Shown piece after piece: positions 1 through 64,000 of a DNA stretch of 64,000 bases (within the stretch, counting starts at the first letter, position 1; each line of letters opens with the position of its first letter). The translations under genes and the position numbers were made by a program. The stretch comes from Clostridia bacterium. Lineage in GTDB: Bacteria > Bacillota > Clostridia > Oscillospirales > CAG-382. Below the pieces are notes generated by a model, which saw nothing but the letters and a program-made list of their open reading frames with translations, did not search any database and was not told the origin of the DNA. The DNA is taken from contig JAFYKY010000012.1 of NCBI GenBank assembly GCA_017537345.1, positions 134,665-198,664 on the forward strand, read 5' to 3'.

Positions 1-472
1 TACCGTCAACGGGAGCGCCGTCGGTATCAACACAATCAACGGTGATGGTGTATGTAGCAACCTGCTTGAAGGTAATAACTACCTGATGGTTTGCGGTGAC
101 CGCAAAGGTGTATTTTCCGTCCTTGGCTTTGATCTCGATACCGTCCACCTTAACGGTGTCTACCAGATAACCGTCGTTCGAAGTAACGGTAAGCACGGCG
201 GTATCGTTGGTTACGTAGTAATATTCGTGCTTGGAGGGTCTGCTTCCCTCGGTGCTTTCCAGCTTGTAATCACCGCCGGTGCCGCAGGAAACGGTAACGG
301 TAAAATCTTCTGCGGGGGTGCTTTCCTCGGGCGTGCTCGTTTCGGGAACGCTCTCCTCGGAAACTTCTTCGCTTACCTCGGTGTTGCTGTTTTCCGCAAA
401 AGCGTAAAAAGGAACAAGCATAAGGCTTATTATTGCCGCCAGCAAAATAGCAGTCAGCTTACGTGTAAACAT
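1..472 (-). CDS. secreted protein, N-terminal 157 aa only (gene runs out of the window)
   Basis: Not in the supplied ORF track. Reverse complement from ATG at 472 reads MFTRKLTAILLAAIISLMLVPFYAFAENSNTEVSEEVSEESVPETSTPEE... (signal peptide plus acidic linker). AAGGAG at 482-487. Frame stays open to position 1. Confidence 0.6.
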   Translation of the reverse strand, partial: MFTRKLTAILLAAIISLMLVPFYAFAENSNTEVSEEVSEESVPETSTPEESTPAEDFTVTVSCGTGGDYKLESTEGSRPSKHEYYYVTNDTAVLTVTSNDGYLVDTVKVDGIEIKAKDGKYTFAVTANHQVVITFKQVATYTITVDCVDTDGAPVDG

Positions 473-513
473 AATTTTTATCTCCTTCGGATAAGTGGTT
501 TTTTTATGAGTGC

Positions 514-542
514 TTGACTTTAACAATTTGTTTTGCTATACT
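514..542 (+). promoter_or_regulatory. sigma-70-type promoter for proS
   Basis: TTGACT (514-519), 17-nt spacer, TATACT (537-542), upstream of the proS ATG at 679. Confidence 0.5.
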
Positions 543-678
543 GTTTTAAACTATTAGCAGCAAGTATTATATAACATAAGTGTGAACTTTTCAAGTCCGT
601 GGTAAAAATATTTACGAAATTCACAACTTATTAACCTGTTTACTGCCAAAATTTTCCTTTTAAAGGAGTTTTTATATA

Positions 679-2376
679 ATGAAAGTTTCGGTTTTATTGG
701 GCGAGCGTTATAAAAACGCCCCTGCAGATTGTATTGTTGAAAGCCAGGCTCTTATGGTCCGCGGCGGTTATATCAAGCAGGTGGGAAGCGGTATCTATTC
801 GCTGTTTACCCCCGCAAAGCGTATAATGAACAAAATAGAAAATATCATCCGCGAGGAGATGGACGCTATCGACGGTCAGGAGGTTATGTTCCCCGTGGTA
901 ATGCCCGCATCTCTCTGGCGTGAATCCGGCAGATTTGAAAGTATCGGTTCGGAGCTGCTCCGCTTTAAGGACAGAACGGGCAACGATATGGTTCTGGGTA
1001 TGACCCACGAAGAAGCGGCTGTTCAGCTTGCCCGCGATACTGCCCAGACATACACCAAATATCCCTTTATGATATATCAGATCCAGACCAAATTCCGTGA
1101 TGAGCCCCGCGCAAGAGGCGGCCTTATCCGCGTACGCGAATTCACTATGAAGGACGCATACTCCTTCCACAGAACTCAGGAGGATCTGGAGCAGTACTAC
1201 GAAAAGTGCTACAAGGCGTACGAGCGTATCTTTGAGCGCTGCGGTCTTAAAAACGTTGTTGCCGTTAAGTCCGATTCGGGTATGATGGGCGGTAAGGTAA
1301 GCCACGAATTTATGCTGCTTACCGATATCGGCGAAGACACTCTGGTTATCTGCGACGATTGCGATTACCGTTCCAATATGGAAGCGGCAGACAGCATTAC
1401 CGTAAACGATGAAAAGTACCCCGTAGAAGAGCTTTCCGAAATCCACACCCCCAACGTAAAGACTATAGATCAGCTTTGCGGCAAGGTTGGCAGAAAATCC
1501 AAGTACTTCTGCAAGGCGGTGGTCTACCGCGTTAACGAGGATGACAGCCACGTGGTAGTATTTATACGCGGCGACCTTGAGGTTAACGAAACCAAGCTCC
1601 GCAATTATCTGGGCAAGGAAATTCATCCCGCCGCAGATATAGACGAAGATCTGCTTACCGCAGGCTTTATCGGCCCCGTTGGCATAAGCAAGGACGTTAA
1701 GGTGGTTTACGATGAATCCTTGAAGGGCGCGCACAATCTGGTTTGCGGCGCAAACAAGGCAGATTACCATCTCACCGGTCTTGATCTTGAGCGTGACGTG
1801 GAGGGTGTAACCTACGTTTCCGTTGCAAAGGCGGTTTCCGGCGGTATTTGCCCCAAGTGCGGCAGAAGAAGTCTTAAGATCAAAAAAGGCGTAGAGATCG
1901 GCAATATCTTCCAGCTGGGTACCAAGTATTCCGAAGTTATGGGACTCAGATATACCGATGAAAACGGCGAACTTCAGACCCCCATTATGGGCTGTTACGG
2001 TATCGGCGTAGGCAGACTTTGCGCCTGCATTTGTCAGGAGCACAGAGATAACTTCGGTCCTATCTGGCCCAAATCCGTAGCACCTTGGCAGGTAGAGGTC
2101 TGCGCTTTGCGTGCGGACGAGCCTGCAGTAAAGGAATGTGCGGAAAAATTGGTAAAAGACCTTGAAGGCTTGGGAATAGAAGTGCTTTATGACGACAGAC
2201 CCGTTTCCGCAGGCTTTATGTTCTCGGATGCAGACCTTTTGGGCGTGCCCGTAAGAGCAATAGTCAGCCCCAAGAATATGGATAACGGCGAAATAGAGAT
2301 CGCCACCCGCGATAAGAGCGTTAAGGTGAACGTGCCGATAGATGAGGCGATCGCAAAGATCAAGGAATTGATATAA
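679..2376 (+). CDS. proS: prolyl-tRNA synthetase (bacterial type with insertion/editing domain)
   Basis: 565 aa. MVRGGYIKQVGSGIYSLFTP, FRDEPRARGGLIRVREFTMKDAYSF, GCYGIGVGRL. AAAGGAG RBS upstream. Confidence 0.95.
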   Translation: MKVSVLLGERYKNAPADCIVESQALMVRGGYIKQVGSGIYSLFTPAKRIMNKIENIIREEMDAIDGQEVMFPVVMPASLWRESGRFESIGSELLRFKDRTGNDMVLGMTHEEAAVQLARDTAQTYTKYPFMIYQIQTKFRDEPRARGGLIRVREFTMKDAYSFHRTQEDLEQYYEKCYKAYERIFERCGLKNVVAVKSDSGMMGGKVSHEFMLLTDIGEDTLVICDDCDYRSNMEAADSITVNDEKYPVEELSEIHTPNVKTIDQLCGKVGRKSKYFCKAVVYRVNEDDSHVVVFIRGDLEVNETKLRNYLGKEIHPAADIDEDLLTAGFIGPVGISKDVKVVYDESLKGAHNLVCGANKADYHLTGLDLERDVEGVTYVSVAKAVSGGICPKCGRRSLKIKKGVEIGNIFQLGTKYSEVMGLRYTDENGELQTPIMGCYGIGVGRLCACICQEHRDNFGPIWPKSVAPWQVEVCALRADEPAVKECAEKLVKDLEGLGIEVLYDDRPVSAGFMFSDADLLGVPVRAIVSPKNMDNGEIEIATRDKSVKVNVPIDEAIAKIKELI

Positions 2377-2391
2377 TTAAAATCCGTTGCG

Positions 2392-2487
2392 GCGAGGAAT
2401 TTAAAACGAGGAAATAGGAACGAGAAACGAGGAACGAATGGAAACCTTTTTTCGCGCAAAACGCGAAAAAAGCTACCGAAGTTCATA
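2392..2487. repeat. modular repeat, CGCG subfamily (heptamer array + module-A hairpin)
   Basis: Seven in-phase heptamers at 2392-2440 (GCGAGGA ATTTAAA ACGAGGA AATAGGA ACGAGAA ACGAGGA ACGAATG). Hairpin TTTTTTCGCG-caaaa-CGCGAAAAAA at 2447-2471, flanked by AATGGAAACC and GCTACCGAAGTTCAT. Same architecture at 22631-22727 and 62585-62689. Confidence 0.85.
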
Positions 2488-2510
2488 TTTTTCAGAAAGG
2501 ATAACTTACT

Positions 2511-3302
2511 ATGGGCAGACTTTTGGGTTCTCTCGCAGAGGTTGACGAACTTGACAGACCGGATCTTAACAAATGTCCGGATTGCAAATGCTTTTTCGCT
2601 TCGGAAAAATGCCCTATTTGCGGTAAGGTTTGCCCCGAGGAAATGCGGGCAGGCAACCGCAAGGCGGAAAAGAAGCGCCGCAAGCGCGGGGGCGGAAACG
2701 GCAGAGTGACCTTTGTGGAATGGTATCATTCCTGGTGGTTTATTCTGATAATGATGTTTTCCTTTACCTTTGTGGGAATAATCCTCCTTGCCACCAGCCC
2801 CAGAGCAAAATGGAAAAAGATACTGTTTTGTTCTGTTGCGGCGGTGTTTATGGTTGTGTCTTACTCATCCTTCGTTTATCCCGGCGGAATTTCCGGAATC
2901 GTATACGAAATCAAAAGCGTATTCGATAAGCCCGTAAACACCTCCCTTTCCAAGGAGGAATACGAAGCGAAATGCGAATACGTTTCGGCAGAGGATTTTT
3001 ACCGCAATCCCCAAAAATACGAAGACAAATATCTCCGCCTTGAGCTTATCGTAGTCAAAAAGGCAGTGGTTTACGAAAATTATTACGCTTCAGACGAGGA
3101 TTATTATCTGTGCGTTTCCGAGGACGGCAGATTTAACGTTCTGGTGAGATGCTGTTTCGTTTCCGGCTACGAATATCTGGTGGAGGGCGACGTTATTTCC
3201 GTTTACGGCGAGGGCGCGGGCCAAGCGTCCGCTTTCGATTTTGAAGGAAATACCTTTGATGCGCCTTGTCTTAACGGAGCGTACGTATACCTCACAGATT
3301 AA
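2511..3302 (+). CDS. zinc-ribbon membrane protein, function unknown
   Basis: 263 aa. N-terminal CPDCKCFFASEKCPICG zinc ribbon, Lys/Arg-rich linker, hydrophobic helices (WWFILIMMFSFTFVGIILLA; ILFCSVAAVFMVVSY), C-terminal soluble domain. Confidence 0.6.
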   Translation: MGRLLGSLAEVDELDRPDLNKCPDCKCFFASEKCPICGKVCPEEMRAGNRKAEKKRRKRGGGNGRVTFVEWYHSWWFILIMMFSFTFVGIILLATSPRAKWKKILFCSVAAVFMVVSYSSFVYPGGISGIVYEIKSVFDKPVNTSLSKEEYEAKCEYVSAEDFYRNPQKYEDKYLRLELIVVKKAVVYENYYASDEDYYLCVSEDGRFNVLVRCCFVSGYEYLVEGDVISVYGEGAGQASAFDFEGNTFDAPCLNGAYVYLTD

Positions 3303-3309
3303 ATAAAAC

Positions 3310-3339
3310 AAAAAGAGCAGACATCGTCTGCTCTTTTTT
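3310..3339 (+). terminator. rho-independent terminator (A-tract / hairpin / T-tract)
   Basis: AGAGCAGAC (3314-3322) atc GTCTGCTCT (3326-3334) followed by TTTTTT. A near-identical hairpin occurs at 35735-35755. Confidence 0.7.
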
Positions 3340-3442
3340 AATGATGAACCCACCCCAAAAACGCGTGGCGTTTTCGGGGAACCCCGGGAATGAGGAATGA
3401 TGAATGATGAATGTCGGTAGTTTTTTGCGTAACGCAAAAAAC
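3338..3442. repeat. modular repeat (inverted H2 hairpin + heptamer array + module-A hairpin)
   Basis: TTAATGATGAA terminus. CCCCAAAAACGC-gtg-GCGTTTTCGGGG (3353-3379) with CGGGGAACCCCG palindrome. Heptamers AATGAGG AATGATG AATGATG AATGTCG (3389-3416). GTTTTTTGCG-taa-CGCAAAAAAC (3420-3442). Confidence 0.85.
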
Positions 3443-3458
3443 AAATACAATTATTGGC

Positions 3459-3585
3459 GGGACGATAGGGATATCGTCCCCTACGATTATCGAATAGCCG
3501 TGGCTGTTCGCAGACCGTAGGGGACGATGTCCCCACCTGCACCCCACAAAACCTGCGGTTTTGCGGGGAACCCCGCCGTCGTCCC
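3459..3585. repeat. REPIN-like inverted REP doublet; right REP has an H2 module nested in its loop
   Basis: Left REP is GGGACGATA-ggga-TATCGTCCC followed by CTAC (3459-3484). 32-nt linker GATTATCGAATAGCCGTGGCTGTTCGCAGACC. Right REP is GTAG (3517-3520) followed by GGGACGA ... CGTCGTCCC (to 3585), with an inverted H2 at 3539-3574 inside. The same doublet and linker occur at 52205-52288. Confidence 0.85.
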
Positions 3586-3711
3586 GCAAACTGTTCGCAC
3601 GAAACTAATGTCTGTTGCATCGAAAAAGCAAGTTTTTGAAGTGAGCGATGGCAGAATGACGCGTAGAAAAACGCAAAAAAATAAAATCCTTTTTAAGGAT
3701 TTTTTCCTAAT

Positions 3712-3749
3712 AAAAAACAAAAGGCGAGAGATATATTTAAATCTCTCGC
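3712..3749 (-). terminator. rho-independent terminator downstream of cysK (bidirectional hairpin)
   Basis: GCGAGAGAT (3724-3732) / ATCTCTCGC (3741-3749) with T-tracts on both strands. A second hairpin AAATCCTT/AAGGATTT lies at 3684-3702. Confidence 0.6.
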
Positions 3750-3788
3750 TTTTCTTATTTTTTTATTTCGTGCGTTTTTCGTTCTGCG

Positions 3789-4769
3789 TTATTCTGTCGA
3801 GCGAAAGCGCAAAAAATTGGGGCAGCTTAAATACCTTTCTCCCGTATCGGGTAAAAGCACTACGATGGTTTTTCCCTCGTTTTCCTGCTTTTTTGCCTCT
3901 CGTACGGCGGCGCAAAGGGCGGCGCCGGAGGAAATTCCCGCCAGTATTCCTTCTTTTTTTGCAAGCAGGCGGGCGTATTTAAAGGCTTCCTCCTCGGTTA
4001 CCGTTTCCACCGTATCGTAAACGGAGGTATCCAGCACATCGGGCACAAATCCCGCGCCGATCCCCTGCAAGCCGTGAGCGCCTTTTTTGCCTCCCGAAAG
4101 CACGGGGGAGCCTGCAGGCTCAACGGCGACTACCTTGGTTTTCGGGTTTTTCTCTTTTAAAAATCTTCCCGTGCCGGTAATGGTTCCGCCGGTGCCCACG
4201 CCGCACACAAAAATATCCACGTTTCCGTCGGTATCTTCATATATCTCTCTGCCCGTGGTATCAAAATGGGCTTTGGGGTTTGCGGGGTTGGTAAACTGCC
4301 CCGCAATAATACTGCCCTTTATCTCTTTCAAAAGCTCGTTTGCTTTTGCGATCGCGCCGTCCATCCCATCGTTTGCGGGGGTAAGCACAAGGGAGGCGCC
4401 GTAGGCGGAAATAAGCATTTTTCTTTCTTCCGACATATTTTCGGGCATAACGATAATGCATTTGTACCCCCTCACGGCGCAAAGCGCGGCAAGACCTATA
4501 CCCGTATTACCCGAGGTAGGCTCGATAATCACCGTGTTTTTATTGATGATACCTGCCTTTTCGCCTTCGTCCAGAATACTTTTCGCTACTCTGTCCTTGG
4601 CGCTTCCGCCGGGGTTAAAGGATTCAAGCTTTGCAATAACGCGGCAGTTGAGCGAAAGCTCTTTTTTTATGTTGTTAAGCTCCAGAAGGGGAGTGCCGCC
4701 TATGAGAGCGTCTGCTCTCTGATAAATTTTTTCCATATTATTCCTGAGCAAATCTGCTGTAATATTCAA
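3789..4769 (-). CDS. cysK: cysteine synthase A (O-acetylserine sulfhydrylase)
   Basis: 326 aa. GGTPLLELN, KLESFNPGGSAKDR, PTSGNTGIGLA. Alternative start ATG at 4736, 1 nt after the upstream stop, is plausible. Confidence 0.9.
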   Translation of the reverse strand: MNITADLLRNNMEKIYQRADALIGGTPLLELNNIKKELSLNCRVIAKLESFNPGGSAKDRVAKSILDEGEKAGIINKNTVIIEPTSGNTGIGLAALCAVRGYKCIIVMPENMSEERKMLISAYGASLVLTPANDGMDGAIAKANELLKEIKGSIIAGQFTNPANPKAHFDTTGREIYEDTDGNVDIFVCGVGTGGTITGTGRFLKEKNPKTKVVAVEPAGSPVLSGGKKGAHGLQGIGAGFVPDVLDTSVYDTVETVTEEEAFKYARLLAKKEGILAGISSGAALCAAVREAKKQENEGKTIVVLLPDTGERYLSCPNFLRFRSTE

Positions 4770-7047
4770 TATACTGCTTCATCTGGTGCATCTTGTATAC
4801 GCCCTTCCAATCGTCTTTGCCCCAAAGCGCCATGGGAGTCATATAATGGGGGATATCGAAAACGATAATTCCATCGGAAAGAGTGTACTGCAGTGAAAGG
4901 GATTTTTCCGTTTCTTCAAAGCGTTTGGAGGAATAGTTTATCTCAAACACCTCCGCATCGTGCCAGAAATCCGCGCCCGCTTTTTCTATTCCCTTTTTCC
5001 ACGCCTGACAGTATTTAAGCCAATCTCCGTAGACCTTATCGGAAACAACAAGGCTTTGCTCTCTGCCAAGGCAATCCTGCACCGCAACAATATCCACCAC
5101 CGGCTTTTCTCCCTCGGCGGCGGGCTTTAACAGATCGTAAAGCTTATCCGAAATCTTGTCAACACTGCCGGAACGCCATATAGCGGGGGCGATCATTATC
5201 AGAGCGTCCTCGTCCAGCTTACGTATCACCTTGGACTGACCTTCGTATACCTTGCGGGCGGCTTCCACACCGCCGCTGAAATTAAGCCAGTAATCGCAGG
5301 TTTCATCGGAAAGATAATATCCGCCGAAAGCGGGATGGTCCCCGTACATTTCGTCAATATCCTTAATAACCTTTTCGCCGTCCGCCACTATAGCATCGTA
5401 CTGCGCCTGATTTTTTGAGGGGGCGGTGAAATCCGCATCGTGAATAGTGCCGATAAACACCTTCATACCCAGCTTTTCAGCCGCGTCAAGCACCGCCTTG
5501 CACATATCCTCCGTGCCGTAGGTGGGGGTGTATGTATATCCGGCGGCGGTAATGTTTTTGCCGTTTATAAGGGTGGTCTTTGCGTTGTAATGGGTGGAAT
5601 ACTGAATAATCACCGTACTCATACCCAGATCCCGCATACCTTTAAGGGAAAGATACCAGCTGTACGCATCGTTCTGTGTGGAAATGTCGTTTCCTCCGTT
5701 GGTGGGAAGCTGGTAAAAACCGCCGTCCACTACGGGCAAAGCCACGGTCTTGTTAAAGGTCTGAATTTCGTTTACCTCGCCGTCACATTTAAAAGAAAGG
5801 GTAAATTCACCGGATTCCACGGGGGTTTCAAGCAAAATAAGGGTAGTGTGCAGGCCTGCGGCGGAATTTTTTATAACCTTTCCTGCGGGAGAAATATCCG
5901 TAATTTCTGCGGTGGAAAGTATGTTCAAAGCCGTTACCGCACCCTTGGCTTTTACGGTCAGCGCACCGTCAACCTTTACGCCCGCATTTACAATGCCGTC
6001 GGTAAGGGCTTTGTCCCCTGCGCTCTTTATGGTGTTCACATCACCTACGGGAAGGGCAAGGGGAGGAGTGTATTCTTTTCTTGCGACAGAAGTATTTGCG
6101 CCCCAGATCTCAATTTCATCGGTGGCGAAAATTCCGTCCGCATAAGTAAATACCTTTATATATCTCGCTTCCACCGTGGCGGGACGGGTGACGGTGAATC
6201 GGTTTTGCTTGTTCTTTGCTTCCACAAGGAAGGATTGACCGAAATCTTCCCAGCTTTCGCCGTCTTTGGAATAACGTACGGCTATCCGTTCGGGAATCAC
6301 CGTTTTTATATCACCGTAAAGGAACGCGGAAACTGATACCTCACAAACGTTTTTCGCTTCGCCGAGATCAAGTGTGATAATATTTCCCTTTTTGCCGTTG
6401 CGGGGATCGGTATCGTGGGCGGTCTTTGCGGCAACAACGCTGTCGTCCCCCGTAAAATACACGCCGTCCGTAAGCTTTAACCCGTCTTTATCGGAATAAT
6501 CTCTCATTCCCGTGCCTTCCCATACGTAGGATGCGCCTAAGGAAAGCAGGGTCTTTTTTGCATAAGGCAGGGCGGTAACCGTAACCGAATCAAGGGTAAC
6601 GCTCTTTTTTTCAAAAACTATATTAAACGCCTTGCAGTCTGTGTTAAAATTAAAGGTGTCGGTATCAAATTCGCCCAAAAACTTTGTGAAATTATATCCG
6701 TCGTCAGATGCAAATACCTTGTAAGAGCAGTCTGCTCCCTTTAATTCCACCTTGCCGTCGGGGGCGGGGAAGCCGATATCTATAAACAGGGAAACACCGT
6801 TTAAGGGCAGTTTTTCTGTGTGGGTGTTGTTATACCAATCGGTAAAGGTAAGCTCCTCGGGGGCGTTTTCGTCCAAAGCCAGAACGTACTTTCCCTCGCT
6901 TTCCGTCATCACCGTGCCGCTTTCGGGCCATACACGGATATTTTCCAAAGCATAAGGCTCCATAAGCGGGGGCGTGGTTTCACAGCTTGTCATAAGAATA
7001 CCTCCAAGTAGGGCAATTAAAAGAAAAATACAAACGCTTCTTTTCAT
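4738..7047 (-). CDS. lipoprotein with discoidin (F5/8 type C)-like domain and DUF4434-like glycoside-hydrolase-like C-terminal domain
   Basis: 769 aa. Signal plus lipobox-like LLGGILMTSC. Central segment ...LKLTDGVY...ARYIKVF...DEIEIWG resembles F5/8-C. C-terminal TIM-barrel-like region. GGAGG RBS. Confidence 0.6.
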   Translation of the reverse strand: MKRSVCIFLLIALLGGILMTSCETTPPLMEPYALENIRVWPESGTVMTESEGKYVLALDENAPEELTFTDWYNNTHTEKLPLNGVSLFIDIGFPAPDGKVELKGADCSYKVFASDDGYNFTKFLGEFDTDTFNFNTDCKAFNIVFEKKSVTLDSVTVTALPYAKKTLLSLGASYVWEGTGMRDYSDKDGLKLTDGVYFTGDDSVVAAKTAHDTDPRNGKKGNIITLDLGEAKNVCEVSVSAFLYGDIKTVIPERIAVRYSKDGESWEDFGQSFLVEAKNKQNRFTVTRPATVEARYIKVFTYADGIFATDEIEIWGANTSVARKEYTPPLALPVGDVNTIKSAGDKALTDGIVNAGVKVDGALTVKAKGAVTALNILSTAEITDISPAGKVIKNSAAGLHTTLILLETPVESGEFTLSFKCDGEVNEIQTFNKTVALPVVDGGFYQLPTNGGNDISTQNDAYSWYLSLKGMRDLGMSTVIIQYSTHYNAKTTLINGKNITAAGYTYTPTYGTEDMCKAVLDAAEKLGMKVFIGTIHDADFTAPSKNQAQYDAIVADGEKVIKDIDEMYGDHPAFGGYYLSDETCDYWLNFSGGVEAARKVYEGQSKVIRKLDEDALIMIAPAIWRSGSVDKISDKLYDLLKPAAEGEKPVVDIVAVQDCLGREQSLVVSDKVYGDWLKYCQAWKKGIEKAGADFWHDAEVFEINYSSKRFEETEKSLSLQYTLSDGIIVFDIPHYMTPMALWGKDDWKGVYKMHQMKQYIEYYSRFAQE

Positions 7048-7070
7048 TTTTTCATACCTCCGTTAAGTTG

Positions 7071-7099
7071 ATTTTAACACATACGGGCAAGCTTGTCAA
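7071..7099 (-). promoter_or_regulatory. sigma-70-type promoter for the lipoprotein gene
   Basis: Minus strand reads TTGACA (7094-7099), 17 nt, TGtTAAAAT (-10 at 7071-7076). Confidence 0.55.
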
Positions 7100-7227
7100 T
7101 CAAACAATGAATAAATGCACTTTCGTCTGCAGAGAAAATATATTAATATATGTTTAATATATGTTGCTTTTGCGAGAATATTTTTGCATTTGTTGAATAA
7201 AAAGTGAATAAAAACACAAAAAGCCCC

Positions 7228-7255
7228 TTGAATTTATGCAAAAATGTGCTATAAT
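7228..7255 (+). promoter_or_regulatory. strong extended -10 promoter driving the large ncRNA
   Basis: TTGAAT (7228-7233), 16 nt, TGcTATAAT (TG 7247-7248, -10 at 7250-7255). No ORF or RBS follows. Confidence 0.65.
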
Positions 7256-7261
7256 AAATGA

Positions 7262-7882
7262 GCGATGGCGCAGTATTCTAGTTAGCGCGGCGTTTTTGAA
7301 GGCGTGCCTAAAAATACGTCAAACGGCAAATCGATGAAGCTCCTGGTGTTTGCTTTGTACGCCCAGTTCAGGGTGGATGCTGGGAGAGTGGACTGTGGGC
7401 GCACCCCAACGGCATGGGGCGGCTACCCCACTTTCCTTTGAGGCTTTTTCTTCGTGGCGGACCTACACAAACAAAAAAAGGGGGCTACGGGATTAAGATT
7501 AAACCTATCACGCGGTACGACCATTACAGATGCTGTGGATAGATGTAGCCGGCTTTGAGTGGGTCATGGCGGATAACGTTCATGTCGGGGTGAGATTAGC
7601 TACCGAACCCCGAATAAATCGCGTTTGAAATCATGCCTGCAAAAGAAGATAAGAAAACGTTTTGCGCTATGGCGGAAAACGCCTAGACTGTTATCGTGGC
7701 AGATAAACACGTATGGGCACGGTGCGGATTACAGTGCGGACTCATAGGCAATCAAGTCGCGGAACCGGTAACGCTCCGCCTCGGTCTTTAATGGGGAACC
7801 CCTTCATCGGCGACGAGAAGGAGACCGCGGGGAAATCCTACTTGACCGTAAGCCGCAAGGTCTACGTACCGTGCCGCCATTA
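7262..7882 (+). ncRNA. large structured ncRNA, probable OLE (ornate, large, extremophilic) RNA
   Basis: About 620 nt directly after a strong promoter. The only ORF of 60 aa or more is 7713-7916 (67 aa, no RBS). Visibly more G+C-rich than the AT-rich 7100-7255 region. Helices: ATGGCG 7265-7270 / CGCCAT 7875-7880; GGCACGGT 7716-7723 / ACCGTGCC 7868-7875; CGGGGT 7586-7591 / ACCCCG 7607-7612; GCGGA 7759-7763 / TCCGC 7775-7779; CCTCGGTC 7779-7786 / GACCGCGG 7823-7830. Synteny with the oapA-like/dxs/tlyA/nadK/argR/recN cluster. Class not verifiable without a covariance-model search. Confidence 0.55.
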
Positions 7883-7883
7883 T

Positions 7884-7990
7884 TATTCACCCCACAAAAG
7901 GTTTTTTGGCGAGTAGGGGCGTTTCACGAAACGCCCGCAACAGACAAAACATATCACGAAAAAACGCTTTTGCGGGGACCCCGAAAATAT
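7884..7990 (+). repeat. composite element X: inverted H2 hairpin split by an insert carrying a REP variant
   Basis: H2 arms CCCCACAAAAGG (7890-7901) and GCTTTTGCGGGG (7966-7977). Inside is GTAG followed by GGGCGTTTC/GAAACGCCC (7913-7938). A ~90 percent identical copy lies in reverse orientation at 42020-42125. Confidence 0.85.
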
Positions 7991-8227
7991 CAAACAGACA
8001 GTGGGAGCGCGTTCATTCGGCGCAGAAGACACCCCACAAAACTTGCGTTTTGCGGGGACCCCGTGAACCAAAAACGCAAAAACACACTCAAATGTTTCGA
8101 AAACCGTAGGGGACGACGTCCTCGTCGTCCCGCACACCACAAAACATACGGTTTTGCAGGGAACCCCGAAAATATCAAACAGACAGTGGGAACGCATTTT
8201 AGGGGTGGGTTCCTCATTCCTCATTAA
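7991..8227. repeat. REP/H2 mosaic (BIME-like)
   Basis: REP GTAG GGGACGACG-tcct-CGTCGTCCC (8106-8133). Inverted H2 copies at 8032-8057 and 8134-8168. 28-nt direct repeat CCCCGAAAATATCAAACAGACAGTGGGA at 7979-8006 and 8164-8191. Terminal heptamers TTCCTCA TTCCTCA then TTAA (8210-8227). Confidence 0.85.
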
Positions 8228-8241
8228 AAACGGTGGTAAAT

Positions 8242-8706
8242 ATGGTAAAAAACATTTTAAAATATTCCCTGTTTGGATTGACGGCGTCTTTTGCTTTTGC
8301 GGCTTTTACGATCTATCTGCTTGAGCCGAGAGAAAAACTTATCTCGGAACTGCCTAGGTATTGGCAGGTCATCTGGTTGGTGTTGCTTAATATCGTGGGA
8401 ATCTTTTCTCATTTCGCCGCAAGATTTAGCATTCCCCTTGTTGCCCGCGTATCAAAAAAATACAAAAAAGCACCCGTTATATTTTTGGCGGTGTTTGTAG
8501 TTATCGTGTTTGTTCTTTCCGGCGGAAAATACGGCGCCAGACACGGAAGAGGACTGTTTTTTATAATGCACGAAACGGCGGGCATAACTTCGGTTGCCGC
8601 GCTTGATATTATTTTGTTTTTCTTCATAATGCTGATCTCATATTTCGTTATTTGTGTTGTTACGGAATTCAAAAAAACGGAAAAAACAAAAAATGACAAA
8701 CAATAA
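8242..8706 (+). CDS. small polytopic membrane protein (about 4 TM), function unknown
   Basis: ORF 8233-8706. ATG at 8242 is preferred (GGTGG 5 nt upstream). Hydrophobic helices throughout. The 3' end overlaps the RAYT start by 14 nt. Confidence 0.5.
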   Translation: MVKNILKYSLFGLTASFAFAAFTIYLLEPREKLISELPRYWQVIWLVLLNIVGIFSHFAARFSIPLVARVSKKYKKAPVIFLAVFVVIVFVLSGGKYGARHGRGLFFIMHETAGITSVAALDIILFFFIMLISYFVICVVTEFKKTEKTKNDKQ

Positions 8707-9370
8707 ACCACCCCTCCCCAAACGTAAAAACACCCGCTGGGACAAGCAGGACTACTCCCACCCCGGCGAATATATGATAACTGTCTGCACAAAGGATATG
8801 AAACAGATATTATCGAGAATAACCGCCGGTAACCCGCAAACCGTAGGGGACGATATCCCTATCGTCCCGCACCACGTAAACGCACAAACCGTAGGGGACG
8901 ACGTCCTCGTCGTTCCGCACCCCACAAAACCTGCGGTTTTGCAGGGAACCCCGACCGTCCCGCATATCGAACTCACATATTTCGGAAAAATTGCGGATAA
9001 ATATATAAACCAATTAAACGATTTCTACGATAACATCAACGTAATAAAATACGTTATAATGCCGAATCATATACATTTGCTGTTGCAGATACCGGACGGG
9101 ACGACGAGGACGTCGTCCCCTACGAAAACAACTGACGGAACTAAGTGCGAAATCACGCCGTCCCCTATGGGTGAGCGAACAGACGCACGACCCGTTGAAC
9201 ATTCGATAATATCGGATTTTATTTCAACTTTCAAACGTTTCGTTCACCGCGATATCGGCGAGCAGATTTTTCAGCGCTCATATCACGATCACGTTATACG
9301 GGACGAAAACGATATGATCGGGGCTATAAATTATATAGAAAATAATCCACACAGATGGATAGAAAATTAA
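8693..9370 (+). CDS. REP-associated tyrosine transposase (RAYT; IS200/IS605 TnpA-like Y1 HUH enzyme) with in-frame REP insertions
   Basis: Start at ATG 8693 (MTNNKPPLPKRKNTRWDKQDYSHPGEYMITVCTKD). HUH motif VIMPNHIHLLLQ. C-terminal QRSYHDHVIRDENDMIGAINYIENNPHRW. Segments VGDDIPIVP, VGDDVLVVPHPTKPAVLQGTP and GTTRTSSPT are translated repeat hairpins. Confidence 0.8.
   Translation: MTNNKPPLPKRKNTRWDKQDYSHPGEYMITVCTKDMKQILSRITAGNPQTVGDDIPIVPHHVNAQTVGDDVLVVPHPTKPAVLQGTPTVPHIELTYFGKIADKYINQLNDFYDNINVIKYVIMPNHIHLLLQIPDGTTRTSSPTKTTDGTKCEITPSPMGERTDARPVEHSIISDFISTFKRFVHRDIGEQIFQRSYHDHVIRDENDMIGAINYIENNPHRWIEN
8843..8963 (+). repeat. two tandem REPs plus inverted H2 module inside the RAYT coding frame
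   Basis: GTAG GGGACGATA-tccc-TATCGTCCC (8843-8870). GTAG GGGACGACG-tcct-CGTCGTTCC (8891-8918). CACCCCACAAAACCTGCGGTTTTGCAGGGAACCCCG (8918-8953). Partial stem ACCGTCCCGC (8954-8963). Confidence 0.85.
9096..9124 (-). repeat. inverted REP inside the RAYT coding frame
   Basis: GGGACGACG-agga-CGTCGTCCC followed by CTAC (9098-9123). 27 nt identical to the reverse complement of the intergenic REP at 8106-8133. Confidence 0.85.
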
Positions 9371-9372
9371 AT

Positions 9373-9520
9373 TGTGAAGAGAGAAAAGAGAAGAGTGGAA
9401 AGAAACGGAAGATTTTTGCGTAATACGCAAAAATCAACCATAATTCCCGGGGTTCCCCGAAAACGCTGTGCGTTTTTGGGGTGGGTCATTCATCATTCCT
9501 CATTCCTCGTTCCTCATTTA
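9373..9520 (+). repeat. modular repeat (purine heptamers + module A + H2 + pyrimidine heptamers)
   Basis: GTGAAGA GAGAAAA GAGAAGA GTGGAAA GAAACGG (9374-9408). GATTTTTGCG-taata-CGCAAAAATC then AACCAT. CCCCGAAAACGC-tgt-GCGTTTTTGGGG. TCATTCA TCATTCC TCATTCC TCGTTCC TCATTTA (9486-9520). Near-identical copy at 15653-15795. Confidence 0.85.
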
Positions 9521-9569
9521 TTACAGCCATTACATATCAAAAACATTTATTTAAATTTTAGGATATAAA

Positions 9570-10136
9570 ATGAAAAACATAAAAGAAAAATCCAAACGCC
9601 GTGCGCGGCGGATATGGATAACATTTGCATTTATATTCAGCTTTATAATGACCGCCCTTCTTTCGCTGCTTTCCGGCGAAGCGTTGGAGGATCTTCCCGT
9701 TTGGGCAGCGCTGGCGGTGCTGCTTATCTTTATTTTGCTGGGTATCGTGTTCGATATGATCGGTCTGGCGGTCACCACGGCGGATATTTCCGCCTTCAAC
9801 GCTATGGCGGCGAAAAAAGACCCCGTGGGCAAGCGGGCTGTATGGCTTATCGCCAATGCGGAAAAGGTATCCTCCTTTTGCAACGATATAGTGGGCGATA
9901 TCTGCGGCGTAGTTTCGGGCGCTTCGGCGGCGACCATTGCGGTGGTGCTGTTTTCGGGACTGAGCTATGAGCTTGCGTTCTGGCTCACCCTTTCTCTTAC
10001 CGCTCTGGTTTCCTCCGTCACTGTGGGAGGAAAGGCGCTGGGCAAGAAGGCGGGTATCGATAAAAACAGGGAAATAACCCTTTTATGCGCAAAAATATTA
10101 AGTGTTTTTTCGAAAAAACAAGGAAAGAAAAAGTAA
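9570..10136 (+). CDS. oapA: 4-TM membrane protein, probable OLE-associated protein A
   Basis: 188 aa (about 20 kDa). Basic N-terminus KEKSKRRARR, four hydrophobic helices, Lys-rich tail. Sits immediately upstream of dxs-tlyA-nadK-argR-recN, the position reported for oapA. Assignment is by synteny and architecture only. Confidence 0.5.
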   Translation: MKNIKEKSKRRARRIWITFAFIFSFIMTALLSLLSGEALEDLPVWAALAVLLIFILLGIVFDMIGLAVTTADISAFNAMAAKKDPVGKRAVWLIANAEKVSSFCNDIVGDICGVVSGASAATIAVVLFSGLSYELAFWLTLSLTALVSSVTVGGKALGKKAGIDKNREITLLCAKILSVFSKKQGKKK

Positions 10137-10142
10137 AAAAGT

Positions 10143-11975
10143 ATGATACTTGAAACGGTTTCCACACCGGCAGACGTAAAAAAACTGCCTCCCGAACAAT
10201 TAAAGATACTGGCGGCGGAAATTCGTTCCGAGCTTATAAACGTAACCGCCTCAAACGGCGGGCATCTTGCCTCCAATCTGGGGGTGGTAGAGCTTACCAT
10301 CGCTATTCACCGTGTGTTCGATTGCCCCGAGGACAGAATTATTTTCGACGTAAGCCACCAGAGCTACGTTCACAAAATGCTTACGGGCAGGCGTCAGTTT
10401 ATGCACACCCTCCGCAAATACGGAGGGCTTTCCGGCTTCCAGAAGCGTTCGGAAAGCAAAGCAGACCCTTTCGGTTCGGGTCATTCCTCCACATCTGTTT
10501 CCGCGGCGGCAGGCTTTGCGGCGGCGGATAAAATTGCGGGCAGAAAGAATATTACCGTTGCGGTCATCGGCGACGGTGCGCTTACGGGCGGTATGGCGTA
10601 CGAGGCTCTTAACAACTGCGCCTCCTACGATAATATGGTTATTATCCTTAACGATAACGGGATGTCCATTTCCCCCAACGTAGGCGCCACCTCAAAGCTT
10701 CTTTCCCGCATAAGAGTAAGTAAAAAATATTTCGGATTCAAGCGGCTTGTTTACAAAGCCTTTATGGCTGTGCCGGGTATCGGCAAGGGCTTGGTGAATA
10801 TGGCTGTGGGCTTTAAAAACTGGGCAAAGCGGCATCTTGTGCACGAAAACCTTTTCGAGCAGTTGGGAATGCACTACTTCGGCCCTCTTGACGGACACGA
10901 TATCTCCGCTATGGAGGACGTGTTGCGTGAAGCCAAGGCGGACGGCAAATGCTCGGTTGTCCACGTTTGCACCAAAAAGGGCAACGGCTACGCCCCTTCG
11001 GAGAAAAACCCCGCCTTTTTCCACGGCGTTTCCGGCTTTGACAGAGAGACCGGCGCGGTTAAAGAGGGAGAGGGCAAGAGCTATTCTTCCGTTTTCGGCG
11101 AAACTCTCACCCGCCTTGCGTTTGCGGATAAGCGTATATGCGCAGTTACCGCCGCAATGGAATACGGCACGGGACTTGCCCCCTTTGCAAAAGCCTTTCC
11201 CGATAGATTTTTCGACGTGGGCATAGCGGAAGAACACGCAATGACCTTTTCCGCAGGTCTGGCGGCAGGGGGAATGAAGCCGGTCTTCGCGGTGTATTCC
11301 ACCTTTTCCCAAAGAGCATACGACCAGCTTATACACGACGTGGCTTTGCAAAAGCTTCCCGTGGTCATCGCTATGGACAGAGCGGGTATCGTCGGCTCCG
11401 ACGGACCTACCCACCACGGTATGTTCGATATGTCGTATCTCAACGCAATACCCAATATTACGGTCTGGTCGCCCTATACCGAAACCGAACTCAAGGTGTG
11501 CTTAAAGCGGGCGCTGGATCTTGATACTCCCTCCGTGGTGCGCTACCCCAGAGGAAACGTGCCCGAAGGACAGTCTATGTCCGATATAGATTACGCCGTA
11601 ACCGATTTCGGTCAGAGCGAATTCATATATACCGTGCTTATAACCACGGGCAGTGAAACGGCAGAGGCTTACCGCGCTTGCGAAATAGCCCACGCCAACG
11701 GAACCAACGTGCGGCTTATCCGTCTTATACGGGTAAAGCCCCTGCCCGATATATCCCATCTCATTAAAAACGCCCGTGTTATCGTAACGGCAGAGGAGGG
11801 TATGGTAAAGGGCGGTATCGGCGAAGGTATCGCCGCTATGTGCGCAAGCAAGCAGCTCCGCGCCCGCGTTACCGTTTGCGGCGCAACCGATTTTTTGCCC
11901 CACGGCGATGGCGGCACTCTGCGCGCGATGGCGGGAATAGACTCTACCTCCCTTGCGCGTAAATTATGCGAATAG
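10143..11975 (+). CDS. dxs: 1-deoxy-D-xylulose-5-phosphate synthase
   Basis: 610 aa. GGHLASNLGVVELTIAIHRVF, DVSHQSYVHKMLTGR, GDGALTGGMAYEALN, DVGIAEEHA. Confidence 0.95.
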   Translation: MILETVSTPADVKKLPPEQLKILAAEIRSELINVTASNGGHLASNLGVVELTIAIHRVFDCPEDRIIFDVSHQSYVHKMLTGRRQFMHTLRKYGGLSGFQKRSESKADPFGSGHSSTSVSAAAGFAAADKIAGRKNITVAVIGDGALTGGMAYEALNNCASYDNMVIILNDNGMSISPNVGATSKLLSRIRVSKKYFGFKRLVYKAFMAVPGIGKGLVNMAVGFKNWAKRHLVHENLFEQLGMHYFGPLDGHDISAMEDVLREAKADGKCSVVHVCTKKGNGYAPSEKNPAFFHGVSGFDRETGAVKEGEGKSYSSVFGETLTRLAFADKRICAVTAAMEYGTGLAPFAKAFPDRFFDVGIAEEHAMTFSAGLAAGGMKPVFAVYSTFSQRAYDQLIHDVALQKLPVVIAMDRAGIVGSDGPTHHGMFDMSYLNAIPNITVWSPYTETELKVCLKRALDLDTPSVVRYPRGNVPEGQSMSDIDYAVTDFGQSEFIYTVLITTGSETAEAYRACEIAHANGTNVRLIRLIRVKPLPDISHLIKNARVIVTAEEGMVKGGIGEGIAAMCASKQLRARVTVCGATDFLPHGDGGTLRAMAGIDSTSLARKLCE

Positions 11976-12694
11976 ACGTGTTTTTGGCGGAAAAGGGCTT
12001 GGCGCCCAGCCGCAGTAAAGCAAAAGAATATATAGATTCCGGCAAGGTTTTTTTAAACGGCGCCCCCGTTAAAAAAGCGGGACTGGAGGTTACGGGGACA
12101 GAGGATATCCGTGTTATGGATGCGGATAAATTCGTTTCCCGCGCAGGCAGAAAATTGGAAGCCGCTTTGGATATTTTCGGTATCGACGTTACGGATCTAA
12201 GCGCACTTGACCTTGGTGCGTCCACCGGCGGATTTACCGATTGCCTCTTGCAGAGAGGGGCAAAAAGGGTTATCGCCCTTGACGTAGGCAGGGATCAGCT
12301 TGATAAAAGCTTAAGAGAGGATGAGCGTGTTTTCGTAATGGAAAACACCAACGCCCGTGATATTTTTCCCGAAGACCTGCCTTTTTTACCGGATATTATT
12401 ACCACAGACCTTTCCTTTATTTCCCAGACTCTTGTTTACCCCGCAGTTGCAAGGGTGCTTGAAAAAGGCTACTTTATATCCCTTGTAAAGCCCCAGTTCG
12501 AAGCGGGGAGAGAGAATATCGGCAAGGGGGGAATAGTTAAGGATAAAGACGGTAAGATAAAAAAAGCGGTGCTTGAAAAAATAGAAAAAGCCGCTTCCGA
12601 AAACGGACTCCTGCTTTTGAAAACCGCCCCTTCACCCATTGCGGGAGGGGACGGAAACACAGAATATCTGGCACTTTTTGAAAGGAGTGTTTAA
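11966..12694 (+). CDS. tlyA: TlyA-family rRNA 2'-O-methyltransferase (hemolysin A-like)
   Basis: 242 aa. N-terminal S4 domain MRIDVFLAEKGLAPSRSKAKEYI. SAM motif LDLGASTGGFTDCLLQRGA. Overlaps the dxs stop by 10 nt. Confidence 0.9.
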   Translation: MRIDVFLAEKGLAPSRSKAKEYIDSGKVFLNGAPVKKAGLEVTGTEDIRVMDADKFVSRAGRKLEAALDIFGIDVTDLSALDLGASTGGFTDCLLQRGAKRVIALDVGRDQLDKSLREDERVFVMENTNARDIFPEDLPFLPDIITTDLSFISQTLVYPAVARVLEKGYFISLVKPQFEAGRENIGKGGIVKDKDGKIKKAVLEKIEKAASENGLLLLKTAPSPIAGGDGNTEYLALFERSV

Positions 12695-13483
12695 ATGAAA
12701 CGCGTTCAGCTCCTTGTAAATACGTTAAAGCCGGAAGCTCAGTACACCGCTATGAAGGTTACCGATGCCTTGACGGAATACGGTATGACAGTTACCGATA
12801 AAAATCCCGAAGCCATTATATCTATCGGCGGGGACGGTACGGTGCTTCGCGCCGCATCCATTGCCGCAAGGGCGGATATCCCCATCGTGGGTATAAACTG
12901 CGGCACACTGGGATATCTGAACGATATCGAATCGGACGAGACCGAACTTTTACAAAAATTAAAAACAGACGATTATACAGTGGATAAGCTTATGCTTCTT
13001 GCCGTCACCCTTTACAGAAAGGACGGCAGGCAGGAGGAATTTTTGGTGCTTAACGAGGTGCTGTTCTCCCGCGGGGCATCCCCCCGTATAGCGGATATCC
13101 ACCTTTATTCCGATGGTGTCCACGTTTCCGATTATTCGGCAGACGGGCTCATCTTTTCCACCCCTACGGGAAGCACGGCGTATTCCCTTTCCGCAGGAGG
13201 ACCTATTATACATCCCAGTCTTGAATCCATTACCGTTACTCCCGTTTGCCCCCATCCCACCGCATCTACCCGTGCAATAGTTTTCCCTGCGGACAGTATG
13301 CTTATGGTGGCGGCAGAGGTAAGAGGGGGCGCAAGCGCCTGCATTACCGTGGATTCCGCGCCTCCCGTGGAGTTTTGCCCCGGTGATTATGCGGTTATCC
13401 GCAAGAGCGAGCGCCACACAAAAATAGCCCGTATCAAAAACCGTAATTTCTATTCGGTTGTCCATAAAAAATTTAACGTTTGA
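12695..13483 (+). CDS. nadK: NAD kinase
   Basis: 262 aa. GGDGTVLRAA, NCGTLGYL, STPTGSTAYSLSAGGPI. Confidence 0.9.
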   Translation: MKRVQLLVNTLKPEAQYTAMKVTDALTEYGMTVTDKNPEAIISIGGDGTVLRAASIAARADIPIVGINCGTLGYLNDIESDETELLQKLKTDDYTVDKLMLLAVTLYRKDGRQEEFLVLNEVLFSRGASPRIADIHLYSDGVHVSDYSADGLIFSTPTGSTAYSLSAGGPIIHPSLESITVTPVCPHPTASTRAIVFPADSMLMVAAEVRGGASACITVDSAPPVEFCPGDYAVIRKSERHTKIARIKNRNFYSVVHKKFNV

Positions 13484-13499
13484 AAGGAAGCGGAGTAAA

Positions 13500-13958
13500 A
13501 TGAAAATAAAAAGACAAACAAAAATAATGGAGCTTATAAAAACCCGGGACGTAGATACCCAGGAAGAGCTTTTGATGCTGCTTCGCGCCGCAGGATTTGA
13601 ATGTACCCAAGCTACCGTATCCAGAGATATACGTGAGCTTAAAATAGTAAAGGCTTCCAACGGAAAGGGCGGCTACCGCTACGTTTCCGCAACCCTGCCC
13701 ACCTCCGAGCATATCGCAACCAAGTTTGCAAAGATACTTGCAGACACGGTAAAGAGCGTGGATCAGGCAATGAATCTGGTAGTGCTCCGCACCTATATGG
13801 CAATGGCATCCGCCGCCTGCATCACTATCGACGCTATGAATTTTGAAGGTATCCTGGGCTCTATCGCAGGGGACGATACCATAGTTTTAATTACCAAAAA
13901 CGAGGAAGATGCTCACCGTATCTGCGTAAAGTTAAAGGAACAGATCGGCGCGGCGTAA
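13500..13958 (+). CDS. argR: arginine repressor
   Basis: ATG 13500 preferred (GGAAGCGGAG upstream). MKIKRQTKIMELIKTRDVDTQEELLMLLRAAGFECTQATVSRDIRELK. C-terminal GSIAGDDTI. Confidence 0.9.
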   Translation: MKIKRQTKIMELIKTRDVDTQEELLMLLRAAGFECTQATVSRDIRELKIVKASNGKGGYRYVSATLPTSEHIATKFAKILADTVKSVDQAMNLVVLRTYMAMASAACITIDAMNFEGILGSIAGDDTIVLITKNEEDAHRICVKLKEQIGAA

Positions 13959-13967
13959 AAAACAGAT

Positions 13968-15632
13968 ATGCTTTTTTCATTACATATCCGCTGTGTTGCA
14001 CTTATTAAAGAATTGGATATAGACCTTTCCGAGGGGCTTACCGTCTTTACGGGTGAAACGGGCGCAGGTAAAAGTATTATCATAGATTCAATAGCCCTGC
14101 TTTGCGGCGCACGGAGCGATAAAAGTATTATCCGCACCGGTGAAGACAGCGCCGAGGTGGAGGGTGTTTTCGGTATGCTTTCTTCCGATGTGCTAAAGGC
14201 GTTGGAAACCGAAGAGGTGTACCCCGATGAAGAGGGAAATCTGTTCCTTACCCGCCGCATTACCGCAGACGGCAGAAGCGTTTCCCGCATAAACGGCAGA
14301 GTTGTGCCCGTGGGCAAGCTCCGTGCAGTTTCCGCATATCTTCTGGATATTCACGGTCAGCAGGATACCACCCGTCTGGCAGACGAAAGCATTCATCCCG
14401 CCCTTTTGGATCTGTATGCGGATAACGGCAGGGAAAAGGAAGAATATTCGGCTGCCTACCGCGCCTACACCGCCTTGCGCAAGGAAAAGCAAGAGCTGGA
14501 AGACAGTATGAACAATACCGAGGAAAGAAAGGATTTTCTTTCCTACCGTCTTAAAGAGCTTCGCCGCGCAAAGATAAAAGCGGGTGAGCAGGAAGAGCTT
14601 ACCGCAAAACGAAACCTGCTTTTAAACCGCGAAAAGATAGTGGTTTCCGCAAGAAACGCTTATTACGCCCTGTATGAAAAAGACGAATCTGCTGCTTCTT
14701 TGATTTCCGAAGCGGAGAGCGCTCTGGACACCCTTTCGGATTACGTGCCCGAAGCAAAGGATTTAAAAAACCGTCTTGAAAGCGTGCGGTTGGAAATAGA
14801 AGATATTGCGGATACCGTTACTGCCTATACCGACGATCCGGACGGCGACCCCCAGTCCGCGCTGGATAATATAGAATCTCGCCTTTCTCTCATTTCCTCT
14901 CTGTGCCGTAAGTACCGTACCGACGAGGAGGGGCTTATAACTCTCCTTACAGAAACGGAAAACGAGCTTAATTCCATAGAAAACAGCGTGTTCCGCAAGG
15001 AAGATATAGAAAAAGAGCTTGCGGATGCGGAAAAACAAGCCTCCGCCCTTGGCGAAAAGCTGTATTCCACCCGCGCCCGCGCCGCAAAGGAAATGGAAAA
15101 GCAGATAAAGGATATCCTTTACGGCTTGGATATGCCGGGAGTCACCTTTGTGACCGAGTTTGAAAAAACTCCACTTTCCCCTTGGGGTACGGAAAAAGCA
15201 AGATTTTTAATATCTGCCAATGCAGGCGAAGAGCCCCGCCCCGTTGCCAAAATAGCATCGGGCGGTGAATGTGCCCGTATAATGCTGGCGGTAAAGAGCG
15301 TGCTGGCAAACGCAGAAAATATAAGCACTATGATATTCGACGAGGTGGACACGGGTATCTCGGGAGCTACCAGCTCCCGTATCGGTATGCGGCTCAAAGC
15401 GCTGGCGGGAACGGAAAAGCAGGTTATATGCGTTACCCATTCCGCACAGATAGCCGCTTTGGCAAAAAACCACCTGCTCATTTCAAAAAGCGCATCCTTC
15501 GGCAGGACCGAAACCCACGTACGCCCCCTTTCCGGCGAAGCCCGCGTGAAAGAGGTTGCACGTATAATGGGCGGTATCGATCCGGGCGAGGAAATAATAA
15601 ACGCTGCAAGAACAATGATAAAAAACCCGTGA
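13968..15632 (+). CDS. recN: DNA repair protein RecN
   Basis: 554 aa. LTVFTGETGAGKSIIIDS Walker A, coiled-coil middle, ASGGECARIMLA signature, MIFDEVDTGISG. Confidence 0.95.
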   Translation: MLFSLHIRCVALIKELDIDLSEGLTVFTGETGAGKSIIIDSIALLCGARSDKSIIRTGEDSAEVEGVFGMLSSDVLKALETEEVYPDEEGNLFLTRRITADGRSVSRINGRVVPVGKLRAVSAYLLDIHGQQDTTRLADESIHPALLDLYADNGREKEEYSAAYRAYTALRKEKQELEDSMNNTEERKDFLSYRLKELRRAKIKAGEQEELTAKRNLLLNREKIVVSARNAYYALYEKDESAASLISEAESALDTLSDYVPEAKDLKNRLESVRLEIEDIADTVTAYTDDPDGDPQSALDNIESRLSLISSLCRKYRTDEEGLITLLTETENELNSIENSVFRKEDIEKELADAEKQASALGEKLYSTRARAAKEMEKQIKDILYGLDMPGVTFVTEFEKTPLSPWGTEKARFLISANAGEEPRPVAKIASGGECARIMLAVKSVLANAENISTMIFDEVDTGISGATSSRIGMRLKALAGTEKQVICVTHSAQIAALAKNHLLISKSASFGRTETHVRPLSGEARVKEVARIMGGIDPGEEIINAARTMIKNP

Positions 15633-15650
15633 TACAATCACGGGTTTTTA
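15621..15650 (+). terminator. rho-independent terminator of recN
   Basis: CCCGTGA (15626-15632) tacaa TCACGGG (15638-15644) then TTTTT. Overlaps the recN stop codon. Confidence 0.75.
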
Positions 15651-15652
15651 TA

Positions 15653-15795
15653 GTGAAGAGAGAAAAGAGAAGAGTGAAAAGAAACGGAAGATTTTTGCGT
15701 ATTACGCAAAAATCAACCATCCCGGGGTTCCCCGCAAAACCGCAGGTTTTGTGGGGTGGGTCATTCATCATTCATCATTCCTCATTCCTCATTAA
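15653..15795 (+). repeat. modular repeat (same composite as 9373-9520)
   Basis: GTGAAGA GAGAAAA GAGAAGA GTGAAAA GAAACGG. GATTTTTGCG-tatta-CGCAAAAATC then AACCAT. CCCCGCAAAACC-gca-GGTTTTGTGGGG. TCATTCA x2, TCATTCC x2. Ends in TTAA (15792-15795). Confidence 0.85.
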
Positions 15796-15825
15796 AAAAC
15801 GCCGCCTTTTTGGCGGCGTTTTTTA
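15794..15825. terminator. bidirectional rho-independent terminator
   Basis: AAAAAACGCCGCC ttttt GGCGGCGTTTTTT. Serves the convergent minus-strand operon ending at 15823. Confidence 0.75.
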
Positions 15826-16950
15826 TTCCTCGGGTACACTGAAATCGCTGTGTGTCATCATATCATAAAGCTTATACTCTCCGTTAACCAGATGGAAATA
15901 GAGAGAAAGGTCGATATATTCGTACTGTTCCTGCCCGTTGGTGCGTATTGCGTGCCAGGTGAACTTTACTCTGCAGGAGAACACGCCGGGGGCGTATTCA
16001 TAAAATTCAAAGGTCTGCTTATCCAAAAATTCGCACTTGCTGTGGGAAAGGGCAAAATAGTTTGCAAGTGTGCGTATTTTCTCGTAAATATCGCTTTTGG
16101 GGTCGATATACGGTCTTACGCTGTTGAAGTTTGCGCATTCCTGCGCGAACTTTGCATAATTCGTGGCAAACGCCAACGCGGTTTCGGAAAACGCTTCTTT
16201 TAATTCTTCGCTGTAATTAACGGTTGCGGTAAACGTACCGTCTTCTCCTCTGTTAACTGCGCAGGGGTCGCCGTATCTGTCGATCACGGTGATATTTTCG
16301 GTATCGTAAAGCAATCCGTCAATAACGTAGGTGGAATACCTTATTCCCTGCGTGGGGTCGCCGTTGTGGAAAACTCTGTCGGGCATATGCAGGCAGGACT
16401 CCGTATCTGCCGTTTCGGTAACGTAGCTTTGGTCAAGGGTGTATCCGTTGACCGCCACGGAAGCGTCCGAAGGGGCGATGATCTTTACGGAAACCGTTTC
16501 CACCTTGTAAAAGAACTCGTAATCTCCCATAACGTACAGAGAGTTTCCGTATTCCGTCTTTTCGCCCGAATCCACTACGGTAAACTGGGCAAAGCTGTTT
16601 TCTCCTGCGGAAACGACGTATTTCAAGGTATCGCCGGTAATAGAACCGCTTGCGGCTTCGTTATAGACTATCTCGCCGCTGCCGATCTGTTCGGTAACGT
16701 ATCTTATAAGATCTTCCTTGGTTTCCGCGGGGGAAACGGTAAAAGGCTTTGTTTCTATAAGAGCTTCGATATCCGGCTCTTTGAAATATGTGTTGAACAC
16801 GTGCTCCGCCACGTATTTGGGGCGGGTGGATTCATAATCCGCCATCCAGCTTTTTAAAAGCCCCAGACCGTATGCAACACAGCATACTCCTACCAGAACA
16901 AGCAGCGCAAGAATTGTATAAAAATATGGGAAACGCTTTGTTTTTTCCAT
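15823..16950 (-). CDS. membrane-anchored extracytoplasmic protein, function unknown
   Basis: 375 aa. N-terminal anchor FPYFYTILALLVLVGVCCVAYGL. No recognised motifs. AGGAGGGGG RBS. Last gene of a 3-gene operon. Confidence 0.55.
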   Translation of the reverse strand: MEKTKRFPYFYTILALLVLVGVCCVAYGLGLLKSWMADYESTRPKYVAEHVFNTYFKEPDIEALIETKPFTVSPAETKEDLIRYVTEQIGSGEIVYNEAASGSITGDTLKYVVSAGENSFAQFTVVDSGEKTEYGNSLYVMGDYEFFYKVETVSVKIIAPSDASVAVNGYTLDQSYVTETADTESCLHMPDRVFHNGDPTQGIRYSTYVIDGLLYDTENITVIDRYGDPCAVNRGEDGTFTATVNYSEELKEAFSETALAFATNYAKFAQECANFNSVRPYIDPKSDIYEKIRTLANYFALSHSKCEFLDKQTFEFYEYAPGVFSCRVKFTWHAIRTNGQEQYEYIDLSLYFHLVNGEYKLYDMMTHSDFSVPEE

Positions 16951-16953
16951 TTT

Positions 16954-18093
16954 TTATTCCCCCTCCTGTTTTGCTACCACGAAATAGGTGGGCATCGTTC
17001 TGGGCGGTATAAACGCCTTGTATTTGTTTACTATACCCTGAAGCTGATATTGGTCAAGGGTAGATTCATCAATGTTATATCTGGATATGTAGTTATCAAA
17101 ATACATAAGGGTGGACGTGCCGCCGTCCAGCATACCCGCAACCACTGCGCCCTGAGATACCAGCAGGTCGATAATATCGTTTCTGGATGCGCCTATACTT
17201 GCGGCGCTGCGTCCGTCGGTAACCACTAAAAGTATTGCTCCGTCCGCCCGCTGACCAATAGCGGTCCTCTGCGCCGCGCCTACGTTTCCTTCGCTGTAAT
17301 GAAGCTGAACCTTGCCGTTTTCGTTGGTAATAAGCACGTTTCCGTTCTGGAAGCAAACGCCGTCACGTATCTTAAGCTCTTCCGCTTCTTTTTTGGTCAT
17401 ACCCTCTTTAACAACAAGACGGTTGTTTTCGTCAATACCTATAAAGGTGCGGTATGCGTTATCGTTCCATACGCATTCGCCTTGGGAAAAGGTAATTCCC
17501 ATAGGCACGTTTCCCGGGCTGGAGCCGTTATCGGGGAATTCCCCTGCGTTGATAACCGTCTGGGCATTGTATTTTTGGGCAATTTCAAAAATGCGCATAC
17601 CCTTGGGCGCGGTGCCCAGATTATCGCATACGCCCACAAACACGCGGGAAGGGTCTTTTACCACGGTAAGATAAGCGCGGTAGGTAGAGCCCTGCAAAAA
17701 TTCAAGCCGCACTCCTTCGGGGTAATCCGCCCATTCATCGTATTCCTCGCCGCCGCTTACGTCTGCGCCTTCGGGAGGCTTGGGCTTGAAATCGTTAATA
17801 TCTATTTCGGTAACGGTAACCTTTTTACTGTTTTCCAATATCTCATTAATGGTTTCCTCGTCCATAAACAGACCGGGAAGCCATTTTGTTGCAGACGCCT
17901 GCTTTGCGGAAAGCACCAGCATATCTCTTAAAGCGGGGCTGGGTCCGTTTGCAAGGGTAAGTCCCAGCGCGTACACGCTTCCCACAAGGAAAAGCAGTAT
18001 GACCAGCAGGGTTATAAGGGTTCGGCGCACCACCAGCCAAAAGGTCTTGACCGCCTTGGAACGCTCTTTTTTCTCTTTGTTTCTTTTAATCAT
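16954..18093 (-). CDS. phosphodiester glycosidase family protein (DUF2233 / NAGPA-like), membrane anchored
   Basis: ORF extends to GTG 18123, but ATG 18093 (MIKRNKEKKERSK...) is preferred. TM anchor LITLLVILLFLVGSV. Domain ...VINAGEF...RTAIGQRADGAILLVVTDGR...MLDGGTSTLMY. Confidence 0.7.
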   Translation of the reverse strand: MIKRNKEKKERSKAVKTFWLVVRRTLITLLVILLFLVGSVYALGLTLANGPSPALRDMLVLSAKQASATKWLPGLFMDEETINEILENSKKVTVTEIDINDFKPKPPEGADVSGGEEYDEWADYPEGVRLEFLQGSTYRAYLTVVKDPSRVFVGVCDNLGTAPKGMRIFEIAQKYNAQTVINAGEFPDNGSSPGNVPMGITFSQGECVWNDNAYRTFIGIDENNRLVVKEGMTKKEAEELKIRDGVCFQNGNVLITNENGKVQLHYSEGNVGAAQRTAIGQRADGAILLVVTDGRSAASIGASRNDIIDLLVSQGAVVAGMLDGGTSTLMYFDNYISRYNIDESTLDQYQLQGIVNKYKAFIPPRTMPTYFVVAKQEGE

Positions 18094-19186
18094 TTTTCTT
18101 TTTTCCTCCGAACACCCACTCACGCTGTAAGGTAAAGCTGAGTATAAACAGCACGGTGTCCACCGCCGCTTTTATAAGGGTGATAACTATCTCTTTTGTG
18201 CCGTCGGGCAGTAATACGGTTATTCCGCCTACGGATGCGCCGGAAATTATCATTATAAGCACCACCAGCACGTAATACTTCAGCATCGTGTGTTTCGCTC
18301 CCGTCTGCTTTGCAAAAACAAAACGGCTGTTAACGAAATAATTGTAAAGAGAAGATATTATTCTCGCCGCCGCGGTACACAGGGCGGTGCATATAAACTT
18401 ATCTTCCGCCGTAGCCGAAAATTTAGATAAAAACAGATAAGAAAACAGGGTAAACAGCAAAAGGTCTATTCCCGTGGCGGAAAGTGAAGAAAAGGCATAG
18501 CCGAATATCTGCTTATAGATCATATAAGAATCTCTCAGGGGATTAAAATGAGAGGTCTTGTTTTCTTCTATGTAGACCGTGTCTATGGAATTTTCCGCAA
18601 AGGGTATGCCGCCTTCCTTAAAAGCAAGCAGCATATTGGTTTCGTATTCAAACCTGTCCCCTTTAACAGCCATAAGTGTGTCCAGATATTGCACGGGTAT
18701 GGCGCGTAGCCCCGTTTGCGTATCGGTTATCTTTATTCCGCAAAGGAATTTAAACACAAAAGCTGTCATTTTGTTGCCGAAAACGCTTCTTGCGGGAATT
18801 CCGGGCAGATTAAAATTGCGGGCGCCCAAAATAACCTTGCCTTCCTCCAGCATACGCATAGCGCAGGCAAGAACGTCTGCGGGGCGGTGCTGTCCGTCCC
18901 CGTCTACCGTAACCACGCCAAGACATTCGGGACGCGTCTTTCTTATATACGCAAACGCGGTCTTAAGCCCCGCGCCTTTTCCGCGGTTTATCCAGTGGTT
19001 TATTACGGTACAGCAGGGGTATTCGGCGGGGTCGGGAAAATTCTTTTCGCACTCCGCTTTGCTTCCGTCGTTAATTAAAACTATATCGGTAAAGCCAATC
19101 TCAATAAGCCCCTCAACCGTCTTTTTCAGTTTTTCATCAGGGTTGAGAGAGGGGATTATTACTGTGATCTTTGCAAGAGAAGACAT
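18086..19186 (-). CDS. family-2 glycosyltransferase fused to GtrA-like membrane domain
   Basis: 366 aa. ITVIIPSLNPDEKL, VTVDGDGQHRP (DxD-type). C-terminal 4-TM GtrA-like region. AAAGGAG RBS. Confidence 0.8.
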   Translation of the reverse strand: MSSLAKITVIIPSLNPDEKLKKTVEGLIEIGFTDIVLINDGSKAECEKNFPDPAEYPCCTVINHWINRGKGAGLKTAFAYIRKTRPECLGVVTVDGDGQHRPADVLACAMRMLEEGKVILGARNFNLPGIPARSVFGNKMTAFVFKFLCGIKITDTQTGLRAIPVQYLDTLMAVKGDRFEYETNMLLAFKEGGIPFAENSIDTVYIEENKTSHFNPLRDSYMIYKQIFGYAFSSLSATGIDLLLFTLFSYLFLSKFSATAEDKFICTALCTAAARIISSLYNYFVNSRFVFAKQTGAKHTMLKYYVLVVLIMIISGASVGGITVLLPDGTKEIVITLIKAAVDTVLFILSFTLQREWVFGGKKKND

Positions 19187-19202
19187 ATTATTTCTCCTTT
19201 AT

Positions 19203-19285
19203 TTAATGAGGAATGATGGTTGATTTTTGTTCTGCGAACAAAAATCTTCCGAAGTTTCTCGTTTCTCGTTTATCGTTCCTCGTTT
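19203..19285. repeat. modular repeat (module A inverted) overlapping the pyrR 3' end
   Basis: TTAATGAGG AATGATG. ATGGTTGATTTTTGTTC-tgc-GAACAAAAATCTTCCGAAG (19216-19254). Heptamers TTTCTCG TTTCTCG TTTATCG TTCCTCG (19255-19282). The pyrR TAA (19270-19272) lies in the third heptamer. Confidence 0.85.
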
Positions 19286-19812
19286 GGTTCTAAAATCGCA
19301 ACTTCCGTTTTTCCGTCCAGCTCTTTTACTCTTACGGCAATTTTCTCCTTGCGGGATGTGGGCACGTTTTTACCCACGTAATCGGCACGTATGGGCAGTT
19401 CGCGGTGGCCTCTGTCAATAAGGGCGGCAAGGCGTATGGCGGCAGGTCTGCCGCAAAGCATAACAGCTTCAATGGCTGCCCGCACCGTTCTGCCGGTATA
19501 CAAAACGTCGTCCACCAGAACCACGGTTTTTCCCTCCACCGCCGTTTTCAAAGGAAGCGCTTCGGTTTTGGGAATGCTTCCGTTATCATCGCGGAAGGGG
19601 GAAACGTCCAATTCCTCCACCTCCACCTCCACTCCGTAAGAGCTTTTTATACGGGCGGCTATACGGTTTGCAAGGGGAAGCCCTCTGCGCCGTATGCCCA
19701 CAAGGCAGACAGAAGAAATGTCTTCGTTTTTTTCTGCAATTTCGTGGCTTATGCGGGTGAGCGACCGCTCCAGTGATTGCTCGTCCAGCAGTATGGTTTT
19801 TTCTCTGTACAT
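19270..19812 (-). CDS. pyrR: bifunctional pyrimidine operon regulator / uracil phosphoribosyltransferase
   Basis: 180 aa. LVGIRRRGLPLA, VVLVDDVLYTGRTVRAA (PRPP motif), IDRGHRELPIRADYVG. Confidence 0.92.
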   Translation of the reverse strand: MYREKTILLDEQSLERSLTRISHEIAEKNEDISSVCLVGIRRRGLPLANRIAARIKSSYGVEVEVEELDVSPFRDDNGSIPKTEALPLKTAVEGKTVVLVDDVLYTGRTVRAAIEAVMLCGRPAAIRLAALIDRGHRELPIRADYVGKNVPTSRKEKIAVRVKELDGKTEVAILEPNEER

Positions 19813-19854
19813 ATATTTCGCCCTTAAAGGATAAATTTTTACTTTACACTACAC

Positions 19855-19882
19855 ATTATATCGGTTTTTTGATATAAGTCAA
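19855..19882 (-). promoter_or_regulatory. sigma-70-type promoter for pyrR
   Basis: Minus strand reads TTGACT (19877-19882), 16 nt, TATAAT (19855-19860). Confidence 0.55.
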
Positions 19883-19925
19883 CACATTTTCTTACATATT
19901 AATAATTAATTAACACCTATTTTCG

Positions 19926-19954
19926 TTGACAAATGCGGGGTTTTGTAATATAAT
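19926..19954 (+). promoter_or_regulatory. sigma-70 consensus promoter for the MinD-like gene
   Basis: TTGACA (19926-19931), 17 nt, TATAAT (19949-19954). Confidence 0.65.
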
Positions 19955-19985
19955 ATTATATCTGTAAAATGCGGAAGGAGGCGTT

Positions 19986-20780
19986 TTGGTTTTGGGCAGA
20001 TGTGTTTTTGTAACATCCTTTAAAGGCGGCGTGGGAAAAAGCTTTGTTTCCGCCAACCTTGCGGGTGCATTAACGGGTCTGGGCAAAAAAGTTCTTGTGG
20101 CAGACGGGGACTTGGGTATGCGCAGTATGGATATCCTGCTGGGCTGTGAAAACGCTTCTCTGTTTGATATAAAGGACGTTATATCCGGTGCTTGCCCCGT
20201 TGAAAAGGCTATTATAAAAGCAGATAAAAACGGATTTCCCGATTTCATTCCCGCGCCACAGACATACGACGGCTCTTTGCTGGACCGTGACCGTACGCAG
20301 GCATTGTTTACATACCTTAAAAGCGTGTACGATTACGTGCTTATAGATTCCTCTGCGGAATATTCGCCGTATTATTCTCTGCTTGCGTCCTGCGCGGACA
20401 CTGCGGTGATCGTTACCGCCCATCAATCCACGGCGGTGCGGGCGGCGGAAAAAACGGCAGCCCTGCTCCGTAAGGAAGGGTTAAAAGAGCAATATCTGGT
20501 AATAAATATGTTCCGCAAAAAAGAAGCGGAAAAAGGCTTACTGCCCGACCCTGCGGATATAATACTCAATTCCGCGGTGCCCCTTCTGGGAATTGTCCCT
20601 TGGGATAAAAACGCGGCGCTGGAGGCGGAAAAGGGCGGAATAGCTTTTTGCAACCCCAAAGGCAAGGCGTATTCATACGAGGCGGCGGCAGTAAACATCG
20701 CATACCGTCTTTCCGGAAGCGAAGTTCCCTTGTTCAAGGGCGTTTACCGCACCTTAAGAAGAAAATTTTATCTTAAATAA
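19986..20780 (+). CDS. MinD/ParA-family P-loop ATPase (orphan, no minC/minE nearby)
   Basis: 264 aa with TTG start after GGAAGGAGG. Deviant Walker A SFKGGVGKS. VADGDLGMRSMD. Basic amphipathic-looking C-terminus RTLRRKFYLK. Confidence 0.75.
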   Translation: MVLGRCVFVTSFKGGVGKSFVSANLAGALTGLGKKVLVADGDLGMRSMDILLGCENASLFDIKDVISGACPVEKAIIKADKNGFPDFIPAPQTYDGSLLDRDRTQALFTYLKSVYDYVLIDSSAEYSPYYSLLASCADTAVIVTAHQSTAVRAAEKTAALLRKEGLKEQYLVINMFRKKEAEKGLLPDPADIILNSAVPLLGIVPWDKNAALEAEKGGIAFCNPKGKAYSYEAAAVNIAYRLSGSEVPLFKGVYRTLRRKFYLK

Positions 20781-20816
20781 CAAAAATACTAAAGGCAAGA
20801 AAGGACGATACGTATT

Positions 20817-21215
20817 ATGGAAATAGCAATTATCGCCAACGATAAGAAAAAAGAGCTTATCACCGAATTCTGCATAGCTTATTGCGGAGTGCTTGCCAAG
20901 CACAATCTCTGTGCAACAGCTACGACAGGAAAATACATAAGCGAAGCAACGGGGCTTAAGGTTACCCGTATGCTGGCAGGCTCTCATGGCGGAGCAGAGC
21001 AGATAGCCGCCCGTATCGCATATAACGAAATAGATCTGGTTATCTTCCTTCGGGACCCTAATTCGGACGCCGAATACGTAGACAATACCCTTCAGGTCAT
21101 CCGTCTGTGCGATAGCCATAATATCCCCGTTGCAACCAATATCGCAACCGCAGAAGCGCTTATCCTCGCTCTCGGCAGAGGAGATCTTGACTGGAGAGAG
21201 ATTCAGAGAAACTAG
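20817..21215 (+). CDS. methylglyoxal synthase-like protein with non-canonical active-site residues
   Basis: 132 aa. Clear MGS fold signature (ATATTGKYISEATGL, DLVIFLRDP, IPVATNIATAEAL), but canonical AHDKKK / GGDQ / PHEPD read ANDKKK / GGAE / EYVDN. Confidence 0.75.
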   Translation: MEIAIIANDKKKELITEFCIAYCGVLAKHNLCATATTGKYISEATGLKVTRMLAGSHGGAEQIAARIAYNEIDLVIFLRDPNSDAEYVDNTLQVIRLCDSHNIPVATNIATAEALILALGRGDLDWREIQRN

Positions 21216-21352
21216 GAACGAGGAACTGGGAACTAGGAACTTCGGAAGATTTTTGCCCCAAAGGCAAAAATCAACCATTCCGGGGTTCCCCGCAAAACCG
21301 CAGGTTTTGTGGGGTGGTTAGTTCATAGTTCATCGTTTATCGTTCATCGTTC
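21210..21352 (+). repeat. modular repeat (full composite) between the mgsA-like gene and hisS
   Basis: AACTAGG AACGAGG AACTGGG AACTAGG AACTTCG (21210-21244). TTCGGAAGATTTTTGCC-ccaaa-GGCAAAAATCAACCATT. CCGGGGTTCCCCGCAAAACC-gca-GGTTTTGTGGGGTGG (21280-21317). AGTTCAT/CGTTCAT-type heptamers to 21352. Confidence 0.85.
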
Positions 21353-21372
21353 TTTTTACGGAGTAAAAACAT

Positions 21373-22632
21373 ATGGAACAAATCAAAAAGCCTCGCGGAA
21401 CCTTGGATATTCTTCCCGAGCAGACTGCCGCTTGGCAGTATATAGAAAAAACAATACGCAAAAAATGTCTTGAATACGGCTTTGGCGAAATACGCTTCCC
21501 CACCTTTGAAGCAACCGAACTTTTCTCCCGCGGTGTGGGCGACACTACCGACGTGGTTCAAAAGGAAATGTACACCTTTAAGGACAGAGATGACCGCAGT
21601 CTGTCACTCCGTCCCGAAGGAACGGCGTGCGTTGTCCGCAGTATGCTGGAAAACGGTCTTTACGCAGGGGCTATGCCTTTAAAGCTGTATTACCTTACCA
21701 ATTTCTTCCGCTATGAAAAGCCTCAGGCAGGCAGATCGAGAGAGTTTTTCCAGTTCGGAACAGAGCTGTTCGGCTCCGAATCCCCTGCGGCGGATGCAAC
21801 GGTCATCTCCCTTGCATACAGCGTGTTCAAGGAATTGGGACTTAAAGACGTGGTGCTTCACATAAATTCCGTGGGCTGTCCCAACTGCCGTCCTCTTTAC
21901 AGAGAGGCGCTGGTAAATTATTTAAGCGGTTATACGGACAAGCTTTGCCCCACCTGCCTTGAAAGACTCGGTAAAAACCCCTTGCGTGTGCTGGATTGCA
22001 AATCTCCCGTTTGCTCGGAGATAGCGAAAAACGCACCCAAGACCACACAGCACCTTTGCGAAGACTGCAAAGAGCATCTGGAAGCTCTTACCGCTATTCT
22101 TGATGCGGCGGAAATTCCTTACGTTATAGATTCCGGCATTGTAAGAGGATTGGATTATTACACCGGCACGGTGTTTGAGTTTATAGACCAGCGTATCGGC
22201 GCTCAGTCCACGGTTTGCGGCGGCGGCAGATACGATGGCTTGGTTGCCCAGCTTGGGGGACCCCAGATGTCCGGCGTAGGATTTGGTATGGGTATTACCC
22301 GTCTTATCGCCTGCTTGGAGCAGGATGGACTTTTGAAGAGCGTGGATACCGCACCGGATATCTATCTCGCTCCCGCAGACAAAGAGGTGTACACAAAGGT
22401 GTTCACTCTCTGCGAACAGCTCCGCGGTATGGGCATAAAGGCAGAAACCGACCTTTGCTCCCGCAGTATAAAAGCGCAAATGAAATATGCGGATAAGATA
22501 CACGCCCGCTACACAGCCGTTATCGGCGGAAACGAAGCGGAAACCGGCGTGGTTACGGTTAAGAATATGCAAGACGGAGCGCGATACGAGGTCAAGCTCA
22601 CGGCTACGGATATTGCTAACGCAATAAAATAA
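21373..22632 (+). CDS. hisS: histidyl-tRNA synthetase
   Basis: 419 aa. PRGTLDILPE, LSLRPEGTA, YYLTNFFRYEKPQAGRSREFFQFG, GGGRYDGL. Confidence 0.95.
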   Translation: MEQIKKPRGTLDILPEQTAAWQYIEKTIRKKCLEYGFGEIRFPTFEATELFSRGVGDTTDVVQKEMYTFKDRDDRSLSLRPEGTACVVRSMLENGLYAGAMPLKLYYLTNFFRYEKPQAGRSREFFQFGTELFGSESPAADATVISLAYSVFKELGLKDVVLHINSVGCPNCRPLYREALVNYLSGYTDKLCPTCLERLGKNPLRVLDCKSPVCSEIAKNAPKTTQHLCEDCKEHLEALTAILDAAEIPYVIDSGIVRGLDYYTGTVFEFIDQRIGAQSTVCGGGRYDGLVAQLGGPQMSGVGFGMGITRLIACLEQDGLLKSVDTAPDIYLAPADKEVYTKVFTLCEQLRGMGIKAETDLCSRSIKAQMKYADKIHARYTAVIGGNEAETGVVTVKNMQDGARYEVKLTATDIANAIK

Positions 22633-22727
22633 CTATGAACGATGAACGATGAACGAGAAACTAATGGAAACCTTTTTTCGCGCACACGCGAAAAAAGCTA
22701 CCGAAGTTCATAGTTCATAGTTTCTAC
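22631..22727 (+). repeat. modular repeat, CGCG subfamily, between hisS and aspS
   Basis: AACTATG AACGATG AACGATG AACGAGA AACTAAT. GGAAACCTTTTTTCGCG-caca-CGCGAAAAAAGCTACCGAAG. GTTCATA GTTCATA GTTTCTA. The hisS TAA (22630-22632) overlaps the first heptamer. Confidence 0.85.
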
Positions 22728-22757
22728 TATACTTTGAAAGAAGGCAAAATTAAAACC

Positions 22758-24539
22758 ATGGCAGAATTACTTGGAAATTCAAAAAGAACTCACTATTGCG
22801 GTGAGTTTACTATACAAAACGTAGGCGAGCGTGCCTGCGTAATGGGCTGGTGTCAGAGACAGAGAGACCTTGGTTCTCTTATCTTTATCGACCTGCGTGA
22901 CAGAAGCGGTATCGTTCAGCTGGCTTTTGACGAAAACACCGAAAAAGAGATTTTCGATAAAGCTTTCGGTATAAGAAGCGAATACGTGCTTTGCGCAGAG
23001 GGCGTGGTGCGTGAACGCTCCTCCAAAAACCCCCAGATCCCCACAGGTGATATTGAGATAGCGGTGGACGAATTGAAGATCCTTTCCGTATCCCAGACAA
23101 CACCTTTTGAAATAACCGAAAACTCCCGCGCAAACGAAGAGCTTCGCTTGAAGCACCGTTATCTCGACCTGCGCCGTCCCGACCTTATGCAGAATCTTTT
23201 GTTCAGACACAAGGTTGCCAAGGTCACCAGAGATTATTTTGATGAAAACGGCTTTGTGGAAATAGAAACCCCCATCCTTATCCGTTCTACTCCCGAAGGC
23301 GCAAGAGACTATCTTGTTCCCAGCCGTATCAGAAAGGGCTCCTTCTACGCTCTGCCTCAGTCTCCCCAGCTTTACAAACAGCTTTCCATGGTTGCGGGAT
23401 TTGACAGATATATGCAGATCGCCCGCTGCTTCCGTGATGAAGACCTGCGTGCGGACAGACAGCCCGAATTCACCCAGATCGACTTTGAAATGTCCTTCGT
23501 TCAGATGGAGGACGTGCTTAATATAGGCGAAGGCTACATCCGCCGTGTGTTCAAGGAAACCTTGGGCGTGGACGTACCTGCCATCCCCCGCTATACCTAC
23601 CGTGAATGTATGAACCGTTACGGCAGCGATAAGCCCGATATGCGCTTTGGTATGGAAATTGTTGATATTTCCGATATAGTCAAAGGCTGTGATTTCTCTG
23701 TGTTTACCTCCGCAGTTGCCGCAGGCGGCAGTGTAAGAGGTATAAACTGCAAGGGCTATGCGGAAAAGCTTACCCGTAAAGAGATAGACAAGCTTACCGA
23801 ATACGCAAAGGGATGCGGCGCAAAGGGACTTGCGTGGATAAAGAAGGTTGGCGGCAACACCACCTGCTCTTTCGGCAAGTTTATGACAGAGGACGAGCTT
23901 AACTGCATCTGCACCCGTCTTGATTGTACCGACGGTGACGTGGCATTTGTTATTGCAGACACAAACGATAACGCAGTGCTTACCCAGCTGGGTCAGCTCC
24001 GTGTTGAGGCGGCAAACAGACTTGACGTTCCCAGAGAAGGCTACAGCTTCCTTTGGGTAGTGGAATTCCCCTTCTTTGAAAAGGACGCGGAATCCGGCGA
24101 ATGGATGGCAATGCACCACCCCTTCACCGCGCCTCTTGATGAATGTCTGCCTTATCTTGAATCGGATAAAGGCTCGGTCCGCGCAAAGGCGTATGACCTT
24201 GTGCTTAACGGTATCGAACTGTCCTCCGGCTCTATCCGTATAACCGACCCTGCTTTGCAGGCAACCATTTTCCGTCTGCTTGGTCTTTCCGATGAAGAAG
24301 CACAGCAAAAGTTCGGCTATCTGCTGGATGCATTCAAATACGGCGCACCTCCCCACGGCGGTATGGCGCTGGGTCTGGACAGACTTGTAATGCAGATGCT
24401 GGGCGCTCCCACCTTGCGTGACGTTGTGGCGTTCCCCAAGGTATCCAACGCATCCGAGCTTATGACAGACTGCCCTGCCGAAGTACCTTTGCAGGCACTT
24501 GCGGATCTGGGTATAAGTATAGATAAACAGGAGAAATAA
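22758..24539 (+). CDS. aspS: aspartyl-tRNA synthetase
   Basis: ORF opens at TTG 22734, but ATG 22758 (MAELLGNSKRTHYCGEF) is preferred. WCQRQRDLGSLIFIDLRDRSG, FRDEDLRADRQPEFTQID, GGMALGLDRL. Confidence 0.93.
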   Translation: MAELLGNSKRTHYCGEFTIQNVGERACVMGWCQRQRDLGSLIFIDLRDRSGIVQLAFDENTEKEIFDKAFGIRSEYVLCAEGVVRERSSKNPQIPTGDIEIAVDELKILSVSQTTPFEITENSRANEELRLKHRYLDLRRPDLMQNLLFRHKVAKVTRDYFDENGFVEIETPILIRSTPEGARDYLVPSRIRKGSFYALPQSPQLYKQLSMVAGFDRYMQIARCFRDEDLRADRQPEFTQIDFEMSFVQMEDVLNIGEGYIRRVFKETLGVDVPAIPRYTYRECMNRYGSDKPDMRFGMEIVDISDIVKGCDFSVFTSAVAAGGSVRGINCKGYAEKLTRKEIDKLTEYAKGCGAKGLAWIKKVGGNTTCSFGKFMTEDELNCICTRLDCTDGDVAFVIADTNDNAVLTQLGQLRVEAANRLDVPREGYSFLWVVEFPFFEKDAESGEWMAMHHPFTAPLDECLPYLESDKGSVRAKAYDLVLNGIELSSGSIRITDPALQATIFRLLGLSDEEAQQKFGYLLDAFKYGAPPHGGMALGLDRLVMQMLGAPTLRDVVAFPKVSNASELMTDCPAEVPLQALADLGISIDKQEK

Positions 24540-24542
24540 CCG

Positions 24543-25529
24543 ATGATCGAGATAATCGACGTTTACAAGAATTTTGGCGATAAGCAGGCGGTAAAGGGCG
24601 TTACCTTTAACGTAGAAGAAGGGGAGATAATGGGCTTCCTCGGCCCCAACGGCGCAGGAAAGACAACCACCCTTAACATACTTACCGGCTATCTTTCCGC
24701 ATCCTCCGGTACCTGCCGTATCGACGGGGTGGATATACTTGAAAACCCCGTGGAAGCAAAGAGAAAGATCGGCTTCCTTCCCGAACAGCCCCCTCTTTAC
24801 GTGGATATGACAGTAAAGGAATACCTTTCCTTCGTGTATCAGCTTAAAAAGTGCGTGCTTCCCAAGGATGCACACCTTAAAGAGGTTTGCGAGGTTGTAA
24901 AGATAACCGACGTATTCAACCGCAAAATAAAGAACCTTTCCAAAGGCTACCGTCAGCGTGTTGGTATTGCTCAGGCGCTTATCGGCAACCCCAAGGTGCT
25001 TATATTTGACGAACCTACCGTTGGTCTTGACCCCAAGCAGATAATCGAGATCCGTAACCTTATCCGTGTTCTCGGTAAACAGCATACGGTTATCCTTTCC
25101 ACCCATATACTCCCCGAAGTTCAGGCGGTGTGCGACCGTATCGTAGTTATCAACAAGGGCGAGATAGTGGCAAACGAGCGCACGCAGGACCTTATCAACG
25201 CAGTAGACGGCTCCCGCAAGCTGGTTGCAAAAATTGTAGGTCCCGAAAACGACGTACTTAAAGCAGTAAAAGCCCTTCCCGGCGTAAAATACGCAGAAAT
25301 TCTGGGCAAGAGAGATACGGATTCCACCAGTTATCTTATCGAATCCGAGGATAAAGTGGATATCCGCAAGCCGCTGTTCGCGCTTATCGCAAGAAACAGC
25401 TGGTATCTTATCGGTCTTGAGGGTATGGAACTTAACCTTGAAGATATCTTTATCCGTCTTACCGAAAAGAGAAAAGAAAAAGAAACACGCAAGAGCGTAA
25501 GAAGAGTAAGAAAGGCAGGGGAAGAATAA
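24543..25529 (+). CDS. ABC transporter ATP-binding protein (ABC-2/GldA-like)
   Basis: 328 aa. GPNGAGKTT, LSKGYRQRVGIAQAL, LIFDEPTVGLD. Starts 3 nt after the aspS stop. Confidence 0.88.
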   Translation: MIEIIDVYKNFGDKQAVKGVTFNVEEGEIMGFLGPNGAGKTTTLNILTGYLSASSGTCRIDGVDILENPVEAKRKIGFLPEQPPLYVDMTVKEYLSFVYQLKKCVLPKDAHLKEVCEVVKITDVFNRKIKNLSKGYRQRVGIAQALIGNPKVLIFDEPTVGLDPKQIIEIRNLIRVLGKQHTVILSTHILPEVQAVCDRIVVINKGEIVANERTQDLINAVDGSRKLVAKIVGPENDVLKAVKALPGVKYAEILGKRDTDSTSYLIESEDKVDIRKPLFALIARNSWYLIGLEGMELNLEDIFIRLTEKRKEKETRKSVRRVRKAGEE

Positions 25530-26236
25530 TGTGGGCTATATATTGTCGTGAGCTTCGCTCATATTTCACCACGCCTATCGGCTACGTGTTTGCGGGAATG
25601 TTCCTTGCCGTTTCCGGCGCGCTGTTCTCCGCAACGGTACTGCTTCAGGCAGACACTTCTATGATGTCTATGTACTTTTTGTGCCTGATGTTCGTTTTTG
25701 CAATACTCATTCCCTTGCTTACAATGAAGCTTTTTGCAGACGAGCGCCGCACAAAATCCGAGCAGATACTCCTTACCGCCCCCATCTCTCTGGGCGCAAT
25801 GGTAATTGCAAAGTTCCTTTCCGCACTTACCGTTTTTGCCGCAGTTCTGGGCGTGAATTCCTTTAACTTCTATCTGCTTTATATATACGGCAACCCTTCC
25901 TTGTCTTATATATTCCTTAACGTGCTCACGTTGTTCCTTATCGGCGCGGCGTTTATCGCAGTGGGCGTGTTCATATCTTCTCTTACAGAAAGCCAGCTCA
26001 ATGCCGCTATCGGCTCTATGGGACTTATTGTAGTAATTCTTTTGCTGGGCGTGCTTGTTAACTCCATTCCCGTTGAATGGGTGCGTAACATTATCAAGTG
26101 GTTTTCCTTTATAGACAGATACTCTACCATGGCCTCCGGTATACTGGATCTCAGCGCGGTAGTATACTTTATCAGCTTTACGGCAGTATTCCTTTTCCTT
26201 ACCGTCCGTGTATACGAAAAGCGCCGCTGGTCATAA
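25529..26236 (+). CDS. ABC-2 type permease (GldF-like)
   Basis: 235 aa with 6 hydrophobic helices. TAATG overlap with the ATPase gene. Confidence 0.8.
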   Translation: MWAIYCRELRSYFTTPIGYVFAGMFLAVSGALFSATVLLQADTSMMSMYFLCLMFVFAILIPLLTMKLFADERRTKSEQILLTAPISLGAMVIAKFLSALTVFAAVLGVNSFNFYLLYIYGNPSLSYIFLNVLTLFLIGAAFIAVGVFISSLTESQLNAAIGSMGLIVVILLLGVLVNSIPVEWVRNIIKWFSFIDRYSTMASGILDLSAVVYFISFTAVFLFLTVRVYEKRRWS

Positions 26237-26251
26237 GGAGGTAACAAAACA

Positions 26252-27772
26252 ATGGCAAACAACAACAATAAGAAAATGTCCTTCGGTGAGCTTATAAAGA
26301 GCAAAAAGTTCAGATACGGCTCTCTTTCCGTAGTGTTTACCGCAGTGACCCTGGCGTTTATTATCGGTATAAACCTTATTATCACCGCGCTCAACGCAAC
26401 CCATATTTTTTCCATAGATATGACAGCGGAAGAGTTCTATTCCATTTCAGATACCACCGTGGAATATCTTGAGGAATTGGGCGATGATTTTGAAATAACC
26501 ATTCACTTCTGCACTGCCCGCGACAGACTCGAGGAATACGAGCAGGGCGGCTACAACTATTTCCGTATGGTGCACGAAACGGTGCTTGCCTTTGCGGAAA
26601 AATTCCCCGATAATATCGAAGTTGCGTATTTCGACGTAACCACAGATCCCAAATACGTAAACGATATCAAGCATTATACCCAGACCACCCTCAACGCCAG
26701 CAACATTATCGTAGAGGGTAAATACCACACCCGTATACTTAATTTTGACGCGTTCTTTATGGTAGCCGAATCCGACGGATCGCTCTATGCTTACAACGGC
26801 GAATCCAGAATGGTTTCCGCCATTACCCAGTGCTCTATCAAGGAGCCTTATTCCGTTCTGTTTACTCAAGGCCACGGCGAAACCGTTCCCACCACTCTCG
26901 TTTCTCTGTTTCAGGATGCGGGCTTTGCCACCCGTAGCATAGACCTTACCGCCGCAACGGAGGAAGAGTTGGAAGAAGCCTTCAAAACCGCCCGTATAAT
27001 GGTTATCTGCGATCCCCAGAAGGATCTTGCCGGCTACGATAAAAACAACCCCAACGCAGACGACGAAACGGATATTATAAACAAATTCCTGGGCGGCAAC
27101 CGCGCGCTTATGGTATTTGTGGATGCTTCCACTCCCGATCTGCCCAACCTGCGTGAATATCTGAGCGAGGTTTGGGGTCTGGATTACGAGCCCAATAACA
27201 TTCTTTCCGACCAGACCCATTCTCTTATGCTTAACAAGAACAATATTCTTGCACAGCCTGCAGGCGAATCGGGTACTATCGCCGCACAGCTTCACATTTC
27301 CTTTGCAGACGATACGGATATAAAGACTGTGTTTGACGATACCGTAAAATTGGTAAACGGCAAGGCGGCAAACGGCGCGTCCGTAGGCACCTCCTTTACC
27401 TCTTACAGCACAGCAACAGATAAAAACGGCGTTTCCGGCGCCTTCCCCATATTCACCATATCCACCGTTATGGATTATGACGACACCAACACCGCAAGAT
27501 ACCAGTACGTAACCCTTTGCGGCAGTACGGAATTCGTATCCAACGCAAGTCTTTCCGCCCAGTACGGCAACCGCGAGGTTATAGAAGCGGCGGCAAGAAT
27601 GATGGCGACCGAGCGCGTTTCTCCCGATATAGATTACAAGGTATTTGCAGATACCGCCCTTTCTCTTGAAACGGGCGAAGCAAAAACACTTTCCGTTATA
27701 GTTATCGCCGTAGCTCCCCTTATAATTCTGGTGCTGGGTGTCGGTGTTTATATTAAGAGGAGACACCTGTAA
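26252..27772 (+). CDS. GldG-like ABC transporter auxiliary protein
   Basis: 506 aa. N- and C-terminal TM anchors with a large external domain. This is the typical third gene of GldA/F/G-like modules. Confidence 0.7.
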   Translation: MANNNNKKMSFGELIKSKKFRYGSLSVVFTAVTLAFIIGINLIITALNATHIFSIDMTAEEFYSISDTTVEYLEELGDDFEITIHFCTARDRLEEYEQGGYNYFRMVHETVLAFAEKFPDNIEVAYFDVTTDPKYVNDIKHYTQTTLNASNIIVEGKYHTRILNFDAFFMVAESDGSLYAYNGESRMVSAITQCSIKEPYSVLFTQGHGETVPTTLVSLFQDAGFATRSIDLTAATEEELEEAFKTARIMVICDPQKDLAGYDKNNPNADDETDIINKFLGGNRALMVFVDASTPDLPNLREYLSEVWGLDYEPNNILSDQTHSLMLNKNNILAQPAGESGTIAAQLHISFADDTDIKTVFDDTVKLVNGKAANGASVGTSFTSYSTATDKNGVSGAFPIFTISTVMDYDDTNTARYQYVTLCGSTEFVSNASLSAQYGNREVIEAAARMMATERVSPDIDYKVFADTALSLETGEAKTLSVIVIAVAPLIILVLGVGVYIKRRHL

Positions 27773-30238
27773 ATGAAGCGCAACGAAATTATTTATACAG
27801 ATGCCGAAACCTTTACTCCCGAAGAGGAAAAGAATGAAGGCATAACCGCGGAAAGCTCCACCTTTGCGTCTGCAGGGGCGGAAAACGGCAAAGCCAAAAA
27901 AACCGCAGGCAAGCAGACAAAGGTTGTGGTCATCTGCCTGCTGGTTGCCGCCGCGTTACTTATCGGAGGATATTTTATATTCCTCCACGAGCCTGCCACC
28001 GATATGGAAGAAGACCCCTTTTACCTTCTTACCGCCGAAGGAAAGGACGCTTTGGAGGATATCTCCGGCACCATCTCCTTTAAGGACGAAGAAGACGCTC
28101 TGTTTGCAGACAGCACCGCCAGCGTGGTATATAAATTCGCTCTTTCTGTGGGCGAGGTCGGCAAAATAAAGGTTAAAACCGGCTCGGGCAGTGAATTCTG
28201 CACCGTTTCCGCCAACGGAAATCAGGTTTCCTTTAAAAAAGAAGAGTTTTTCCGTTTCCTTAAAGACGGCACGGCATACGCTTTTGACGGCGAGAATATG
28301 TTTGTAAACTCTTTCCTCTCTCTTTGCGGGGAAGAAAAGATCGAACTTTCTCTCCGCGCAATGAACGGCTACGATACGGACGGGGACGTGGTAACCTCCA
28401 CGGGCAAGCCCTTTATGTACCCCTCTATTACCAGAAGCGACGTTGCTTCCATTACCGTTCAGAACAAAAACACCACCTTTAAGGTGTACAGAGAGAGCAA
28501 ATCCTCCTCCACCTTCTATATCGAGGGAGCGGAGGGCGTTCAGCTCAACGCAGAAGCCTTCTCATATCTGGTGGTAAATGCCACCTATACCTGCGCGGAA
28601 GGAAAATTAACAAACCCCAAGGATTTCTCCCAGTACGGACTTGAGGGGGACGGCTCCACCGCCAAGATCACCATTAAGACCAACAAGGGCGATACACACG
28701 TGCTTATTATAGGCGATAAGGATTCCTCCGGCGCATATAATTACGCCCGCTACGAAGGCAAGCCCCACGTGTATATGCTCCTTAATTCCGACGTTGAATC
28801 CACCTTTGCCGCAGGAGGCGAAACCTTCCTTACCGCTAATCTGGTTTATTCCATTTCGGATACAAACGAAATTTATTCCATAGACAAAATGTCTATGTAT
28901 TTCCGCGATCTTGATCAGGCGCTTACCATCCGTCTGCGCCGCGCAATGTCCGCCTCCTCCAATCTGGTGCTTTCCAACCAGGAAGCAGACGTGGCAACAC
29001 TCCTTTCCGACCTTAAGCGCGCCCCCGCGCCCTATTCGGATTGGACAAAGCAAGCCGCATTTATCGGTATCGGCTCCAAGGACGGAAACGCTGTACAGAT
29101 AGCGATCTCCCTTAACCGCGTTGCCGAAAACGGTAAATACAGCATTAAGATCCCCTTGGTAAAAGACGAGGGCAAGGGAGCGTACCTGCCCGAAAACATT
29201 AAGGTATGGATATATACCGATGGTGAAAACTTCAACGAAGTAAAGACCACGGGTATGGAAACCCTTAAAACCCAGAAGGATGGCACCTACGTTATCCACA
29301 CCCTTTCCTTTGAAAGCGAAAAGCCCGTTCAGTACGTGCGTATAGATTTCGAGGGATACAGCTCCCAAAAGCTGTTGGTGACCGACGAGATACGCGTTAT
29401 GGCAGGCGATCTGGACGCAAACCCTGCGGATGCGTTTATCGGTCTGTGGATGGTCACTACCGATGATTTTATTCCCGAAAACCGTAATTACGCCTACGTA
29501 AACACCACCGCATACGTTGAATATCTTTTGTCCGTATGTACCTTGGTGGGCGACGAGGTAGTTGAATTCGGTATCGAGGAAATGGACCTTGCCAAGTACG
29601 GCTTGGGCAAGACCGAGGATGGGGAAGGAACCGATCCTGCCATTACCATCCACTACGTTTACGGCGCATATACGATGGATATCCTCCTTTCCGACCCGTT
29701 GGAGGATGGATCCCGCTACGCCGCTTCAATGATCACCACTCTGGATTCGGAGGGCGAGGAGGTTAAGTTCGTTAACCCCTATATCGCAAAGGTGTATCTT
29801 GAAACTGCGCCCTGGATGGATTGGGAGCCTCTGGATTTTGTAAGCTCCTCTCTGCTGTATATGTATATTGATGACGTTAACGAGATCAAGTTCACCTATG
29901 GCGGCGAAAGCTACAATTTCGTTATCGGTAAGGACGAGGCGGGTATAGCCCAGTCCGCAACCTGCAACGGAAAAGAAATCGATATGAACGCGTTCAGACA
30001 GTTCTATATCAAGGTTATAAACGTTTCCCGCGAAGGGGAATATAAGCAAGGGGACGAAACGGGCAGTGAAATGCTGCGTATCAACCTTGTAAGCGAAACC
30101 AAATCCGATGAAATTATATTCTACCGTGTAACCTCCTCCAAAGCCTACTATACCATAGACGGCGCAGGCGGATATTACACGCTGACCTACGAGGTTTCAC
30201 AGCTTTTGGATAAGCTGGAAGAAATTATAGGTAAATAA
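27773..30238 (+). CDS. DUF4340-like membrane-anchored protein
   Basis: 821 aa. Single N-terminal TM (VVVICLLVAAALLIGGYFIFL) and a large extracytoplasmic beta-rich region. Position after the GldG-like gene is typical of DUF4340. Confidence 0.6.
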   Translation: MKRNEIIYTDAETFTPEEEKNEGITAESSTFASAGAENGKAKKTAGKQTKVVVICLLVAAALLIGGYFIFLHEPATDMEEDPFYLLTAEGKDALEDISGTISFKDEEDALFADSTASVVYKFALSVGEVGKIKVKTGSGSEFCTVSANGNQVSFKKEEFFRFLKDGTAYAFDGENMFVNSFLSLCGEEKIELSLRAMNGYDTDGDVVTSTGKPFMYPSITRSDVASITVQNKNTTFKVYRESKSSSTFYIEGAEGVQLNAEAFSYLVVNATYTCAEGKLTNPKDFSQYGLEGDGSTAKITIKTNKGDTHVLIIGDKDSSGAYNYARYEGKPHVYMLLNSDVESTFAAGGETFLTANLVYSISDTNEIYSIDKMSMYFRDLDQALTIRLRRAMSASSNLVLSNQEADVATLLSDLKRAPAPYSDWTKQAAFIGIGSKDGNAVQIAISLNRVAENGKYSIKIPLVKDEGKGAYLPENIKVWIYTDGENFNEVKTTGMETLKTQKDGTYVIHTLSFESEKPVQYVRIDFEGYSSQKLLVTDEIRVMAGDLDANPADAFIGLWMVTTDDFIPENRNYAYVNTTAYVEYLLSVCTLVGDEVVEFGIEEMDLAKYGLGKTEDGEGTDPAITIHYVYGAYTMDILLSDPLEDGSRYAASMITTLDSEGEEVKFVNPYIAKVYLETAPWMDWEPLDFVSSSLLYMYIDDVNEIKFTYGGESYNFVIGKDEAGIAQSATCNGKEIDMNAFRQFYIKVINVSREGEYKQGDETGSEMLRINLVSETKSDEIIFYRVTSSKAYYTIDGAGGYYTLTYEVSQLLDKLEEIIGK

Positions 30239-30240
30239 CC

Positions 30241-30951
30241 ATGAAAAAGAGTTTTCTTTGTATTTTACTTGCTTTTTCAATGGTTTTGTGCGCCTGCTCA
30301 GGCGCAGACGAAACTCATATCACCCCCGTTACCGAAAGCTTTAAGGATTTCGGCGGCGCCGATTACGGCTTTTCTTTAAGAATAGAGCTTAGCGGAAAAA
30401 CCTGTGTCCTGCTTGCAACCGGAAAGATCTCTATTGATGAAGAGCAAAAGCTTATGACGGGCGAGATAGAAGAAACCCTTATGGGTGATAATATCGGCAT
30501 AATGAAGGTGGAGTGGAAGGACGGTACTATGGTTACCGACGGTATCGAAGAACAGCTTTCCTGGGAAGAGTTAAGAGGCTCTCTCATATACGCTTTCCCC
30601 TTGTTGTTTGAAACGGAAACCGTGAAATCTACCGAAAAATCCACTACTCTTGCAGGGACTCTGTACCGCCATTATATTAAGGATAATTCCCAAAACGCTC
30701 TGCTTTATTCACTGTTGGGCTCCGCTTTGCCGGAGATATGCGGTGTGGTAAGCGTCGTTGAGGACGAAACCGAATTCAAAAATATAATGTGCGAATACAC
30801 CTTGGATAAAGAAGGCAACCCTGCGGGATATACCGTTTCGTTTACCGTTGTTTATCAGGATACTCCCCCTTACGTTCCCGGTGTTAACCAGAATAAGGAT
30901 AAATACACCGTGGAAGTGGACGTGGAGTTCCGCGCAAATTATAATAACTGA
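30241..30951 (+). CDS. lipoprotein, function unknown
   Basis: 236 aa. MKKSFLCILLAFSMVLCACSG (lipobox LCAC). Confidence 0.65.
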   Translation: MKKSFLCILLAFSMVLCACSGADETHITPVTESFKDFGGADYGFSLRIELSGKTCVLLATGKISIDEEQKLMTGEIEETLMGDNIGIMKVEWKDGTMVTDGIEEQLSWEELRGSLIYAFPLLFETETVKSTEKSTTLAGTLYRHYIKDNSQNALLYSLLGSALPEICGVVSVVEDETEFKNIMCEYTLDKEGNPAGYTVSFTVVYQDTPPYVPGVNQNKDKYTVEVDVEFRANYNN

Positions 30952-30954
30952 ATA

Positions 30955-31042
30955 TCATTTTACGGGGTGCTGTATAATATATACGGCTGAGAACATACCC
31001 GATGAACCTGTCAGATAATACTGTTGAAGGGAGAAGACGTGT
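30955..31042 (+). promoter_or_regulatory. TPP (THI-box) riboswitch aptamer
   Basis: ACGGGGTGC ... CTGAGA ... ACCC ... GAACCTG ... ATAATAC ... GGGA, matching the conserved TPP aptamer core. Located upstream of thiT. Confidence 0.85.
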
Positions 31043-31072
31043 AAAAGCGTTTGGAAAATGGTAAAAAATTAT

Positions 31073-31111
31073 CGGCTTGTTCTGTAAAAAAATAGAACAA
31101 GCCGTTTTTTT
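31073..31111 (+). terminator. riboswitch expression-platform terminator
   Basis: CGGCTTGTTCT (31073-31083) / AGAACAAGCCG (31094-31104) followed by TTTTTTT. Confidence 0.8.
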
Positions 31112-31147
31112 CTCTTAAAAAGCGTAAAACACGTCGTAATTTTAAAA

Positions 31148-31693
31148 ATGAACAAAAAACTTAAAGAACGCTTATTGATCGTTTGCGAGTGCGGTATAAC
31201 CGTAGCTCTCGCTCTGGCGCTTTGTCCGCTGGAATTGGATTTCGCTTGGCTTCAGGGCGGCGGAATCGACATACTTATGGTGCCTCTGGTAATCCTTGCT
31301 TTGCGCCGCGGCGCAGGATGGGGTATCGCCACGGGAGCCACCTTCGGTATTTTAAAATATCTGCTTTGGTCTTCCGGCGGATACGGAATACCCTCCATTT
31401 TACTGGATTACGTTTTGGCATACGCCGCTGTTGGTTGTGCAGGTTTCTTTAAAAAAGGCATCACAGGCACAGCCGTTGCAACGGGAGTGCGCTTTATCGT
31501 GCACTTTATAAGCGGTGTAACCATATACGCTATCACAGCTTCGGAAACGGTGTACGGTATCACCACCGCTTCCCCCTTTATATACTCTATTGTATATAAC
31601 GCGCCCTACGTTTTGGCAAACGGTATAATTTGCGCGGTAATCGTTACGCTTTTGGAAAAGCCTATGAGCAAAATACCAAAGAATTTTAAATAA
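31148..31693 (+). CDS. thiT: thiamine ECF transporter S component
   Basis: 181 aa with 6 TM. ThiT-like sequence, and TPP riboswitch control supports the call. Confidence 0.8.
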   Translation: MNKKLKERLLIVCECGITVALALALCPLELDFAWLQGGGIDILMVPLVILALRRGAGWGIATGATFGILKYLLWSSGGYGIPSILLDYVLAYAAVGCAGFFKKGITGTAVATGVRFIVHFISGVTIYAITASETVYGITTASPFIYSIVYNAPYVLANGIICAVIVTLLEKPMSKIPKNFK

Positions 31694-31722
31694 GACGTGC
31701 CAAAAGCACGCAAGCAGGACAC

Positions 31723-31754
31723 AAAAAACTCCCGATATAATCGGGAGTTTTTTA
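31723..31754. terminator. bidirectional rho-independent terminator (thiT / convergent TRIC gene)
   Basis: AAAAAA CTCCCGA tataa TCGGGAG TTTTTT. Confidence 0.8.
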
Positions 31755-31769
31755 ACGCATGAGTGGTTT

Positions 31770-32399
31770 CTATTCAGCTTTCGGCAATGACCATTTAAAT
31801 CTTGCCGCAAGAAAACGTATTACGATAATAACTGCCGCGGAAATTGACATAGCCGCGGTTGAGCCCAGAGGCTTCCAAAGCAAAACACAAAGAACTGCTC
31901 CCGCAAGGGAAGCGGATGCGTATATGTGCTTTACGAATATGTAAGGCGTGTTGCCTGCCATAACGTCCCGTAGCAAGCCTCCGCCAACGCCTGTAACTAC
32001 GCCTACGAACACAAGCAGGAATATATTTTCCCCTTGTCCCGCGTTTATGGCGGTGCGTATTCCCATTACGGTGAATATACCCAATCCCACGGAATCGGTT
32101 ACAAGCAAAAATATATCAAAAGCCTTTGGAGTTTTGCCTGCCAATTTCCGCACTACGGGAATAAAGGTCAGTATTCCCGTGGCAACGGCAACCAGAGCGT
32201 AAACGGGATTTCTGAATGTCATAGGCGGTGTGTTGCCCAAAACAATATCCCGTATAGCTCCTCCGCCAACAGCGGTTACAACGGCGAGTATCACCACGCC
32301 GAAAATATCCATTTTCTTTTTAAGGCCGGTAATTGCGCCTGAAATGGCAAAAGCCACCGTGCCGATAAGCTCAAAAACAAAAGTAAGTGTTTCTATCAT
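31770..32399 (-). CDS. TRIC-family cation channel (UPF0126, YadS-like)
   Basis: 209 aa with duplicated glycine-rich motif AVVTAVGGGAIRDI / GVVTGVGGGLLRDV. Start overlaps the ackA stop (TAATG). Confidence 0.8.
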   Translation of the reverse strand: MIETLTFVFELIGTVAFAISGAITGLKKKMDIFGVVILAVVTAVGGGAIRDIVLGNTPPMTFRNPVYALVAVATGILTFIPVVRKLAGKTPKAFDIFLLVTDSVGLGIFTVMGIRTAINAGQGENIFLLVFVGVVTGVGGGLLRDVMAGNTPYIFVKHIYASASLAGAVLCVLLWKPLGSTAAMSISAAVIIVIRFLAARFKWSLPKAE

Positions 32400-33604
32400 T
32401 ACTTGTTAAGTGCTTCAACTACCTCTGCGGTATCACGGGCGATAACCAATTCTTCGTTGGTGGCGATAACCAGAATTCTTACCTTGCTGTCGGGCGCAGA
32501 AACGTCTGCGGGAACGGGAAGGTCACGGTAGTTAAGGTTCTTGTCCTCGTCCATCTTCACGCCAAGGAATTCCATATCGGCACAAACTTCGCTTCTTACT
32601 CTCGCGTCGTTTTCGCCGATACCTGCGGTAAATACCAGACAGTCCAGACCGTTCATAGCCGCCGCATAAGAACCGATAAACTTCTTTATCTCGTATACAA
32701 GTATATCGGAAGCAAGATTTGCTCTCTCGTTGCCCTCAGCCTGCGCTTTGCGGAGGTTACGCATATCGGAGGATACGCCGGAAACACCCAAAAGTCCGCA
32801 CTTTTTGTTCATCCAGTTGCCCATTTCGTTAGCGGGAATGTTTTCTGCTTCCATAATATAGGGAACGATCGCGGGGTCGATAGCGCCGCAGCGGGAGCCC
32901 ATAATAATACCGTCAAGGGGAGTAAAGCCCATGCTGGTATCCATACATTTGCCGCCACGTACAGCGGAAATAGAGGAACCGTTACCAATGTGGCAGGTTA
33001 CTATCTTGCTGTCTTCCTTGCCAAGAAATTCGTTTGCAATAGCGGAAACGTATCTGTGGGAAGTGCCGTGGAAACCGTAACGGCGGATATTATATTTTTC
33101 TGCTACTTCGTATGCGATAGGATAAGTGTATGCCTTTGCGGGCATGGTGGAATGGAAAGCGGTATCGATAACCAGCACCTGAGGAACGGTGGGCATAACC
33201 TCTTCACAGCCCTGAATACCCTCAAGATGTCCCTTGGTGTGAAGGGGAGCGATAGTAAGGCACTTGCGAAGGTCTGCCTTGGATTGCTCGGTAACCAAGG
33301 TGGGCTTGGTGAGCCAGGGACCGCCGTGCACCACACGGTGTCCTACGGCGCCGATCATATCAATACTCTCAATACAGCCTGCGTCTTTATCCACAAGTGT
33401 TTCAAGCACCTTTTTAATAGCGTCTGCGTGGGTGGGGAAGGGAGTGGGGGTTGCGGTTTTTTCTTTACCGATCACCTGATGCTCCAGCACACCGTCAATA
33501 CCGATACGGTCTGCATTACCTTTTGCCAAAAGTTTTTCGCCCTCCATATCAAAGAGCTGGTATTTAAGTGAAGAGCTTCCTGCGTTTACGACAAGAATAT
33601 ACAT
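32399..33604 (-). CDS. ackA: acetate kinase
   Basis: 401 aa. ILVVNAGSSSLKYQLF, GHRVVHGG, RYGFHGTSH, FTAGIGEN. Confidence 0.95.
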   Translation of the reverse strand: MYILVVNAGSSSLKYQLFDMEGEKLLAKGNADRIGIDGVLEHQVIGKEKTATPTPFPTHADAIKKVLETLVDKDAGCIESIDMIGAVGHRVVHGGPWLTKPTLVTEQSKADLRKCLTIAPLHTKGHLEGIQGCEEVMPTVPQVLVIDTAFHSTMPAKAYTYPIAYEVAEKYNIRRYGFHGTSHRYVSAIANEFLGKEDSKIVTCHIGNGSSISAVRGGKCMDTSMGFTPLDGIIMGSRCGAIDPAIVPYIMEAENIPANEMGNWMNKKCGLLGVSGVSSDMRNLRKAQAEGNERANLASDILVYEIKKFIGSYAAAMNGLDCLVFTAGIGENDARVRSEVCADMEFLGVKMDEDKNLNYRDLPVPADVSAPDSKVRILVIATNEELVIARDTAEVVEALNK

Positions 33605-33680
33605 TGTTCATTTCTCCTTGCTTGACATTTTGATCATTTTTCATTATACTACCGTTAGAAAATAAATGCAAGGGATTTTT

Positions 33681-34790
33681 ATGGAAAGATTAAAAGGAAC
33701 AGCCGCAATTATTTGCGAATTCAATCCGTTTCACTTCGGCCACAAGCATCTTCTGGACGAAGCGCATAAATCATACCCCGTAGTTTTCGGAATTATGAGC
33801 GGAAATCTGGTTCAGCGGGGCATAAACGCCTGCGCAGATAAATACTTGCGCGCTTCCGCCGCCGTGGAATGCGGGTTTGACGGGGTGTTGGAGCTGCCAT
33901 TCCCCTTTTCCTCCCTTTCCGCCCGTGATTTCGCCCGTGCGGGAGTGCATATAGCAGAGGAAGCAGGGTTCGAAGCGCTGGTCTTCGGTGCAGAGGATAA
34001 GGAGGCGGTACTGCAGGCAAAGGATATCGTTTGCGCCGCGGATTTTGAAGAAAAAATAACCGCTTTAATAAGAACCCAAAAAAATCTGTCCTTCCCCAAA
34101 GCAACAGAGCTTGTTCTGGCAGAGAAGCTGGGCGGCGAAACCGCGAAGCTTCTTTCAAAGCCAAACAACATATTGGGGCTTGAATATATAAAAGCGGCGT
34201 CAAAACGCAATTTATTAAAAATACAAATAATTCCCCGTTCTCCCGCCTTTGCTTCCGCAGGCTCTTTGCGCAAAAGCGGAGTTCCCGCAGGGGAACTGCC
34301 AAAGGAAGCGGCCCCGTTTTTTGAAAACACCGCGGCGGATACCGCCCTTTACCCCAATTTAAGCGTGGCGGCAAAGCTTTACAGCGGTGATAAAGCCATG
34401 CTTTACGGTATAGACGAATCTCTGGCGGGGCGCATAACCAAAGCCTGCAGGGAAAAAAGCGGTACAGAAGAAATAATTTCCGCCTGCGTCAGCGCTCACG
34501 ATACGGCCGCCCGTGTCCGCCGCGCCCTTTTAAGCATACTTTTCGGCATAACCAAATATCAGGCGGCAGAAATGCCTTCATATACCGTCCTGCTCGCCGC
34601 AGGGGAAAAGGGGCTTCCCGTAATAAAACAGATAAGCAAAAATTCCGCCCTTCCCCTTGTTGTAAAGCCCGCCGGTTTTACGGGCAACAAGCAGTTCGAA
34701 TATGCCTTACGGGCGGAACGGGTGTTAAGAGAGGTTTTTAATTCTCCCGACCCGCTGTGCCGCACCCCATATATTAAAGGAGAAAAATAA
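33681..34790 (+). CDS. tmcAL: tRNA(Met) cytidine acetate ligase (YlbM/UPF0348 nucleotidyltransferase family)
   Basis: ATG 33681 preferred (AAGGGA RBS). AIICEFNPFHFGHKHLL, MSGNLVQRG. Confidence 0.75.
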   Translation: MERLKGTAAIICEFNPFHFGHKHLLDEAHKSYPVVFGIMSGNLVQRGINACADKYLRASAAVECGFDGVLELPFPFSSLSARDFARAGVHIAEEAGFEALVFGAEDKEAVLQAKDIVCAADFEEKITALIRTQKNLSFPKATELVLAEKLGGETAKLLSKPNNILGLEYIKAASKRNLLKIQIIPRSPAFASAGSLRKSGVPAGELPKEAAPFFENTAADTALYPNLSVAAKLYSGDKAMLYGIDESLAGRITKACREKSGTEEIISACVSAHDTAARVRRALLSILFGITKYQAAEMPSYTVLLAAGEKGLPVIKQISKNSALPLVVKPAGFTGNKQFEYALRAERVLREVFNSPDPLCRTPYIKGEK

Positions 34791-35708
34791 ATGAAGCATC
34801 TTTTTATACTAAACCCCGTTGCGGGCAGTAAGGATCGTTCAAATATTATTTCCGAAGCGGTGGAAAAGCTTTGCCTTGAAAATTGCGAAAAATACGTTAC
34901 CGTATGCGCAAAGGACGCTATACGTGAGGTGTGCGAGCAATTAAAAAACACCGATGAACACGTGCGTATTTACGCCTGCGGCGGTGACGGCACCTTTAAC
35001 GAGGTGGTTACGGGAATTATCCGTTCCGGCAGTAAAAACTGCTCTGTGGCGGTTGTCCCCACGGGAAGCGGAAACGATTTTATAAAAGCGTTTCCCGATC
35101 ACACCGCATCCGATTTCCGTGATCTCAAGCGGGTAACAAAGGCGCAAACCGTTCCCTTGGACGTAATGCTCGTTACCGATTCGGAAAGCGGCACGGAATA
35201 CATAAGCGTAAACGTGGCGTCTGCGGGCTTTGATTCCGCTGTCGCAGACGGTATGGGCAAATACCGCCGTATTCTTGGGGGTAAAAATTCCTACAATATG
35301 TCATTAATAGAATGCTTCGTAAAGTTCGAAAAATACGAGTACACCGTTATTTGTGATGATGAAGACGTTTTCGGCGGGCCCCACCCCTGTATGTTCGCCC
35401 TTGCCGCCAACGGAAATTATTACGGCGGCGCATATAAAGCGGCACCTTATGCCAAGGTTAACGATGGATTTATGGATTTCGTGTGTATCGACCGCGTTTC
35501 CCGCGCAGGGGTCTTAAAGCTGGTGAATATCTATAAAAAAGGCGAGCATTTTGAAAAAGCAAAGGACCTTGTAACCTTCCGCAGATGCAAAAAATTAAAG
35601 ATCTGTTCTCCCAACCGTATTCCCTTTAACGTGGACGGCGAGATAATCTTAATGCGCGACCCCGAATTAAAGCTTCTGGAAAGCGCGGTACAGCTGGTTT
35701 TACCGTAA
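34791..35708 (+). CDS. diacylglycerol/lipid kinase family protein (YegS/BmrU-like)
   Basis: 305 aa. LFILNPVAGS, ACGGDGTFNEVV, PTGSGNDF. Confidence 0.85.
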   Translation: MKHLFILNPVAGSKDRSNIISEAVEKLCLENCEKYVTVCAKDAIREVCEQLKNTDEHVRIYACGGDGTFNEVVTGIIRSGSKNCSVAVVPTGSGNDFIKAFPDHTASDFRDLKRVTKAQTVPLDVMLVTDSESGTEYISVNVASAGFDSAVADGMGKYRRILGGKNSYNMSLIECFVKFEKYEYTVICDDEDVFGGPHPCMFALAANGNYYGGAYKAAPYAKVNDGFMDFVCIDRVSRAGVLKLVNIYKKGEHFEKAKDLVTFRRCKKLKICSPNRIPFNVDGEIILMRDPELKLLESAVQLVLP

Positions 35709-35729
35709 AGTAATTCCTCATTTCTTATT

Positions 35730-35761
35730 AAAAAAGAGCAGACATTGTCTGCTCTTTTTTG
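35730..35761. terminator. bidirectional rho-independent terminator
   Basis: AAAAA AGAGCAGAC (35735-35743) att GTCTGCTCT (35747-35755) TTTTT. One-nucleotide variant of the hairpin at 3314-3334. Confidence 0.75.
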
Positions 35762-35764
35762 TTG

Positions 35765-35802
35765 TTCGGGGTCCCCGAGAAGCCGCAAGGCTTCTTGGGG
35801 TG
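35765..35802 (+). repeat. H2-type hairpin module (variant)
   Basis: CGGGGTCCCCG palindrome plus CCCCGAGAAGCC-gcaa-GGCTTCTTGGGG (35773-35800), with the family-typical G:T at stem position 5. Confidence 0.75.
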
Positions 35803-35819
35803 TTTTTTTATATGTATTC

Positions 35820-36302
35820 TTATTTGAGTATTCTCATCTTGCCGATAAAGGGAAGCTCGTTTGCTTTGCCCTGAGCGGCGTTGATAACACCTATAACAGC
35901 CAGAACGAGAGCCAACATACCAACAACAAGGCCGATAAGGCTTATAACCGCGCCCACAACAGCGGGAACGAAGCTGAGCCAATCTTGGAACAATTCGATG
36001 TTGCCGAATATAAATCCGTTGAGCCAATCAAGTGCTCTTAAAGGAAGAGCGATGATTATCTCTGCAAGGAAGAGAACAAGACCCTGGTTTGCGTGGAAGC
36101 GTGCGTACTTGGATTTGGGAGCAGCCAGCACGGGAACGAGGAAGAGGGGACCGATATAGGAAAGCAGAGCGAATATTTTGTTATCTTTAATATCGTTTTC
36201 GCAGTATCCTTCTGCCTTGGGTTCGTCCTTTACTTCTGTACCGCAAGCGGGGCAGAATTTGCTGTCTTCAAAGGTTTTTCCGCATTTGGGACAAGTTTTC
36301 AT
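35820..36302 (-). CDS. zinc-ribbon / DUF4870-like membrane protein
   Basis: ATG 36302 preferred (AAAGGAG RBS). MKTCPKCGKTFEDSKFCPACG, then TM helices with the HANQ motif (ARFHANQGLVLF). Confidence 0.65.
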   Translation of the reverse strand: MKTCPKCGKTFEDSKFCPACGTEVKDEPKAEGYCENDIKDNKIFALLSYIGPLFLVPVLAAPKSKYARFHANQGLVLFLAEIIIALPLRALDWLNGFIFGNIELFQDWLSFVPAVVGAVISLIGLVVGMLALVLAVIGVINAAQGKANELPFIGKMRILK

Positions 36303-36388
36303 AGTTTTTATCTCCTTTAATTTAAATTCACACAATTATATTAATACATTTTTTTGTGATTTGCAACAGGCTTTGGCAAATTTCTTTT

Positions 36389-37531
36389 TTAAAAAGGTGC
36401 GCGTTTGCCCAAAATAGGAACCATTTTGTTTTTCCATTCGGTAAAATCGCCTTTTTCGATATGCAGACGTATCTGCGCCATAAGCTCGTTATAAAAATGC
36501 AGGTTATGCAAAACGCAAAGACGCATTCCCAAAAGCTCTCTTGCTTTAAACAGGTGGCGGATATATGCACGGGAATACCTCTTGCACACGTCGCATTCGC
36601 AGTTTTCGTCTATAGGTCTTTCATCCAGCAGGTATTTGTTGTTGTTAAGGTTCATCATACCTGCCCAGGTAAACAGATTTCCGTGACGGGCGTTACGGGA
36701 AGGCATTACGCAATCAAAGAAATCTACGCCTCTTTCCACCGCTTCAAGAATATTCACGGGAGTGCCCACGCCCATAAGATAACGGGGCTTGTCCTTGGGC
36801 ATATGAGGCTCAACCGCTTCGATAACACGGTACATCGTGTCCGCATCCTCGCCTACCGCCAGACCGCCGATAGCGTATCCGGGCAGATCCAGCTCACGTA
36901 TCTGCTTCATATGCTCCACACGCAGGTCGGCATACACACCGCCCTGATTAATTCCGAACAGAAGCTGATGGGGGTTAATTGTTTCTTCCAAAGAATTCAG
37001 TCTGTCCATCTCGTCTTTACAGCGGTAAAGCCAGCGTACGGTTCTTTCGCAGGAATTTTTAATATATCTTTTGTCCGCCACAGAGGAAGGGCATTCGTCA
37101 AACGCCATTGCAATGGTGGACGCAAGCTTTGATTGTATCTGCATAGAGGATTCGGGGGACATAAATATCCTCGCACCGTCCATGTGGGATTGGAACGCAA
37201 CCCCTTCTTCCTTTATACTGCGGAGATTTGCCAGAGAAAACACCTGAAATCCGCCGCTGTCCGTAAGCACGGGCTTATCCCAGTTAAAAAACTTGTGAAT
37301 TCCGCCCAGCTTGTAAATTACGTCTTCACCGGGACGGACGTGCAGGTGGTAGGTGTTGGAAAGCTCCACCTGACAGTTAATGTTACGCAGATCAAAGGTG
37401 GAAATACCGCCCTTTATCGCCGCAGAAGTGCCAACGTTCATAAAAACGGGTGTCTGAATATCACCGTGTACCGTGGAAAACACGCCTCTGCGTGCGTTAC
37501 CCTCGGTTGCAAGTATGGTAAACTGTGCCAT
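36389..37531 (-). CDS. tgt: queuine tRNA-ribosyltransferase
   Basis: 380 aa. TPVFMNVGT, LTDSGGFQVFSL, GLAVGE. CxCxxC...H zinc site (CECDVCKRYSRAYIRH). Confidence 0.95.
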   Translation of the reverse strand: MAQFTILATEGNARRGVFSTVHGDIQTPVFMNVGTSAAIKGGISTFDLRNINCQVELSNTYHLHVRPGEDVIYKLGGIHKFFNWDKPVLTDSGGFQVFSLANLRSIKEEGVAFQSHMDGARIFMSPESSMQIQSKLASTIAMAFDECPSSVADKRYIKNSCERTVRWLYRCKDEMDRLNSLEETINPHQLLFGINQGGVYADLRVEHMKQIRELDLPGYAIGGLAVGEDADTMYRVIEAVEPHMPKDKPRYLMGVGTPVNILEAVERGVDFFDCVMPSRNARHGNLFTWAGMMNLNNNKYLLDERPIDENCECDVCKRYSRAYIRHLFKARELLGMRLCVLHNLHFYNELMAQIRLHIEKGDFTEWKNKMVPILGKRAPF

Positions 37532-37540
37532 ACGTATCTC

Positions 37541-39331
37541 CTATCTGTCAAAAAACTTGTTTATCTCTCTTTTTTCGTATATATGCATTACGGGTCTGCC
37601 GTGGGGGCAATAGCGTATCTCGGGGGAGGAAAGCAGTTTTTCCGCCAGGGCAATGTTTTCCTCTTTTGTAGTGTGCTCTTTTGCCCGCACTGCCGCTTTG
37701 CAGGCTGCGGTGTATACCGCTTTTTCGCACCTTTCGGTAAGAGGCACTGCGGTGCCCTCTGCGGCGGCGGCGCACAGCTCATAAAAAAGTCCCGTTTCCT
37801 GCTTTGTTCCCGCAAGTATGGTGGGCACGGCACGGATAAGCAAAGTGTCTGTACCAAACTCCTCAAAGGAATATCCGTACTGCTCAAAAAGAGCTTTGTT
37901 TTCCAGTGCGGCGGCAAATTCCTCTGCTCCCAGGGTAACGGGCACGCCCGTTAACAGCTCTTGGGAATAGTTTTTACGGGCGGTTCGTATCTGCTCGTAA
38001 ATTATACGCTCGTGCACTGCGTGTTTATCGAATAAAATAAAGCTGTCCTCGGTGGCAACGGCAACGTAAGTGTTCCACAATTCACCTATATATGCAAATT
38101 CGGGTGCGGAAGCTTCAAAGGTTTCCTGCACGGGGGATGCCACGTATGCAGTTGTGCTTTGCTCGGTCACATCCGCTTCGGGGGTAAAGGGTGTGTACTC
38201 CCTTGTTTCCTCCTTGGTTTCATAGCGGAAGGGTGTGGCTTTTATCACCTCAGCGTGGGTAAGAGGCTCTTCCGCAACAGAGGATACGCTGTAAACGGGG
38301 GCGGGGGAAGGAGATTTACTCTCCGTAAAAATGTCCTCTTCCGTTACGTTAAGGTTAAAAGCGTTTCTCACACAGCAGTACACGCTTTCAAAGATCTTTC
38401 TTTCGTCCGCAAACTTGACCTCCAATTTGGCAGGGTGAACGTTTACGTCAACGGAAAGGGGGTCTATCTGTATATTAAGCACGCAGGCGGGGTATTTTCC
38501 ACGGGGGATGTAGCTTTCAAACCCTCTTTCCAATGCGGCTTGCATGGTTTTGTTTTGCACGCACCGTCCGTTAAGCAAAAATACCTGTCCTCTGCGTGAG
38601 CCTCGGGGGTATTCGGGTGAGGAAACATAGCCGTACACCTTAATTTTATCGCTTTCATACTCTGCGGGAATAAAGGTGTTTGCCGTTTCCTTGCCGTAAA
38701 GCGCGTATATGGTGTTGTATAGATCTCCGTCACCGGAGGTAACAAACCGTTTTTCCCCGTCGGTTATAAGGGTAAAAGAAATTTCGGGGTGGGCAAGGGC
38801 AAGTTTTTCCACGGCGGGAACACATGCCGCCGTTTCGGAAACGTCTTTTTTTAAAAACTTCCGTCTTGCAGGCTGGTTGTAAAACAATTCTCTTGCGGTT
38901 ATCACCGTTCCGTCGGGGGAAGGGTGCTCGTCTAATTCCACTCCGTTTTCATCGCAGTAAAGGCGGTAGCCCGCATCCGAATCAATATGTTTTGAAACAA
39001 TTTCCGTCTTTGCCACGGAAGAAAGGGCGGCAAGCGCCTCTCCGCGGAAGCCCAGAGTAAGCACACCGTCAAGGTCGGAAGCGGTTTTAATTTTACTGGT
39101 TGCGTGACGGAGTATGGCTTTGGGCAGGTCTTCGCGGGAAATGCCTACGCCGTTATCCGTAACACGCATCATAAGTACTCCGCCGCCCCGAATTTCTGCG
39201 GTTATTTTGGTAGCACCTGCGTCTATGGAATTTTCTATAAGCTCCTTCAAAGCGGAGGCAGGTCTGTCCACAACCTCGCCTGCGGCTATCATATTGGAGG
39301 TTTGGGTATCCAGAGTGTTAATTATCCCCAT
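37541..39331 (-). CDS. mutL: DNA mismatch repair protein MutL
   Basis: 596 aa. IAAGEVVDRPASALKELIENSIDAG, DNGVGI, GFRGEAL. C-terminal CPHGRP. Confidence 0.95.
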   Translation of the reverse strand: MGIINTLDTQTSNMIAAGEVVDRPASALKELIENSIDAGATKITAEIRGGGVLMMRVTDNGVGISREDLPKAILRHATSKIKTASDLDGVLTLGFRGEALAALSSVAKTEIVSKHIDSDAGYRLYCDENGVELDEHPSPDGTVITARELFYNQPARRKFLKKDVSETAACVPAVEKLALAHPEISFTLITDGEKRFVTSGDGDLYNTIYALYGKETANTFIPAEYESDKIKVYGYVSSPEYPRGSRRGQVFLLNGRCVQNKTMQAALERGFESYIPRGKYPACVLNIQIDPLSVDVNVHPAKLEVKFADERKIFESVYCCVRNAFNLNVTEEDIFTESKSPSPAPVYSVSSVAEEPLTHAEVIKATPFRYETKEETREYTPFTPEADVTEQSTTAYVASPVQETFEASAPEFAYIGELWNTYVAVATEDSFILFDKHAVHERIIYEQIRTARKNYSQELLTGVPVTLGAEEFAAALENKALFEQYGYSFEEFGTDTLLIRAVPTILAGTKQETGLFYELCAAAAEGTAVPLTERCEKAVYTAACKAAVRAKEHTTKEENIALAEKLLSSPEIRYCPHGRPVMHIYEKREINKFFDR

Positions 39332-41893
39332 TTATTCCACCATTTTCTTAATTTCGTAAAGTATTCCCATCGCTTCTATGGGGGTAATGGTATTTATATC
39401 CGTATTCTTTAATTTTTCCTTCATGTTTTCCCAGGACATATCAAAAAGTGTAAGCTCGGCTTCTTCCTCAACATCCTTTTTGATAACGGGAGCAGAAACG
39501 TGCTCGGTAATATCCTTAAGTATCGCCTTTGCACGGTTTACCACAGAAGCAGGCACTCCCGCAAGGGACGCTACCTCGATACCGTAGCTGTCCGAAGCGT
39601 GGCCTTTTACTATCCTGCGCAGGAAAATAATATCGTTGCCTCTCTTTTTTGCGGCAATATTGTAGTTTACCACGCCATCCTGCATACCCTCAAGCTCGGT
39701 AAGCTCGTGGTAATGGGTGGCAAAAAGGGTGCGGGCTTTAATCTTTTCCGCAGTATGCTCCACCACCGCACGGGCAATAGACATACCGTCGTATGTGGAG
39801 GTGCCTCTGCCTATCTCATCGTATACGATAAGGCTCTTTTTGGTGGCGTTTGCAAGAATATTTGCCACCTCACGCATTTCCATCATAAAGGTGGAGGTAC
39901 CGCCGGAAAGATCGTCGGATGCGCCTACACGGGTGAAAATTCTGTCCACCACGCCGATCCGCGCGCTTTCCGCAGGGACAAAGCATCCCGCCTGCGCCAT
40001 AAGCACAATGTCCGCTACCTGACGCATATAGGTGGATTTACCTGCCATATTCGGTCCCGTTATAATGTGCAGACGGGAGGAGGACGTGTTAAGCAGGCAA
40101 TCGTTGGGTACAAAATAACTGTCACCGCAAAGCTTTTCCACTACGGGATGTCTGCCTGCTTTAATATCTATAATATCGGAAACGTCCACTTCGGGACGGG
40201 TGTATCCGTTTTCCTCCGCCACCTTGGCAAGAGTGGAGTAAACGTCCGCCTCCGCAATGGCTTCTGCCGTTTTGCGCAAAAGGTTAATGGATGCGTTTAC
40301 GTAGGTAACCAGCCCCGTAAACAGCTCTGCTTCCAGCGCGTACAGTCTGCCCTTGGCATTTATTACCCTGCTTTCCATTTCCTTAAGCTCTTGGGTAACG
40401 TACCTTTCCTTGTCCGCCAGAGTCTGTCTGCGGATATACCCTTCGGGTACGCTTTCAGATGCAGACTTGGGAACTTCTATGTAATATCCGAAAACTCGGT
40501 TGTATCCTACTTTAAGTGTTTTTATGCCGGTCTGCTCCCGTTCATTACGTTCAATACGGGCAAGCCAGCTTTTACCCCCGTCAAGAATTTCACGCAGCTC
40601 GTCCACTTCCTTGTGGGCTCCCTTGCGTATAACGCCGCCCTCCTTGTAAACCACGGGGGGATCATCGTCTATGTATTTTCCAATACTTTCGCAAACGTCG
40701 GCAAGGGGGTTGATCTCTTTTTGTATGCGCTCAAGCTCGGGTGAAGAAAACGCAGATAATATCTGCTTTATTTCAGGGAAACGGCGCATAGACATTTCCA
40801 AAGATTTCAAATCTCTGGGGTTTGCGCTTCCGTACGCCACGCGGGAGGAAAGACGCTCGAGGTCAGAAACCTTGGCAAGCTCATCCCGCAGGCTATCTCT
40901 GCTTTGTCTGTCTTTAAAAAGCTCTGCCACGCCGTCAAGACGGGCGTTTATCATATTGGGGTCAAGAAGGGGAGCTTCTATCCTTCTGCGCAGAGCGCGG
41001 GCGCCCATAGCCGTTTTGGTATCGTCAAGCACCCACAAAAGAGAGCCTCTCTTTTCACGGCTGTAGGCAGATTCCGTAAGCTCCAGATTTTTTCTGGAAA
41101 AGGAATCAAGCTGTAAATACAAAGTGGGGTCGTAAAAATTAATATCCTTAACAAATTTAAGGTCAAGCTTTTGGGAACTGCGCAAATGATTAATAAGCGC
41201 GCCTGCCGCCGTGCAGGCAAGGGGCAGTTTTTTTGCCGTATCGTTTCCCGTAACGGAAAAAACCTCCTCGAATGCAGTTTCAAATTTATAAAGCGAAGTG
41301 TTTACTGCAGTTATACGTGCGCCGAATCTGTCTGCGATCGCCTGCTTTAAATCGGATGCGCCGTAAACCAAGGCTTCCGTAGGACAGTATGCGGCGGTTT
41401 CGGAAAGCAGCAGCGCCTTTGCATCTCTGCCGGTAAACTGGCAGGCGGAAAAGGTTCCGGTAGAAACGTCCGCGTATGCGGCGCCGCAGCCTTCTTCTGT
41501 GTTATATACGGAAAGTATATAATTGTTTTTTTCTTTGGGGAGATATTCGCTTTCGGTAACCGTGCCGGGGGAGATGACCCGAATTACCTCACGCTTTACA
41601 ATTCCCTTAACGCTTTTGGGGTCTTCCATCTGCTCTGCCACGGCAACTCTGTACCCCGCCTTTATAAGACGGTGAATATAGCTGTCCGCCGCGTGGAAGG
41701 GAATACCGCACATAGGCGCTCTCTGCTCTTCACCGCAATCTCTGCCGGTAAGCACTATATCCAGCACCTTGGATGCAGTTATAGCGTCCTCGTAAAACAT
41801 TTCATAAAAATCCCCAAGGCGGAACATAAGTATGCAATCGGGATTTTCCTGCTTTACCTGTAAATATTGCTTCATCATGGGTGAAAGAGCCAT
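39332..41893 (-). CDS. mutS: DNA mismatch repair protein MutS
   Basis: ATG 41893 preferred (GAGAGGAG RBS; MALSPMMKQYLQVKQENPD). The 33-codon upstream ORF extension is translated repeat sequence. GPNMAGKST, DEIGRGTSTYDG. Confidence 0.95.
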   Translation of the reverse strand: MALSPMMKQYLQVKQENPDCILMFRLGDFYEMFYEDAITASKVLDIVLTGRDCGEEQRAPMCGIPFHAADSYIHRLIKAGYRVAVAEQMEDPKSVKGIVKREVIRVISPGTVTESEYLPKEKNNYILSVYNTEEGCGAAYADVSTGTFSACQFTGRDAKALLLSETAAYCPTEALVYGASDLKQAIADRFGARITAVNTSLYKFETAFEEVFSVTGNDTAKKLPLACTAAGALINHLRSSQKLDLKFVKDINFYDPTLYLQLDSFSRKNLELTESAYSREKRGSLLWVLDDTKTAMGARALRRRIEAPLLDPNMINARLDGVAELFKDRQSRDSLRDELAKVSDLERLSSRVAYGSANPRDLKSLEMSMRRFPEIKQILSAFSSPELERIQKEINPLADVCESIGKYIDDDPPVVYKEGGVIRKGAHKEVDELREILDGGKSWLARIERNEREQTGIKTLKVGYNRVFGYYIEVPKSASESVPEGYIRRQTLADKERYVTQELKEMESRVINAKGRLYALEAELFTGLVTYVNASINLLRKTAEAIAEADVYSTLAKVAEENGYTRPEVDVSDIIDIKAGRHPVVEKLCGDSYFVPNDCLLNTSSSRLHIITGPNMAGKSTYMRQVADIVLMAQAGCFVPAESARIGVVDRIFTRVGASDDLSGGTSTFMMEMREVANILANATKKSLIVYDEIGRGTSTYDGMSIARAVVEHTAEKIKARTLFATHYHELTELEGMQDGVVNYNIAAKKRGNDIIFLRRIVKGHASDSYGIEVASLAGVPASVVNRAKAILKDITEHVSAPVIKKDVEEEAELTLFDMSWENMKEKLKNTDINTITPIEAMGILYEIKKMVE

Positions 41894-41924
41894 AAAAATA
41901 ATCTCCTCTCGAACAAGTTCGTTT

Positions 41925-42125
41925 TTAACGATGAACGATGAACGATAAACGATGAACTTCGGAAGCTTTTTGCACGGCTGTGCAAAAAGCAACCATTAGT
42001 TCATAGTTTATAGTTCATAGTTTTTTTCGGGGTCCCCGAGAAAGCGTTTTTTCGTGATATGTTTCGTCTATTGCGGGCGATTCGTGAATCGCCCCTACTC
42101 ATCAAAAAACCTTTCTTGGGGTGAA
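41925..42125. repeat. compound repeat inside the ymcA-mutS intergenic region
   Basis: TTAACGATG AACGATG AACGATA AACGATG AACTTCG. TTCGGAAGCTTTTTGCAC-ggct-GTGCAAAAAGCAACCATT (41958-41997). AGTTCAT AGTTTAT AGTTCAT. Then element X in reverse (42020-42125) with REP variant GGGCGATTC/GAATCGCCC followed by CTAC (42075-42098). Confidence 0.85.
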
Positions 42126-42127
42126 CA

Positions 42128-42520
42128 TTAATGGCAGCCGCCGCAAGCAGAGCAATCCCCGCCGCAAGAATGCTGGCTTTCGGGAATAACTCTGGACTGG
42201 ATCTCGGAATTAAGCACGTTAAGAAGCTCGTTAAGCTCGTTTTCCGCATTTGCAAGAGCAACCATAACGGGGTTAGCCATAACCTCTTCGTAAAGCTCCT
42301 TCATACGGTTGTCGATCTGCTTAAGCAGCTCTTCGTCCTTGTTTTCGTCTGCCGCAGCCTTTTCATATATCATACGCTGTACGGTGTATTCGTTGATCTT
42401 GGTGGAGAGGGTATCGTCGTTATCAAAGTTTTCCTTTGCCGCTTTGTAGTTAATAACTACCTCGTCCTGTTCAATAGCGTCTGCCAATGCGAGAATGGCG
42501 TTTTTTGTGGTTTCGTTCAT
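42128..42520 (-). CDS. ymcA: YlbF/YmcA-family regulatory protein with Cys-rich tail
   Basis: 130 aa helical protein in the conserved position between miaB and mutS. C-terminus is CGGDCSACGGCH. Confidence 0.65.
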   Translation of the reverse strand: MNETTKNAILALADAIEQDEVVINYKAAKENFDNDDTLSTKINEYTVQRMIYEKAAADENKDEELLKQIDNRMKELYEEVMANPVMVALANAENELNELLNVLNSEIQSRVIPESQHSCGGDCSACGGCH

Positions 42521-42535
42521 TTTTTATAGTTCCTT

Positions 42536-43924
42536 TCAATTAATTACTTTTCCTTTTAAACCGTATGCCTTGGTTTCGGTTATCTCCACTTTTACAAACT
42601 GCCCCGCGGGCACGTCTTTATCCAAGGTAACGATCTTGTTTTGGCTGTTTCTTGCTTCAAAATTTCCGTCGGAAAGCACTTTTATAATTTTTCCTATATA
42701 GCTTTTGCTCTTTTCCGCAGAAATTTCGTCCTGAGCGGCGGAAAGCTCCTTGAATCTTCTCACCTGCTCTTCGTGGGGGATATGACCTTCCATCTTTGCC
42801 GCCACCGTTCCGGGACGGGGAGAGTATATAAATGTGTATATCATATCGTATCCCACTTCCTTTATTAAGGAAACGGTATCCTCAAATTCCTCTGCCGTTT
42901 CCGTGGGGAACCCGCATATAATATCCGTGGTTATGGCGGTTTCGGGCATAGCGGTGCGTATCTTTTTAACCGTTTCAAGATATTTTTCTCTTGTATATTT
43001 ACGGTTCATCGCCTTTAATATTCTGTCATTACCGGATTGTGCGGGGAGATGGAAATGGCGTGCAATGGTTTCGGGGTGGTTTTTCATAACCTCAATAAGC
43101 TTGTCCGAAGCGTCCTTGGGGTGGCTTGTCATAAACCGAATACGGTATTCCCCGTTGGCGGATGCGGCGGCATCCAGCAGTTCGGGGAAATCCATATCCC
43201 CTTTATAGCTGTTTACGTTTTGCCCAAGGAGGGTTATATCCTTATATCCTGCGTCAATAAGTCCTTTTATCTCTTTAAGTATTTCTGCGCTGTTTCTGCT
43301 TCTTTCTCTGCCGCGGACATGGGGAACAACGCAGTAAGAGCAAAAGTTATTACAGCCGTACATTATAGAAACCCAGGCCTTGTAATCGGAAGAGCGCAAA
43401 ACGGGCACGTCCTCCGCAATCACACCAAGCTTATCGTGGGAAAGACCGGAAACGTAATACTGTCTTTTTCCCGTTTTCAAAACGGTGTACAGCATTTCGG
43501 CAAGGAGATGGTTTTTATCCGTTCCAAACACCAGATCCACGTAAGGATAACTGTTTTTTATCTGGTCCTTGCGGTACTCCTGCTGTGCCATACATCCGCA
43601 AACGGCAATAACCGTTTTGGGACGGTCCTTTTTTATCTTTTTAAACTGTCCCGTGCCGGAAAGCGCCCGTTTTTCTGCGTGCTCGCGTATGGCGCAGGTG
43701 TTTATAATAATAAGGTCGGCGCTCTCCTCGTCATCCGTAAGGGTATAACCGCATTCCACGGCTATTCCCCCCAGCCGTTCCGTGTCCGCTTCGTTTTGCT
43801 GGCATCCGAAGGTGCGCAAAAACACGGTGGGGGAAGCGTATCTTTCTTTTATTATCTCTCTCACCCTGCAGGCGTATTCCTTTTGGCTTTCCATCACCTG
43901 AGGGGAAACGTATATGTCTGTCAT
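42536..43924 (-). CDS. miaB: tRNA-2-methylthio-N6-dimethylallyladenosine synthase
   Basis: 462 aa. UPF0004 domain Cys (FGCQQN, NTCAIRE, CGCM). Radical-SAM CNNFCSYC. C-terminal TRAM domain. Confidence 0.93.
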   Translation of the reverse strand: MTDIYVSPQVMESQKEYACRVREIIKERYASPTVFLRTFGCQQNEADTERLGGIAVECGYTLTDDEESADLIIINTCAIREHAEKRALSGTGQFKKIKKDRPKTVIAVCGCMAQQEYRKDQIKNSYPYVDLVFGTDKNHLLAEMLYTVLKTGKRQYYVSGLSHDKLGVIAEDVPVLRSSDYKAWVSIMYGCNNFCSYCVVPHVRGRERSRNSAEILKEIKGLIDAGYKDITLLGQNVNSYKGDMDFPELLDAAASANGEYRIRFMTSHPKDASDKLIEVMKNHPETIARHFHLPAQSGNDRILKAMNRKYTREKYLETVKKIRTAMPETAITTDIICGFPTETAEEFEDTVSLIKEVGYDMIYTFIYSPRPGTVAAKMEGHIPHEEQVRRFKELSAAQDEISAEKSKSYIGKIIKVLSDGNFEARNSQNKIVTLDKDVPAGQFVKVEITETKAYGLKGKVIN

Positions 43925-44673
43925 TTTAAAGTTCCTATTGCAATAATATTGTTTTTCATGTGGGGCTGTGTTTCAAAATCGCTTTCGCACACGCCGTAAG
44001 GACCGCAGGAATGAATAAATCTGCCGTTTCCTTCGTATATCGCCACGTGCCCTCTGTAAAACAGCAGGTCGCCTTTTTGCGCTTCGGCAAGAGTTATCTG
44101 CTTCAAAGCGGTGCTGCGGTCAATGTCCGCATCTCTCCAAAGGGTTATTCCCGCCATTTGGTAGGACATAAACGCAAGTCCGGAGCAATCTATACCCATC
44201 GGGCTTTTTCCGCCCCAGCGGTACTGGACGCCCAGATAGCTTTTTGCGGTTTCCACTATAATATCACGGAAATTCTCTGTCATTTTGGGGTAAGGTGCAA
44301 CCCATTCCTTGTGCATATATCCTCCCGTTTTATCGGGCAGAATAACCATACCGTATCTTTCCCCTTCGTGAGGTGCGCCGTAATCAACTCTGCTTCCCTT
44401 GGGGAAGGTTATAATGGGGGTGCGGCAGTTTTCGGGGGTAGGAAGCAGGTCGGCAAAAAGCTTTTTCACCACAAAGCCGCCTCTTACCAATACGGGGCAG
44501 ATATCTGTTTTTTCCACCCAGCCGATATATTCGTAATCGGTTTTAATTTTATAAAAAGAATGGAAATCATCCAGAATTTCACATTCCGTGCCAAACAGAG
44601 CTTCGTCCACGTGCTCGGAAGTTTTGTCGGGCAGGGAATAAAGGTGAGAAATGGGTACGCAAACTGTATACAT
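43921..44673 (-). CDS. NlpC/P60 (C40) peptidase with SH3-like N-terminal domains
   Basis: 250 aa. YRWGGKSPMGIDCSGLAFMSY (catalytic Cys), GDLLFYRGHVAIY (His). AAGGAG RBS. ATGA overlap with miaB. Confidence 0.85.
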   Translation of the reverse strand: MYTVCVPISHLYSLPDKTSEHVDEALFGTECEILDDFHSFYKIKTDYEYIGWVEKTDICPVLVRGGFVVKKLFADLLPTPENCRTPIITFPKGSRVDYGAPHEGERYGMVILPDKTGGYMHKEWVAPYPKMTENFRDIIVETAKSYLGVQYRWGGKSPMGIDCSGLAFMSYQMAGITLWRDADIDRSTALKQITLAEAQKGDLLFYRGHVAIYEGNGRFIHSCGPYGVCESDFETQPHMKNNIIAIGTLK

Positions 44674-44689
44674 AGCAAACTCCTTTATG

Positions 44690-44785
44690 TTAACGATGAA
44701 CTATGAACTATGAACGATGAACTATGGTTGATTTTTGTTCTGCGAACAAAAATCTTCATTATTTTTCTTCGTTTATTCATCACTT
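44690..44785. repeat. modular repeat in a divergent promoter region
   Basis: TTAACGATG AACTATG AACTATG AACGATG AACTATG (44690-44726). ATGGTTGATTTTTGTTC-tgc-GAACAAAAATCTTC (44724-44757; 34 nt identical to 19216-19249). Degenerate pyrimidine heptamers follow. Confidence 0.85.
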
Positions 44786-44847
44786 TTTCGCAAAAACTAT
44801 ATTACGGAAAGGAATGATATTTTATTAAAAAATATATAATTTTATTT

Positions 44848-46215
44848 TTGCTTATTTTTGCATTCCCTCTTTCCGCGTTGGCGGGGGAGGGTTGGTATTT
44901 CAAAAGCGGTAAGGGCAGACCCCAATGCTTCGGCGGTGAAAAATGGGTTACCGAAAAAGGGGCGCTCTTTATGGGCGCAGAGGGGGATAAAACGGTTTAT
45001 CTCACCTTCGATGCGGGCTACGGTAATGAAAACGTGCGCTCTATCGCCCAAACTCTTATGAAAACCCACACCACGGCGGCGTTTTTCATACTTCCCGCCT
45101 TTGCGGATACGGATGGGGAATTAATAAAAACTCTCGATGAAAAGGGATATTTTATCTGCAACCATTCATATTCCCACAAGGATATGTCCCTGCTTTCAAA
45201 AGCACAGCTCCAAAAAGAATTAACCAAAGCAGAGGAATACGTTTTTGAAAAAACGGGAGTAAAGATGAAAAAATACTTCCGCCCGCCGGAGGGGACTTTT
45301 TCAAAGGAAATGCTGGATAATTGCAATGCCTTGGGCTATAAAACCGTGTTCTGGTCCTTTGCCTATGCGGATTGGGATAACAACAACCAAAAGGATGAAA
45401 GCTGGGCGTATGAGCGCATAATGTCCTCGCTCCACGACGGAATGGTAATACTGCTTCACCCAAATTCCGTTACAAACGCAAAGATACTTGAAAAGCTTAT
45501 AACCGATATCCGTGCAAAGGGATATAAATTCGGAAATCTTGACGAGCTTTACGCTTCCCAGTACGGAGTTGAAACTTCCGGATATATCAGAGATAATAAA
45601 GAAGCAGGCAAATGCGTGGCGCTTACCTTTGATGACGGACCTCACCCCGAGTACACTCCCCAAATTTTGGATATTTTAGATGAATACGGGGTAAAAGCCA
45701 CCTTTTTCGTGGTAGGGGAAAACGCCGCCCGTTATCCGGAGATCGTAAAACGAATAATAGATTCGGGCCACGAGATCGGCAACCACACCTGGTCCCACAA
45801 GGGGATGAAGGGGATCACCAGAGAGCAGGCGGAAAAAGAGATTACGGATACCCACGTCTTTTTAAAGGAAACCTTTAATTACTGCCCCGTTTTGTTCCGT
45901 CCTCCCGGAGGCGGGGAATATTCCCTTGCACGGGAAATTGCGGCGGAAAACGGATATAAATACGTTTTGTGGGCGTGGCGCACCGATTCAAAGGATTGGG
46001 CGTGCCCCGATGCGGAAAGCATTTCCCAAACCGTGCTTTCCACCGTGTCGGAGGGGGATATCGTTCTTTTGCACGATTACGTGGGGGGTAAAAGCTCTAC
46101 TCCGCAGGCGCTTCGGCAGATAATTCCTCAGCTACTTGCGCAGGGGTATTCACTTGATACGGTTTCCGGGCTTTTATCACGCGGGAGTACGCGATCCAAC
46201 CTGCAAGGAGAATAA
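44848..46215 (+). CDS. tandem polysaccharide deacetylase (NodB) domain protein, PdaA-like N-terminal domain
   Basis: 455 aa from TTG 44848. The in-frame ATT at 44824 would add MKKYIILF and give a canonical signal peptide. TFDAGYG...NHSYSHKDM and LTFDDGPHPEYT...GNHTWSH motifs. Confidence 0.8.
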   Translation: MLIFAFPLSALAGEGWYFKSGKGRPQCFGGEKWVTEKGALFMGAEGDKTVYLTFDAGYGNENVRSIAQTLMKTHTTAAFFILPAFADTDGELIKTLDEKGYFICNHSYSHKDMSLLSKAQLQKELTKAEEYVFEKTGVKMKKYFRPPEGTFSKEMLDNCNALGYKTVFWSFAYADWDNNNQKDESWAYERIMSSLHDGMVILLHPNSVTNAKILEKLITDIRAKGYKFGNLDELYASQYGVETSGYIRDNKEAGKCVALTFDDGPHPEYTPQILDILDEYGVKATFFVVGENAARYPEIVKRIIDSGHEIGNHTWSHKGMKGITREQAEKEITDTHVFLKETFNYCPVLFRPPGGGEYSLAREIAAENGYKYVLWAWRTDSKDWACPDAESISQTVLSTVSEGDIVLLHDYVGGKSSTPQALRQIIPQLLAQGYSLDTVSGLLSRGSTRSNLQGE

Positions 46216-47860
46216 CTGCGCAGACATTAAGCCAAAAAGAAATATGCTGTATGGCGGTGCCGCTGTAGGTTACGTACACGGTGCCGTCTGTTTTTATATC
46301 TCTTAAGAAAACGCGCAACACGTTGTTTTCGCCGTATTCGGTGTTAAGTGAAATTTCGTTTCCGTCTTTATCGGTAAACACGGCGGTATAGCCCTTATAA
46401 TTTATAAGGGGAAGATCCATATAAGTTCCCATGTCTTCGCTATATTCAATGGGAATATACATATCGCCGTTTTTCTCTTGGGTAAATATCTTTTTTGTTC
46501 CGTCGGTTTTAATAACCTTGCCTCTGTTATAAAGGGCGGTTCTGTTTGTGCCGGTGGGGAGATATTCTCCCGTGCCGATATTAAAGCCGATATTATTGCC
46601 CTTGTAATAGGTTACCGTTTGCCCCGTCTTTTCATAGGAGGCATAGGTGTTATAGCGGGGGATAAACACGCTTCCGAAAGCGCATATACCCGCAACGCAG
46701 GCAAGGGAAACAAAGGTCACCGCATCCTGCTTTTCCATACGGGAACAGTAATCCGAAGCGGCAAGCGCCATAAACAAAGTGGCAAAAAGCATTATTCGCC
46801 AAGGGAACTGAATAGTGCCGAAAAGGCTTTGGAAAATCTCTTTTTCCCAAGGGAACAGGTCGCTTATCATAAACAGCAAAAGGTTTGCGGTTATAAGATA
46901 TGCATCTCCTGTGCAGAATTTATGCTTGCGCAGAACAACAAAACGGAACACCAAAAGTATAATGGGCAGGTATCCGATACCGTTGGGTATCCAGAATTCA
47001 CGGCTTTCGTTAAGGTTTAAAAGGGAAAACAGTTGTTTTATCTGCATGGACCTTTGCTCCATGGTGCCGAACACCGTGGCAGAGGAGCCGTCCGTTGCCA
47101 GAAACTCCGTGCTTTTGAGCTGTTCAAGCAGGGGCAGCAGAAAAGAAGCGGAAATAAGCACAAACACCAAAGCACATACGGCAATAGCGCCGATCTTTTT
47201 CGGGTTCTTTACAAGCTTTAAGGTGTGGATAATTGCGTATACCAAAAGGAAAACCGCTGTCATAACGCTGGTTATAAGGTGGCTGAAAAGCACCGCCGCC
47301 AAGCCGATCGGCAGATAATACCAGTATTTTCCTTCATCGTTAATAATGCTGTGAAGTCCCAAAAAGGCAAGGGGAACAAACACAAACGCCTGCATTTCGC
47401 CTATTGCGGCTCTGGTAAAAACGTCCACCGCAAAATAAGAAGAAACCGCATAGGTAAAGGCAAACACCACAGCCGATGATTTTTTATTAAACATCCGTCT
47501 TCCGCAATAATACGCCATAAGCACGCAGGCGCAAACGCATATTATCATAAACGCCTTGTATGCAAGGGGCATGGGCATTCCCGCCAGAATGAGCAGTGAG
47601 GGAATAATTAAGAACAGATCTCCGTAAAACATAGGGGAAGCATAGCCGTATCCGTCGTATACGAAATAATACAGCCTTGCGGGTATGTTGCCCGCATCTA
47701 TCTCCTGCGCCAGCGCTTCCATTCTGGTCATATGGAAATATACGTCGTGTCCCAAAAAGGTCTGCACACTGCAAAGGGGAATAACAATGCACAAAAGAAG
47801 CAGCAGGCAGATGAGCAGTATAAGATAATGATTTTTTACAAAGGCTTGCAGTTTTTCCAT
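46097..47860 (-). CDS. polytopic membrane protein, GT-C-like putative glycosyltransferase (PTPS-related/YfhO-like)
   Basis: 587 aa with more than 10 TM helices. N-terminal loop GHDVYFHMTRMEALAQEIDAGNIPARL is typical of this family. C-terminal beta domain plus a last TM. Confidence 0.55.
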   Translation of the reverse strand: MEKLQAFVKNHYLILLICLLLLLCIVIPLCSVQTFLGHDVYFHMTRMEALAQEIDAGNIPARLYYFVYDGYGYASPMFYGDLFLIIPSLLILAGMPMPLAYKAFMIICVCACVLMAYYCGRRMFNKKSSAVVFAFTYAVSSYFAVDVFTRAAIGEMQAFVFVPLAFLGLHSIINDEGKYWYYLPIGLAAVLFSHLITSVMTAVFLLVYAIIHTLKLVKNPKKIGAIAVCALVFVLISASFLLPLLEQLKSTEFLATDGSSATVFGTMEQRSMQIKQLFSLLNLNESREFWIPNGIGYLPIILLVFRFVVLRKHKFCTGDAYLITANLLLFMISDLFPWEKEIFQSLFGTIQFPWRIMLFATLFMALAASDYCSRMEKQDAVTFVSLACVAGICAFGSVFIPRYNTYASYEKTGQTVTYYKGNNIGFNIGTGEYLPTGTNRTALYNRGKVIKTDGTKKIFTQEKNGDMYIPIEYSEDMGTYMDLPLINYKGYTAVFTDKDGNEISLNTEYGENNVLRVFLRDIKTDGTVYVTYSGTAIQHISFWLNVCAVILLAGWIAYSRVIKARKPYQVNTPAQVAEELSAEAPAE

Positions 47861-47872
47861 TTTTGTTTCCTT

Positions 47873-48583
47873 TTAAGTTACGGGTGTTTCGCTCTTGCAA
47901 GCAACAAGGCCTGTTTTTCCGCAAAGACGCTTTGCAAGGGATTTATCATATTTGTGGCAAAGCACACCGGCAAACATTTTGCTTCCGTCGGGAGTTATTA
48001 AAATGCCCACGTCATTGTATACGTCCCCAAGGTCGCCGGGTTTTGTGTACATTTTTACGTTTCTGTAAATATATCTTCCCAAACGCTCAAGGCATTTCTG
48101 GGTGGAAAGCATTTCCATAGCCTCTTCGTTTTTGGAAAGAATTTCCATAACGGTGTAGCAATCTGCAAGAGAGGTCATATTCTCTCTGCCCTCTTCACGG
48201 GCTTTAAAATCCATCATCTTGCGGGCAAGAACGGTGTTTTTACAGCCTATTTCCAGAATATGCTTGTTTATTTCGTCCATACCCGCGTAATTTATAAGCA
48301 GGTTTGTGGCGGTGTTGTCGGAAAAGGATATCATAAAGGTAAGCGCATCCTTTAAGGTAACGGATTTCAATTTAAGCTCGCTTATAATGCTGGTGCCCAC
48401 CATATCCTTTCGGGTTATGGGTAAGGTAACATCCTCTTTATCTGCAAAGTAAGAGAGTATAAACAGCTTTATAACGCTGGCGGAAGGAAAGGCAACGTCT
48501 GTATTGTGGTTTACAAGAACCTCTCCTGTGTTCATATCTTTTACAAAAACGGCATTTTGGGAACAAAGGTATTTATTTATCAT
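47873..48583 (-). CDS. class A beta-lactamase-related serine hydrolase (no signal peptide)
   Basis: 236 aa. SASVIK (SxxK), SDN motif (FSDNTATN), KPGD (KTG-like). Confidence 0.7.
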   Translation of the reverse strand: MINKYLCSQNAVFVKDMNTGEVLVNHNTDVAFPSASVIKLFILSYFADKEDVTLPITRKDMVGTSIISELKLKSVTLKDALTFMISFSDNTATNLLINYAGMDEINKHILEIGCKNTVLARKMMDFKAREEGRENMTSLADCYTVMEILSKNEEAMEMLSTQKCLERLGRYIYRNVKMYTKPGDLGDVYNDVGILITPDGSKMFAGVLCHKYDKSLAKRLCGKTGLVACKSETPVT

Positions 48584-48758
48584 TGTTTTTTGCCTTCCTT
48601 TCCGTAAATAAAGTATTTTTACCCATTATCCTTATTATTATATCATTTTTGCAAAATAAATCAACATAAAAATTCGTTCTTTGCGGGTGTTTTTCACTAT
48701 TTTCCGCTTATATTTAAGGGGTATAATCTCTCTACTATACGTAAAGGGATAAAGAAGT

Positions 48759-50861
48759 ATGAAAAAGTATTTGAATTTCACCGTTTTAAAAGAATTTTTA
48801 CTGGGGGCGGTGTTGGGCGCATCCCCTCTTTACGGGGGCGTATATCCATTCGGGGCGGCGTATCTTTGCGGTTTTACCGGCAATATTCCCGCCTTCGCTC
48901 TGGGCGCTTTGGTTTCGGCGGTGTTGCTGGGCTCCCACCGCCTTGTTGCCTGCGCCGCACTTATATATACCGCCGCAATGCGTCTTTTGTTTGCAAAAAG
49001 AAAGCATGTGTGGTGGCGGGCTTTGCTCCTTTCATCCGCATACGGAGCTTTAATGCTCATCACATTGTTGTTTCAATGGGACAGTGGCGCAGACAAGCTT
49101 TTAAAAATATTTTTTATAATCCTTTTGCCTGCGGTTTATACAATGCTTGTATACTTTGGGGATAAACATATTGTTTTACAAAGCACCCATTATCTGGTTA
49201 CGGGACTTTTGATTTGCCGCGCTTTTTCGGGGGTATATATCTTTTCTGTTCCCGTTTCCGTGGCGGCGGCTGTGTTTTTGACTGCCCTTATGGGAAAAGA
49301 AAAAGGCTTTCCTCTTTCCGGCGCCGCAGGATTCGTCTACGGCTTGGCGGGCGGAGTTTCCGCCGTGCCCGTGGTGGGCATATTCGGGCTTGTTCACGGA
49401 CTTTTCGCCTTTGATTCCCCCTTGTTTGCCACACTTTTGGGATATATGCTTTCCGTTACCGCAGGGGCGTACATTCTTTCCTTTGATAATATTCTCCCAA
49501 TCGCCATTTCGGCACTTGCGGGAATAATCATCGCCTTGCCCTTTTTGTATAAAAAGCAGGTGTCGCCCAAAAGCACAGATCCCGCTTTCTCGGCGGACAA
49601 GGGTATGGCGGCGCTGGCGGCAGGCTTTTCCTCTCTTTCGGGGCTGTTTTACGCCGTTTCGGATACGGCGGTCGCTCTTCCCAGAGATAAAGCCTATACC
49701 GCCGTAAAGGAAAAGCTGGATACGCTGTGCAATACCTGCGGCGGCTGTCCTTTGGATAAAGGGGACCTTGCTACCCGACTTGCCGATGCCTGCGCGGAAA
49801 ACCGCACCCTTTCGGATGAGGATATGCCCAAATTCTTTTGCAGGGAATGTCCGAACAAGCAAGAGATAATCGCTATTCCCCTTGGGTGCGCCTTGGAAAA
49901 CCTTAAAGACGCAAAGGACGCTTATTCCCGTTTCGGGGCGGAATACAAGTGCTTTTCCAATATGCTTTCTGCATCCGCCCGCAAAACGGAGGAGGAGCGC
50001 ACCGAGGACGATTCCTTGGCATCCAAGGTGGAAAAGGTTTTGGAGGAAAAGGGAATATACTATGAAAAAGTCCGTGTTACGGGGGTGCGAAGCCGCCGTG
50101 TAGAGATATTCGGAGTCCATCCGGACAGTATCCGCATATCCTCGGGGGAGTTTTCCCGCTCGGTTGCCCGTGCCGTGGGCAGATGTCTTTCCTCGCCCGA
50201 ATTCGTGTGCCGGGAGGAAAAGACCACCGTCGTGTTTGACACTGTTCCCGCATTGCGCACCGAATCGGTAAAATTGGTGTGCGCCAGAAACGGGGAAAAG
50301 GTTTCGGGGGATACGGTAAGTCTTTTTGAAAACGGGGAGGGCTGCTTTTATTCTCTGGTTGCAGACGGAATGGGCTCGGGCAAGGAGGCGAATATGGTGT
50401 CCCGCCTCGCCGCTTTGTATCTTGAAAAGATCATCGGCGCAGGGGGAGATATGAACTCCGCCTTAATGCTGCTGGGTGATACCCTTTCAAGCTCTCCGGG
50501 GGAAACCTTTACCACCGTGGATATTCTGGAAGCGGACCGTGTCCTTGCCCGCGGGAAAATAGTAAAAGCGGGGGCGGCGCCAAGCTTTTTGCTTCGGGGA
50601 GGCAAGCAGTACGTCATCCGTTCAAAGACACCGCCTTTGGGTATAATAAAAGAGGTTACCCCAAAGCAGACCGCCTTTAATCTGCGCAAGGGGGATATTA
50701 TACTTATGGCGTCCGACGGGGTGGATATTTCTCCCTCCGCCATACAAAAAACCTTTCTTTCAGGCAAGGATTTACGCTCTGCCGCTGCCGCTTTAACGGA
50801 TTTAAGCCGTAAAAACGGTTTTGATGACGATATGTCTGTCTGTGCAGTAAGATTTTATTGA
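48759..50861 (+). CDS. spoIIE: stage II sporulation protein E (PP2C phosphatase with polytopic N-terminal domain)
   Basis: 700 aa with about 9 N-terminal TM helices. C-terminal PP2C: FYSLVADGMGSG, TTVDIL, MASDGV. Confidence 0.85.
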   Translation: MKKYLNFTVLKEFLLGAVLGASPLYGGVYPFGAAYLCGFTGNIPAFALGALVSAVLLGSHRLVACAALIYTAAMRLLFAKRKHVWWRALLLSSAYGALMLITLLFQWDSGADKLLKIFFIILLPAVYTMLVYFGDKHIVLQSTHYLVTGLLICRAFSGVYIFSVPVSVAAAVFLTALMGKEKGFPLSGAAGFVYGLAGGVSAVPVVGIFGLVHGLFAFDSPLFATLLGYMLSVTAGAYILSFDNILPIAISALAGIIIALPFLYKKQVSPKSTDPAFSADKGMAALAAGFSSLSGLFYAVSDTAVALPRDKAYTAVKEKLDTLCNTCGGCPLDKGDLATRLADACAENRTLSDEDMPKFFCRECPNKQEIIAIPLGCALENLKDAKDAYSRFGAEYKCFSNMLSASARKTEEERTEDDSLASKVEKVLEEKGIYYEKVRVTGVRSRRVEIFGVHPDSIRISSGEFSRSVARAVGRCLSSPEFVCREEKTTVVFDTVPALRTESVKLVCARNGEKVSGDTVSLFENGEGCFYSLVADGMGSGKEANMVSRLAALYLEKIIGAGGDMNSALMLLGDTLSSSPGETFTTVDILEADRVLARGKIVKAGAAPSFLLRGGKQYVIRSKTPPLGIIKEVTPKQTAFNLRKGDIILMASDGVDISPSAIQKTFLSGKDLRSAAAALTDLSRKNGFDDDMSVCAVRFY

Positions 50862-50927
50862 CATTTTCTTCTAAAAGGGGTAAAATCGGGGTATGGAAAA
50901 TATTTGTTTTTGAAAGGATGCTTTGTT

Positions 50928-51860
50928 ATGATCAAGATCGGCACCGTGAATATTGATACCTCCCACGCTCCTTCCTTTGCGGAAATTTTGCTTAAGGAAG
51001 ACAGAGCACGCTACACCGCTATATATAACGATTCCTTCCGTACGGAGGAGGAAGTTAACGCTTTCTATGAAAAGTTCGGACTCACCCACAAGTGCAGTAC
51101 TCTTGAAGAAATGGTACCTCTGGTAGACGTTGCCTTTATTCAGGGCTGTGATTGGGATAAGCATATAGAAACCTGCCGTCCTTTTGTGGAAGCAGGCGTG
51201 CCCGTGTTTGTGGATAAGCCTCTCTGCGGCAATAAAAAGGATATAGACGTGTTCCGTGCCTGGGCAAAAGAGGGCAAGGTGATCCTTGGCACCTCCGCAA
51301 TGCGCTATACCTACGAGCATCAGGCATTTTTCGCCATTCCCGCAGAGGAGAGAGGGGAAATATGCCATATCACCGCCACCGTTGGTGTGGATGAATTCAA
51401 TTACGCTATCCACGCAGTGGAAAGCATTACGGGACTTCTGAACGGAGTAAAGGCAAAGAGCGTTAAGTTCGTGGGCAACGGCACTACAGACGGCGCTCCC
51501 ACGGAAACCTTCTTCGTGCTGTTCGAAAACGGCGTTTCCGCCACCTACCACGTTCGTATGAAGGGCTGGCAGCCTTCCACCCTCACCATCGTAACCACCA
51601 AGACCACATACGTTTATAAGATAGATTCAAATAAGGTTTACGAAGCTATGCTCAAGGAATTCTGCAGCTGTATGGAGGGCAAGGAAAGTATGATGGCATC
51701 CGTAGAGGATATGCTCACCTCCATAGAAATTATGCTTGCAGGCAGACTCTCCCGCGAAAACGGCGGTATCGAAGTAGACCCCAACAATATTCCCGCAGAC
51801 GATAAGGGATTTGACGGGTATGAATTCTGGGTAGGCTACGCCGCAGCACAGCGCAAGTAG
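50928..51860 (+). CDS. Gfo/Idh/MocA-like oxidoreductase
   Basis: ATG 50928 preferred (GAAAGGA RBS). MIKIGTVNIDTSHA..., FVDKPL. Confidence 0.6.
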   Translation: MIKIGTVNIDTSHAPSFAEILLKEDRARYTAIYNDSFRTEEEVNAFYEKFGLTHKCSTLEEMVPLVDVAFIQGCDWDKHIETCRPFVEAGVPVFVDKPLCGNKKDIDVFRAWAKEGKVILGTSAMRYTYEHQAFFAIPAEERGEICHITATVGVDEFNYAIHAVESITGLLNGVKAKSVKFVGNGTTDGAPTETFFVLFENGVSATYHVRMKGWQPSTLTIVTTKTTYVYKIDSNKVYEAMLKEFCSCMEGKESMMASVEDMLTSIEIMLAGRLSRENGGIEVDPNNIPADDKGFDGYEFWVGYAAAQRK

Positions 51861-51933
51861 TCACTCGGTAAAAGCACTGTAGAACAAAAACGCAAATAAT
51901 TGTATATAGTTCTGTGCAGCTAATTCCCACAAT

Positions 51934-51960
51934 GTAGGGCGGGTGGCTTGCCCCCGCCGC
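51934..51960 (+). repeat. REP variant (GTAG + GC hairpin)
   Basis: GTAG GGCGGG-tggcttgc-CCCGCC (reads tGTAGGGCGGGTGGCTTGCCCCCGCCGC). Confidence 0.6.
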
Positions 51961-51982
51961 TTTAATAACAGAATAAGGTAAA

Positions 51983-52020
51983 AATTCGGTAGAAGTAAAC
52001 CTCTACCGAATTCCTTTTTA
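51983..52020 (+). terminator. rho-independent terminator candidate downstream of the oxidoreductase gene
   Basis: AATTCGGTAGA (51983-51993) / TCTACCGAATT (52002-52012), an 11-bp perfect stem followed by a T-rich tract. Confidence 0.55.
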
Positions 52021-52076
52021 TTTTGCGTTTTTTAAAGGCTTTCGCTTCGCTGGCTGTAGGTTACTACAGCTCCCGA

Positions 52077-52110
52077 CGGGGTCCCCAAAAATGCACGCAT
52101 TTTTGGGGTG
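52077..52110. repeat. H2-type hairpin module (perfect-stem variant)
   Basis: CGGGGTCCCC then CCCCAAAAATGC-ac-GCATTTTTGGGG (52083-52108). Confidence 0.75.
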
Positions 52111-52204
52111 CCATATCCCGCTCGCGAAAGACCTTTTCTACAGCGTTTTACCTTCGCTCTCGCTCGGTCATCGAATAGACGATAGTGTAGTGCGAACAAA
52201 TTAC

Positions 52205-52288
52205 GGGACGATGAGGACATCGTCCCCTACGATTATCGAATAGCCGTGGCTGTTTGCAGACCGTAGGGGACGTCGTCCCCGACGTCCC
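52205..52288. repeat. REPIN-like inverted REP doublet
   Basis: GGGACGATG-agga-CATCGTCCC followed by CTAC (52205-52230). The same 32-nt linker as 3485-3516 with 1 substitution. GTAG GGGACGTCG-tccc-CGACGTCCC (52263-52288). Confidence 0.85.
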
Positions 52289-52307
52289 GTAACAAAATAA
52301 AAATGTA

Positions 52308-52342
52308 GGAATCCGTTTTTGACGGATTCCTTCTTTGTTTTT
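52308..52342 (+). other. GTAG-prefixed hairpin with T-tract (REP-like or orphan terminator)
   Basis: tGTAG then GGAATCCGT (52308-52316) ttttg ACGGATTCC (52322-52330) TTCTTTGTTTTT. No plus-strand gene ends nearby. Confidence 0.4.
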
Positions 52343-52572
52343 ATCGCGTTTTTCTATGAATTTTCAGTCGGGGGGCAGTAGAATACTACAGCACCCCGCG
52401 CCTGAAAATTCATTCTGCTTTGTTTATACAGCCGCCCCGCTTCAATCAGACTTTGGCTGCTATAGACGTTACATATCAATAATTTTAGATATATTTCGGC
52501 TATTCGATAACCGTGGGGCGCTGTCCGATTTAGGCTCTCTATCCACGCATCCGCAGGATGCATAGTTCCACA

Positions 52573-52773
52573 TTATTCCTCAACAAACTCGGCGATATCC
52601 TCCAAACCGCAATTCAGAGCTTTGCACAGTTTGTCCAGCGTTTTGGTTTCGATATTCTCGTTGGCGCGGAGTCGGCGTACGGTTTTATTGTCTATACCGC
52701 ATTCTTCCCTTAATACGTAGGTAGATACGCCCTTTTTCTCCATAGTTTTCCACAATCTGTCAAATATAATCAT
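52573..52773 (-). CDS. XRE-family helix-turn-helix protein (small)
   Basis: 66 aa. VSTYVLREECGIDNKTVRRLRANENIETKTLDKLCKAL is a typical Cro/CI HTH. Confidence 0.75.
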   Translation of the reverse strand: MIIFDRLWKTMEKKGVSTYVLREECGIDNKTVRRLRANENIETKTLDKLCKALNCGLEDIAEFVEE

Positions 52774-52787
52774 ACTAAATCCCTTGA

Positions 52788-53027
52788 CTATTCCAATCCC
52801 GCGAAAAATTCGTCATATGAGCAACCGTATATTTTCTTCAACGCCACGATCACGCTGGCGCGCACGTTCAATTCGCCGGATTCGTACTTTGCGTATGTGG
52901 TTCTGCCGATATCACAGCCGCGGCGCTGCAGTTCGGCGCACAGCTTTTCTTGAGATAACCCTTTTTCGCCCCGCAATCTACGCAGATTATTGCCTAAATT
53001 CAGATCACGCCTTATTTTCTGTTCCAT
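52788..53027 (-). CDS. XRE-family helix-turn-helix protein
   Basis: 79 aa. LGNNLRRLRGEKGLSQEKLCAELQRRGCDIGRTTYAKYESGELNV. Confidence 0.8.
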   Translation of the reverse strand: MEQKIRRDLNLGNNLRRLRGEKGLSQEKLCAELQRRGCDIGRTTYAKYESGELNVRASVIVALKKIYGCSYDEFFAGLE

Positions 53028-53055
53028 AAAACATCCTCTTTTTGACCAGTATTGG

Positions 53056-53084
53056 TTGCAACCGAGAATATTCTATGTTATAAT
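53056..53084 (+). promoter_or_regulatory. extended -10 promoter for the SLOG gene, bracketed by 9-bp inverted repeats
   Basis: TTGCAA (53056-53061), 17 nt, TGtTATAAT (53079-53084). GACCAGTAT (53043-53051) and ATACTGGTC (53105-53113) flank it. Confidence 0.55.
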
Positions 53085-53131
53085 ACTTCAAAATATTGAC
53101 CGCTATACTGGTCTGTTTGGAGAAATCGGCA

Positions 53132-53575
53132 ATGAAAACTTGTACTTTTTTCGGGCACAGCGATGCGCCGAGCGATATTTTAGATAAGCTGTATCTCATT
53201 TTGGAGGATCTGATCGTAAATAAAGACGTAGGTTGCTTTTTGGTCGGCAACCAAGGGGCGTTTGACAGAACGGTTTTACGCACTCTTCGGCTGCTTAAGG
53301 TCGATTATCCTCATATTTTATATTCAGTGGTAATTCCTTACCTTACGTATAAAGAAAATGAATATTATTCGGAAGACGAAACTGTTTTCCCCGGTATATT
53401 GGATACCTGCCCCGAAAAATTTTCCATAGACAGACGTAACAAATGGATGATAAAAGAATCCGATTACGTGGTCTGCTACATAAAATGCGATTTTTCCCGT
53501 TCCGCCCAATATATGGAGATGGCAAAACGCAGAAAAAAGACTGTTATAAACCTGGCACCTTCCGCATTTGATTAA
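53132..53575 (+). CDS. SLOG-fold protein (DUF1273 / YpsA-like)
   Basis: ATG 53132 preferred (GGAG RBS). MKTCTFFGHSD..., VGNQGAFD..., and the RRNKWMIKESDYVVCY pattern are typical of DUF1273. Confidence 0.65.
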   Translation: MKTCTFFGHSDAPSDILDKLYLILEDLIVNKDVGCFLVGNQGAFDRTVLRTLRLLKVDYPHILYSVVIPYLTYKENEYYSEDETVFPGILDTCPEKFSIDRRNKWMIKESDYVVCYIKCDFSRSAQYMEMAKRRKKTVINLAPSAFD

Positions 53576-53577
53576 TT

Positions 53578-53680
53578 GTTTTTTGCCTCGCAAAAAACTA
53601 CCGAAATTCCCGGGGTTCCCCGCAAAACCGCAGGTTTTGTGGGGTGGGTTCCTCATTCATCATTTATCATTCATCATTAA
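53578..53680 (+). repeat. modular repeat (module A inverted + H2 + heptamers)
   Basis: GTTTTTTGC-ctc-GCAAAAAAC then TACCGAA. CCCGGGGTTCCCCGCAAAACC-gca-GGTTTTGTGGGGTGGG. TTCCTCA TTCATCA TTTATCA TTCATCA TTAA (to 53680). Confidence 0.85.
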
Positions 53681-53711
53681 AAAATCCTTGCTTAACAGCA
53701 AGGATTTTTTG
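53679..53711. terminator. bidirectional rho-independent terminator
   Basis: AAAAAATCCTTGCT-taac-AGCAAGGATTTTTT. Contains the stop codon of the minus-strand M48 gene. Confidence 0.75.
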
Positions 53712-54924
53712 TTATTTCTTCTTCCACCGCTTCTATTCTCTGCGCCAGAGGGGGATGGCTGTAATCCAGCGCCACGTTGAGCTTTGAGGGAGAAAGGTGG
53801 GCGAAGTTTTCGCGGGCGAGCTTTTTGAGTGCGGTTATCATAGCCTCGCCGTAGCCTTCTTTTACAGACTGTTTATCTGCGCGGAATTCTGCTTTTCGGC
53901 TGTACGCGTTTATAATAAGGCTCGTAAAGGGCTGGATAACGCCCAATCCCACGCCCAAAAGTATATATGCAAAGCCGTAGTTTACCGTTTCAAACCCGAA
54001 AGCAGTATGCAAAGCAGGCTCTCTTACCGCAAACCACACGGCGCACGCCATTATAAGCAGGTTGCCCAAATTCATTATCTGCATTTTAAGCACGTCCTTG
54101 TGCAGACCGTGTCCCAGCTCGTGGGCGAACACGGCGCAGATCTCGTCCGGTGTCATGGAATTTACAAGGTTATCGTATAAAACGATAGTCTTCATTTTGC
54201 CGAACCCCGTGAAATACGCGTTGAGCTTTGTGGTACGGCGGGATGCGTCCATAACCTCAATGGCTTTTACCTTGTAGCCGTGGTCGGTAAGCAGGGACAT
54301 AAGACGGTCTTTCAATTCCCCGTCCTCAAGGGGAGTGAACTTGTTTCCGATACGGCTGAAAACGGGATAAAGGAAGGAAACCGCCAGAGTAAAAAGGAAC
54401 AAAACCGCGGCAAACAGTAAAATAAGTAAGTCTCCGAAGGCTTGGTGTATTCCCCATAGGACGCACACCAACCCCAAAGAAAGAGCGAAGGAAAGCAGGG
54501 TGTTTCGTATAATATCAAAAACGAAGGTTTTTGCGGAAGAACGGTTGAAGCCGTATTTTTCTTCGATGATCATTACCGAAATATAGCTTTTTATTACGGA
54601 AAAAACCGTATCGGCGGTCGTTTCCAGAAGGATAACGGCGAACAGCCCCCAGAACACCGTGTCGGGAAACAGCGATGCGAAGGCGGAATACGCGTCCGCA
54701 GCAAGAAGCGCCACGGTTACAACAAAGGACACCGCCGTGGAAGCGAGGGAAAGCACGCAGTTTTCCGCGCTGTATTTTTTCCATTTAAGATAGGTTTCCG
54801 TATCGTACACGTCGGCAACGCTTTGAGGCGTGGGATTGTTCGCGGAACGGTACTGTACGATACCGAGAACAAGACGGTAAATGAAGGTGATGAGGGCAAC
54901 TCCGATTACTGCAAATTTAATCAT
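53692..54924 (-). CDS. M48-family zinc metallopeptidase (Ste24/HtpX-like), polytopic
   Basis: ATG 54924 preferred (GGGAGA RBS); ATG 54939 is possible. The upstream ORF extension is repeat sequence. HELGHGLHKD (HExxH) and multiple TM helices. Confidence 0.85.
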   Translation of the reverse strand: MIKFAVIGVALITFIYRLVLGIVQYRSANNPTPQSVADVYDTETYLKWKKYSAENCVLSLASTAVSFVVTVALLAADAYSAFASLFPDTVFWGLFAVILLETTADTVFSVIKSYISVMIIEEKYGFNRSSAKTFVFDIIRNTLLSFALSLGLVCVLWGIHQAFGDLLILLFAAVLFLFTLAVSFLYPVFSRIGNKFTPLEDGELKDRLMSLLTDHGYKVKAIEVMDASRRTTKLNAYFTGFGKMKTIVLYDNLVNSMTPDEICAVFAHELGHGLHKDVLKMQIMNLGNLLIMACAVWFAVREPALHTAFGFETVNYGFAYILLGVGLGVIQPFTSLIINAYSRKAEFRADKQSVKEGYGEAMITALKKLARENFAHLSPSKLNVALDYSHPPLAQRIEAVEEEITKNPCC

Positions 54925-54941
54925 AATATATTCTCCCATTG

Positions 54942-55037
54942 TTAACGATGAACTATGAACTATGAACTTTGGAAGATTTTTGCCCTTGTGGGCAAAAATC
55001 AACCATTAGTTTCTCGTTCATCGTTCCTCGTTCATAG
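54942..55037. repeat. modular repeat between the MATE and M48 genes
   Basis: TTAACGATG AACTATG AACTATG AACTTTG. TTGGAAGATTTTTGCCC-ttgt-GGGCAAAAATCAACCATT. AGTTTCT CGTTCAT CGTTCCT CGTTCAT. Confidence 0.85.
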
Positions 55038-55039
55038 TT

Positions 55040-56440
55040 TTATACAGACATCTCTCTGTTGGCTGTTTTCATTGTGCTTGCAAGGAAAATCACGCTCAAC
55101 GTAAGGGACGCTATTTCTGCAAGGGGGAACGCAAGCCATACCGCCCAGAGATGCCCCGTAAGAGAAAGGAGCCACGCCGCAGGGATAAGCACCACGAGCT
55201 GACGGCAGGCGGAGGTGATAAGAGAGAAGAAGGGGTTTCCGATCGCCTGAGTAACGCTTATGGTTATAATGCAAAATCCTGCGGGAATGAAGGAAAGTCC
55301 GATAAGGCGCAGACAGTTTATGCCCATAGAGAGCATATTTTCGGTGGGGTTGAACATACCCAGCAAAAGCTCGGGAGCAAGCAGGAACACCGCGTAACCC
55401 GCCGCCATTATGGATACCGCCGTTATGATGGATATTTTTATGGTCTTTTTAACACGGTCGGGCTGCTTTGCGCCGTAGTTATAGGATATAATGGGGATCA
55501 TACCGTTGTTAAGACCGAACACGGGCATAAAGATGAAGCTCTGGAGCTTGAAGTATATGCCGTAAACGGTGGCGGCAAGTTCGGTAAATCCGTTGGTAAG
55601 GATCTGGTTTAAGGTAAAGGTGGTAAGAGAGCCTACCGCCTGCATTATAATGGAGGGAGAGCCAACCTTGTATATCTCCTTCACGGAGGGGCCGTGGGGA
55701 CGGAAGTTTTTGATATGCAATCTTACATCGGGGTTGAAGAATATATTAAAAACAAGTCCCATCAAGGCGGCGATGATCTGTCCCGTAATGGTGGCGTACG
55801 CCGCGCCGGCAACGCCGAGTCCCAAGCCCAAGGGCATTTCAAACACGCCGAATAACGTATCGCCCTTGTTAAAAATAAAGATGGGGTCCAGTATAATATT
55901 TATTAAAGCGCCGGTAAACTGGGTAACGGTGGAAAGCATTGTCCTGCCCGTACTCTGAAGCATACGCTCAAAGCAGAACTGACCGAAAATACCGATACTT
56001 CCCGCAAGACAGATGGTGGTGTAAACGGTGCCGAAATCTATAATTTCCTGTATGCCCGTCTGCACCTTGAAAAAGGGGCGGGAAAGGAAAACGCCGATAA
56101 ACGCGAATACGAGCGCGGTGCATACGGTTAAGAAAAGTCCCGTGCCTGCGGCTCTGTCTGCGCTTTCTCTATCCTTTCTGCCCAATGATTTGGAGATAAG
56201 AGTGTTCATACCCAGCATCGTACCGCCGCCGAATGCGATCATAAGGCTTTGAAGAGGGAAAGCAAGGGTAAGAGCCGTAAGCTCGTTGCCCGTTTCGCTT
56301 ATCTGCGCTACGAAAATACTGTCTACTATATTATAAAACGCCTGCATAAGCATAGAGAGCATCATGGGCACGGACATGGAAAATAACAGTTTTCCCACCG
56401 GCATAACGCCCATTTTGTTTTCTTTTACAGAACCGTTCAT
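55040..56440 (-). CDS. MATE-family efflux transporter
   Basis: ATG 56440 preferred (MNGSVKENKMGVMPVGKLLFSMSVPMMLSMLMQAFYNIVDSIFV). 12 TM helices. The ORF extension to 56551 runs into the H2 repeat. Confidence 0.88.
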   Translation of the reverse strand: MNGSVKENKMGVMPVGKLLFSMSVPMMLSMLMQAFYNIVDSIFVAQISETGNELTALTLAFPLQSLMIAFGGGTMLGMNTLISKSLGRKDRESADRAAGTGLFLTVCTALVFAFIGVFLSRPFFKVQTGIQEIIDFGTVYTTICLAGSIGIFGQFCFERMLQSTGRTMLSTVTQFTGALINIILDPIFIFNKGDTLFGVFEMPLGLGLGVAGAAYATITGQIIAALMGLVFNIFFNPDVRLHIKNFRPHGPSVKEIYKVGSPSIIMQAVGSLTTFTLNQILTNGFTELAATVYGIYFKLQSFIFMPVFGLNNGMIPIISYNYGAKQPDRVKKTIKISIITAVSIMAAGYAVFLLAPELLLGMFNPTENMLSMGINCLRLIGLSFIPAGFCIITISVTQAIGNPFFSLITSACRQLVVLIPAAWLLSLTGHLWAVWLAFPLAEIASLTLSVIFLASTMKTANREMSV

Positions 56441-56533
56441 AAGATCACCGTTCCTTTGTTTCAAAAAATCCACATTATTATACAGCAAAGGAGAAGATTT
56501 GTCAATGAAACTATGAGCTGTAAATGTACAAAG

Positions 56534-56575
56534 CCCACCCCAAAAACGCATAGCGGTTTCGGGGTGGGTTTCTCG
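56534..56575. repeat. H2-type hairpin module plus short heptamer tail
   Basis: CCCACCCCAAAAACGC-ata-GCGGTTTCGGGGTGGG followed by TTTCTCG TTATTTT. Confidence 0.75.
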
Positions 56576-56581
56576 TTATTT

Positions 56582-58513
56582 TTACAGTTCTATTATCTTT
56601 ATCTCTCCCTTGTTTGCCGATACTCCGTTTACGGTCACCGCCGTATCGGTATCGTTCCAGAGGGTGAGTATGCTTTTTTCACCAAGGGTATATTTTGCCG
56701 CCCAGACCCCTGCGGGGAAGTTCTGATCCGGCAGGTCAAACTTGCCGTCGGTAAAGAAGGCTCTGTACGGCTCACGCAGGTCGATTATCTTTTTTACGTA
56801 TTCCGCATAATTATGGCAGACCTCAATAGTCTTTGCTCTGCAACGGTAAAGACCGATATCGAAAAGCAGACCGAACACGAAAGCATAGTTAAGATGCTTT
56901 TCCCAGCCCGAAACCTCATCATGCAGAAATCGGTTTGTTACGGGAATATCGGGGAAAACATAGCGGAATATGTAAGGGTACGCATCGGGCGTATAGGTCA
57001 TACCCACGCCGCAGCCGTGAACAAAATCCACCTGCACGCTTACTCTGTCCATAACCCCCTCGGTGCCGAATATGTGGGTGTCGCCATCCACCATTTTTCG
57101 CATTTCCGTTACGGTTTCGGTACGGAGCTGACCGTCCAGATCTATACGGTTTCCGTGGGAATGGGTTTTATCAAAGCACAGACGGAAAGCACAGCAAAGC
57201 TGATCAAAAAAGGTGCCGTTTGACCCAAGGTCAAGGTGCCTTTTTTCCAGTTCGTACAGCTTTTCCCGCCACTGCTCGGTGCCGTGGCAGGCGTTTACAA
57301 AGCATTTGTGCCCGTGGGAAAGCAGGGTGCCGTTATCCGTAAACATATAAAATTCACGGTATTCGTTTAATTCAAAATCCTTCATGGTGTATTTGTAGCC
57401 TTCGGTTTTGTAGTAATCGGTGGCTACGTCTATAATATGCCCGTTGGCGTACAGCACCACTCTGCCGCCCATATCGTTAATTTCTTTTATGGCTTTTTTA
57501 AGCTCTTCTTCGCCGCCCAGCATTTCGTCAGGCATATAATTGGGGTATCCGTTATCCATACCCTCCTGCCACCAGGCAAAAAGGAGTATCATATCAATAC
57601 CGTATTTTTGCCCTTCCTTAAATACGCGGGGAAGGTCGCAGTAACGGTGGAAAAGCTCACCGTGCTGGTGCTTCATAATAATTCTTTGCCAGCCGTTAAG
57701 TCTTTTTACGCTTTCGCTTCTGGTTACGGGCTTTAAGTATTTTTTTGCGCTTTCTTTATAAATATCTGCACCCTTTCTCCAGTCCCCGTCGCATACGGCG
57801 ATGGTAAAATCACCGTATGTAACCGTTTCGCCGGGGTTTACCACAGGGTAAGAGGATATGCAGGCGCACATATAGGGTGTGTGCGCTTCCTCTCTCGGCT
57901 CGGTATACAGAGTAAAGGTCGCCCAACGGCATTCTTCGCTGTGGCATCCCATGTAAAGGGATTTATTTCCGCTTTCCATAACCATCCAAGGCATAGAAAG
58001 GGCGGCGGGGTATTCAAAAAGGGCTTTTATGTTTTTGTAATCCGCCCCCATATACTCGGTGTGGCAAAAGCCAACGTGACGGTGAGGGTCGGGAATACGT
58101 CTGCCCAGCCCGTTGGGAAGATACAAAACGTCATCCTTTAACTCTCCGTTAAGGGAAACGTAATCCAAAAACGGGTACTGCAGTTCGTTCAGACGCACAT
58201 CCGAACGGTTTTCCATAGTAGCGGAAAAAGACAGCATATCGTCAACGTTTTTTACTTCAAGAGTAAGCTTTATATCGTGTACGGAGCCATCCTCCGCTTT
58301 AACGGAATCGTATATAATGCGCAGACCGTCTTCGGTTTTTATGGTTTCGGGTGTGTCCTGCAGATGGGAATATACGCCCAATTCACGGGGGTATCCCGCC
58401 TTGCCGTAATCAAGGTGTAAACGCCAAAAGTCCCCGTTTTCTCTGTAAACGGGGTTAAATCCTTCGGCAGATATTTTTAAAGCCTTATCAAACGTAAAAT
58501 AAGCTTTGGGCAT
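56582..58513 (-). CDS. uncharacterised 643-aa cytoplasmic protein (possibly glycoside-hydrolase-like TIM barrel)
   Basis: No signal peptide. Central ...IDMILLFAWWQEGMDNGYPNY...RVVLYANGH... is suggestive of a sugar-active barrel. Starts 1 nt after the pyrB stop. Confidence 0.4.
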   Translation of the reverse strand: MPKAYFTFDKALKISAEGFNPVYRENGDFWRLHLDYGKAGYPRELGVYSHLQDTPETIKTEDGLRIIYDSVKAEDGSVHDIKLTLEVKNVDDMLSFSATMENRSDVRLNELQYPFLDYVSLNGELKDDVLYLPNGLGRRIPDPHRHVGFCHTEYMGADYKNIKALFEYPAALSMPWMVMESGNKSLYMGCHSEECRWATFTLYTEPREEAHTPYMCACISSYPVVNPGETVTYGDFTIAVCDGDWRKGADIYKESAKKYLKPVTRSESVKRLNGWQRIIMKHQHGELFHRYCDLPRVFKEGQKYGIDMILLFAWWQEGMDNGYPNYMPDEMLGGEEELKKAIKEINDMGGRVVLYANGHIIDVATDYYKTEGYKYTMKDFELNEYREFYMFTDNGTLLSHGHKCFVNACHGTEQWREKLYELEKRHLDLGSNGTFFDQLCCAFRLCFDKTHSHGNRIDLDGQLRTETVTEMRKMVDGDTHIFGTEGVMDRVSVQVDFVHGCGVGMTYTPDAYPYIFRYVFPDIPVTNRFLHDEVSGWEKHLNYAFVFGLLFDIGLYRCRAKTIEVCHNYAEYVKKIIDLREPYRAFFTDGKFDLPDQNFPAGVWAAKYTLGEKSILTLWNDTDTAVTVNGVSANKGEIKIIEL

Positions 58514-58514
58514 T

Positions 58515-59564
58515 TTATTTCAGCTCCTCATCGCACCATACACAGCGTCCGTTCTTGGAGTATACGGGCAGCTCCTGCTCGGTGTGGGATATACAACGTC
58601 CGTTGGGGCAGGCTTTCTGGGTAACAGATGCGCCTTCCAACAGGTCTGCACCCTTATGCTCACCGGAAAGAAGCAGCATAATAAGTGCCATACGCATATA
58701 TTTGCCCCACATTACCTGCTTAAAGTAGCAAGCCCGCTTGTCTGCGTCCACTCCCACGGAAATTTCGTTTACTCTGGGCAGGGGGTGAAGAATTATCATA
58801 TCCTCTTTTGCCTTTTTCAGCTTTTCGGTGTCCAGAATATATACGTCCCTGAGGCGCTCGTACTGCTCACGGTCTGCAAAACGCTCCTGCTGAACACGGG
58901 TCATATACAGTACGTCAAGCTCAGGCAGAGCTTTTTCCAAATTGTCCGTTTCGGAAAACTCCATATTCTTAAGGGGACCTTCCTTAACGTATTCGGGAAT
59001 TTTAAGTTCATCGGGGGAGATAAGTACTACACGCACGTTTTCGTATCTCGCCAAAGCGTTTATAAGGGAATGTACGGTTCTGCCGTATTTAAGGTCTCCG
59101 CAAAAACCTACGGTAAGTCCGTTAATAACCCCTTTTTCGCTTTTAATGGTGCAAAGGTCGGTAAGTGTCTGGGTGGGATGGCAATGACCGCCGTCCCCTG
59201 CGTTTATAACGGGGATAGATGCGCTTACCGCCGCAACAGCGGGGGCGCCCTCAAGAGGATGGCGCATAGCCATAATATCCGCATAGCAGGAAACAACCTT
59301 GGACGTATCGTTTATACTCTCGCCCTTGGAAGCGGATGAGGTGGCAGATGAATGTACGGAAAGCACGCTGCCGCCCAGCTCCAGCATCGCCGCTTCAAAA
59401 GAAAGACGGGTGCGGGTAGAGGGTTCAAAAAACATTGCCGCCAGCTTTTTGCCTTTGCAAACGGAGGAATATTTTTCGGGGTTTTGGTGCATATCCATTG
59501 CCGTGTTTATAAGGTTGTCTATCTCTTTAACAGAAAGATCGGTTATATCTATAACGCTGTTCAT
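58515..59564 (-). CDS. pyrB: aspartate carbamoyltransferase catalytic chain with C-terminal PyrI-type zinc domain
   Basis: 349 aa. FFEPSTRTRLSFE, HPTQ, HPLPRV. About 45 extra C-terminal residues: CPNGRCISHTE...RCVWCDEE. Confidence 0.9.
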   Translation of the reverse strand: MNSVIDITDLSVKEIDNLINTAMDMHQNPEKYSSVCKGKKLAAMFFEPSTRTRLSFEAAMLELGGSVLSVHSSATSSASKGESINDTSKVVSCYADIMAMRHPLEGAPAVAAVSASIPVINAGDGGHCHPTQTLTDLCTIKSEKGVINGLTVGFCGDLKYGRTVHSLINALARYENVRVVLISPDELKIPEYVKEGPLKNMEFSETDNLEKALPELDVLYMTRVQQERFADREQYERLRDVYILDTEKLKKAKEDMIILHPLPRVNEISVGVDADKRACYFKQVMWGKYMRMALIMLLLSGEHKGADLLEGASVTQKACPNGRCISHTEQELPVYSKNGRCVWCDEELK

Positions 59565-60217
59565 TATTTTGCTCCGTTTACCGCAAGGTAATTTTTAATT
59601 CTTTCTACGTTTTCTTTGTTGCTTTCGTCTTCTTCAAGGTATTCTATAATATCGTAAACGTCAACTATAGAATATACGGGGAAACCAAACTGTTCTTCAA
59701 TTTCCTGCATTGCGCCTTTTTCGGACTGACCTTTTTCTTTTCTGTCAACCATAATAAAGGTTGCGGCAACCTTAACACCTTCAAGGTGGGAAAGGATCTC
59801 CATACTCTCACGTATAGCGGTGCCTGCGGTGATAACGTCTTCGATAATTACCACTTCTTCGCCTGCCTGGGGAACGTAGCCCACAAAAACTCCGCCTTCG
59901 CCGTGGTCTTTCACTTCTTTTCTGTTAAAGAAGAAGGGAACGTTAAGTCCGTTTTTGGAAAGCGCTACCGCCGCAGAAACGGAAAGGGAAATTCCCTTGT
60001 ATGCGGGGCCGTAAAGCACAGCATTCTTTTCGCCAAGCTTTTCAAAATATGCCTTTGCGTAAAATTCGCCAAGGGTTGCAATATCGTTTCCGGTCTTTAT
60101 CATACCTGCGTTAATGAAATAGGGTATCTTTCTGCCGCTTTTTGCGGTGAAATCACCGAATTTAAGTACGCCTGCTTTTTGCAAAAACTGTATAAACTCT
60201 CTCTTGTAGCTTTCCAT
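59564..60217 (-). CDS. pyrE: orotate phosphoribosyltransferase
   Basis: 217 aa. FGDFTAKSGRKIPYF, VVIIEDVITAGTA. Confidence 0.92.
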   Translation of the reverse strand: MESYKREFIQFLQKAGVLKFGDFTAKSGRKIPYFINAGMIKTGNDIATLGEFYAKAYFEKLGEKNAVLYGPAYKGISLSVSAAVALSKNGLNVPFFFNRKEVKDHGEGGVFVGYVPQAGEEVVIIEDVITAGTAIRESMEILSHLEGVKVAATFIMVDRKEKGQSEKGAMQEIEEQFGFPVYSIVDVYDIIEYLEEDESNKENVERIKNYLAVNGAK

Positions 60218-60231
60218 ATCTTTTCTCCTTT

Positions 60232-60930
60232 TTAGCCTACGAATTCATTTACGCATCTGTTGTATGCGGCAACGGGGTCGGGTGCGGCGGTAATGGGTCT
60301 GCCTACCACGATGTAATCGGAGCCTATCTCCTTTGCCTGTGCGGGGGTCATAACACGCTTCTGATCGCCGATATCGCCGTCTGCAAAGCGCACACCGGGG
60401 GTTACGGTAACAAAATCCTTACCGCAAGAGTCGTGAACCTTTTGGGATTCCAGAGGGGAGCAAACCACACCGTCAAGTCCCGCATTCTTTGCGGTAAGTG
60501 CGTAGTGCATAACCACGTCTGCAATAGGCTCTTTTATAAGCATATCCTTTTCCATACTCTCCTGATCAGTGGAGGTAAGCTGTGTAACCGCAATAAGTAT
60601 GGGGCGGGTTCCGTCGGGACGGGTAAGACCCTCCAACGCGCCCTCCATCATACGGGTGGTGCCTGCGGCGTGAAGGTTTGTCATATCCACGTCAAGACGG
60701 GAAAGAACTGCCATCGCCTTTTTTACGGTGTTGGGAATATCGTGAAGCTTAAGATCAAGGAATATCTTGTGTCCGCGGCGCTTTATCTCTTTTACAATGG
60801 AAGGACCTTCCGCATAGTAAAGCTCCATACCGATCTTAACAAAAGGCTTTACGTCCGTAAATTTATCAAGAAACGCAAAGGTTTTTTCCGCGCTGTCAAA
60901 ATCACATGCAATAATTACGTCTTTTCCCAT
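60232..60930 (-). CDS. pyrF: orotidine 5'-phosphate decarboxylase
   Basis: 232 aa. [25 protein letters not shown]. Confidence 0.92.
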
Positions 60931-60932
60931 TT

Positions 60933-61844
60933 TTATTTAACTCCTCCGATAATATCTTTCAAATTTTCTATTCCGTATTTTTCCATTGCTTTGGGCAGAT
61001 TTTCAATTATATTTTTGCAGGCGCAAGGGTCAACAAGGTTTGCGCTTCCCACCTCAACAGCGGTGGCGCCTGCCATCATCATTTCCAAAACATCCTCGGC
61101 GGTTTCAATTCCGCCCAAGCCGATAACGGGAATGTTTACCGCTTTTGCAACCTGATACACCATTCTCACCGCCACGGGGAACAAAGCGGGGCCGGAGTAA
61201 CCGCCCATAGTGTTTGCGATGATGGGCTTGCGGTTACGCAGGTTTATTCTCATTCCCAGCAGGGTGTTTATAAGGCTCACACCGTCTGCCCCTGCGTCCT
61301 CGCAGGCTTTGGCAATAGAAGCAATATCCGTTACGTTGGGGGTAAGCTTTGCGATAACCGGCTTGCTTACCTCTTTTTTTACTGCGCTTATCACTTCGTA
61401 TGCACCCTTGGGGTCGGAACCGAAGTTAACACCCCCTGCGTGCACGTTGGGACAGCTTATATTCACTTCAAGCCAGCCCACCTGCTCTTCGTTATCAAGA
61501 CGCTTGCACACCGTAACGTAATCGGAAACGGAAAATCCGCCTACGTTTGCCATTACGGGCTTGTTGAATACCTTTTTAAGTTTGGGCAGTTCTTCGGAAA
61601 TAACCTTGTCAATACCGGGGTTTTGCAGTCCCACCGCATTAATAAGCCCTGCCTTGCATTCCGCAATTCTGGGGGTGGGGTTTCCGAATCGGGGCTCCAG
61701 TGTAGTACCCTTGAAGGAAAATGTGCCAAGCACGTTTATATCGTAATACTGTGCAAATTCATAACCGAACCCAAAGGTTCCCGAAGCGGGTATAACGGGA
61801 TTATCTAAGTCTATACCGCAAAGGTTAACGCTTAATTTTCCCAT
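60933..61844 (-). CDS. pyrD: dihydroorotate dehydrogenase B, catalytic subunit
   Basis: ATG 61844 preferred (GAAGGAGGAG RBS; [27 protein letters not shown]). NISCPN. Overlaps the pyrK end. Confidence 0.92.
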
Positions 61845-62566
61845 AATATCTCCTCCTTCTTCATAACGGGTCCTTCCTTGCATATACGCTTGTAGCCGGT
61901 TATTGTCTTGCAGGAGCATCCCATGCAAGCGCCGAAACCGCAGCCCATACGCTCCTCAAAGCTGAAATATCCATGAGTATGGGAAGTTTTATACACCGCT
62001 TTAAGCATAGGCTCGGGTCCGCAGGTGTAAAAGCAGGTGTAATCAACATCCTTCATAGCCTCGGTTACAAAACCTTTAATACCGTAGCTTCCGTCTGCGG
62101 TGGTCACGTATACCTTACAGCCCAGTGAAACAAAATCCTTTTCGCAAAAAACTTCGTTTTCCTTGTTAAAGCCCAGTATTACAGTAACCTCTTTCCCTTC
62201 GGCAATAAGCTGTTTTGCCAGCATATAGAGGGGAGGCACACCTACACCGCCGCCGATCAGCAAAGGCTTTTCCCCGCTGTCTTCGGTTACGTAGCCGTTG
62301 CCCAGACCTGTCATAATATCCAGTTCCCCTTTTTGCATACGGGAAAGTCTTTCTGTGCCCTCGCCCACAACCTTATAAATAATGGTTACGGTGTCCTCCG
62401 TCATATCGTGGACGGATATAGGGCGGCGCAGATACAGACCGTCTATTTTTATGTTTATAAACTGCCCGGGGGCGGTTATATGGCTTACGTCCCCGTACAG
62501 CACCATTTTATATACGTTTTCCGTAAGGGGAAGATTGCTTATGATACGAAAAATTCCCGTTTTCAT
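61832..62566 (-). CDS. pyrK: dihydroorotate dehydrogenase B, electron-transfer subunit
   Basis: 244 aa. FAD/NAD-binding fold. C-terminal 2Fe-2S motif CGFGACMGCSC. Confidence 0.9.
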   Translation of the reverse strand: MKTGIFRIISNLPLTENVYKMVLYGDVSHITAPGQFINIKIDGLYLRRPISVHDMTEDTVTIIYKVVGEGTERLSRMQKGELDIMTGLGNGYVTEDSGEKPLLIGGGVGVPPLYMLAKQLIAEGKEVTVILGFNKENEVFCEKDFVSLGCKVYVTTADGSYGIKGFVTEAMKDVDYTCFYTCGPEPMLKAVYKTSHTHGYFSFEERMGCGFGACMGCSCKTITGYKRICKEGPVMKKEEILWEN

Positions 62567-62584
62567 AGTAAATTCCTCTCTTTT

Positions 62585-62689
62585 TTAATGATGAACTATA
62601 AACTATGAACTTCGGTAGCTTTTTTCGCGAATAAACGCGAAAAAAGGTTTCCATTCGTTCCTCGTTTCTCGTTCCTAGTTCCTCGTTAA
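62585..62689. repeat. modular repeat, CGCG subfamily, between carB and pyrK; bounded by TTAA
   Basis: TTAATGATGAACTATAAACTATGAAC. TTCGGTAGCTTTTTTCGCG-aataaa-CGCGAAAAAAGGTTTCCATT. CGTTCCT CGTTTCT CGTTCCT AGTTCCT CG TTAA. Termini TTAATGATGAACT and TTAACGAGGAACT are inverted repeats. Confidence 0.85.
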
Positions 62690-62692
62690 ACT

Positions 62693-64000
62693 TTATGCAT
62701 CAATAGTAGAAATAGTAAGCGTAATATCTTCCAATACATCCAGCAGCGCGCCCACGGTATCAAGAGATGTAAACATCGTTACGTTGTTTTCAACTGCGGC
62801 ACGGCGGATCTCATGTCCGTCATTAAGCTGTCCCGCAGAATCAATGTTACGGGTGTTGATAACGTACGCAATGTGACCCTGACGGATGGAATTGGGTATT
62901 TCATCGCTGTTTTCGCTTATCTTTTTAAGCACTCTGGTGCGTATGCCGTTTTCCTTAAGGAATTTTGCCGTGCCTGCGGTAGCCTCTATATTAAAGCCAA
63001 GGTTATAGAAACGGCGGATAAGGGGAAGTGCTTCTTCCTTGTCCTGATCAGAAATGGTGGCAAACACGGTGCCGTAGTTTTGCAGGTGCATACCGCTTGC
63101 CTGCAAAGCCTTATAAAGTGCGCGGTGGAAGTTGTCATCGTAACCGATCGCTTCACCGGTGGATTTCATTTCGGGGGAAAGGTATGCGTCTATACCGTGA
63201 ATCTTGTTAAAGGAGAATACGGGCGCTTTTACGTAATGACGCTTCTTTTCGTCGGGATAAATGCCGAAAATGCCCTGCTCCTTAAGGCTTACACCCAAAA
63301 TTACCTCGGTTGCGATATCCGCAAGGGAATATCCCGTTGCCTTGGAAAGGAAGGGAACGGTACGGGAGGAACGGGGGTTAACCTCAATAATATATACGTT
63401 TTCGTCCTTATCAACGATAAACTGAATGTTAAACAGACCCACAATGCCTATTCCCAAGCCCAGCATCTTGGAATAACGGAGTATGGTAGCCTTAACCTTA
63501 TCGGAAATGCTGTAGGTGGGATATACGCTTATAGAGTCGCCGGAGTGGATACCCGTTCTTTCAACCAGCTCCATAATACCGGGAACGAATACGTTTATAC
63601 CGTCGCAGATAGCGTCAACCTCTACCTCTTTACCCTGAATATATTTATCGACCAATACGGGCTTGTCTTCGTCTATTTCAACTGCGCTCTTAAGATACTG
63701 GCGGAGCTGCTGCTCGTTTGCAACTATCTGCATAGCTCTTCCGCCCAGAACGAAGGAGGGACGTACCAGAACGGGGTAGCCTATCTCTGCGGCGGTCTTA
63801 ACGCCGTCCTCGATATTGGTTACCGCCTTGCCCTGAGGCTGGGGAATATTAAGCTCTGCAAGTATTTTTTCAAAGCTGTCACGGTTTTCTGCGCGCTCAA
63901 TAGCGGCGCAATCGGTACCGATAATGTTTACACCTCTGTCAACAAGGGGCTGTGCGAGGTTTATTGCAGTCTGACCGCCGAGGGATGCGATAACGCCCAT
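62693..64000 (-). CDS. carB: carbamoyl-phosphate synthase large subunit, C-terminal part (gene continues beyond the window)
   Basis: 435 aa shown. Second ATP-grasp (GYPVLVRPSFVLGGRAM, IIEVNPRSSRT) and C-terminal MGS-like allosteric domain. Confidence 0.95.
   Translation of the reverse strand: MGVIASLGGQTAINLAQPLVDRGVNIIGTDCAAIERAENRDSFEKILAELNIPQPQGKAVTNIEDGVKTAAEIGYPVLVRPSFVLGGRAMQIVANEQQLRQYLKSAVEIDEDKPVLVDKYIQGKEVEVDAICDGINVFVPGIMELVERTGIHSGDSISVYPTYSISDKVKATILRYSKMLGLGIGIVGLFNIQFIVDKDENVYIIEVNPRSSRTVPFLSKATGYSLADIATEVILGVSLKEQGIFGIYPDEKKRHYVKAPVFSFNKIHGIDAYLSPEMKSTGEAIGYDDNFHRALYKALQASGMHLQNYGTVFATISDQDKEEALPLIRRFYNLGFNIEATAGTAKFLKENGIRTRVLKKISENSDEIPNSIRQGHIAYVINTRNIDSAGQLNDGHEIRRAAVENNVTMFTSLDTVGALLDVLEDITLTISTIDA

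Follow-up and report, generated by a model that had tools for sequence, protein, structure and literature searches.

A nested mosaic of H2 and GTAG-tagged REP hairpins beside the OLE RNA gene of a gut Clostridia genome

GTAG-tagged REPs, REPINs and RAYTs have been well described (PMC2817692, PMC3116915, PMC3333891, PMC8266576). The repeats are imperfect palindromes of approximately 29 nt with a GTAG tag (Nunvar 2010, PMC2817692; Bertels & Rainey 2011, PMC3116915), which occur as inverted doublets with a conserved spacer and with a Y1 HUH gene nearby (Ton-Hoang 2012, PMC3333891; Corneloup 2021, PMC8266576). TnpA-REP enzymes recognise the GTAG tag together with stem irregularities on single-stranded DNA, and the spread of REP-type hairpins is called poorly understood in a passage of the same paper (PMC8266576). 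Nested arrangements are on record as well. Among the cases presented by Di Nocera 2013 are REPs or REP dimers enclosed in other palindromes, longer or smaller, from Anabaena variabilis, Thermomicrobium roseum and Halothiobacillus neapolitanus, the T. roseum target palindrome being present in hundreds of genomic copies, and REPs inside ORFs are noted there too. Furthermore, REPs serve as preferred landing sites for insertion sequences (Tobes & Pareja 2006, PMC1525189; ISPpu9, PMC8450116), and the Rickettsia palindromic elements or intragenic REPs are, as cited in PMC3733652, in-frame palindromic repeats in ORFs that stay open.

The DNA analysed here, a stretch of 64,000 nt that is referred to as the window, comes from the genome of a Clostridia bacterium of ruminant-gut type; the ENA and Logan assemblies contain contigs that are identical to it or nearly so, and a yak-rectum MAG carries the same repeats (L090, L122). 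Coordinates refer to the plus strand unless indicated otherwise. Like BIMEs, the window repeats lie in mosaic clusters of intergenic DNA, and they share with REP/RAYT systems the GTAG-tagged palindromes, the inverted doublets with a conserved spacer and the Y1 HUH gene nearby. Unlike the described cases, which come mostly from Proteobacteria, the host is a member of a Clostridia lineage, the REPs are located in frame inside the RAYT-like ORF instead of flanking it, H2, a second hairpin family without a tag, is interspersed among them, and the encoded protein scores below the NCBIfam equivalog cutoff. The hairpin-in-hairpin layout of the element described below, X, resembles the cases of Di Nocera, and the free H2 copies parallel the T. 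roseum palindrome. In contrast to those cases, however, nesting occurs both ways, with a REP in an H2 and an H2 in or beside a REP; the palindrome that plays host is a repeat family with a wide distribution, and orthologous sites can be compared in the filled and the empty state. The insertion sequences that target REPs are full elements and encode a transposase themselves, whereas H2, a hairpin of 36 nt, has no linked gene. As with the Rickettsia palindromic elements, REPs and H2 are found in frame inside an ORF that is open, but the gene that harbours them here is that of the putative transposase. Nested REPs as such are already known; the window departs from the known cases in the nesting in both directions, the untagged and widespread host palindrome, the setting in gut Clostridia beside an OLE RNA, and the filled, empty and flipped states.

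The explanation favoured here comprises a nested H2/REP mosaic, its history and the handling of its single strands by a RAYT-type enzyme, and as a whole we consider it to have a little better than an even chance of being right. Its parts differ in strength: the identity and history of the X/H2/REP mosaic are highly probable, and the specific enzyme-driven mechanism of insertion is put forward as a tentative proposal that may well be wrong.

Element X and the families of the mosaic

Element X (copy 1, 7887-7983) is a three-tier palindrome: its outer stem is of the H2 type, T6/A6 extends this stem, and a REP-type hairpin forms the apex. The left H2 arm, CCCCACAAAAGG (7890-7901), has an A at pair 5 opposite a C and is separated from the right arm, GCTTTTGCGGGG (7966-7977), by a 64-nt module (7902-7965) whose TTTTTT...AAAAAA ends lengthen the stem; the H2 tail ACCCCG follows the right arm (7978-7983). 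Inside the module is located a REP-type hairpin (7913-7939; GTAG GGGCGTTT CACG AAACGCCC GCA), an imperfect palindrome within the 20-40 nt range of GTAG-tagged REPs and with an unpaired 5' GTAG. X is, in other words, an H2 hairpin whose apical loop is filled by a 64-nt module tipped with a REP-type hairpin. The inner hairpin, GTAGGGGCGTTTCACGAAACGCCCGCA, has its sole other window copy at 42072-42098 on the minus strand (chance expectation 0), within a second copy of X (42028-42124, minus strand) that begins 3 nt past the stop codon of ylbF, with 7 nt between this stop codon and the CCCC foot. Aligned in inverted orientation, 7873-7987 and 42024-42138 are 89% identical over 115 nt, and DNA folding predicts the nested hairpin of X on both strands. 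The first-pass annotation had described both the H2 arms split by a GTAG hairpin and the recurrence of the composite near 42020-42125. Both descriptions hold, all sequences that it quoted were found where it had placed them, and the window contains a single match to the pattern CCCCRCAAAA-N50-80-TTTTGYGGGG, 100 dinucleotide shuffles none. Its assumption that the split arms share their origin with intact H2 and REP units is likewise supported: the arms of X carry all H2 hallmarks, parts outside the stem included (CA/TG head, CCCC/GGGG foot, pair-5 mismatch, A4/T4 tract and ACCCCG tail), and all five features by which membership of the H2 family was assessed, among them the GGGG-N1-2-CCCC run. 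The repeats also create spurious ORFs on both strands at 7871-8227.

The family to which these arms belong has the form G4-N1-2-C4-(G/A)-C-A4 ... T4-G-(T/C)-G4-TG, with the core CGGGGTTCCCCGCAAAACC-GCA-GGTTTTGTGGGGTG and a conserved G.T or A.C mismatch at pair 5, which in nearly all window copies reads G.T on one strand and A.C on the other. Approximately 14 copies or variants exist in the window, e.g., an intact H2 in a T repeat (15720-15760) with sister copies at 21279-21318 and 53607-53650, and an H2 fused to the 3' tail of a REP (8133-8168), where the dinucleotide CA is common to both. A tentative second H2 in opposite orientation, as read from the sequence, follows at 8160-8212; it shares the GGGAACCCC palindrome, carries a 22-nt loop insert (CCCCGAAAAT ... 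ATTTTAGGGG TGGG), and its right end shows 90% identity to the H2 at 53636. Outside the window, a scan of one genome per species matched at least 120 contigs, mostly MAGs of Oscillospirales. Among the 123 distinct matches listed, the base after GGGG is a pyrimidine in 80%, 83-92% possess the upstream GGGG, which the search pattern did not impose, and 101 have a stem extended by covarying pairs that are mostly C-G-closed; H2 is thus part of a large, real family. The left flanks are A/T-rich and not fixed among the matches listed. Seventeen H2-like matches in viral contigs, all of the '...GGGG AGAGGAGG' subtype, are silent on mechanism, and a search of the literature by sequence words returned unrelated primer matches only.

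Several described element classes were considered for H2. When ORFs of at least 100 aa within 1.5 kb of H2 were clustered for 120 loci, no family occurred at more than four loci and none was transposase-like, which rules out H2 as the end of an autonomous insertion sequence. A DDE-type MITE consists of terminal inverted repeats and a target-site duplication of fixed length; the junction repeats of H2 (up to 2 nt, 9 nt and 15 nt) have no fixed length, and H2 does not fall into this class. IS200/IS605 elements have hairpins with a stem irregularity that are recognised on one DNA strand, and they insert without target duplication. H2 in the T repeat agrees with this in showing no real duplication (2 nt at most). 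However, H2 is a single hairpin without left and right ends, its flanks are not fixed, neither a fixed 4-5-nt target nor a nearby TnpA or any recurrent neighbouring ORF was seen, and some H2 junctions show direct repeats of 9-15 nt; a derivation from IS200/IS605 was rejected on the grounds of the single hairpin, the variable flanks and the neighbouring ORFs.

The REP unit is composed of GTAG, a 9-bp stem, a TCCT or TCCC loop and a GCA tail. Canonical units (GTAG GGGACGACG TCCT CGTCGTCCC GCA) start at 8106 (8106-8134), 8843, 8891, 3517 and 52263, with inverted units at 3458, 9097 and 52204; together with four in the 18 kb flanking the window, these eight amount to a dense 12 in about 82 kb, and three of them are situated inside the RAYT-like ORF. 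Four doublets, at 3458-3588, 52204-52291, L150:880-965 and L150:7180-7265, share the form CGGGACGAT...CCCCTAC-N31-GTAGGGGACG and, being repeated pairs of inverted REPs with a conserved spacer, qualify as REPINs. The outer stem of X is part of a BIME-like mosaic of three families, namely GTAG-tagged REPs, H2 and heptamer-flanked T repeats, in which the REPs appear to be matched to the RAYT-like Y1 transposase. The REP variant of X was never met alone in about 100 kb from this species and close relatives, so that its arrival by insertion is something we infer. No further X or free copy of the variant was found in about 920 kb of searched DNA or in the 18 kb flanking the window, a 29-mer specific for X had no match in JGI metagenome contigs, and a search for long-loop H2 in other genomes yielded tandem H2 pairs only and no X-like composites. 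As X is known from two loci only, it is not an actively spreading unit.

Variable sites, nesting and the RAYT-like gene

The RAYT-like Y1 (HUH) transposase ORF (8693-9370) is located 0.7 kb downstream of X and contains the motifs HIHLL (HUH) and QRSYHDHVIRDE. It matches NF047646 (REP-associated tyrosine transposase) with an E value of 1.5e-14 and 54 bits, which is below the curated cutoff of 80, and PF01797 weakly; among its 1387 homologues, two are named RayT by their source (JGI). Activity of the encoded protein on H2 and REPs is therefore considered putative, the profile score counting against it. The ORF harbours two tandem REPs (8843-8871 and 8891-8919), translated in frame as TVGDD..VP, then an H2 (8918-8953) with a repeated piece of the REP 3' arm, ACCGTCCCGCA (together 8918-8964), and, just past the HUH motif, an inverted REP (9097-9125, minus strand) that encodes GTTRTSSPT. 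Across the RAYT-like protein family, the peptides that the REPs encode (VG..V..P and G..RT..PT) are conserved.

The modules in and around this gene vary between relatives. The H2 and ACCGTCCCGCA account for a block of 45 nt (8920-8964), an in-frame indel that the window shares with L125 and L132 and that L124 and L126 lack; among close homologues of the protein, six have the block and eight do not. In some relatives, an H2-like insert is found beside the second REP inside the gene. The H2 in L132 is the reverse complement of the window hairpin, loop included, between unchanged flanks, as would be expected from recombination between the two arms of a palindrome. Downstream of the gene, a heptamer-flanked T repeat contains an H2 variant in the window (9445-9487), none in L132 and two in tandem in L126. 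Between X and the oapA-like ORF, an 80-nt segment including an intact H2 (7984-8063; H2 at 8030-8063) is absent from the orthologous spacer of L125. As judged from these orthologous sites, H2 and REP modules have been gained, lost, tandemly duplicated and flipped in place.

Changes of this kind might have arisen without any transposase, by replication template switching, slippage and homologous or microhomology recombination among abundant palindromic repeats, loops and hairpin feet being the places where polymerases stall and switch template. We regard this as the most serious alternative, though a rather doubtful one. Direct repeats flank the variable segments, with 9 nt in the window and 15 nt in L132 around the H2 of the RAYT-like gene and 16 nt (TTTTGCGGGGACCCCG) around 7984-8063, and those of 9-15 nt fit recombination or template switching as well as transposition; the H2 in the T repeat, on the other hand, has clean ends with a duplication of at most 2 nt. 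The CA overlap of REP tail and H2 head, the tandem duplicate in L126, the in-place flip in L132 and the failure to find an H2-linked gene at 120 loci all agree with template switching, as does a composite block matching 7984-8063 that is positioned upstream of oapA in the window and downstream of the RAYT-like gene in L124. Against this stand the 36-nt H2 core, which is 100% identical at four dispersed sites and suggests recent copying to new places, and the RAYT-like gene, which is intact-looking and has been maintained with its HUH and Tyr motifs in many relatives.

One of these four core copies is situated in a REP. The first-pass annotation had read the REP at 3517 as being split by an H2 in its loop. 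The split is real and the H2 core is present, but it is not placed cleanly in the loop: in GTAG GGGACGATG TCCC (43-nt insert, 3534-3576) CGTCGTCCC GCA, which spans 3517-3588, the H2 lies between the loop and the 3' arm with seven extra bases, six on its 5' side and one on its 3' side. The core (3540-3575) is 100% complementary to the copies at 15723, 21281 and 53611. The interrupted REP (3517-3533 and 3577-3588) is the second member of the doublet at 3458-3588, for which the intact doublet at 52204-52291 represents an 'empty' paralogue; in total, one doublet is split and three are intact. Junctions at which an H2 abuts the 3' side of a REP (8106-8168 and 8891-8953) were likewise found as described, and since they are 94% identical duplicates they are not independent and count as one event. 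The generalisation that each family inserts into the loop of the other does not stand as it was worded, resting as it does on one event per direction.

A wider count gives loop targeting a more limited place. Among the approximately 14 window copies of H2, one is found within a REP stem, three adjoin the 3' end of a REP with the 2-nt CA overlap and about five are located in heptamer-flanked T repeats, at ...CCAT(AAT)^TC; a REP-type hairpin inside an H2 loop exists in one kind only, in the two X copies. In other genomes, about 4-7% of H2-like hairpins are situated in the apical loop of a larger hairpin, a 5-9x enrichment over controls. Of 119 H2-like hairpins, 5 had a host stem of at least 9 pairs located within 10 nt of each end, as compared with 0.46% of mismatched-flank controls. 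Terminator-like stems in L068 and L095 are among the examples, as are three Dehalococcoidales MAGs, which probably represent one composite family. The earlier claim of hairpin-loop targeting hence survives as an enrichment, although most H2 copies are not in loops: loop nesting is an enriched but minority outcome, and the more pronounced pattern in the window is an H2 next to the 3' end of a REP.

The cut-and-join reading, which we prefer, builds on the known recognition properties of TnpA-REP enzymes (PMC8266576). In this model, the modules would be handled as folded single strands. A hairpin-specific HUH enzyme of the RAYT type would cut at the foot or in the 3' flank of a REP and rejoin the DNA where the partner is single-stranded, i.e., at loops and hairpin feet, from which the nested as well as the abutting arrangements would follow. 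Direct repeats at the junctions would then permit precise loss, while recombination between the two arms would flip the hairpin. Among the observations that speak against an enzyme-driven process, H2 possesses neither a GTAG tag nor, at 120 loci, an associated gene, and direct repeats of 9 nt and 15 nt surround the H2 in the RAYT-like gene, whereas no target duplication is left by HUH transposition. The GC skew, examined as a guide to strand bias relative to replication, stays flat over the whole window.

Element X at the OLE RNA and ylbF genes

Copy 1 of X is located at the 3' end of an OLE RNA gene (7249-7896; Rfam RF01071, 385 bits, full length), which has orthologues in L124 and L125. The last OLE helix closes near 7878, and X consequently starts (7887) 9 nt further on. 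Downstream follow an oapA-like membrane ORF (8242-8706), the RAYT-like ORF, a 188-aa ORF and dxs. Copy 2 is preceded by ylbF and followed by a heptamer-flanked repeat and then mutS. These positions raise the possibility that X serves above all as a functional, structured 3' element in the transcripts of OLE and ylbF, such as an exonuclease block or a processing signal of the kind proposed for REPs of E. coli, and that it is kept by RNA selection while its repeat ancestry is incidental. As the main explanation this seems distinctly unlikely; a role at the RNA level is possible and would be compatible with the other readings, not exclusive of them.

X lies directly 3' of OLE in three species, 9 nt past the last helix, and 3 nt past the ylbF stop codon, and it stays put while the spacer around it is rearranged between species, all of which is in agreement with an RNA element. 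It diverges faster than OLE, however: identity to the window is 93% in L125 and 83% in L124 for X, as compared with 97% for OLE, and with 90% (L125) and 87% (L124) for dxs. Across four distinct X sequences, pairing is kept in 99% of cells, five pairs of the stem differ in both partners and no pair differs in a single partner; none of 500 shuffles matched this, and slid registers pair to 45-68%. These compensatory changes point to constraint on X to stay paired, and favour an RNA role. The A.C mismatch, invariant in the four sequences, speaks against it, as it is the transcribed strand that carries A.C and the antisense strand the wobble-compatible G.U; moreover, H2 copies exist in both orientations relative to neighbouring genes. 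The inner hairpin shows changes of its own, the GTAG tag having decayed to GCAG in L125 and the tags being swapped in L124 (TGC...CTAT) with a loop that is not inverted.

An intrinsic terminator has, on the transcribed strand, a G+C-rich stem and a U-tract behind it. No terminator was called on X on the sense strand of OLE or ylbF, where the tails are GAAAATATC and GAAAAAAAC and a U-tract after X is missing; this function was rejected, and the result weighs against an RNA role as the main explanation. Membership of H2, X or the T repeat in a known RNA family was also excluded: OLE was the sole family passing the gathering threshold in the Rfam scan of the window, and a permissive threshold over an H2/T repeat gave nothing meaningful.

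Comparison of the ylbF site among relatives shows X in several states. It is present in L127 (YlbF 96% identical), while L128 (YlbF 88%) has only CCTCAAGAAAA left, which matches the copy-2-specific arm CCCCAAGAAAG, and L129 and L130 (both YlbF 84%) have neither X nor H2; such loss or reduction after ylbF, in L128 and L129, is a further point against a functional transcript element. In L131 (YlbF 78%), an intact short-loop H2 (CCCCACAAAGCC-CAAA-GGCTTTGCAGGG-ACCC) is found in the same orientation as in X, with its CCCC foot 7 nt past the stop codon. The earlier suggestion to look in relatives for empty versions of the arms of X thus has its answer in this H2, located where the window has X. The likeness of the sequence upstream of copy 1, GCCGCCATTATTATTCA, to that upstream of copy 2, GCTGCCATTAATGTTCA, might be taken to mean that X moves with flanking DNA, but this was rejected because GCCGCCATTATTATTCA is the tail of the OLE consensus and GCTGCCATTAATGTTCA is conserved ylbF coding sequence, present also in relatives without X. 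The two X copies go back to a single nesting event and may be related by gene conversion, not transposition.

The composite is old: at least three species carry it behind the last helix of OLE RNA, at the 3' end. Being old, vertically inherited and constrained in its pairing, it is not direct evidence of recent mobility; past mobility, which the first-pass annotation had read directly from the nesting, is nevertheless borne out by the filled and empty orthologous sites and by the intact paralogues of the split doublet. A chance likeness of G/C-footed hairpins, between the arms of X and H2 or between the split stem and a REP, is of negligible probability: both families consist of short, low-complexity sequence (C4/G4 and A4/T4 runs), but the shuffles that exclude it gave 0 matches in 100, the CA head, ACCCCG tail and position-5 mismatch are shared, including features outside the hairpin, an intact H2 stands at the orthologous ylbF site of L131, and three other copies match the H2 core of the interrupted REP with 100% identity.

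Implications for Oscillospirales and for OLE RNA

A bolder reading is conceivable, in which H2 would be an undescribed class of mobile hairpin of approximately 36 nt in many Oscillospirales genera and possibly beyond, integrating where a folded strand is unpaired, at the loops and feet of other hairpins such as REPs and terminator-like stems, and able to flip in place; X would be a domesticated product of such nesting and now a conserved 3' structure for OLE RNA, and the RAYT-like gene with its in-frame REPs would be the engine. We consider this combination unlikely and offer it as a conjecture.

Short of that, the mosaic indicates that RAYT/REP systems are present in gut Clostridia, with a protein that can be assigned as RAYT-like, and that an untagged hairpin family, H2, is common to many Oscillospirales MAGs. 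Annotation of such genomes should take into account that the repeats create spurious ORFs and in-frame insertions. The clade provides natural before/after pairs with exact junctions, comprising the ORF with and without H2, sites with zero, one or two H2, plain and loop-filled H2, and the flip, and these pairs permit single-strand cut-and-join to be tested against template switching. Finally, the conserved composite hairpin after OLE RNA in this clade bears on the definition of the 3' end of the OLE transcript.

OLE RNA and the inner hairpin of element X

Directly 5' of element X, the H2 hairpin (an untagged family of approximately 36 nt) whose loop is filled by a 64-nt module tipped with a GTAG-tagged REP-type hairpin, lies a full-length OLE RNA on the plus strand (7249-7896; Rfam RF01071, 385 bits). 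Its orthologues are found in the related MAGs L124 (3209-3855) and L125 (2669-3315), and the OLE sequences of the three genomes are 97% identical. A promoter-like arrangement, TTGAAT-16-TATAAT preceded by an upstream TG, is present at 7228-7255. In the window, OLE is followed on its 3' side by its usual neighbors, an oapA-like ORF and dxs. In L124 (3855-4001), the RAYT-like transposase gene comes directly after OLE and element X and no oapA ORF is located between them, an arrangement that differs from the window and L125. Between the RAYT-like gene and dxs, a conserved ORF of 188 aa (9570-10136), syntenic in L124 and L125, exhibits only weak matches to a CNNM N-terminal domain and to SLATT; it could encode another OLE-associated membrane protein.

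Comparison of the inner hairpin of element X in L124 (3866-3895) with its counterpart in the window (7913-7939) revealed that the REP tags are swapped (TGC-stem-loop-stem-CTAT) while the orientation of the loop is unchanged, and that two stem pairs are altered, both in a compensatory manner. Neither simple inversion nor simple drift describes this change.

Repeat families and associated reading frames

The repeat cluster is spanned by ORFs of 118 aa on the plus strand (7871-8227) and 113 aa on the minus strand (7883-8224); both are almost certainly spurious, produced by the G/C-rich palindromes. A third repeat family, termed "T" repeats, occupies many intergenic regions of the window (2405-2500, 3340-3447, 9371-9520, 15650-15793, 19205-19285, 21206-21351, 22627-22722, 41923-42022, 44681-44787, 53573-53681, 54933-55039, and 62576-62687) and has no match in Rfam. 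The core is an A/T-rich hairpin such as GATTTTTGCG-loop-CGCAAAAATC, with inverted heptamer arrays of the GAACGAT/GAACTAT and GAGGAAT/GATGAAT types on either side, and in about five T repeats an H2 lies beside this central hairpin.

In other Oscillospiraceae genomes, and in contigs that resemble prophages, a conserved purine-rich tail (AGAGGAGGNNCANNGGAGCG...) lies on the 3' side of many H2-like hairpins (examples in the genome contigs and viral loci L014, L024, L052, L054, L059, L139, and L142). No conserved ORF was found downstream of these tailed hairpins, and hairpin and tail together may constitute a longer repeat or RNA unit.

The RAYT-like gene and its location

The RAYT-like ORF (8693-9370), compared with its homologues by protein alignment, contains in-frame REPs of its own: past the first conserved block, forward REPs encode the peptide (T)VGDD..VP, and an inverted REP encodes G..RT..PT immediately C-terminal to the HUH motif. 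Since both motifs are retained in distant homologues named RayT, the cognate REP pair of this family appears, judging from the alignment, to reside inside the gene instead of flanking it. REP- and H2-encoded insertions account for the size spread of close homologues, which range from 164 to 265 aa.

The RAYT-like gene has T repeats on both sides. Both L124 and L125 share with the window its site between oapA and dxs; in two further related MAGs (L126:4001-4537 and L132:3001-3660) it is found in the dnaA-dnaN-recF-gyrB region. These differing sites indicate that the RAYT-like gene or its cassette has moved locus within the clade.

Follow-up and report, generated by a model that had tools for sequence, protein, structure and literature searches.

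An inverted pair of REP hairpins conserved within the coding sequence of RAYT genes in an Oscillospirales clade

A RAYT gene of the Clostridia carries, within its own reading frame, copies of the REP hairpins that occur outside it, and among its homologues an inverted pair of these hairpins, one on either side of the codons for the HUH motif, is conserved. The evidence consists of the anatomy of the gene, the conservation and covariation of the hairpins, their predicted location in loops, the purifying selection on the gene, and the match between intragenic and extragenic REPs. REPs that lie in frame within tnpAREP genes of subclass 2.4 have already been published (Quentin, Siguier, Chandler and Fichant 2018; PMC6006769); what the alignments point to as new is the conserved inverted pair and its change in concert, and we found no report in the literature of a conserved inverted REP pair around HUH. 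The intragenic REPs are probably resident members of the REP population that are kept at the DNA level within a functional RAYT gene, the pair being ancestral and in concerted evolution with the extragenic REPs.

A RAYT gene with subclass 2.4 motifs

The gene was found in a stretch of 64,000 nucleotides, which is referred to here as the window. It appears in the ORF listing as an intact frame of 225 aa (8693-9370(+); Table 1). A longer frame beginning with GTG at 8654 was offered by the ORF tool; orthologues start with MTNNKPP at the ATG of 8693. Profile scores are below threshold, at 20.4 bits for Pfam Y1_Tnp (cutoff 23) and 54.1 bits for NCBIfam REP_Tyr_transpos (cutoff 80), an equivalog model for the E. 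coli type. These weak matches are split by the REP inserts, and precomputed PF01797 matches are present in insert-poor homologues. The protein has 1392 homologues, and a Foldseek search with its predicted structure gives 4ER8_A as the top match (E = 2.2e-05), followed by the TnpA proteins of ISDra2, IS608 and IS200. A first-pass annotation, made from the sequence alone, had called the gene a Y1/HUH RAYT, and this identity is borne out by the motifs, the match to 4ER8 and the weak profile matches.

The HUH motif is PNHIH (residues 124-128) and the tyrosine motif is YIENNP (residues 214-219), in agreement with the forms NH[IFV]H and YIxNNP that define subclass 2.4 in Table 1 of PMC6006769. H126 and H128 are invariant in the 40 sequences aligned, and Y214, N218 and P219 are also invariant. 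The window protein has FQ where most homologues, and the published subclass, have WQ. The GTAG-contacting residues listed for E. coli TnpAREP are Q95, E/D100, H101 and R104 (PMC6006769); Q194, D199, H200 and R203, which are invariant or nearly so in the homologue alignment, have the spacing of E. coli Q95, E100, H101 and R104, a correspondence by spacing only. GT[AG]G-footed REPs, which in the subclass are associated with the gene within about 1 kb, lie less than 0.8 kb upstream at 7913 and 8106, and the inverted REP at 9097-9123 falls in the loop after the HUH strand, as expected for the beta3-alphaC loop REP of subclass 2.4. Judged by its motifs, the gene is an intact Y1/HUH RAYT of TnpAREP subclass 2.4, and the fold match and a dN/dS of 0.10-0.34 speak for a functional protein. 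It is present in one copy, and no second RAYT for the second REP family was found within the 64-kb window.

A search of Rfam gave no known RNA family for the hairpins or for the H2 repeat described below, and returned only an upstream OLE RNA and one sub-threshold match. The OLE RNA accompanies the RAYT gene in the closest relative (L001) only, and it is absent at the other six loci tested, which rules out a general RAYT-OLE RNA linkage.

REP and H2 repeats inside the frame

The reading frame contains three 27-nt GTAG hairpins, at 8843(+), 8891(+) and 9123(-), together with one H2 repeat, and each has an identical or near-identical extragenic twin. The first-pass annotation had located the hairpins to within 1-2 nt and had regarded them as copies of the intergenic REPs; the twins indicate that they are true GTAG-REP members, and H2, of which the window has 10 copies where 0.33 would be expected, is likewise a dispersed repeat. 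With up to three mismatches, GTAGGGGACGACGTCCTCGTCGTCCCGCAC occurs at three sites in 64 kb, of which 8106(+) is extragenic and 8891(+) and 9123(-) are intragenic; the chance expectation is none. A diverged copy, GTAGGGGACGATATCCCTATCGTCCCG, begins at 8843(+) and has 28-nt identity to the extragenic copy at 3484(-). Complementarity of the arm at 9097-9124 reaches 100% over 28 nt with 8105-8132, as had been noticed for the REP at 8106, and 96% with 8890-8917. The gap between the two intragenic arms is 179 nt. The description of a REPIN-like inverted pair around the HUH codons holds.

Table 1. Coordinates of the gene, its repeats and their extragenic twins (positions in the window)
Feature	Position	Strand	Basis
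RAYT / TnpAREP (subclass 2.4-type) CDS, 225 aa, intact	8693..9370	+	ORF, weak Pfam/NCBIfam matches, homologues, Foldseek, dN/dS
Forward REP copy 1 (GTAG foot, 9-bp stem, 4-nt loop), VGDDIPIVP; basal site 1, predicted beta-hairpin tip	8843..8869	+	28-nt identity to 3458-3484(-)
Linker like 5' half of H2 module (CACCACGTAAACGCACAAACC)	8870..8890	+	82% complementary to inverted H2 at 9467-9483; within 93-nt block missing from L080
Forward REP copy 2, VGDDVLVVP, partner of inverted copy	8891..8917	+	1 mismatch to 8106-8135; 96% complementary to 9097-9124
H2 hairpin module in frame (HPTKPAVLQGTP), second dispersed repeat family	8918..8954	+	Repeat search; 97% identical to copies at 15723, 21281, 53611
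CGTCCCG, direct repeat of REP copy 1 3' end (8863-8869)	8957..8963	+	Alignment to syntenic orthologue L080
HUH codons (N125 H126 I127 H128), between two REP arms	9065..9076	+	Alignment, H126/H128 invariant
Inverted REP, site 2, + strand reads GTTRTSSPT; loop between HUH strand and next helix (predicted)	9097..9123	-	28/28 with 8105-8132
Partial fourth inverted REP remnant (ACGCCGTCCCCTATGG), in ~48-nt block variable among orthologues	9155..9170	-	88% match
Catalytic tyrosine motif codons YIENNP (Y214)	9332..9349	+	Alignment
Inverted H2 module just 3' of gene	9448..9483	-	Inverted repeat + H2 search
Extragenic twin of REP copy 1	3458..3484	-	Sequence match
Extragenic REP+H2 composite upstream, twin of 8891-8954	8106..8169	+	94% over 69 nt

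The predicted structure is confident in its core apart from the REP regions (residues 48-87 and 137-167), where pLDDT is <50. Both REP regions are thus predicted to form floppy or disordered surface loops, a possibility that the first reading of the sequence had raised.

The forward side of the pair has been enlarged in the window. The repeated CGTCCCG at 8863-8869 and 8957-8963 bounds an extra block of 93 nt that comprises the linker, the second forward REP and H2, and that is missing from the syntenic orthologue L080, where the frame is kept and REP copy 1 is the sole REP at site 1. Among syntenic orthologues, site 1 consists of one REP or of REP+H2, and REP copy number differs among close relatives; the inverted REP of site 2 is 100% conserved in the orthologues L080, L082 and L083. 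The composite at 8886-8954 is 94% identical to intergenic 8101-8169 over 69 nt. By this comparison, the window gained its second forward REP and H2 recently, through a local in-frame expansion of 93 nt in the manner of BIME-like array growth, which is tolerated because its length is a multiple of three and it avoids the TAG frame.

The unit under conservation

The homologue sample comprises 82 genes from 79 sources, i.e., 78 Oscillospirales/Clostridia genome loci and the window. Both the forward REP before HUH (site 1) and the inverted REP after it (site 2) are present at a fixed position and in a fixed frame in 71 of these genes, while seven have site 1 only and two have site 2 only. Some lineages have lost one arm, and the pair is therefore not indispensable. 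Because the basal pair is so widely shared, it is not as a whole a recent self-insertion; the earlier suggestion that REPs had inserted into permissive loops would apply to the second forward copy and H2, and not to the basal pair. Six loci that were first missed by the HUH pattern have variant residues (AIMPDH, IIMPNH, VIMLNH) in the normal orientation, which rules out a phase-variable inversion of the HUH segment.

At site 1, Val is encoded by GTA and Gly by GGG in 65 of 65 sequences each (background in the same genes 26% and 16%), and the last codon is CCG in 58 of 65 (background 27%). The stems vary between genomes, and pairing is kept by compensatory changes: 90.5% of cells are paired in the local hairpins, 14 of 18 pairs have changes on both sides, none of 500 shuffles reaches the observed value, and slid controls are 34-55% paired. 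In 52 of 63 sequences there is no base pair at position 7 of the stem, and a fixed mismatch of this kind is typical of the imperfect hairpins recognised by transposases. The first-pass annotation would have been refuted by segments that behave as ordinary coding sequence, with synonymous divergence and no hairpin potential; the fixed codons and compensated stems are the opposite of that expectation.

One possible explanation of the pair is autoregulation by structure. The arms would pair in the mRNA or in transient single-stranded DNA, and a duplex of 28-29 bp would close a loop holding the HUH codons, thereby limiting translation or drawing a double-strand-specific RNase; a potentially harmful nuclease would be held at a low level, and the pair would be selected for that effect. 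Single-strand MFE folds do form a long-range duplex of 28-29 bp between the arms, both for the window segment (z = -8.8) and for a minimal homologue (z = -12.0). In addition, arms 1 and 2 are complementary in 95.4% of cells, hairpin-mismatch positions included, and they differ at no more than two positions in 48 of 63 pairs. However, a long-range duplex requires neither palindromic arms nor an invariant GTAG foot, and yet both are strictly kept. Differences of up to 6 of 27 positions between the arms are tolerated, and where the arms differ the stem changes are mostly compensated within an arm (19 compensated pairs versus 8 single changes) and not between arms; the last loop position is unpaired between the arms in 25 of 63 sequences. 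The wider family also argues against this explanation, having a compact palindrome at site 2 only, with no partner before HUH. The forward copy is absent from all 120 subclass 2.4 proteins examined from other phyla, and the published "double-foot" palindrome at site 2 was seen in two members from other phyla. We regard autoregulation by structure as unlikely. As far as the alignments allow judgement, what is conserved is the DNA of the REP hairpin, with its GTAG foot, its 4-nt loop and a 9-bp stem in which position 7 is a fixed mismatch; neither the peptide nor strict complementarity between the arms is the conserved feature.

Links to REPs outside the gene

The intragenic arms match each other and also match the extragenic REPs of their own genome, and in about 70 species of gut bacteria the two members of the pair have changed in step. 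An extragenic REP resembles the intragenic arms of its own genome most closely, with identity in 13 of 50 cases, and none of 2000 permutations equals the observed closeness. At most homologous loci there is no matching extragenic REP within 10 kb, and maintenance by exchange with an extragenic pool is therefore a presumption at the genome-wide scale.

These relationships bear on the alternative that the REPs landed in permissive loops, as has been suggested in the literature for subclass 2.4, and would persist as harmless passengers that nothing removes, with neither maintenance nor function. The REP regions are indeed low-confidence loops, copy number varies among close relatives, and one arm is missing in some lineages. 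At protein identities of 35-45%, however, an unconstrained 27-mer would have been randomised, whereas GTAGGG is invariant, synonymous codons are fixed, the stems are compensated, and the arms follow the extragenic REPs of their own genome. The arms must therefore be kept up by some active process, be it selection or continuing conversion, and neutral persistence seems quite improbable.

It has also been proposed that the gene is the source of the REP family, which would make the intragenic dimer the master copy from which extragenic REPs and REPINs were copied. Arms identical to extragenic copies are found in several genomes, and the intragenic pair is present even where there is no extragenic copy within 10 kb. 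However, extragenic dimers with outward feet and identical arms, which occur at loci L037, L040 and L057, have spacers unrelated to the HUH-coding spacer. The window spacer, apart from its H2 part, is not repeated elsewhere in the window, nor is there an extragenic copy of the whole dimer there. In L005, the two arms are different REP variants, each with its own identical extragenic copies. The two arms of L034 are also different variants; identical extragenic copies exist for the site-2 variant only, and the nearest extragenic match of the site-1 arm is a related variant. Exchange with a pool would give such a pattern more readily than copying in one direction. The proposal is thus weakened for the dimer as a whole, and we consider it very unlikely.

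Finally, although V51, G52 and P90 are invariant in the protein alignment, it is extremely unlikely that VGxxxxxxP and GxxRTxxPT are protein motifs with secondary DNA palindromy, or that the gene is a pseudogene or assembly artefact, since a peptide-level function is ruled out by radical swaps of the intervening residues (DD, TG, GG, VD, TP) that always preserve base pairing, by fixed codon choice and by the low pLDDT of regions predicted to be disordered, while the intact frames of orthologues from independent assemblies and a dN/dS of 0.10-0.34, indicative of purifying selection, rule out a frameshifted pseudogene or artefact.

Proposed explanation and its significance

The explanation that we favour is that the intragenic copies are resident REPs kept as DNA. 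The predicted place of the forward REP is a beta-hairpin tip that precedes the HUH strand, and that of the inverted REP is the loop that follows this strand. Their GTAG feet point outward, and the two constitute an intragenic REP dimer of REPIN geometry whose spacer encodes the HUH motif. The pair would be ancestral to an Oscillospirales clade, and in each genome it would have undergone concerted evolution with the extragenic REPs. Maintenance is most likely to come about because the RAYT and recombination would handle the intragenic copies as they would any other REP, while the ribosome would translate through the hairpins into loops that accept almost any sequence. RAYT binding or cleavage at the intragenic sites, the route of homogenisation and any regulatory consequence are inferred steps of this scheme. 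A more speculative extension, to which we give only a low probability, is that the feet-outward dimer is a functional cis element by which the RAYT senses or limits itself, through binding or nicking of its own gene or through a 28-bp duplex in the mRNA, and that RAYT output would in this way follow the state of the REP population.

The role of RAYTs and their co-evolution with REP and REPIN populations is a question of the field that the genes of this clade address. Because two copies of the presumed substrate stand at fixed sites in the gene, one short contig is enough to show an enzyme together with its cognate substrate; a large-scale analysis of how residues covary with stems does not depend on complete genomes. 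If the cis-element reading is true, enzyme-substrate specificity could be taken directly from thousands of metagenomic genes. Even a pair without function would be a clean case of a repeat family whose concerted evolution extends into coding sequence. From the sequence comparisons, intragenic REPs are not always passive insertions, and those of this clade have been retained as DNA for long evolutionary times.

Comparison with known systems

The published members of subclass 2.4 (Bertels Group 4; PMC6006769) share with the present genes the NH[IFV]H and YIxNNP motifs, the GTAG-footed REPs, and a REP that lies in the beta3-alphaC loop, between HuH and Y, and leaves the frame unbroken. They also share the variable length of that loop. 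The present clade adds the forward REP before HUH, which makes a split, feet-outward dimer with a coding spacer of about 135 nt. An unexplained 8-aa insertion before HUH is mentioned in PMC6006769, which reports no pair and no covariation.

Short palindromic repeats in the frames of ordinary genes are known as the RPEs of Rickettsia and as intragenic GTAG/CGTC REPs (Di Nocera et al. 2013; PMC3733652). They, too, are tolerated in functional proteins, presumably in loops, but they are scattered in unrelated genes, whereas in the RAYT case the repeats lie in the gene of the cognate enzyme at sites that are conserved and co-evolving clade-wide. As with RPEs, the 93-nt block is absent at the orthologous site and the frame is kept; this is not so for the basal pair.

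In the REPtron of E. coli, the TnpAREP (YafM; PDB 4ER8) has the same fold and is the best structural match, and a GTAG foot with an imperfect hairpin is likewise the presumed recognition unit. The REP+H2 arrays of the window are similar to BIMEs, in which REPs are joined to linker modules. The E. coli system belongs to subclass 2.2 and the window gene to 2.4, and the E. coli REPs flank the gene, whereas those of the window lie inside the reading frame.

REPINs are reportedly inverted REP doublets, a description attributed to Bertels and Rainey. They are mentioned in PMC6006769 as well. Like them, the intragenic pair consists of two inverted REPs that can fold into one long hairpin, and extragenic dimers with the same arms in the same orientation occur in related genomes. 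Unlike in REPINs, the intragenic spacer is protein-coding, and it is essential because the HUH motif lies within it; copying of the dimer as a unit was not seen, and the doublet with its spacer does not occur in multiple copies within the window.

The HUH/Y1 fold is also that of IS200/IS605 TnpA, as the Foldseek matches indicate. TnpA of these elements recognises imperfect hairpins on single-stranded DNA. The two hairpins of IS200/IS605 share a strand and lie on either side of the gene, whereas the REPs of the window gene are on opposite strands and lie inside it.

The RAYT gene and its repeats

The region holds a single ORF of 225 aa, the only RAYT gene in the 64-kb window. An ORF-calling tool starts it at a GTG at 8654; all orthologues begin with MTNNKPP, which corresponds to the ATG at 8693. 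Matches to Pfam Y1_Tnp (20.4 bits, cutoff 23) and NCBIfam REP_Tyr_transpos (54.1 bits, cutoff 80) are sub-threshold, and the domain that they match is split by inserts in the window protein. There are 1392 database homologues, with lengths of 163-265 aa among the 120 matches listed. The protein fits subclass 2.4 of Quentin et al. 2018 (PNHIH, YIENNP, conserved Q194, D199, H200 and R203). The core of its AlphaFold model is confident, and the closest solved structure is 4ER8, an E. coli RAYT with a bound REP hairpin, followed by IS200/IS605 transposases. With dN/dS of 0.10-0.34 against orthologues, sequence and model both point to a functional gene.

The first-pass annotation had described REP hairpins and an H2 module in frame within this gene, with two REPs inverted around the catalytic HUH motif. 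A search of the 64 kb with the 30-nt pattern GTAGGGGACGACGTCCTCGTCGTCCCGCAC (at most 3 mismatches) gave three matches where chance predicts none, and a hairpin scan added a further intragenic copy, at 8843, which matches an extragenic copy at 3484(-) without a difference over 28 nt. All 28 positions of the inverted arm (9097-9124) are complementary to 8105-8132 and 27 of 28 to 8890-8917, the two intragenic arms being 179 nt apart. The REP+H2 composite at 8886-8954 has a counterpart at 8101-8169, with 94% identity over 69 nt. H2 by itself forms a dispersed repeat family (10 copies in the window versus 0.33 expected), and three distant copies match the intragenic one at 97% identity. The description is therefore correct in every particular.

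Repeats and neighbouring features in the window
Feature	Position	Strand	Remarks
Promoter-like site	7228-7255		at OLE RNA
OLE (Ornate Large Extremophilic) RNA, full-length	7249-7896	+	385 bits; gathering score 50
Second REP family	7913-7937	+	GTAGGGGCG[T/A]TTCACGAA[A/T]CGCCCG
Second REP family	42074-42098	-	same form
REP, intergenic	8106	+	GTAGGGGACGACGTCCTCGTCGTCCCGCAC pattern match
Repeated motif GGGGTGGGT...TTCCTCATTCCTCATT	8196-8225; 9470-9518		just 5′ of where the membrane ORF and the CNNM-like ORF start
Membrane ORF, 157 aa	8233-8706		OapA-like solely by position; no match in Pfam; overlaps RAYT by 14 nt
RAYT gene	8693-9370	+
REP in RAYT gene	8843	+	GACGATA stem; hairpin scan
REP in RAYT gene	8891	+	GTAGGGGACGACGTCCTCGTCGTCCCGCAC pattern match
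REP in RAYT gene	9123	-	GTAGGGGACGACGTCCTCGTCGTCCCGCAC pattern match
REP remnant, partial, fourth	9155-9170
H2 (~35 nt)	3369, 3558, 7967, 8047, 8151, 8936; 9448(-), 15723(-), 21281(-), 53611(-)		CACCCCACAAAAC...GTTTTGCGGGGAACCCCG; second dispersed hairpin repeat family
REP pair	52204-52289		head-to-head, feet inward, 32 nt between feet
GTAGGA hairpin, terminator-like	52305		adjoins REP pair

The finding is real, and its headline, in-frame REPs, has already been published for this RAYT subclass (Quentin et al. 2018; PMC6006769). An 8-aa insertion preceding HUH, unexplained, is noted in that paper too. Di Nocera et al. (2013) reported in-frame REPs in many unrelated genes, recalling the Rickettsia RPEs (PMC3733652). 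What is new is the feet-outward pair that brackets the HUH motif, conserved and co-varying; our literature search found no description of such a forward/inverted pair or its covariation.

Conservation of the pair

All 39 aligned homologues carry at least one VGxxxxxxP before HUH, minimal proteins of 163-165 aa with ~40% identity among them. One GxxRTxxPT follows HUH in most of the 39, a small subclade (P0028-P0032 and P0034) being without it, and the two peptides co-change as reverse-complement translations. At the DNA level, 82 genes were compared; the 79 loci retrieved are all from species-representative Clostridia gut MAGs, mostly Oscillospirales. Both arms are present in 71 of the 82; seven have only site 1 (the forward hairpin before HUH), two only site 2 (the inverted hairpin after it) and two neither. 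The frame is constant wherever both arms are recognisable, and their spacing is ~158-170 nt in most genes, greater with inserts.

Site 1 opens with the codons GTA-GGG in all 65 of 65 genes and closes with CCG in 58 of 65; the background frequencies of these three codons within those genes are 26%, 16% and 27%. Stems vary between genomes (GACGACG, GGCGACG, ACAGGCG, GTCGACG, ACACCCG, GACGATG and others); 90.5% of stem cells nevertheless remain paired, a value reached in 0 of 500 shuffles and compared with 34-55% in slid controls. Changes occur on both sides in 14 of 18 stem pairs, and a mismatch at stem position 7 is conserved in 52 of 63 sequences. These patterns show that selection or maintenance acts on the nucleotide sequence rather than on the peptide.

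The subclade without GxxRTxxPT, together with locus L008, has a differently arranged pair: there is no post-HUH arm, and an inverted REP-like peptide, RGVEAPPPT, lies ~60-80 nt 5′ of the forward copy. In two further loci (L068, 10117-10143; L072, 3267-3293) the stem of the site 1 hairpin is the usual one and its loop is the reverse complement of the usual loop. These look like hairpins flipped in place, suggestive of template switching or of an inversion within the palindrome. Flanking H2/REP modules are read through at the C-termini of P0012 and P0022 and the N-terminus of P0027 (e.g., PQNLRFCGDP, PPHKTCGFAGNP), so gene-end repeat arrays can become coding too.

The broader family was searched with a sequence typical of it, which retrieved real proteins of ~75% identity from many phyla. 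The forward REP peptide before HUH was found in 0 of 120, while RGGSRTAPT or a close variant follows HUH in nearly all, encoded in two members by the double-foot palindrome known from the literature, GTAGGGGCGGTTCGCGAACCGCCCCTAC, or by a form of it with one mismatch. Site 2 is thus a trait of the whole subclass, and site 1, together with the split dimer that it creates around HUH, is special to the Oscillospirales clade. Two broad-family genes from other phyla (L084, 7167-12122; L085, 2762-13693) lie inside type I restriction-modification operons, one between hsdR and hsdS, the other adjoining hsdM, hsdS and hsdR.

Interpretation

We think it reasonably likely that the intragenic copies belong to the REP population as resident copies, maintained as DNA sequence within two permissive loops and most likely recognised by the encoded enzyme as any other REP would be, and that the window's second forward copy and H2 represent a recent local expansion. 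The main reason for interest is that the pair is a physical record of each enzyme's presumed cognate substrate. In the model, REP-encoded residues 48-87 (between two strands of a beta-hairpin) and 137-167 (between the HUH strand and the next helix) have pLDDT below 50; these predicted permissive loops agree with the published subclass 2.4 model (PMC6006769).

A structural autoregulatory role of the pair is possible, although we consider it unlikely. The arms are complementary at 95.4% of cells, mismatch positions included, and single-strand folding predicts a 28-29 bp duplex (z = -8.8 and -12.0) that closes off the loop encoding HUH. Such a duplex is expected because both arms belong to one REP family. 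Arms differ at 0 positions in 15 pairs, 1 in 20, 2 in 13 and 3-6 in 15, mostly in the loop (52 differences); stem differences comprise 19 pairs compensated within each arm versus 8 single changes. In two loci, L005 and L034, the arms belong to different REP variants; L005 has identical extragenic copies of each arm, L034 of the site 2 variant only. Together with the invariant GTAG foot, this argues for the REP hairpin as the conserved unit. That the copies are purely neutral passengers is a poor explanation, because sequence without constraint would have decayed.

GTAG hairpins occur in the gene at ~45 times their density in 1.1 Mb of flanking DNA (0.079 per kb). Extragenic 27-nt REPs are closest to their own genome's intragenic arms (mean distance 4.3 versus 7.1 to those of other genomes; 0 of 2000 permutations matched), and 13 of 50 are identical to them. 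Extragenic feet-outward dimers with identical arms occur in three loci (L037, L040 and L057), and their spacers have no relation to the gene; likewise, the HUH spacer has no second copy in the window, its H2 part excepted. The pair thus has REPIN geometry and shows no sign of being copied as a unit. We doubt strongly that the gene is the master copy of the family. A peptide function or an artefact is very improbable.

Turnover at site 1 and genomic context

The gene order common to the syntenic orthologues runs from a DUF4434 gene through a small membrane ORF, RAYT and a CNNM-like ORF to dxs. Site 1 consists of one REP in L080; one REP and H2 in L083; REP, H2, spacer and a third REP variant in L082 (a short contig that shares only the upstream membrane ORF); and REP, half-H2 linker, second REP and H2 in the window. 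Compared with L080, the window is longer by a block of 93 nt, with the direct repeat CGTCCCG marking its ends. Beyond site 2, stretches of 45-48 nt are also gained or lost, and every one of these indels has a length divisible by three. With dS at 0.16-0.44, the four sequences nevertheless have exactly the same site 2 arm (100% identity). TAG within GTAG closes one of three frames. The indel behaviour resembles that of a BIME-like array filtered by reading frame.

The OLE RNA is followed by a REP/H2 array, the membrane ORF, RAYT, the CNNM-like ORF and dxs; RAYT thus lies within the classical ole-oapA-dxs neighbourhood, and its co-transcription is probable. The OLE-RAYT arrangement was absent from six other loci tested and is the same in L001.

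No second RAYT matching the second REP family is present in the 64-kb window; this family has a shorter stem and resembles the double-foot palindrome inside broad-family subclass 2.4 genes. REPs frequently adjoin H2, whose reverse strand is terminator-like by score. The REP pair at 52204-52289 is oriented opposite to the intragenic pair.

Follow-up and report, generated by a model that had tools for sequence, protein, structure and literature searches.

A mosaic family of inverted heptamer arrays and hairpin modules in the intergenic regions of uncultured gut Clostridia

The spacer between the MGS gene and hisS, at positions 21207–21354 of the 64-kb stretch of clostridial contig analyzed here (the window), is occupied by a single copy of a dense mosaic repeat family. 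Read along the plus strand, it comprises five AGGAACN-type heptamers, a module A, a module H2, and five NGTTCAT-type heptamers. The 5' arm (21207–21242) is built from the purine-rich heptamers AGAAACT, AGGAACG, AGGAACT, GGGAACT and AGGAACT, the first units of which contribute the TAG (21213–21215) that terminates the MGS gene upstream. Core A (21239–21278; CTTC-GGAAG-ATTTTTGCC-CCAAA-GGCAAAAAT-CAACC-AT) contains the module CTTCGGAAG-ATTTTTGCC-CCAAA-GGCAAAAAT-CAACCAT and folds into a hairpin that is closed by GG/CC and has A·A/A·A as its internal loop; its DNA fold has an energy of -10.6 kcal/mol (z -5.1). The H2 cassette (21279–21318; CCGGGG-TT-CCCCGCAAAACC-GCA-GGTTTTGTGGGG-TGG) holds the module CCGGGGTTCCCCG-CAAAACC-GCA-GGTTTTG-TGGGGTGG, a hairpin of 12 bp in which one G·T pair is conserved. 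The 3' arm (21318–21354) consists of the pyrimidine-rich heptamers TAGTTCA, TAGTTCA, TCGTTTA, TCGTTCA and TCGTTC, and the hisS ATG lies 18 nt downstream of its end. An identical copy is present in the relative L017, because the two share a tract of ~600 bp with near-100% identity that includes the MGS gene, and we therefore do not regard this copy as specially conserved.

The general anatomy of the elements is a hairpin core on a dyad axis, flanked by inverted degenerate heptamer arrays such that either strand reads as a purine-rich 5' arm and a pyrimidine-rich 3' arm. The core is either A (GGAAG-ATTTTTG..CAAAAAT-CAACC) or the alternative, GTAG-tagged A' (GGTAGC-TTTTTTCGCG..CGCGAAAAAA-GGTTTCC), and hairpin cassettes of ~40 nt (H2 here, G in relatives) sit in the arms, nearly always with the same end toward the core. 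The modules A, A', H2, G and R are all hairpins of 24–42 nt, and the heptamers of the window are of the types GAAYKAK, AATGAKG and GWGAAGA. GGTAG lies directly 5' of the stem in all five A' or A'' cores of the window, and the GTAG tag is absent from A (which has GGAAG), H2 and G. An earlier note on this DNA had overlooked both this tag, which is typical of REPs, and the status of the cassettes as separate units. There are ten GTAG-GGG hairpins (R modules), including two tail-to-tail doublets with an identical 31-nt linker.

The same note had put the family at about 18 loci covering some 2.5 kb, or 4 percent of the window; its list holds 16, which total ~1.9 kb (3.0%). The single building plan that it ascribed to them is seen in full at ten (2392, 9373, 15653, 19203, 21210, 22631, 41925, 44690, 54942 and 62585). 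Besides the MGS–hisS copy, these are as follows. The minus-strand element at 2392–2487, between ProS and the next gene, has a GTAG-tagged A' core (2440–2477) with one long and one short arm. A full plus-strand unit at 9373–9520, directly 3' of a RAYT-like ORF, has a GAGAAGA-type arm, A, H2 and a TCATTCC-type arm, and a further full plus-strand unit with H2 (15652–15795) is flanked by the terminator-like hairpins of the convergent RecN gene and a 375-aa ORF. Core A is on the minus strand in the unit at 19203–19285, one heptamer of which supplies the stop codon of a phosphoribosyltransferase gene (19270–19272). The minus-strand unit in the hisS/aspS spacer (22630–22727) has an A' core and is exactly inverted in strains L092 and L093. 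In the YlbF/MutS spacer, the plus-strand unit at 41924–42023 carries a core A variant in which the closing pair is C-G instead of A-T, and the minus-strand unit at 44690–44785, in the 5' region of an NlpC/P60 gene, has core A and a decayed second arm. Full plus-strand units with A and A' cores occupy the MatE/peptidase M48 spacer, which the element fills (54942–55039), and the carB/pyrK spacer, with TTAA at both sides (62585–62689). In the relative L005, two tandem H2 cassettes are inserted in the 3' arm of the former; at the latter site, the A core is inverted in L056 and L049.

Two of the remaining loci are half units, both on the plus strand. That at 3338–3442 contains TTAATGATGAA, a minus-strand H2 (3351–3386), a GGAATGA array and a GTAG-tagged T-run hairpin (3416–3440), and that at 53578–53680 has a minus-strand GTAG-tagged T-run hairpin (53579–53602), a plus-strand H2 (53611–53646) and a pyrimidine arm ending in TTAA. 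The other four (7884–8227, 35711–35802, 52077–52110 and 56534–56575) consist of H2-type or GTAG-hairpin modules in which heptamer or A structure is slight or absent. Hairpin H2b of the CGGGGACCCCG type (7886–7983, minus strand) is split by a loop insert of ~75 nt that includes a GTAG hairpin (7913–7936); a second split H2b (42028–42125, plus strand) has the same R-containing insert (GTAG hairpin 42075–42098), and the stems of the two differ by compensatory changes. The OLE/oapA spacer holds a minus-strand cluster (8030–8227) of H2b (8030–8063), a GTAG hairpin (8106–8131), H2 (8135–8168), GGGGTGGG and a short TTCCTCA array, with TTAA at the end. Solitary plus-strand H2b cassettes are located at 35767–35802, adjoining a terminator-like hairpin and near a short array remnant (35711–35731), and at 52077–52110. 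A symmetric H2-like hairpin, CCCACCCC...GGGGTGGG (56534–56575), is followed by one heptamer. The REPIN-like tail-to-tail doublets of GTAG hairpins are at 3459–3534, with the conserved 31-nt linker, and at 52205–52288. Two H2 copies had been missed, one inside a GTAG hairpin (3540–3575, minus strand) and one within the RAYT-like ORF (8918–8953). Mixed clusters of modules are thus found at 3338–3590, 7886–8227 and 41924–42125. We note that the elements create spurious ORFs, for example at 3527–3982 and 7871–8227.

Tandem arrays with a period of seven are strongly over-represented, with 20 arrays (602 nt) vs an average of 1.3 (maximum 5) in 30 dinucleotide shuffles. Only period 7 is clearly enriched: periods 5, 8, 10 and 11 fall within the shuffle range, and periods 6 and 9 (5 and 6 arrays vs a shuffle maximum of 5) are at or just above the maximum. 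TRF recovers the period-7 arrays at the listed loci. Nineteen of the 20 lie between genes or touch the end of one; the exception (4267–4285), within the PALP gene, seems fortuitous. The H2 pattern has 10 matches in the window vs 0.01 expected, and CGGGG(N0-3)CCCCG has 10 vs 0.68.

The proposal that the modules are covarying hairpins holds up well. In the A-core alignment A1, 501 of 501 cells are paired, with 47 double-sided changes vs 10.5 in shuffles, and the apical stem has 57 distinct segments among 130 copies, with 61% of bases paired vs 8% in shuffles. Loop flip variants (GCA/TGC, AAA/TTT) are common among the hairpins. Whole units also fold as the long imperfect hairpin that had been predicted, with RNA z-scores between -4 and -11 for units with matching arms (-66 kcal/mol and z -7.45 for the MGS–hisS copy). 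The second array had further been described as the imperfect reverse complement of the first. The arms are indeed inverted heptamer arrays, complementary at ~18 of 28 positions; a pair from one element, however, matches no better than arms taken from different elements (18.0 vs 18.1 positions, p = 0.6), which rejects co-evolving arms. Arm complementarity belongs to the family, not to individual elements. Avoidance of long perfect pairing between arms was not significant.

Modules are present in 16 of the 28 intergenic regions of the window, and all are intergenic except the H2 and R copies within the RAYT-like ORF. Divergent regions carry an element in one of seven cases vs 15 of 21 for the others (Fisher p = 0.023), the sole divergent copy being 44690–44785. 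On the downstream side, 14–33 nt separate an element from the start codon that follows, and upstream many elements adjoin the stop codon or provide it themselves. No listed promoter hexamer pair falls inside an element in the segment examined (9000–23000), where the strongest sigma-70-type matches are within an element-free divergent region. We rejected a role as intrinsic terminators, with 25 terminator-like calls vs 19.7 ± 5.4 in shuffles and poor tails; the cores are not canonical terminators because the T-run 5' of the stem pairs with the 3' A-run, and as they have no 3' U-tract, read-through is possible.

The family extends well beyond the window. Core A was found in 75 stretches, with at least 101 distinct exact A cores, from at least eight species-level MAGs of uncultured Clostridia of ruminant and other animal guts; independent assemblies are identical. 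The module grammar, tallied over 244 distinct clusters in ~570 kb from relatives, is nearly invariant, with 'R core Y' in nearly all; the arrangements 'R A+ Y', 'R G- A+ Y', 'R A+ H2+ Y' and 'R Ap+ Y' account for 45, 13, 8 and 8 clusters, respectively. H2 presents its CGGGG end to the core in 42 of 44 cases, and for G the end with TTTAGC is core-facing in all 40. Left-arm copies of H2, oriented the opposite way, are also seen in relatives. Hairpin variants form discrete multi-copy sequence types, each with its stem still paired, and the same types are found in three to seven MAGs, at non-orthologous sites. Rfam covariance models gave nothing credible for the elements at gathering thresholds or E ≤ 1 (best score 24 bits vs a threshold of 97), and on the window only OLE passes its gathering score, with TPP just under threshold. 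Together with the searchable literature, where we found nothing, this agrees with the view that the family is not a named one. Three other origins were considered and rejected. For phage, neither the A-core nor the H2 pattern was found in IMG/VR. For cyanobacteria (STRR/HIP1), there are only three GCGATCGC HIP1 sites in 64 kb, gene order and the OLE RNA point to Firmicutes, and the relatives are Clostridia MAGs. Integron attC sites were rejected on gene content, the flanks being syntenic housekeeping genes with no integrase.

Comparison of strains and species shows that the elements occupy fixed sites with turnover of their content between species. At hisS|aspS, the window element is the reverse complement of the L092 element at 89 of 89 nt, with collinear flanks of 94–96% identity, and core orientation also differs among species at the same site. 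Strains with an identical MGS protein differ by array indels of ±7 nt, by replacement of the core allele, and by the presence of H2 in the left arm, in the right arm, or not at all. Gain and loss of H2 occur at heptamer boundaries without target duplication, and the junctions show 0–4 nt of variable overlap or microhomology and no fixed duplication. One empty site was recovered, MGS|hisS in L038, where the flanking genes are kept, and the L038 Pribosyltran|ParA region is a case of an element or cassette at a site lacking one in relatives. A search for further strain-level empty sites through the ThiT and YlbF proteins yielded no informative variants. No constant target duplication was evident between filled and empty states at MGS|hisS, Thia|Gly_transporter, M48|MatE or hisS|aspS, and a TTAA target was rejected as inconsistent, since many ends are without TTAA.

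The only candidate mobilizing enzyme in the window is a RAYT-like Y1 HUH ORF of 225 aa (8693–9370, plus strand), in which the HUH and C-terminal Tyr motifs can be read and whose homologues are named RayT by JGI. It matches the NCBIfam model REP_Tyr_transpos (NF047646) with an E value of 1.5e-14, albeit at 54 bits vs a cut-off of 80, and Pfam PF01797 at 20 bits vs 23. The frame contains GTAG hairpins at 8843–8868 and 8891–8913 and, on the minus strand, at 9098–9123, in addition to its H2, and as it is interrupted by these repeat-derived inserts the protein may be inactive; with such inserts removed from the close L024 orthologue, the NCBIfam E value improves to 8.9e-17. RAYT-like proteins that are 75–96% identical differ in whether they carry H2 and R segments, which are in frame, and H2 copies lie at different codons in different species. 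The candidate RAYT subfamily bears an inverted pair of its own GTAG hairpins in frame, which could possibly be self-regulatory. Among the called genes in 74 kb of the contig we found no other transposase, as had been proposed, and no candidate parent IS. The association with RAYT is, however, weaker than had been implied: the ORF is below the curated cut-offs, and two 20-kb loci around homologues of 40–41% identity are free of heptamer arrays and of A, A', H2 and G. The GTAG-GGG hairpin is the sole module that travels with the RAYT-like gene. Because these distant homologues occur without the repeats, the link to the RAYT family is weak, and it follows that the repeats are far more restricted in distribution than the enzyme subfamily.

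We favor the interpretation, which on balance we consider probable, that these sequences are a lineage-specific, REP/BIME-like mosaic of non-coding DNA repeats in uncultured gut Clostridia of the Oscillospiraceae/Ruminococcaceae type. Cassettes would be spread by hairpin-dependent, strand-specific copying, probably on single-stranded DNA, for which the lone RAYT-like enzyme would be the most plausible catalyst. Arms may be resized by polymerase slippage, and cores may be flipped or converted through recombination between the inverted arms. Elements would persist where they are harmless, either from a stop codon to the next ribosome-binding site or between convergent genes, and those that are transcribed are predicted to form long imperfect hairpins that may protect upstream mRNA. 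Against this reading, positional conservation and hairpins in both orientations are equally expected of selected RNA structures, and homologous recombination, gene conversion and slippage alone could in principle give all of the changes. We also advance, more tentatively, the possibility that the 30–42-nt cassettes (H2, G and A/A') are themselves mobile, inserting strand-specifically at heptamer boundaries without target duplication and using the arrays as landing pads.

An origin that dispenses with any enzyme seems rather unlikely to us. Slippage would produce the arrays, template switching, hairpin-templated repair and gene conversion the hairpins and their symmetry, and arm recombination the inversions. 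The 7-nt indels, the exact inversion and core replacement are all attainable by recombination or slippage, variable microhomology at H2 junctions and the frequent loop flips fit such processes, as does the absence of the family from the distant RAYT loci, and heptamer excess has been discussed as a slippage product (PMC4692102). The new sites relative to relatives (L038 Pribosyltran|ParA, and H2 at differing codons of the RAYT-like ORF) are hard to accommodate, as is the almost invariant polarity of H2 and G, and the discrete types common to several species look like sequence-specific template copying. We are more doubtful still that the elements are primarily RNA structures selected in operon spacers as 3' exonuclease blocks, RNase III sites, or modulators of translational coupling. 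The purine arm has GAGG/AGGA Shine-Dalgarno-like motifs and the pyrimidine arm anti-SD-like CCUC, folds are strong with covarying stems, read-through would be permitted, dyad symmetry gives equal RNA architecture in either orientation, and the same spacers are occupied in most species despite sequence replacement, close to start codons and at stop codons. Comparable functions were suggested earlier for the STRR hairpins of cyanobacteria (PMC2670836) and for TAACTGA repeats (PMC4679880). Yet the copy at 15652–15795 lies between convergent genes and beyond the two terminator-like hairpins, a position in which transcription should be sparse, H2 and R modules are inserted within coding sequence, the orthologous L038 spacer is empty with its flanking genes present, arm pairs are not co-adapted within an element, and loop flips and whole-element inversion are DNA-level events.

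The earlier comparison with BIME, BOX and MITE elements is apt for a modular, non-coding, intergenic family with dyad symmetry, but the hallmarks of MITEs, a consistent target-site duplication and a parent IS, were not found in the sequence covered. That the elements are deletion derivatives of an IS, with heptamer arrays as terminal inverted repeats mobilized in trans by a DDE transposase encoded elsewhere, is in our judgement improbable. It would explain their size (80–150 bp), their lack of coding capacity, TTAA or TAA at the ends of many copies, presence/absence polymorphism, and arms that resemble inverted terminal repeats and whose similarity is family-wide and not specific to one element, as would hold for transposase-binding ends. 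It is at odds with the lack of a consistent target-site duplication, the many ends without TTAA, the RAYT-like ORF as the only transposase among the called genes, arms that vary freely in 7-nt steps, and cores that behave as exchangeable cassettes. Least probable by far is that they are invertons, programmed switches flipped by a site-specific recombinase that alter expression of neighboring genes. The exact inversion between two strains with collinear flanks and the variable core orientation between species are what such switches would show, but the strongest promoter matches (9000–23000) are outside the elements, there is no invertase or recombinase gene nearby, and occupancy of 16 of 28 intergenic regions is unlike the distribution of phase-variable loci. 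Moreover, the element is nearly palindromic, so inversion alters very little sequence.

To our knowledge, work on REP/RAYT biology and on the origin of intergenic heptamers has dealt almost exclusively with Proteobacteria and cyanobacteria. The REP/BIME/REPIN sequences of Proteobacteria and their RAYT (TnpA-REP) enzymes (PMC3116915, PMC3733652, PMC6006769) resemble the REP/BIME-like mosaic described here in being short, high-copy extragenic hairpins in mosaics (REP units are of about 20–40 nt), with GTAG beside the stem here in A', A'' and R, where REP palindromes end in a conserved GTAG or CGTC. Further shared traits are discrete types, variants that all keep the stem paired, tail-to-tail doublets (R), a RAYT-like gene that is single and has housekeeping genes around it, and locations in operon spacers and between convergent genes. 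They differ in that the host here is a Firmicute, the commonest core, A, has GAAG rather than GTAG, and H2 and G are untagged; furthermore, GTAG hairpins are within the RAYT-like reading frame rather than flanking it, the ORF falls below the family cut-off, and REP/BIMEs lack the inverted heptamer arrays. The STRR units of heterocystous cyanobacteria are CCCCAGT, TTGGTCA and CAACAGT, and these are not matched by the heptamers of the window. Cyanobacterial STRR, Xanthomonas GGGAATC, Nostoc GGGGAYT and Beggiatoaceae TAACTGA repeats (PMC2670836, PMC4692102, PMC4679880) are likewise tandem 7-nt units confined to intergenic regions, at the same sites in related species with strong variation in length and sequence, and some, as at hupS-hupL, are inverted arrays able to form hairpins, although TAACTGA repeats are almost all direct (PMC4679880). 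Unit sequences and host phylum are unrelated, and here mirror-image arrays almost always surround a conserved core, with nested cassettes.

The small dispersed repeats (SDR) of Nostoc, a subject of Elhai et al. in 2008, are reportedly repeat modules of tens of nucleotides that insert separately and nest, with no obvious transposase. Both families consist of very small insertable modules nested in one another and in conserved repeat contexts, but H2, G and A are 30–42-nt hairpins with variable stems, and the sequences and hosts are unrelated. SDR5 inserts precisely into HIP1 (PMC4390886), whereas insertion here is at the heptamer boundary in a fixed orientation. If the cassettes are indeed mobile, they would parallel, in a Firmicute, the unexplained SDR phenomenon of Nostoc, with a candidate enzyme at hand, and together with arm-mediated inversion would make most non-promoter spacers of the genome self-renewing invertible palindromes. 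Neisseria Correia MITEs and pneumococcal BOX, RUP and SPRITE elements are intergenic, ~100–150 bp long, co-transcribed with their neighbors and foldable, and either have inverted ends or are assembled from A-B-C modules. They are similar to our elements in size, build, intergenic position and folding potential; the elements here have no fixed target duplication, no parent IS among the called genes, variable tandem-array ends, and no sequence similarity to them.

The combination of STRR-like heptamer arms with nested hairpin cassettes of a REP/BIME-like kind is apparently undescribed, and unites REP-like and heptamer-repeat phenomena in one element of a Firmicute lineage. Its dynamics can be seen directly between natural strains, which differ by inversion, by 7-nt slippage steps, by gained or lost cassettes and by swapped cores. 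The elements fill most operon spacers and donate stop codons, and MAG assemblies are probably broken at these repeats. Phase-variation callers based on inverted repeats would score them as invertons. For uncultured Clostridia of the rumen and hindgut, they could also be used to tell strains apart at high resolution.

The focal copy (21207–21354, between the MGS gene and hisS) has the layout that an earlier note read from it: five purine-rich heptamers, a core hairpin A, the hairpin cassette H2 and five pyrimidine-rich heptamers. TRF reports period-7 arrays at the other loci listed there as well. When one and the same array detector was run for periods 5–11 against dinucleotide shuffles, clear enrichment was seen for period 7 only, with 20 arrays (602 nt) in the window, where shuffles average 1.3 and never exceed 5; for period 9 the count lies just over that of its controls (6 arrays, shuffle maximum 5). 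H2-type patterns number 10 in the window, against 0.01–0.7 expected. The totals in the earlier note, about 18 loci and 2.5 kb, were somewhat high, as the 16 loci listed sum to ~1.9 kb and make up 3% of the window. The building plan they were said to share is complete in ten and represented by half units in two, but the other four are H2b (the single-T subtype of H2), GTAG hairpins, or a symmetric H2-like hairpin, and two H2 copies (3540–3575 and 8918–8953) had been missed.

The repeats are no assembly artefact, because the window sequence recurs identically in independent assemblies; ENA ERZ28019117 k141_892065, a 178-kb metagenomic contig, contains it. The window has a G+C content of ~0.475, and its gene order dxs-tlyA-nadK-argR-recN, together with an OLE RNA, points to a Firmicute host. 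The repeats are also found beyond the window: searching with the repeat retrieved relatives, all species-level MAGs, which bear the labels Clostridia, Eubacteriales or uncultured Oscillospiraceae and several of which are from goat cecum, cattle colon, yak rectum and water-deer cecum.

Core A, GG-AA-G-ATTTTTG-(apical stem and loop)-CAAAAAT-C-AA-CC, is a hairpin with a GG/CC closure and an A·A/A·A internal loop, and is palindromic apart from that loop and the apical one. The alternative core A' is GGTAGC-TTTTTTCGCG-loop-CGCGAAAAAA-GGTTTCC, with a shorter version, A'', GGTAG-TTTTTTGC..GCAAAAAA. GTAG, the defining tag of the largest REP superfamily (PMC3733652), lies immediately 5' of the stem in all five A'/A'' copies of the window. 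H2 reads (C)CGGGG-T(T)-CCCCG..TGGGG-TGG, a 12-bp hairpin in which one G·T pair is conserved; of its two subtypes, the TT form is mostly within arrays and H2b is often solitary, beside T-runs. A further cassette, G, was found in relatives: TTTAGC-(variable stem)-GCGTCGCATT. Two H2b hairpins (7886–7983 and 42028–42125) carry the same loop insert of ~75 nt, which holds a GTAG hairpin and a ACATATCACG motif, with compensatory changes between their stems; they show a module nested within a module. Ten GTAG-GGG hairpins (R) are also present in the window, some of them in two REPIN-like tail-to-tail doublets. These doublets of GTAG-GGGACG hairpins, at 3459–3534 and 52205–52288, have a common 31-nt linker, CCCCTACGATTATCGAATAGCCGTGGCTGTT, and constitute a family distinct from the heptamer elements.

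The heptamer elements form a genuine mosaic repeat family that is lineage-specific, has a strict dyad grammar and keeps its hairpins paired across many sequence types. In 244 distinct clusters from ~570 kb (the window and 75 loci), module order is nearly fixed: purine array, H2 and G in minus orientation (optional), core, H2 and G in plus orientation (optional), pyrimidine array. For H2 the CGGGG end points to the core 42 times out of 44, and for G the TTTAGC end does so 40 times out of 40. The purine arm is 5' on both strands, which is a mere inverted-repeat signature. The whole unit folds into a long imperfect hairpin, as had been proposed, at −66 kcal/mol (z −7.45) for the focal copy and with z −4 to −11 for other copies if arm types match, and more weakly if they do not. 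The two arms of one element are not co-adapted, being complementary at 18.0 of 28 positions versus 18.1 of 28 for arms of different elements (p = 0.6), and the long hairpin is thus a property of the family and not of each copy.

The apical part of core A occurs as 57 variants in 130 distinct copies, with stem classes that include TTC/GAA, CGT/ACG, CCC/GGG, CAC/GTG, CCG/CGG, TCC/GGA and CAA/TTG; over this full set 61% of apical bases are paired, versus 8% when shuffled. In an alignment of 39 sequences, picked from 60 by excluding imperfect stems or altered flanks, standard pairs occupy 501 of 501 cells. Double-sided changes are seen there at five pairs (47 cells versus 10.5 shuffled, a value reached in 0 of 500 shuffles), and slid controls bring pairing down to 37–57%. 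Many variants also exist in loop-reversed form (GCA/TGC, AAA/TTT). These variants are discrete, multi-copy sequence types common to three to seven MAGs at non-orthologous sites, which, with the retained pairing, indicates copying from templates, with amplification restricted to hairpin-competent types.

The family avoids promoter regions. By the called genes, the window has 28 intergenic regions of 20 nt or more, and modules are present in 16 of them: 1/7 divergent, 10/15 co-directional and 5/6 convergent, with fewer in divergent than in other regions (Fisher p = 0.023). The two best sigma-70-like matches of the scanned 9000–23000 are in an element-free divergent region. Operon copies fill the spacer, with a 3' limit 14–33 nt ahead of the next start codon, and adjoin or supply the upstream stop codon of the MGS (21213–21215), hisS (22630–22632) and phosphoribosyltransferase (19270–19272) genes, these codons falling among the first heptamers of the neighbouring arrays. 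In convergent regions the elements lie between the two terminator-like hairpins. The T-run of the cores is 5' of the stem and paired to a 3' A-run, making them the inverse of a bidirectional terminator; judged by sequence, they should permit transcriptional read-through. Two ORFs on the plus strand, 3527–3982 (151 aa) and 7871–8227 (118 aa), traverse repeat clusters and gave no family matches; the public assembly's annotation lists one of them as a gene, and both are probably spurious repeat products.

Between strains, the family inverts, slips by 7 nt, and gains, loses or swaps cassettes, as seen in ten contigs with an identical MGS protein and with hisS 94.5–100% identical to that of the window. 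At hisS|aspS the window element and that in strain loci L092 and L093 are exact reverse complements (89 of 89 aligned bases) within collinear, 94–96% identical flanks, an in-situ inversion with breakpoints within the outer heptamers. Arrays differ by exactly one heptamer in L092 at MGS|hisS, and between L086 and L087. The left arm carries H2 in L087; in L090 an H2 of another sequence type sits at the mirror-image site of the right arm, and H2 can also be absent. Its insertion point is the heptamer boundary GTT|CAT, and the target is not duplicated; locus L005, with two tandem H2 at a spot that lacks H2 in the window, shows the same junction. Replacement at GT2|Pribosyltran affects two parts, the apical stem type and the heptamer type of the left arm.

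Between species, orthologous spacers (flanking genes 81–97% identical) are filled in most species, with varying heptamer type, core (A or A'), core orientation, and presence of H2 or G. The MGS|hisS site is empty in L038, where the MGS C-terminus is different and longer. The Pribosyltran|ParA site is filled in L038 and empty in four species, and in L036 it has a four-helix-bundle gene (120 aa; TIGR02436, E 5e-29) with heptamer/hairpin elements on both sides; this gene is inserted in the region orthologous to 19813–19991, a promoter region in which four other species have no element. L017 shares the focal copy unchanged, as part of a ~600-bp near-100% tract that includes the MGS gene, not through special constraint on the element. 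In regions orthologous to 51861–52572 or 22633–22757, arrays of L005, L053 and L064 (ATATCAC spacer) and L036 (GTTACAT spacer) contain unrelated short hairpins; a constant heptamer between variable hairpins is the reverse of constant-repeat/variable-spacer logic.

The RAYT-like gene of the window, ORF 8693–9370 (+), encodes an HUH motif (NHIHLL) and, toward the C-terminus, a FQRSYHDHVIRD..NYIENNP block. Against NCBIfam REP_Tyr_transpos it scores 54 bits (E 1.5e-14), under the cut-off of 80; for the L024 orthologue minus its repeat-derived segments, E is 8.9e-17. There are at least 1,387 homologues, some named RayT by JGI. Those 75–96% identical have R- and H2-derived segments present or absent in frame, and these strain-variable insertions contribute to a length spread of 133–265 aa among the matches listed. 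H2 occupies three different places in the gene in three species, further evidence of independent H2 movement. An inverted pair of GTAG hairpins in the ORF (compared at 8693–9370, L024, L045, L050, L083 and L084) is kept in 4/4 close orthologues and in the 40%-identical L083; it brackets the HUH motif and encodes peptides of the types ..TVGDDV..VP.. and ..G.T..SSPT... In L082 (41% identical) there is just one GTAG hairpin, and it lies outside the ORF. At L084 (64% identical) the full set of heptamer arrays, A, A', H2 and G is present, and none of these is found in the 20-kb loci that surround two distant homologues (G+C 0.41 and 0.54), so the heptamer family is much narrower than the enzyme subfamily. 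The GTAG-GGG hairpin is the only module consistently tied to this gene.

A REP/BIME-like, DNA-level account of the family is the one we lean towards. Because polarity is fixed, insertion is without duplication and the G·T asymmetry is conserved, cassettes probably spread through hairpin-dependent, strand-specific copying. Such copying would fit Y1 HUH enzymes on single-stranded DNA, for which the RAYT-like protein is the only candidate found; its specific involvement seems to us about half as probable as the account itself, and is put forward tentatively. Arm resizing would result from slippage, and inversion and core replacement from recombination between the inverted arms. One serious rival would do without an enzyme, through slippage, template switching and gene conversion. 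The other is a selected RNA role in operon spacers, which is compatible with a DNA-level account.

Likeness to MITEs had also been suggested, but the MITE reading fails defining tests, as does an inverton reading. The family's nested cassettes, each inserted as a unit of its own, bring to mind the small dispersed repeats reported from Nostoc by Elhai et al. 2008. REP/BIME/REPIN elements are closest in how the family works and have several features in common with it, although GTAG is here on some modules only, the RAYT-like score is sub-threshold, and REPs have no counterpart of the heptamer arms. The arms are like cyanobacterial STRR and other intergenic heptamer repeats, whose sequences and hosts are unrelated; content varies at conserved sites in those repeats too, and hairpins are formed by some of them (PMC2670836, PMC4692102, PMC4679880). 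In agreement with the earlier note, neither Rfam nor the searchable literature, which covers few subscription journals, yielded a description of the family. Its interest lies in its density and directly visible dynamics.

The OLE (ornate large extremophilic) RNA is full-length (7249–7896, +; 385 bits, E 1e-109) and is followed by a 345-nt repeat-packed spacer. A 23-nt direct repeat, AAAATATCAAACAGACAGTGGGA, which belongs to none of the defined modules, occurs in this OLE/oapA spacer at 7984–8006 and 8169–8191, after two H2 copies. Next is a 154-aa ORF (8242–8706, +) at the expected oapA position, hydrophobic as judged by eye and with no family match, that overlaps the RAYT-like gene start; the same pair adjoins recF and gyrB in L084. 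A TPP riboswitch aptamer at 30953–31049 (+), upstream of a Thia_YuaJ thiamine transporter gene and with a terminator-like hairpin after it, scores 53.7 bits, just below the Rfam gathering score of 54.3, and is probably genuine.
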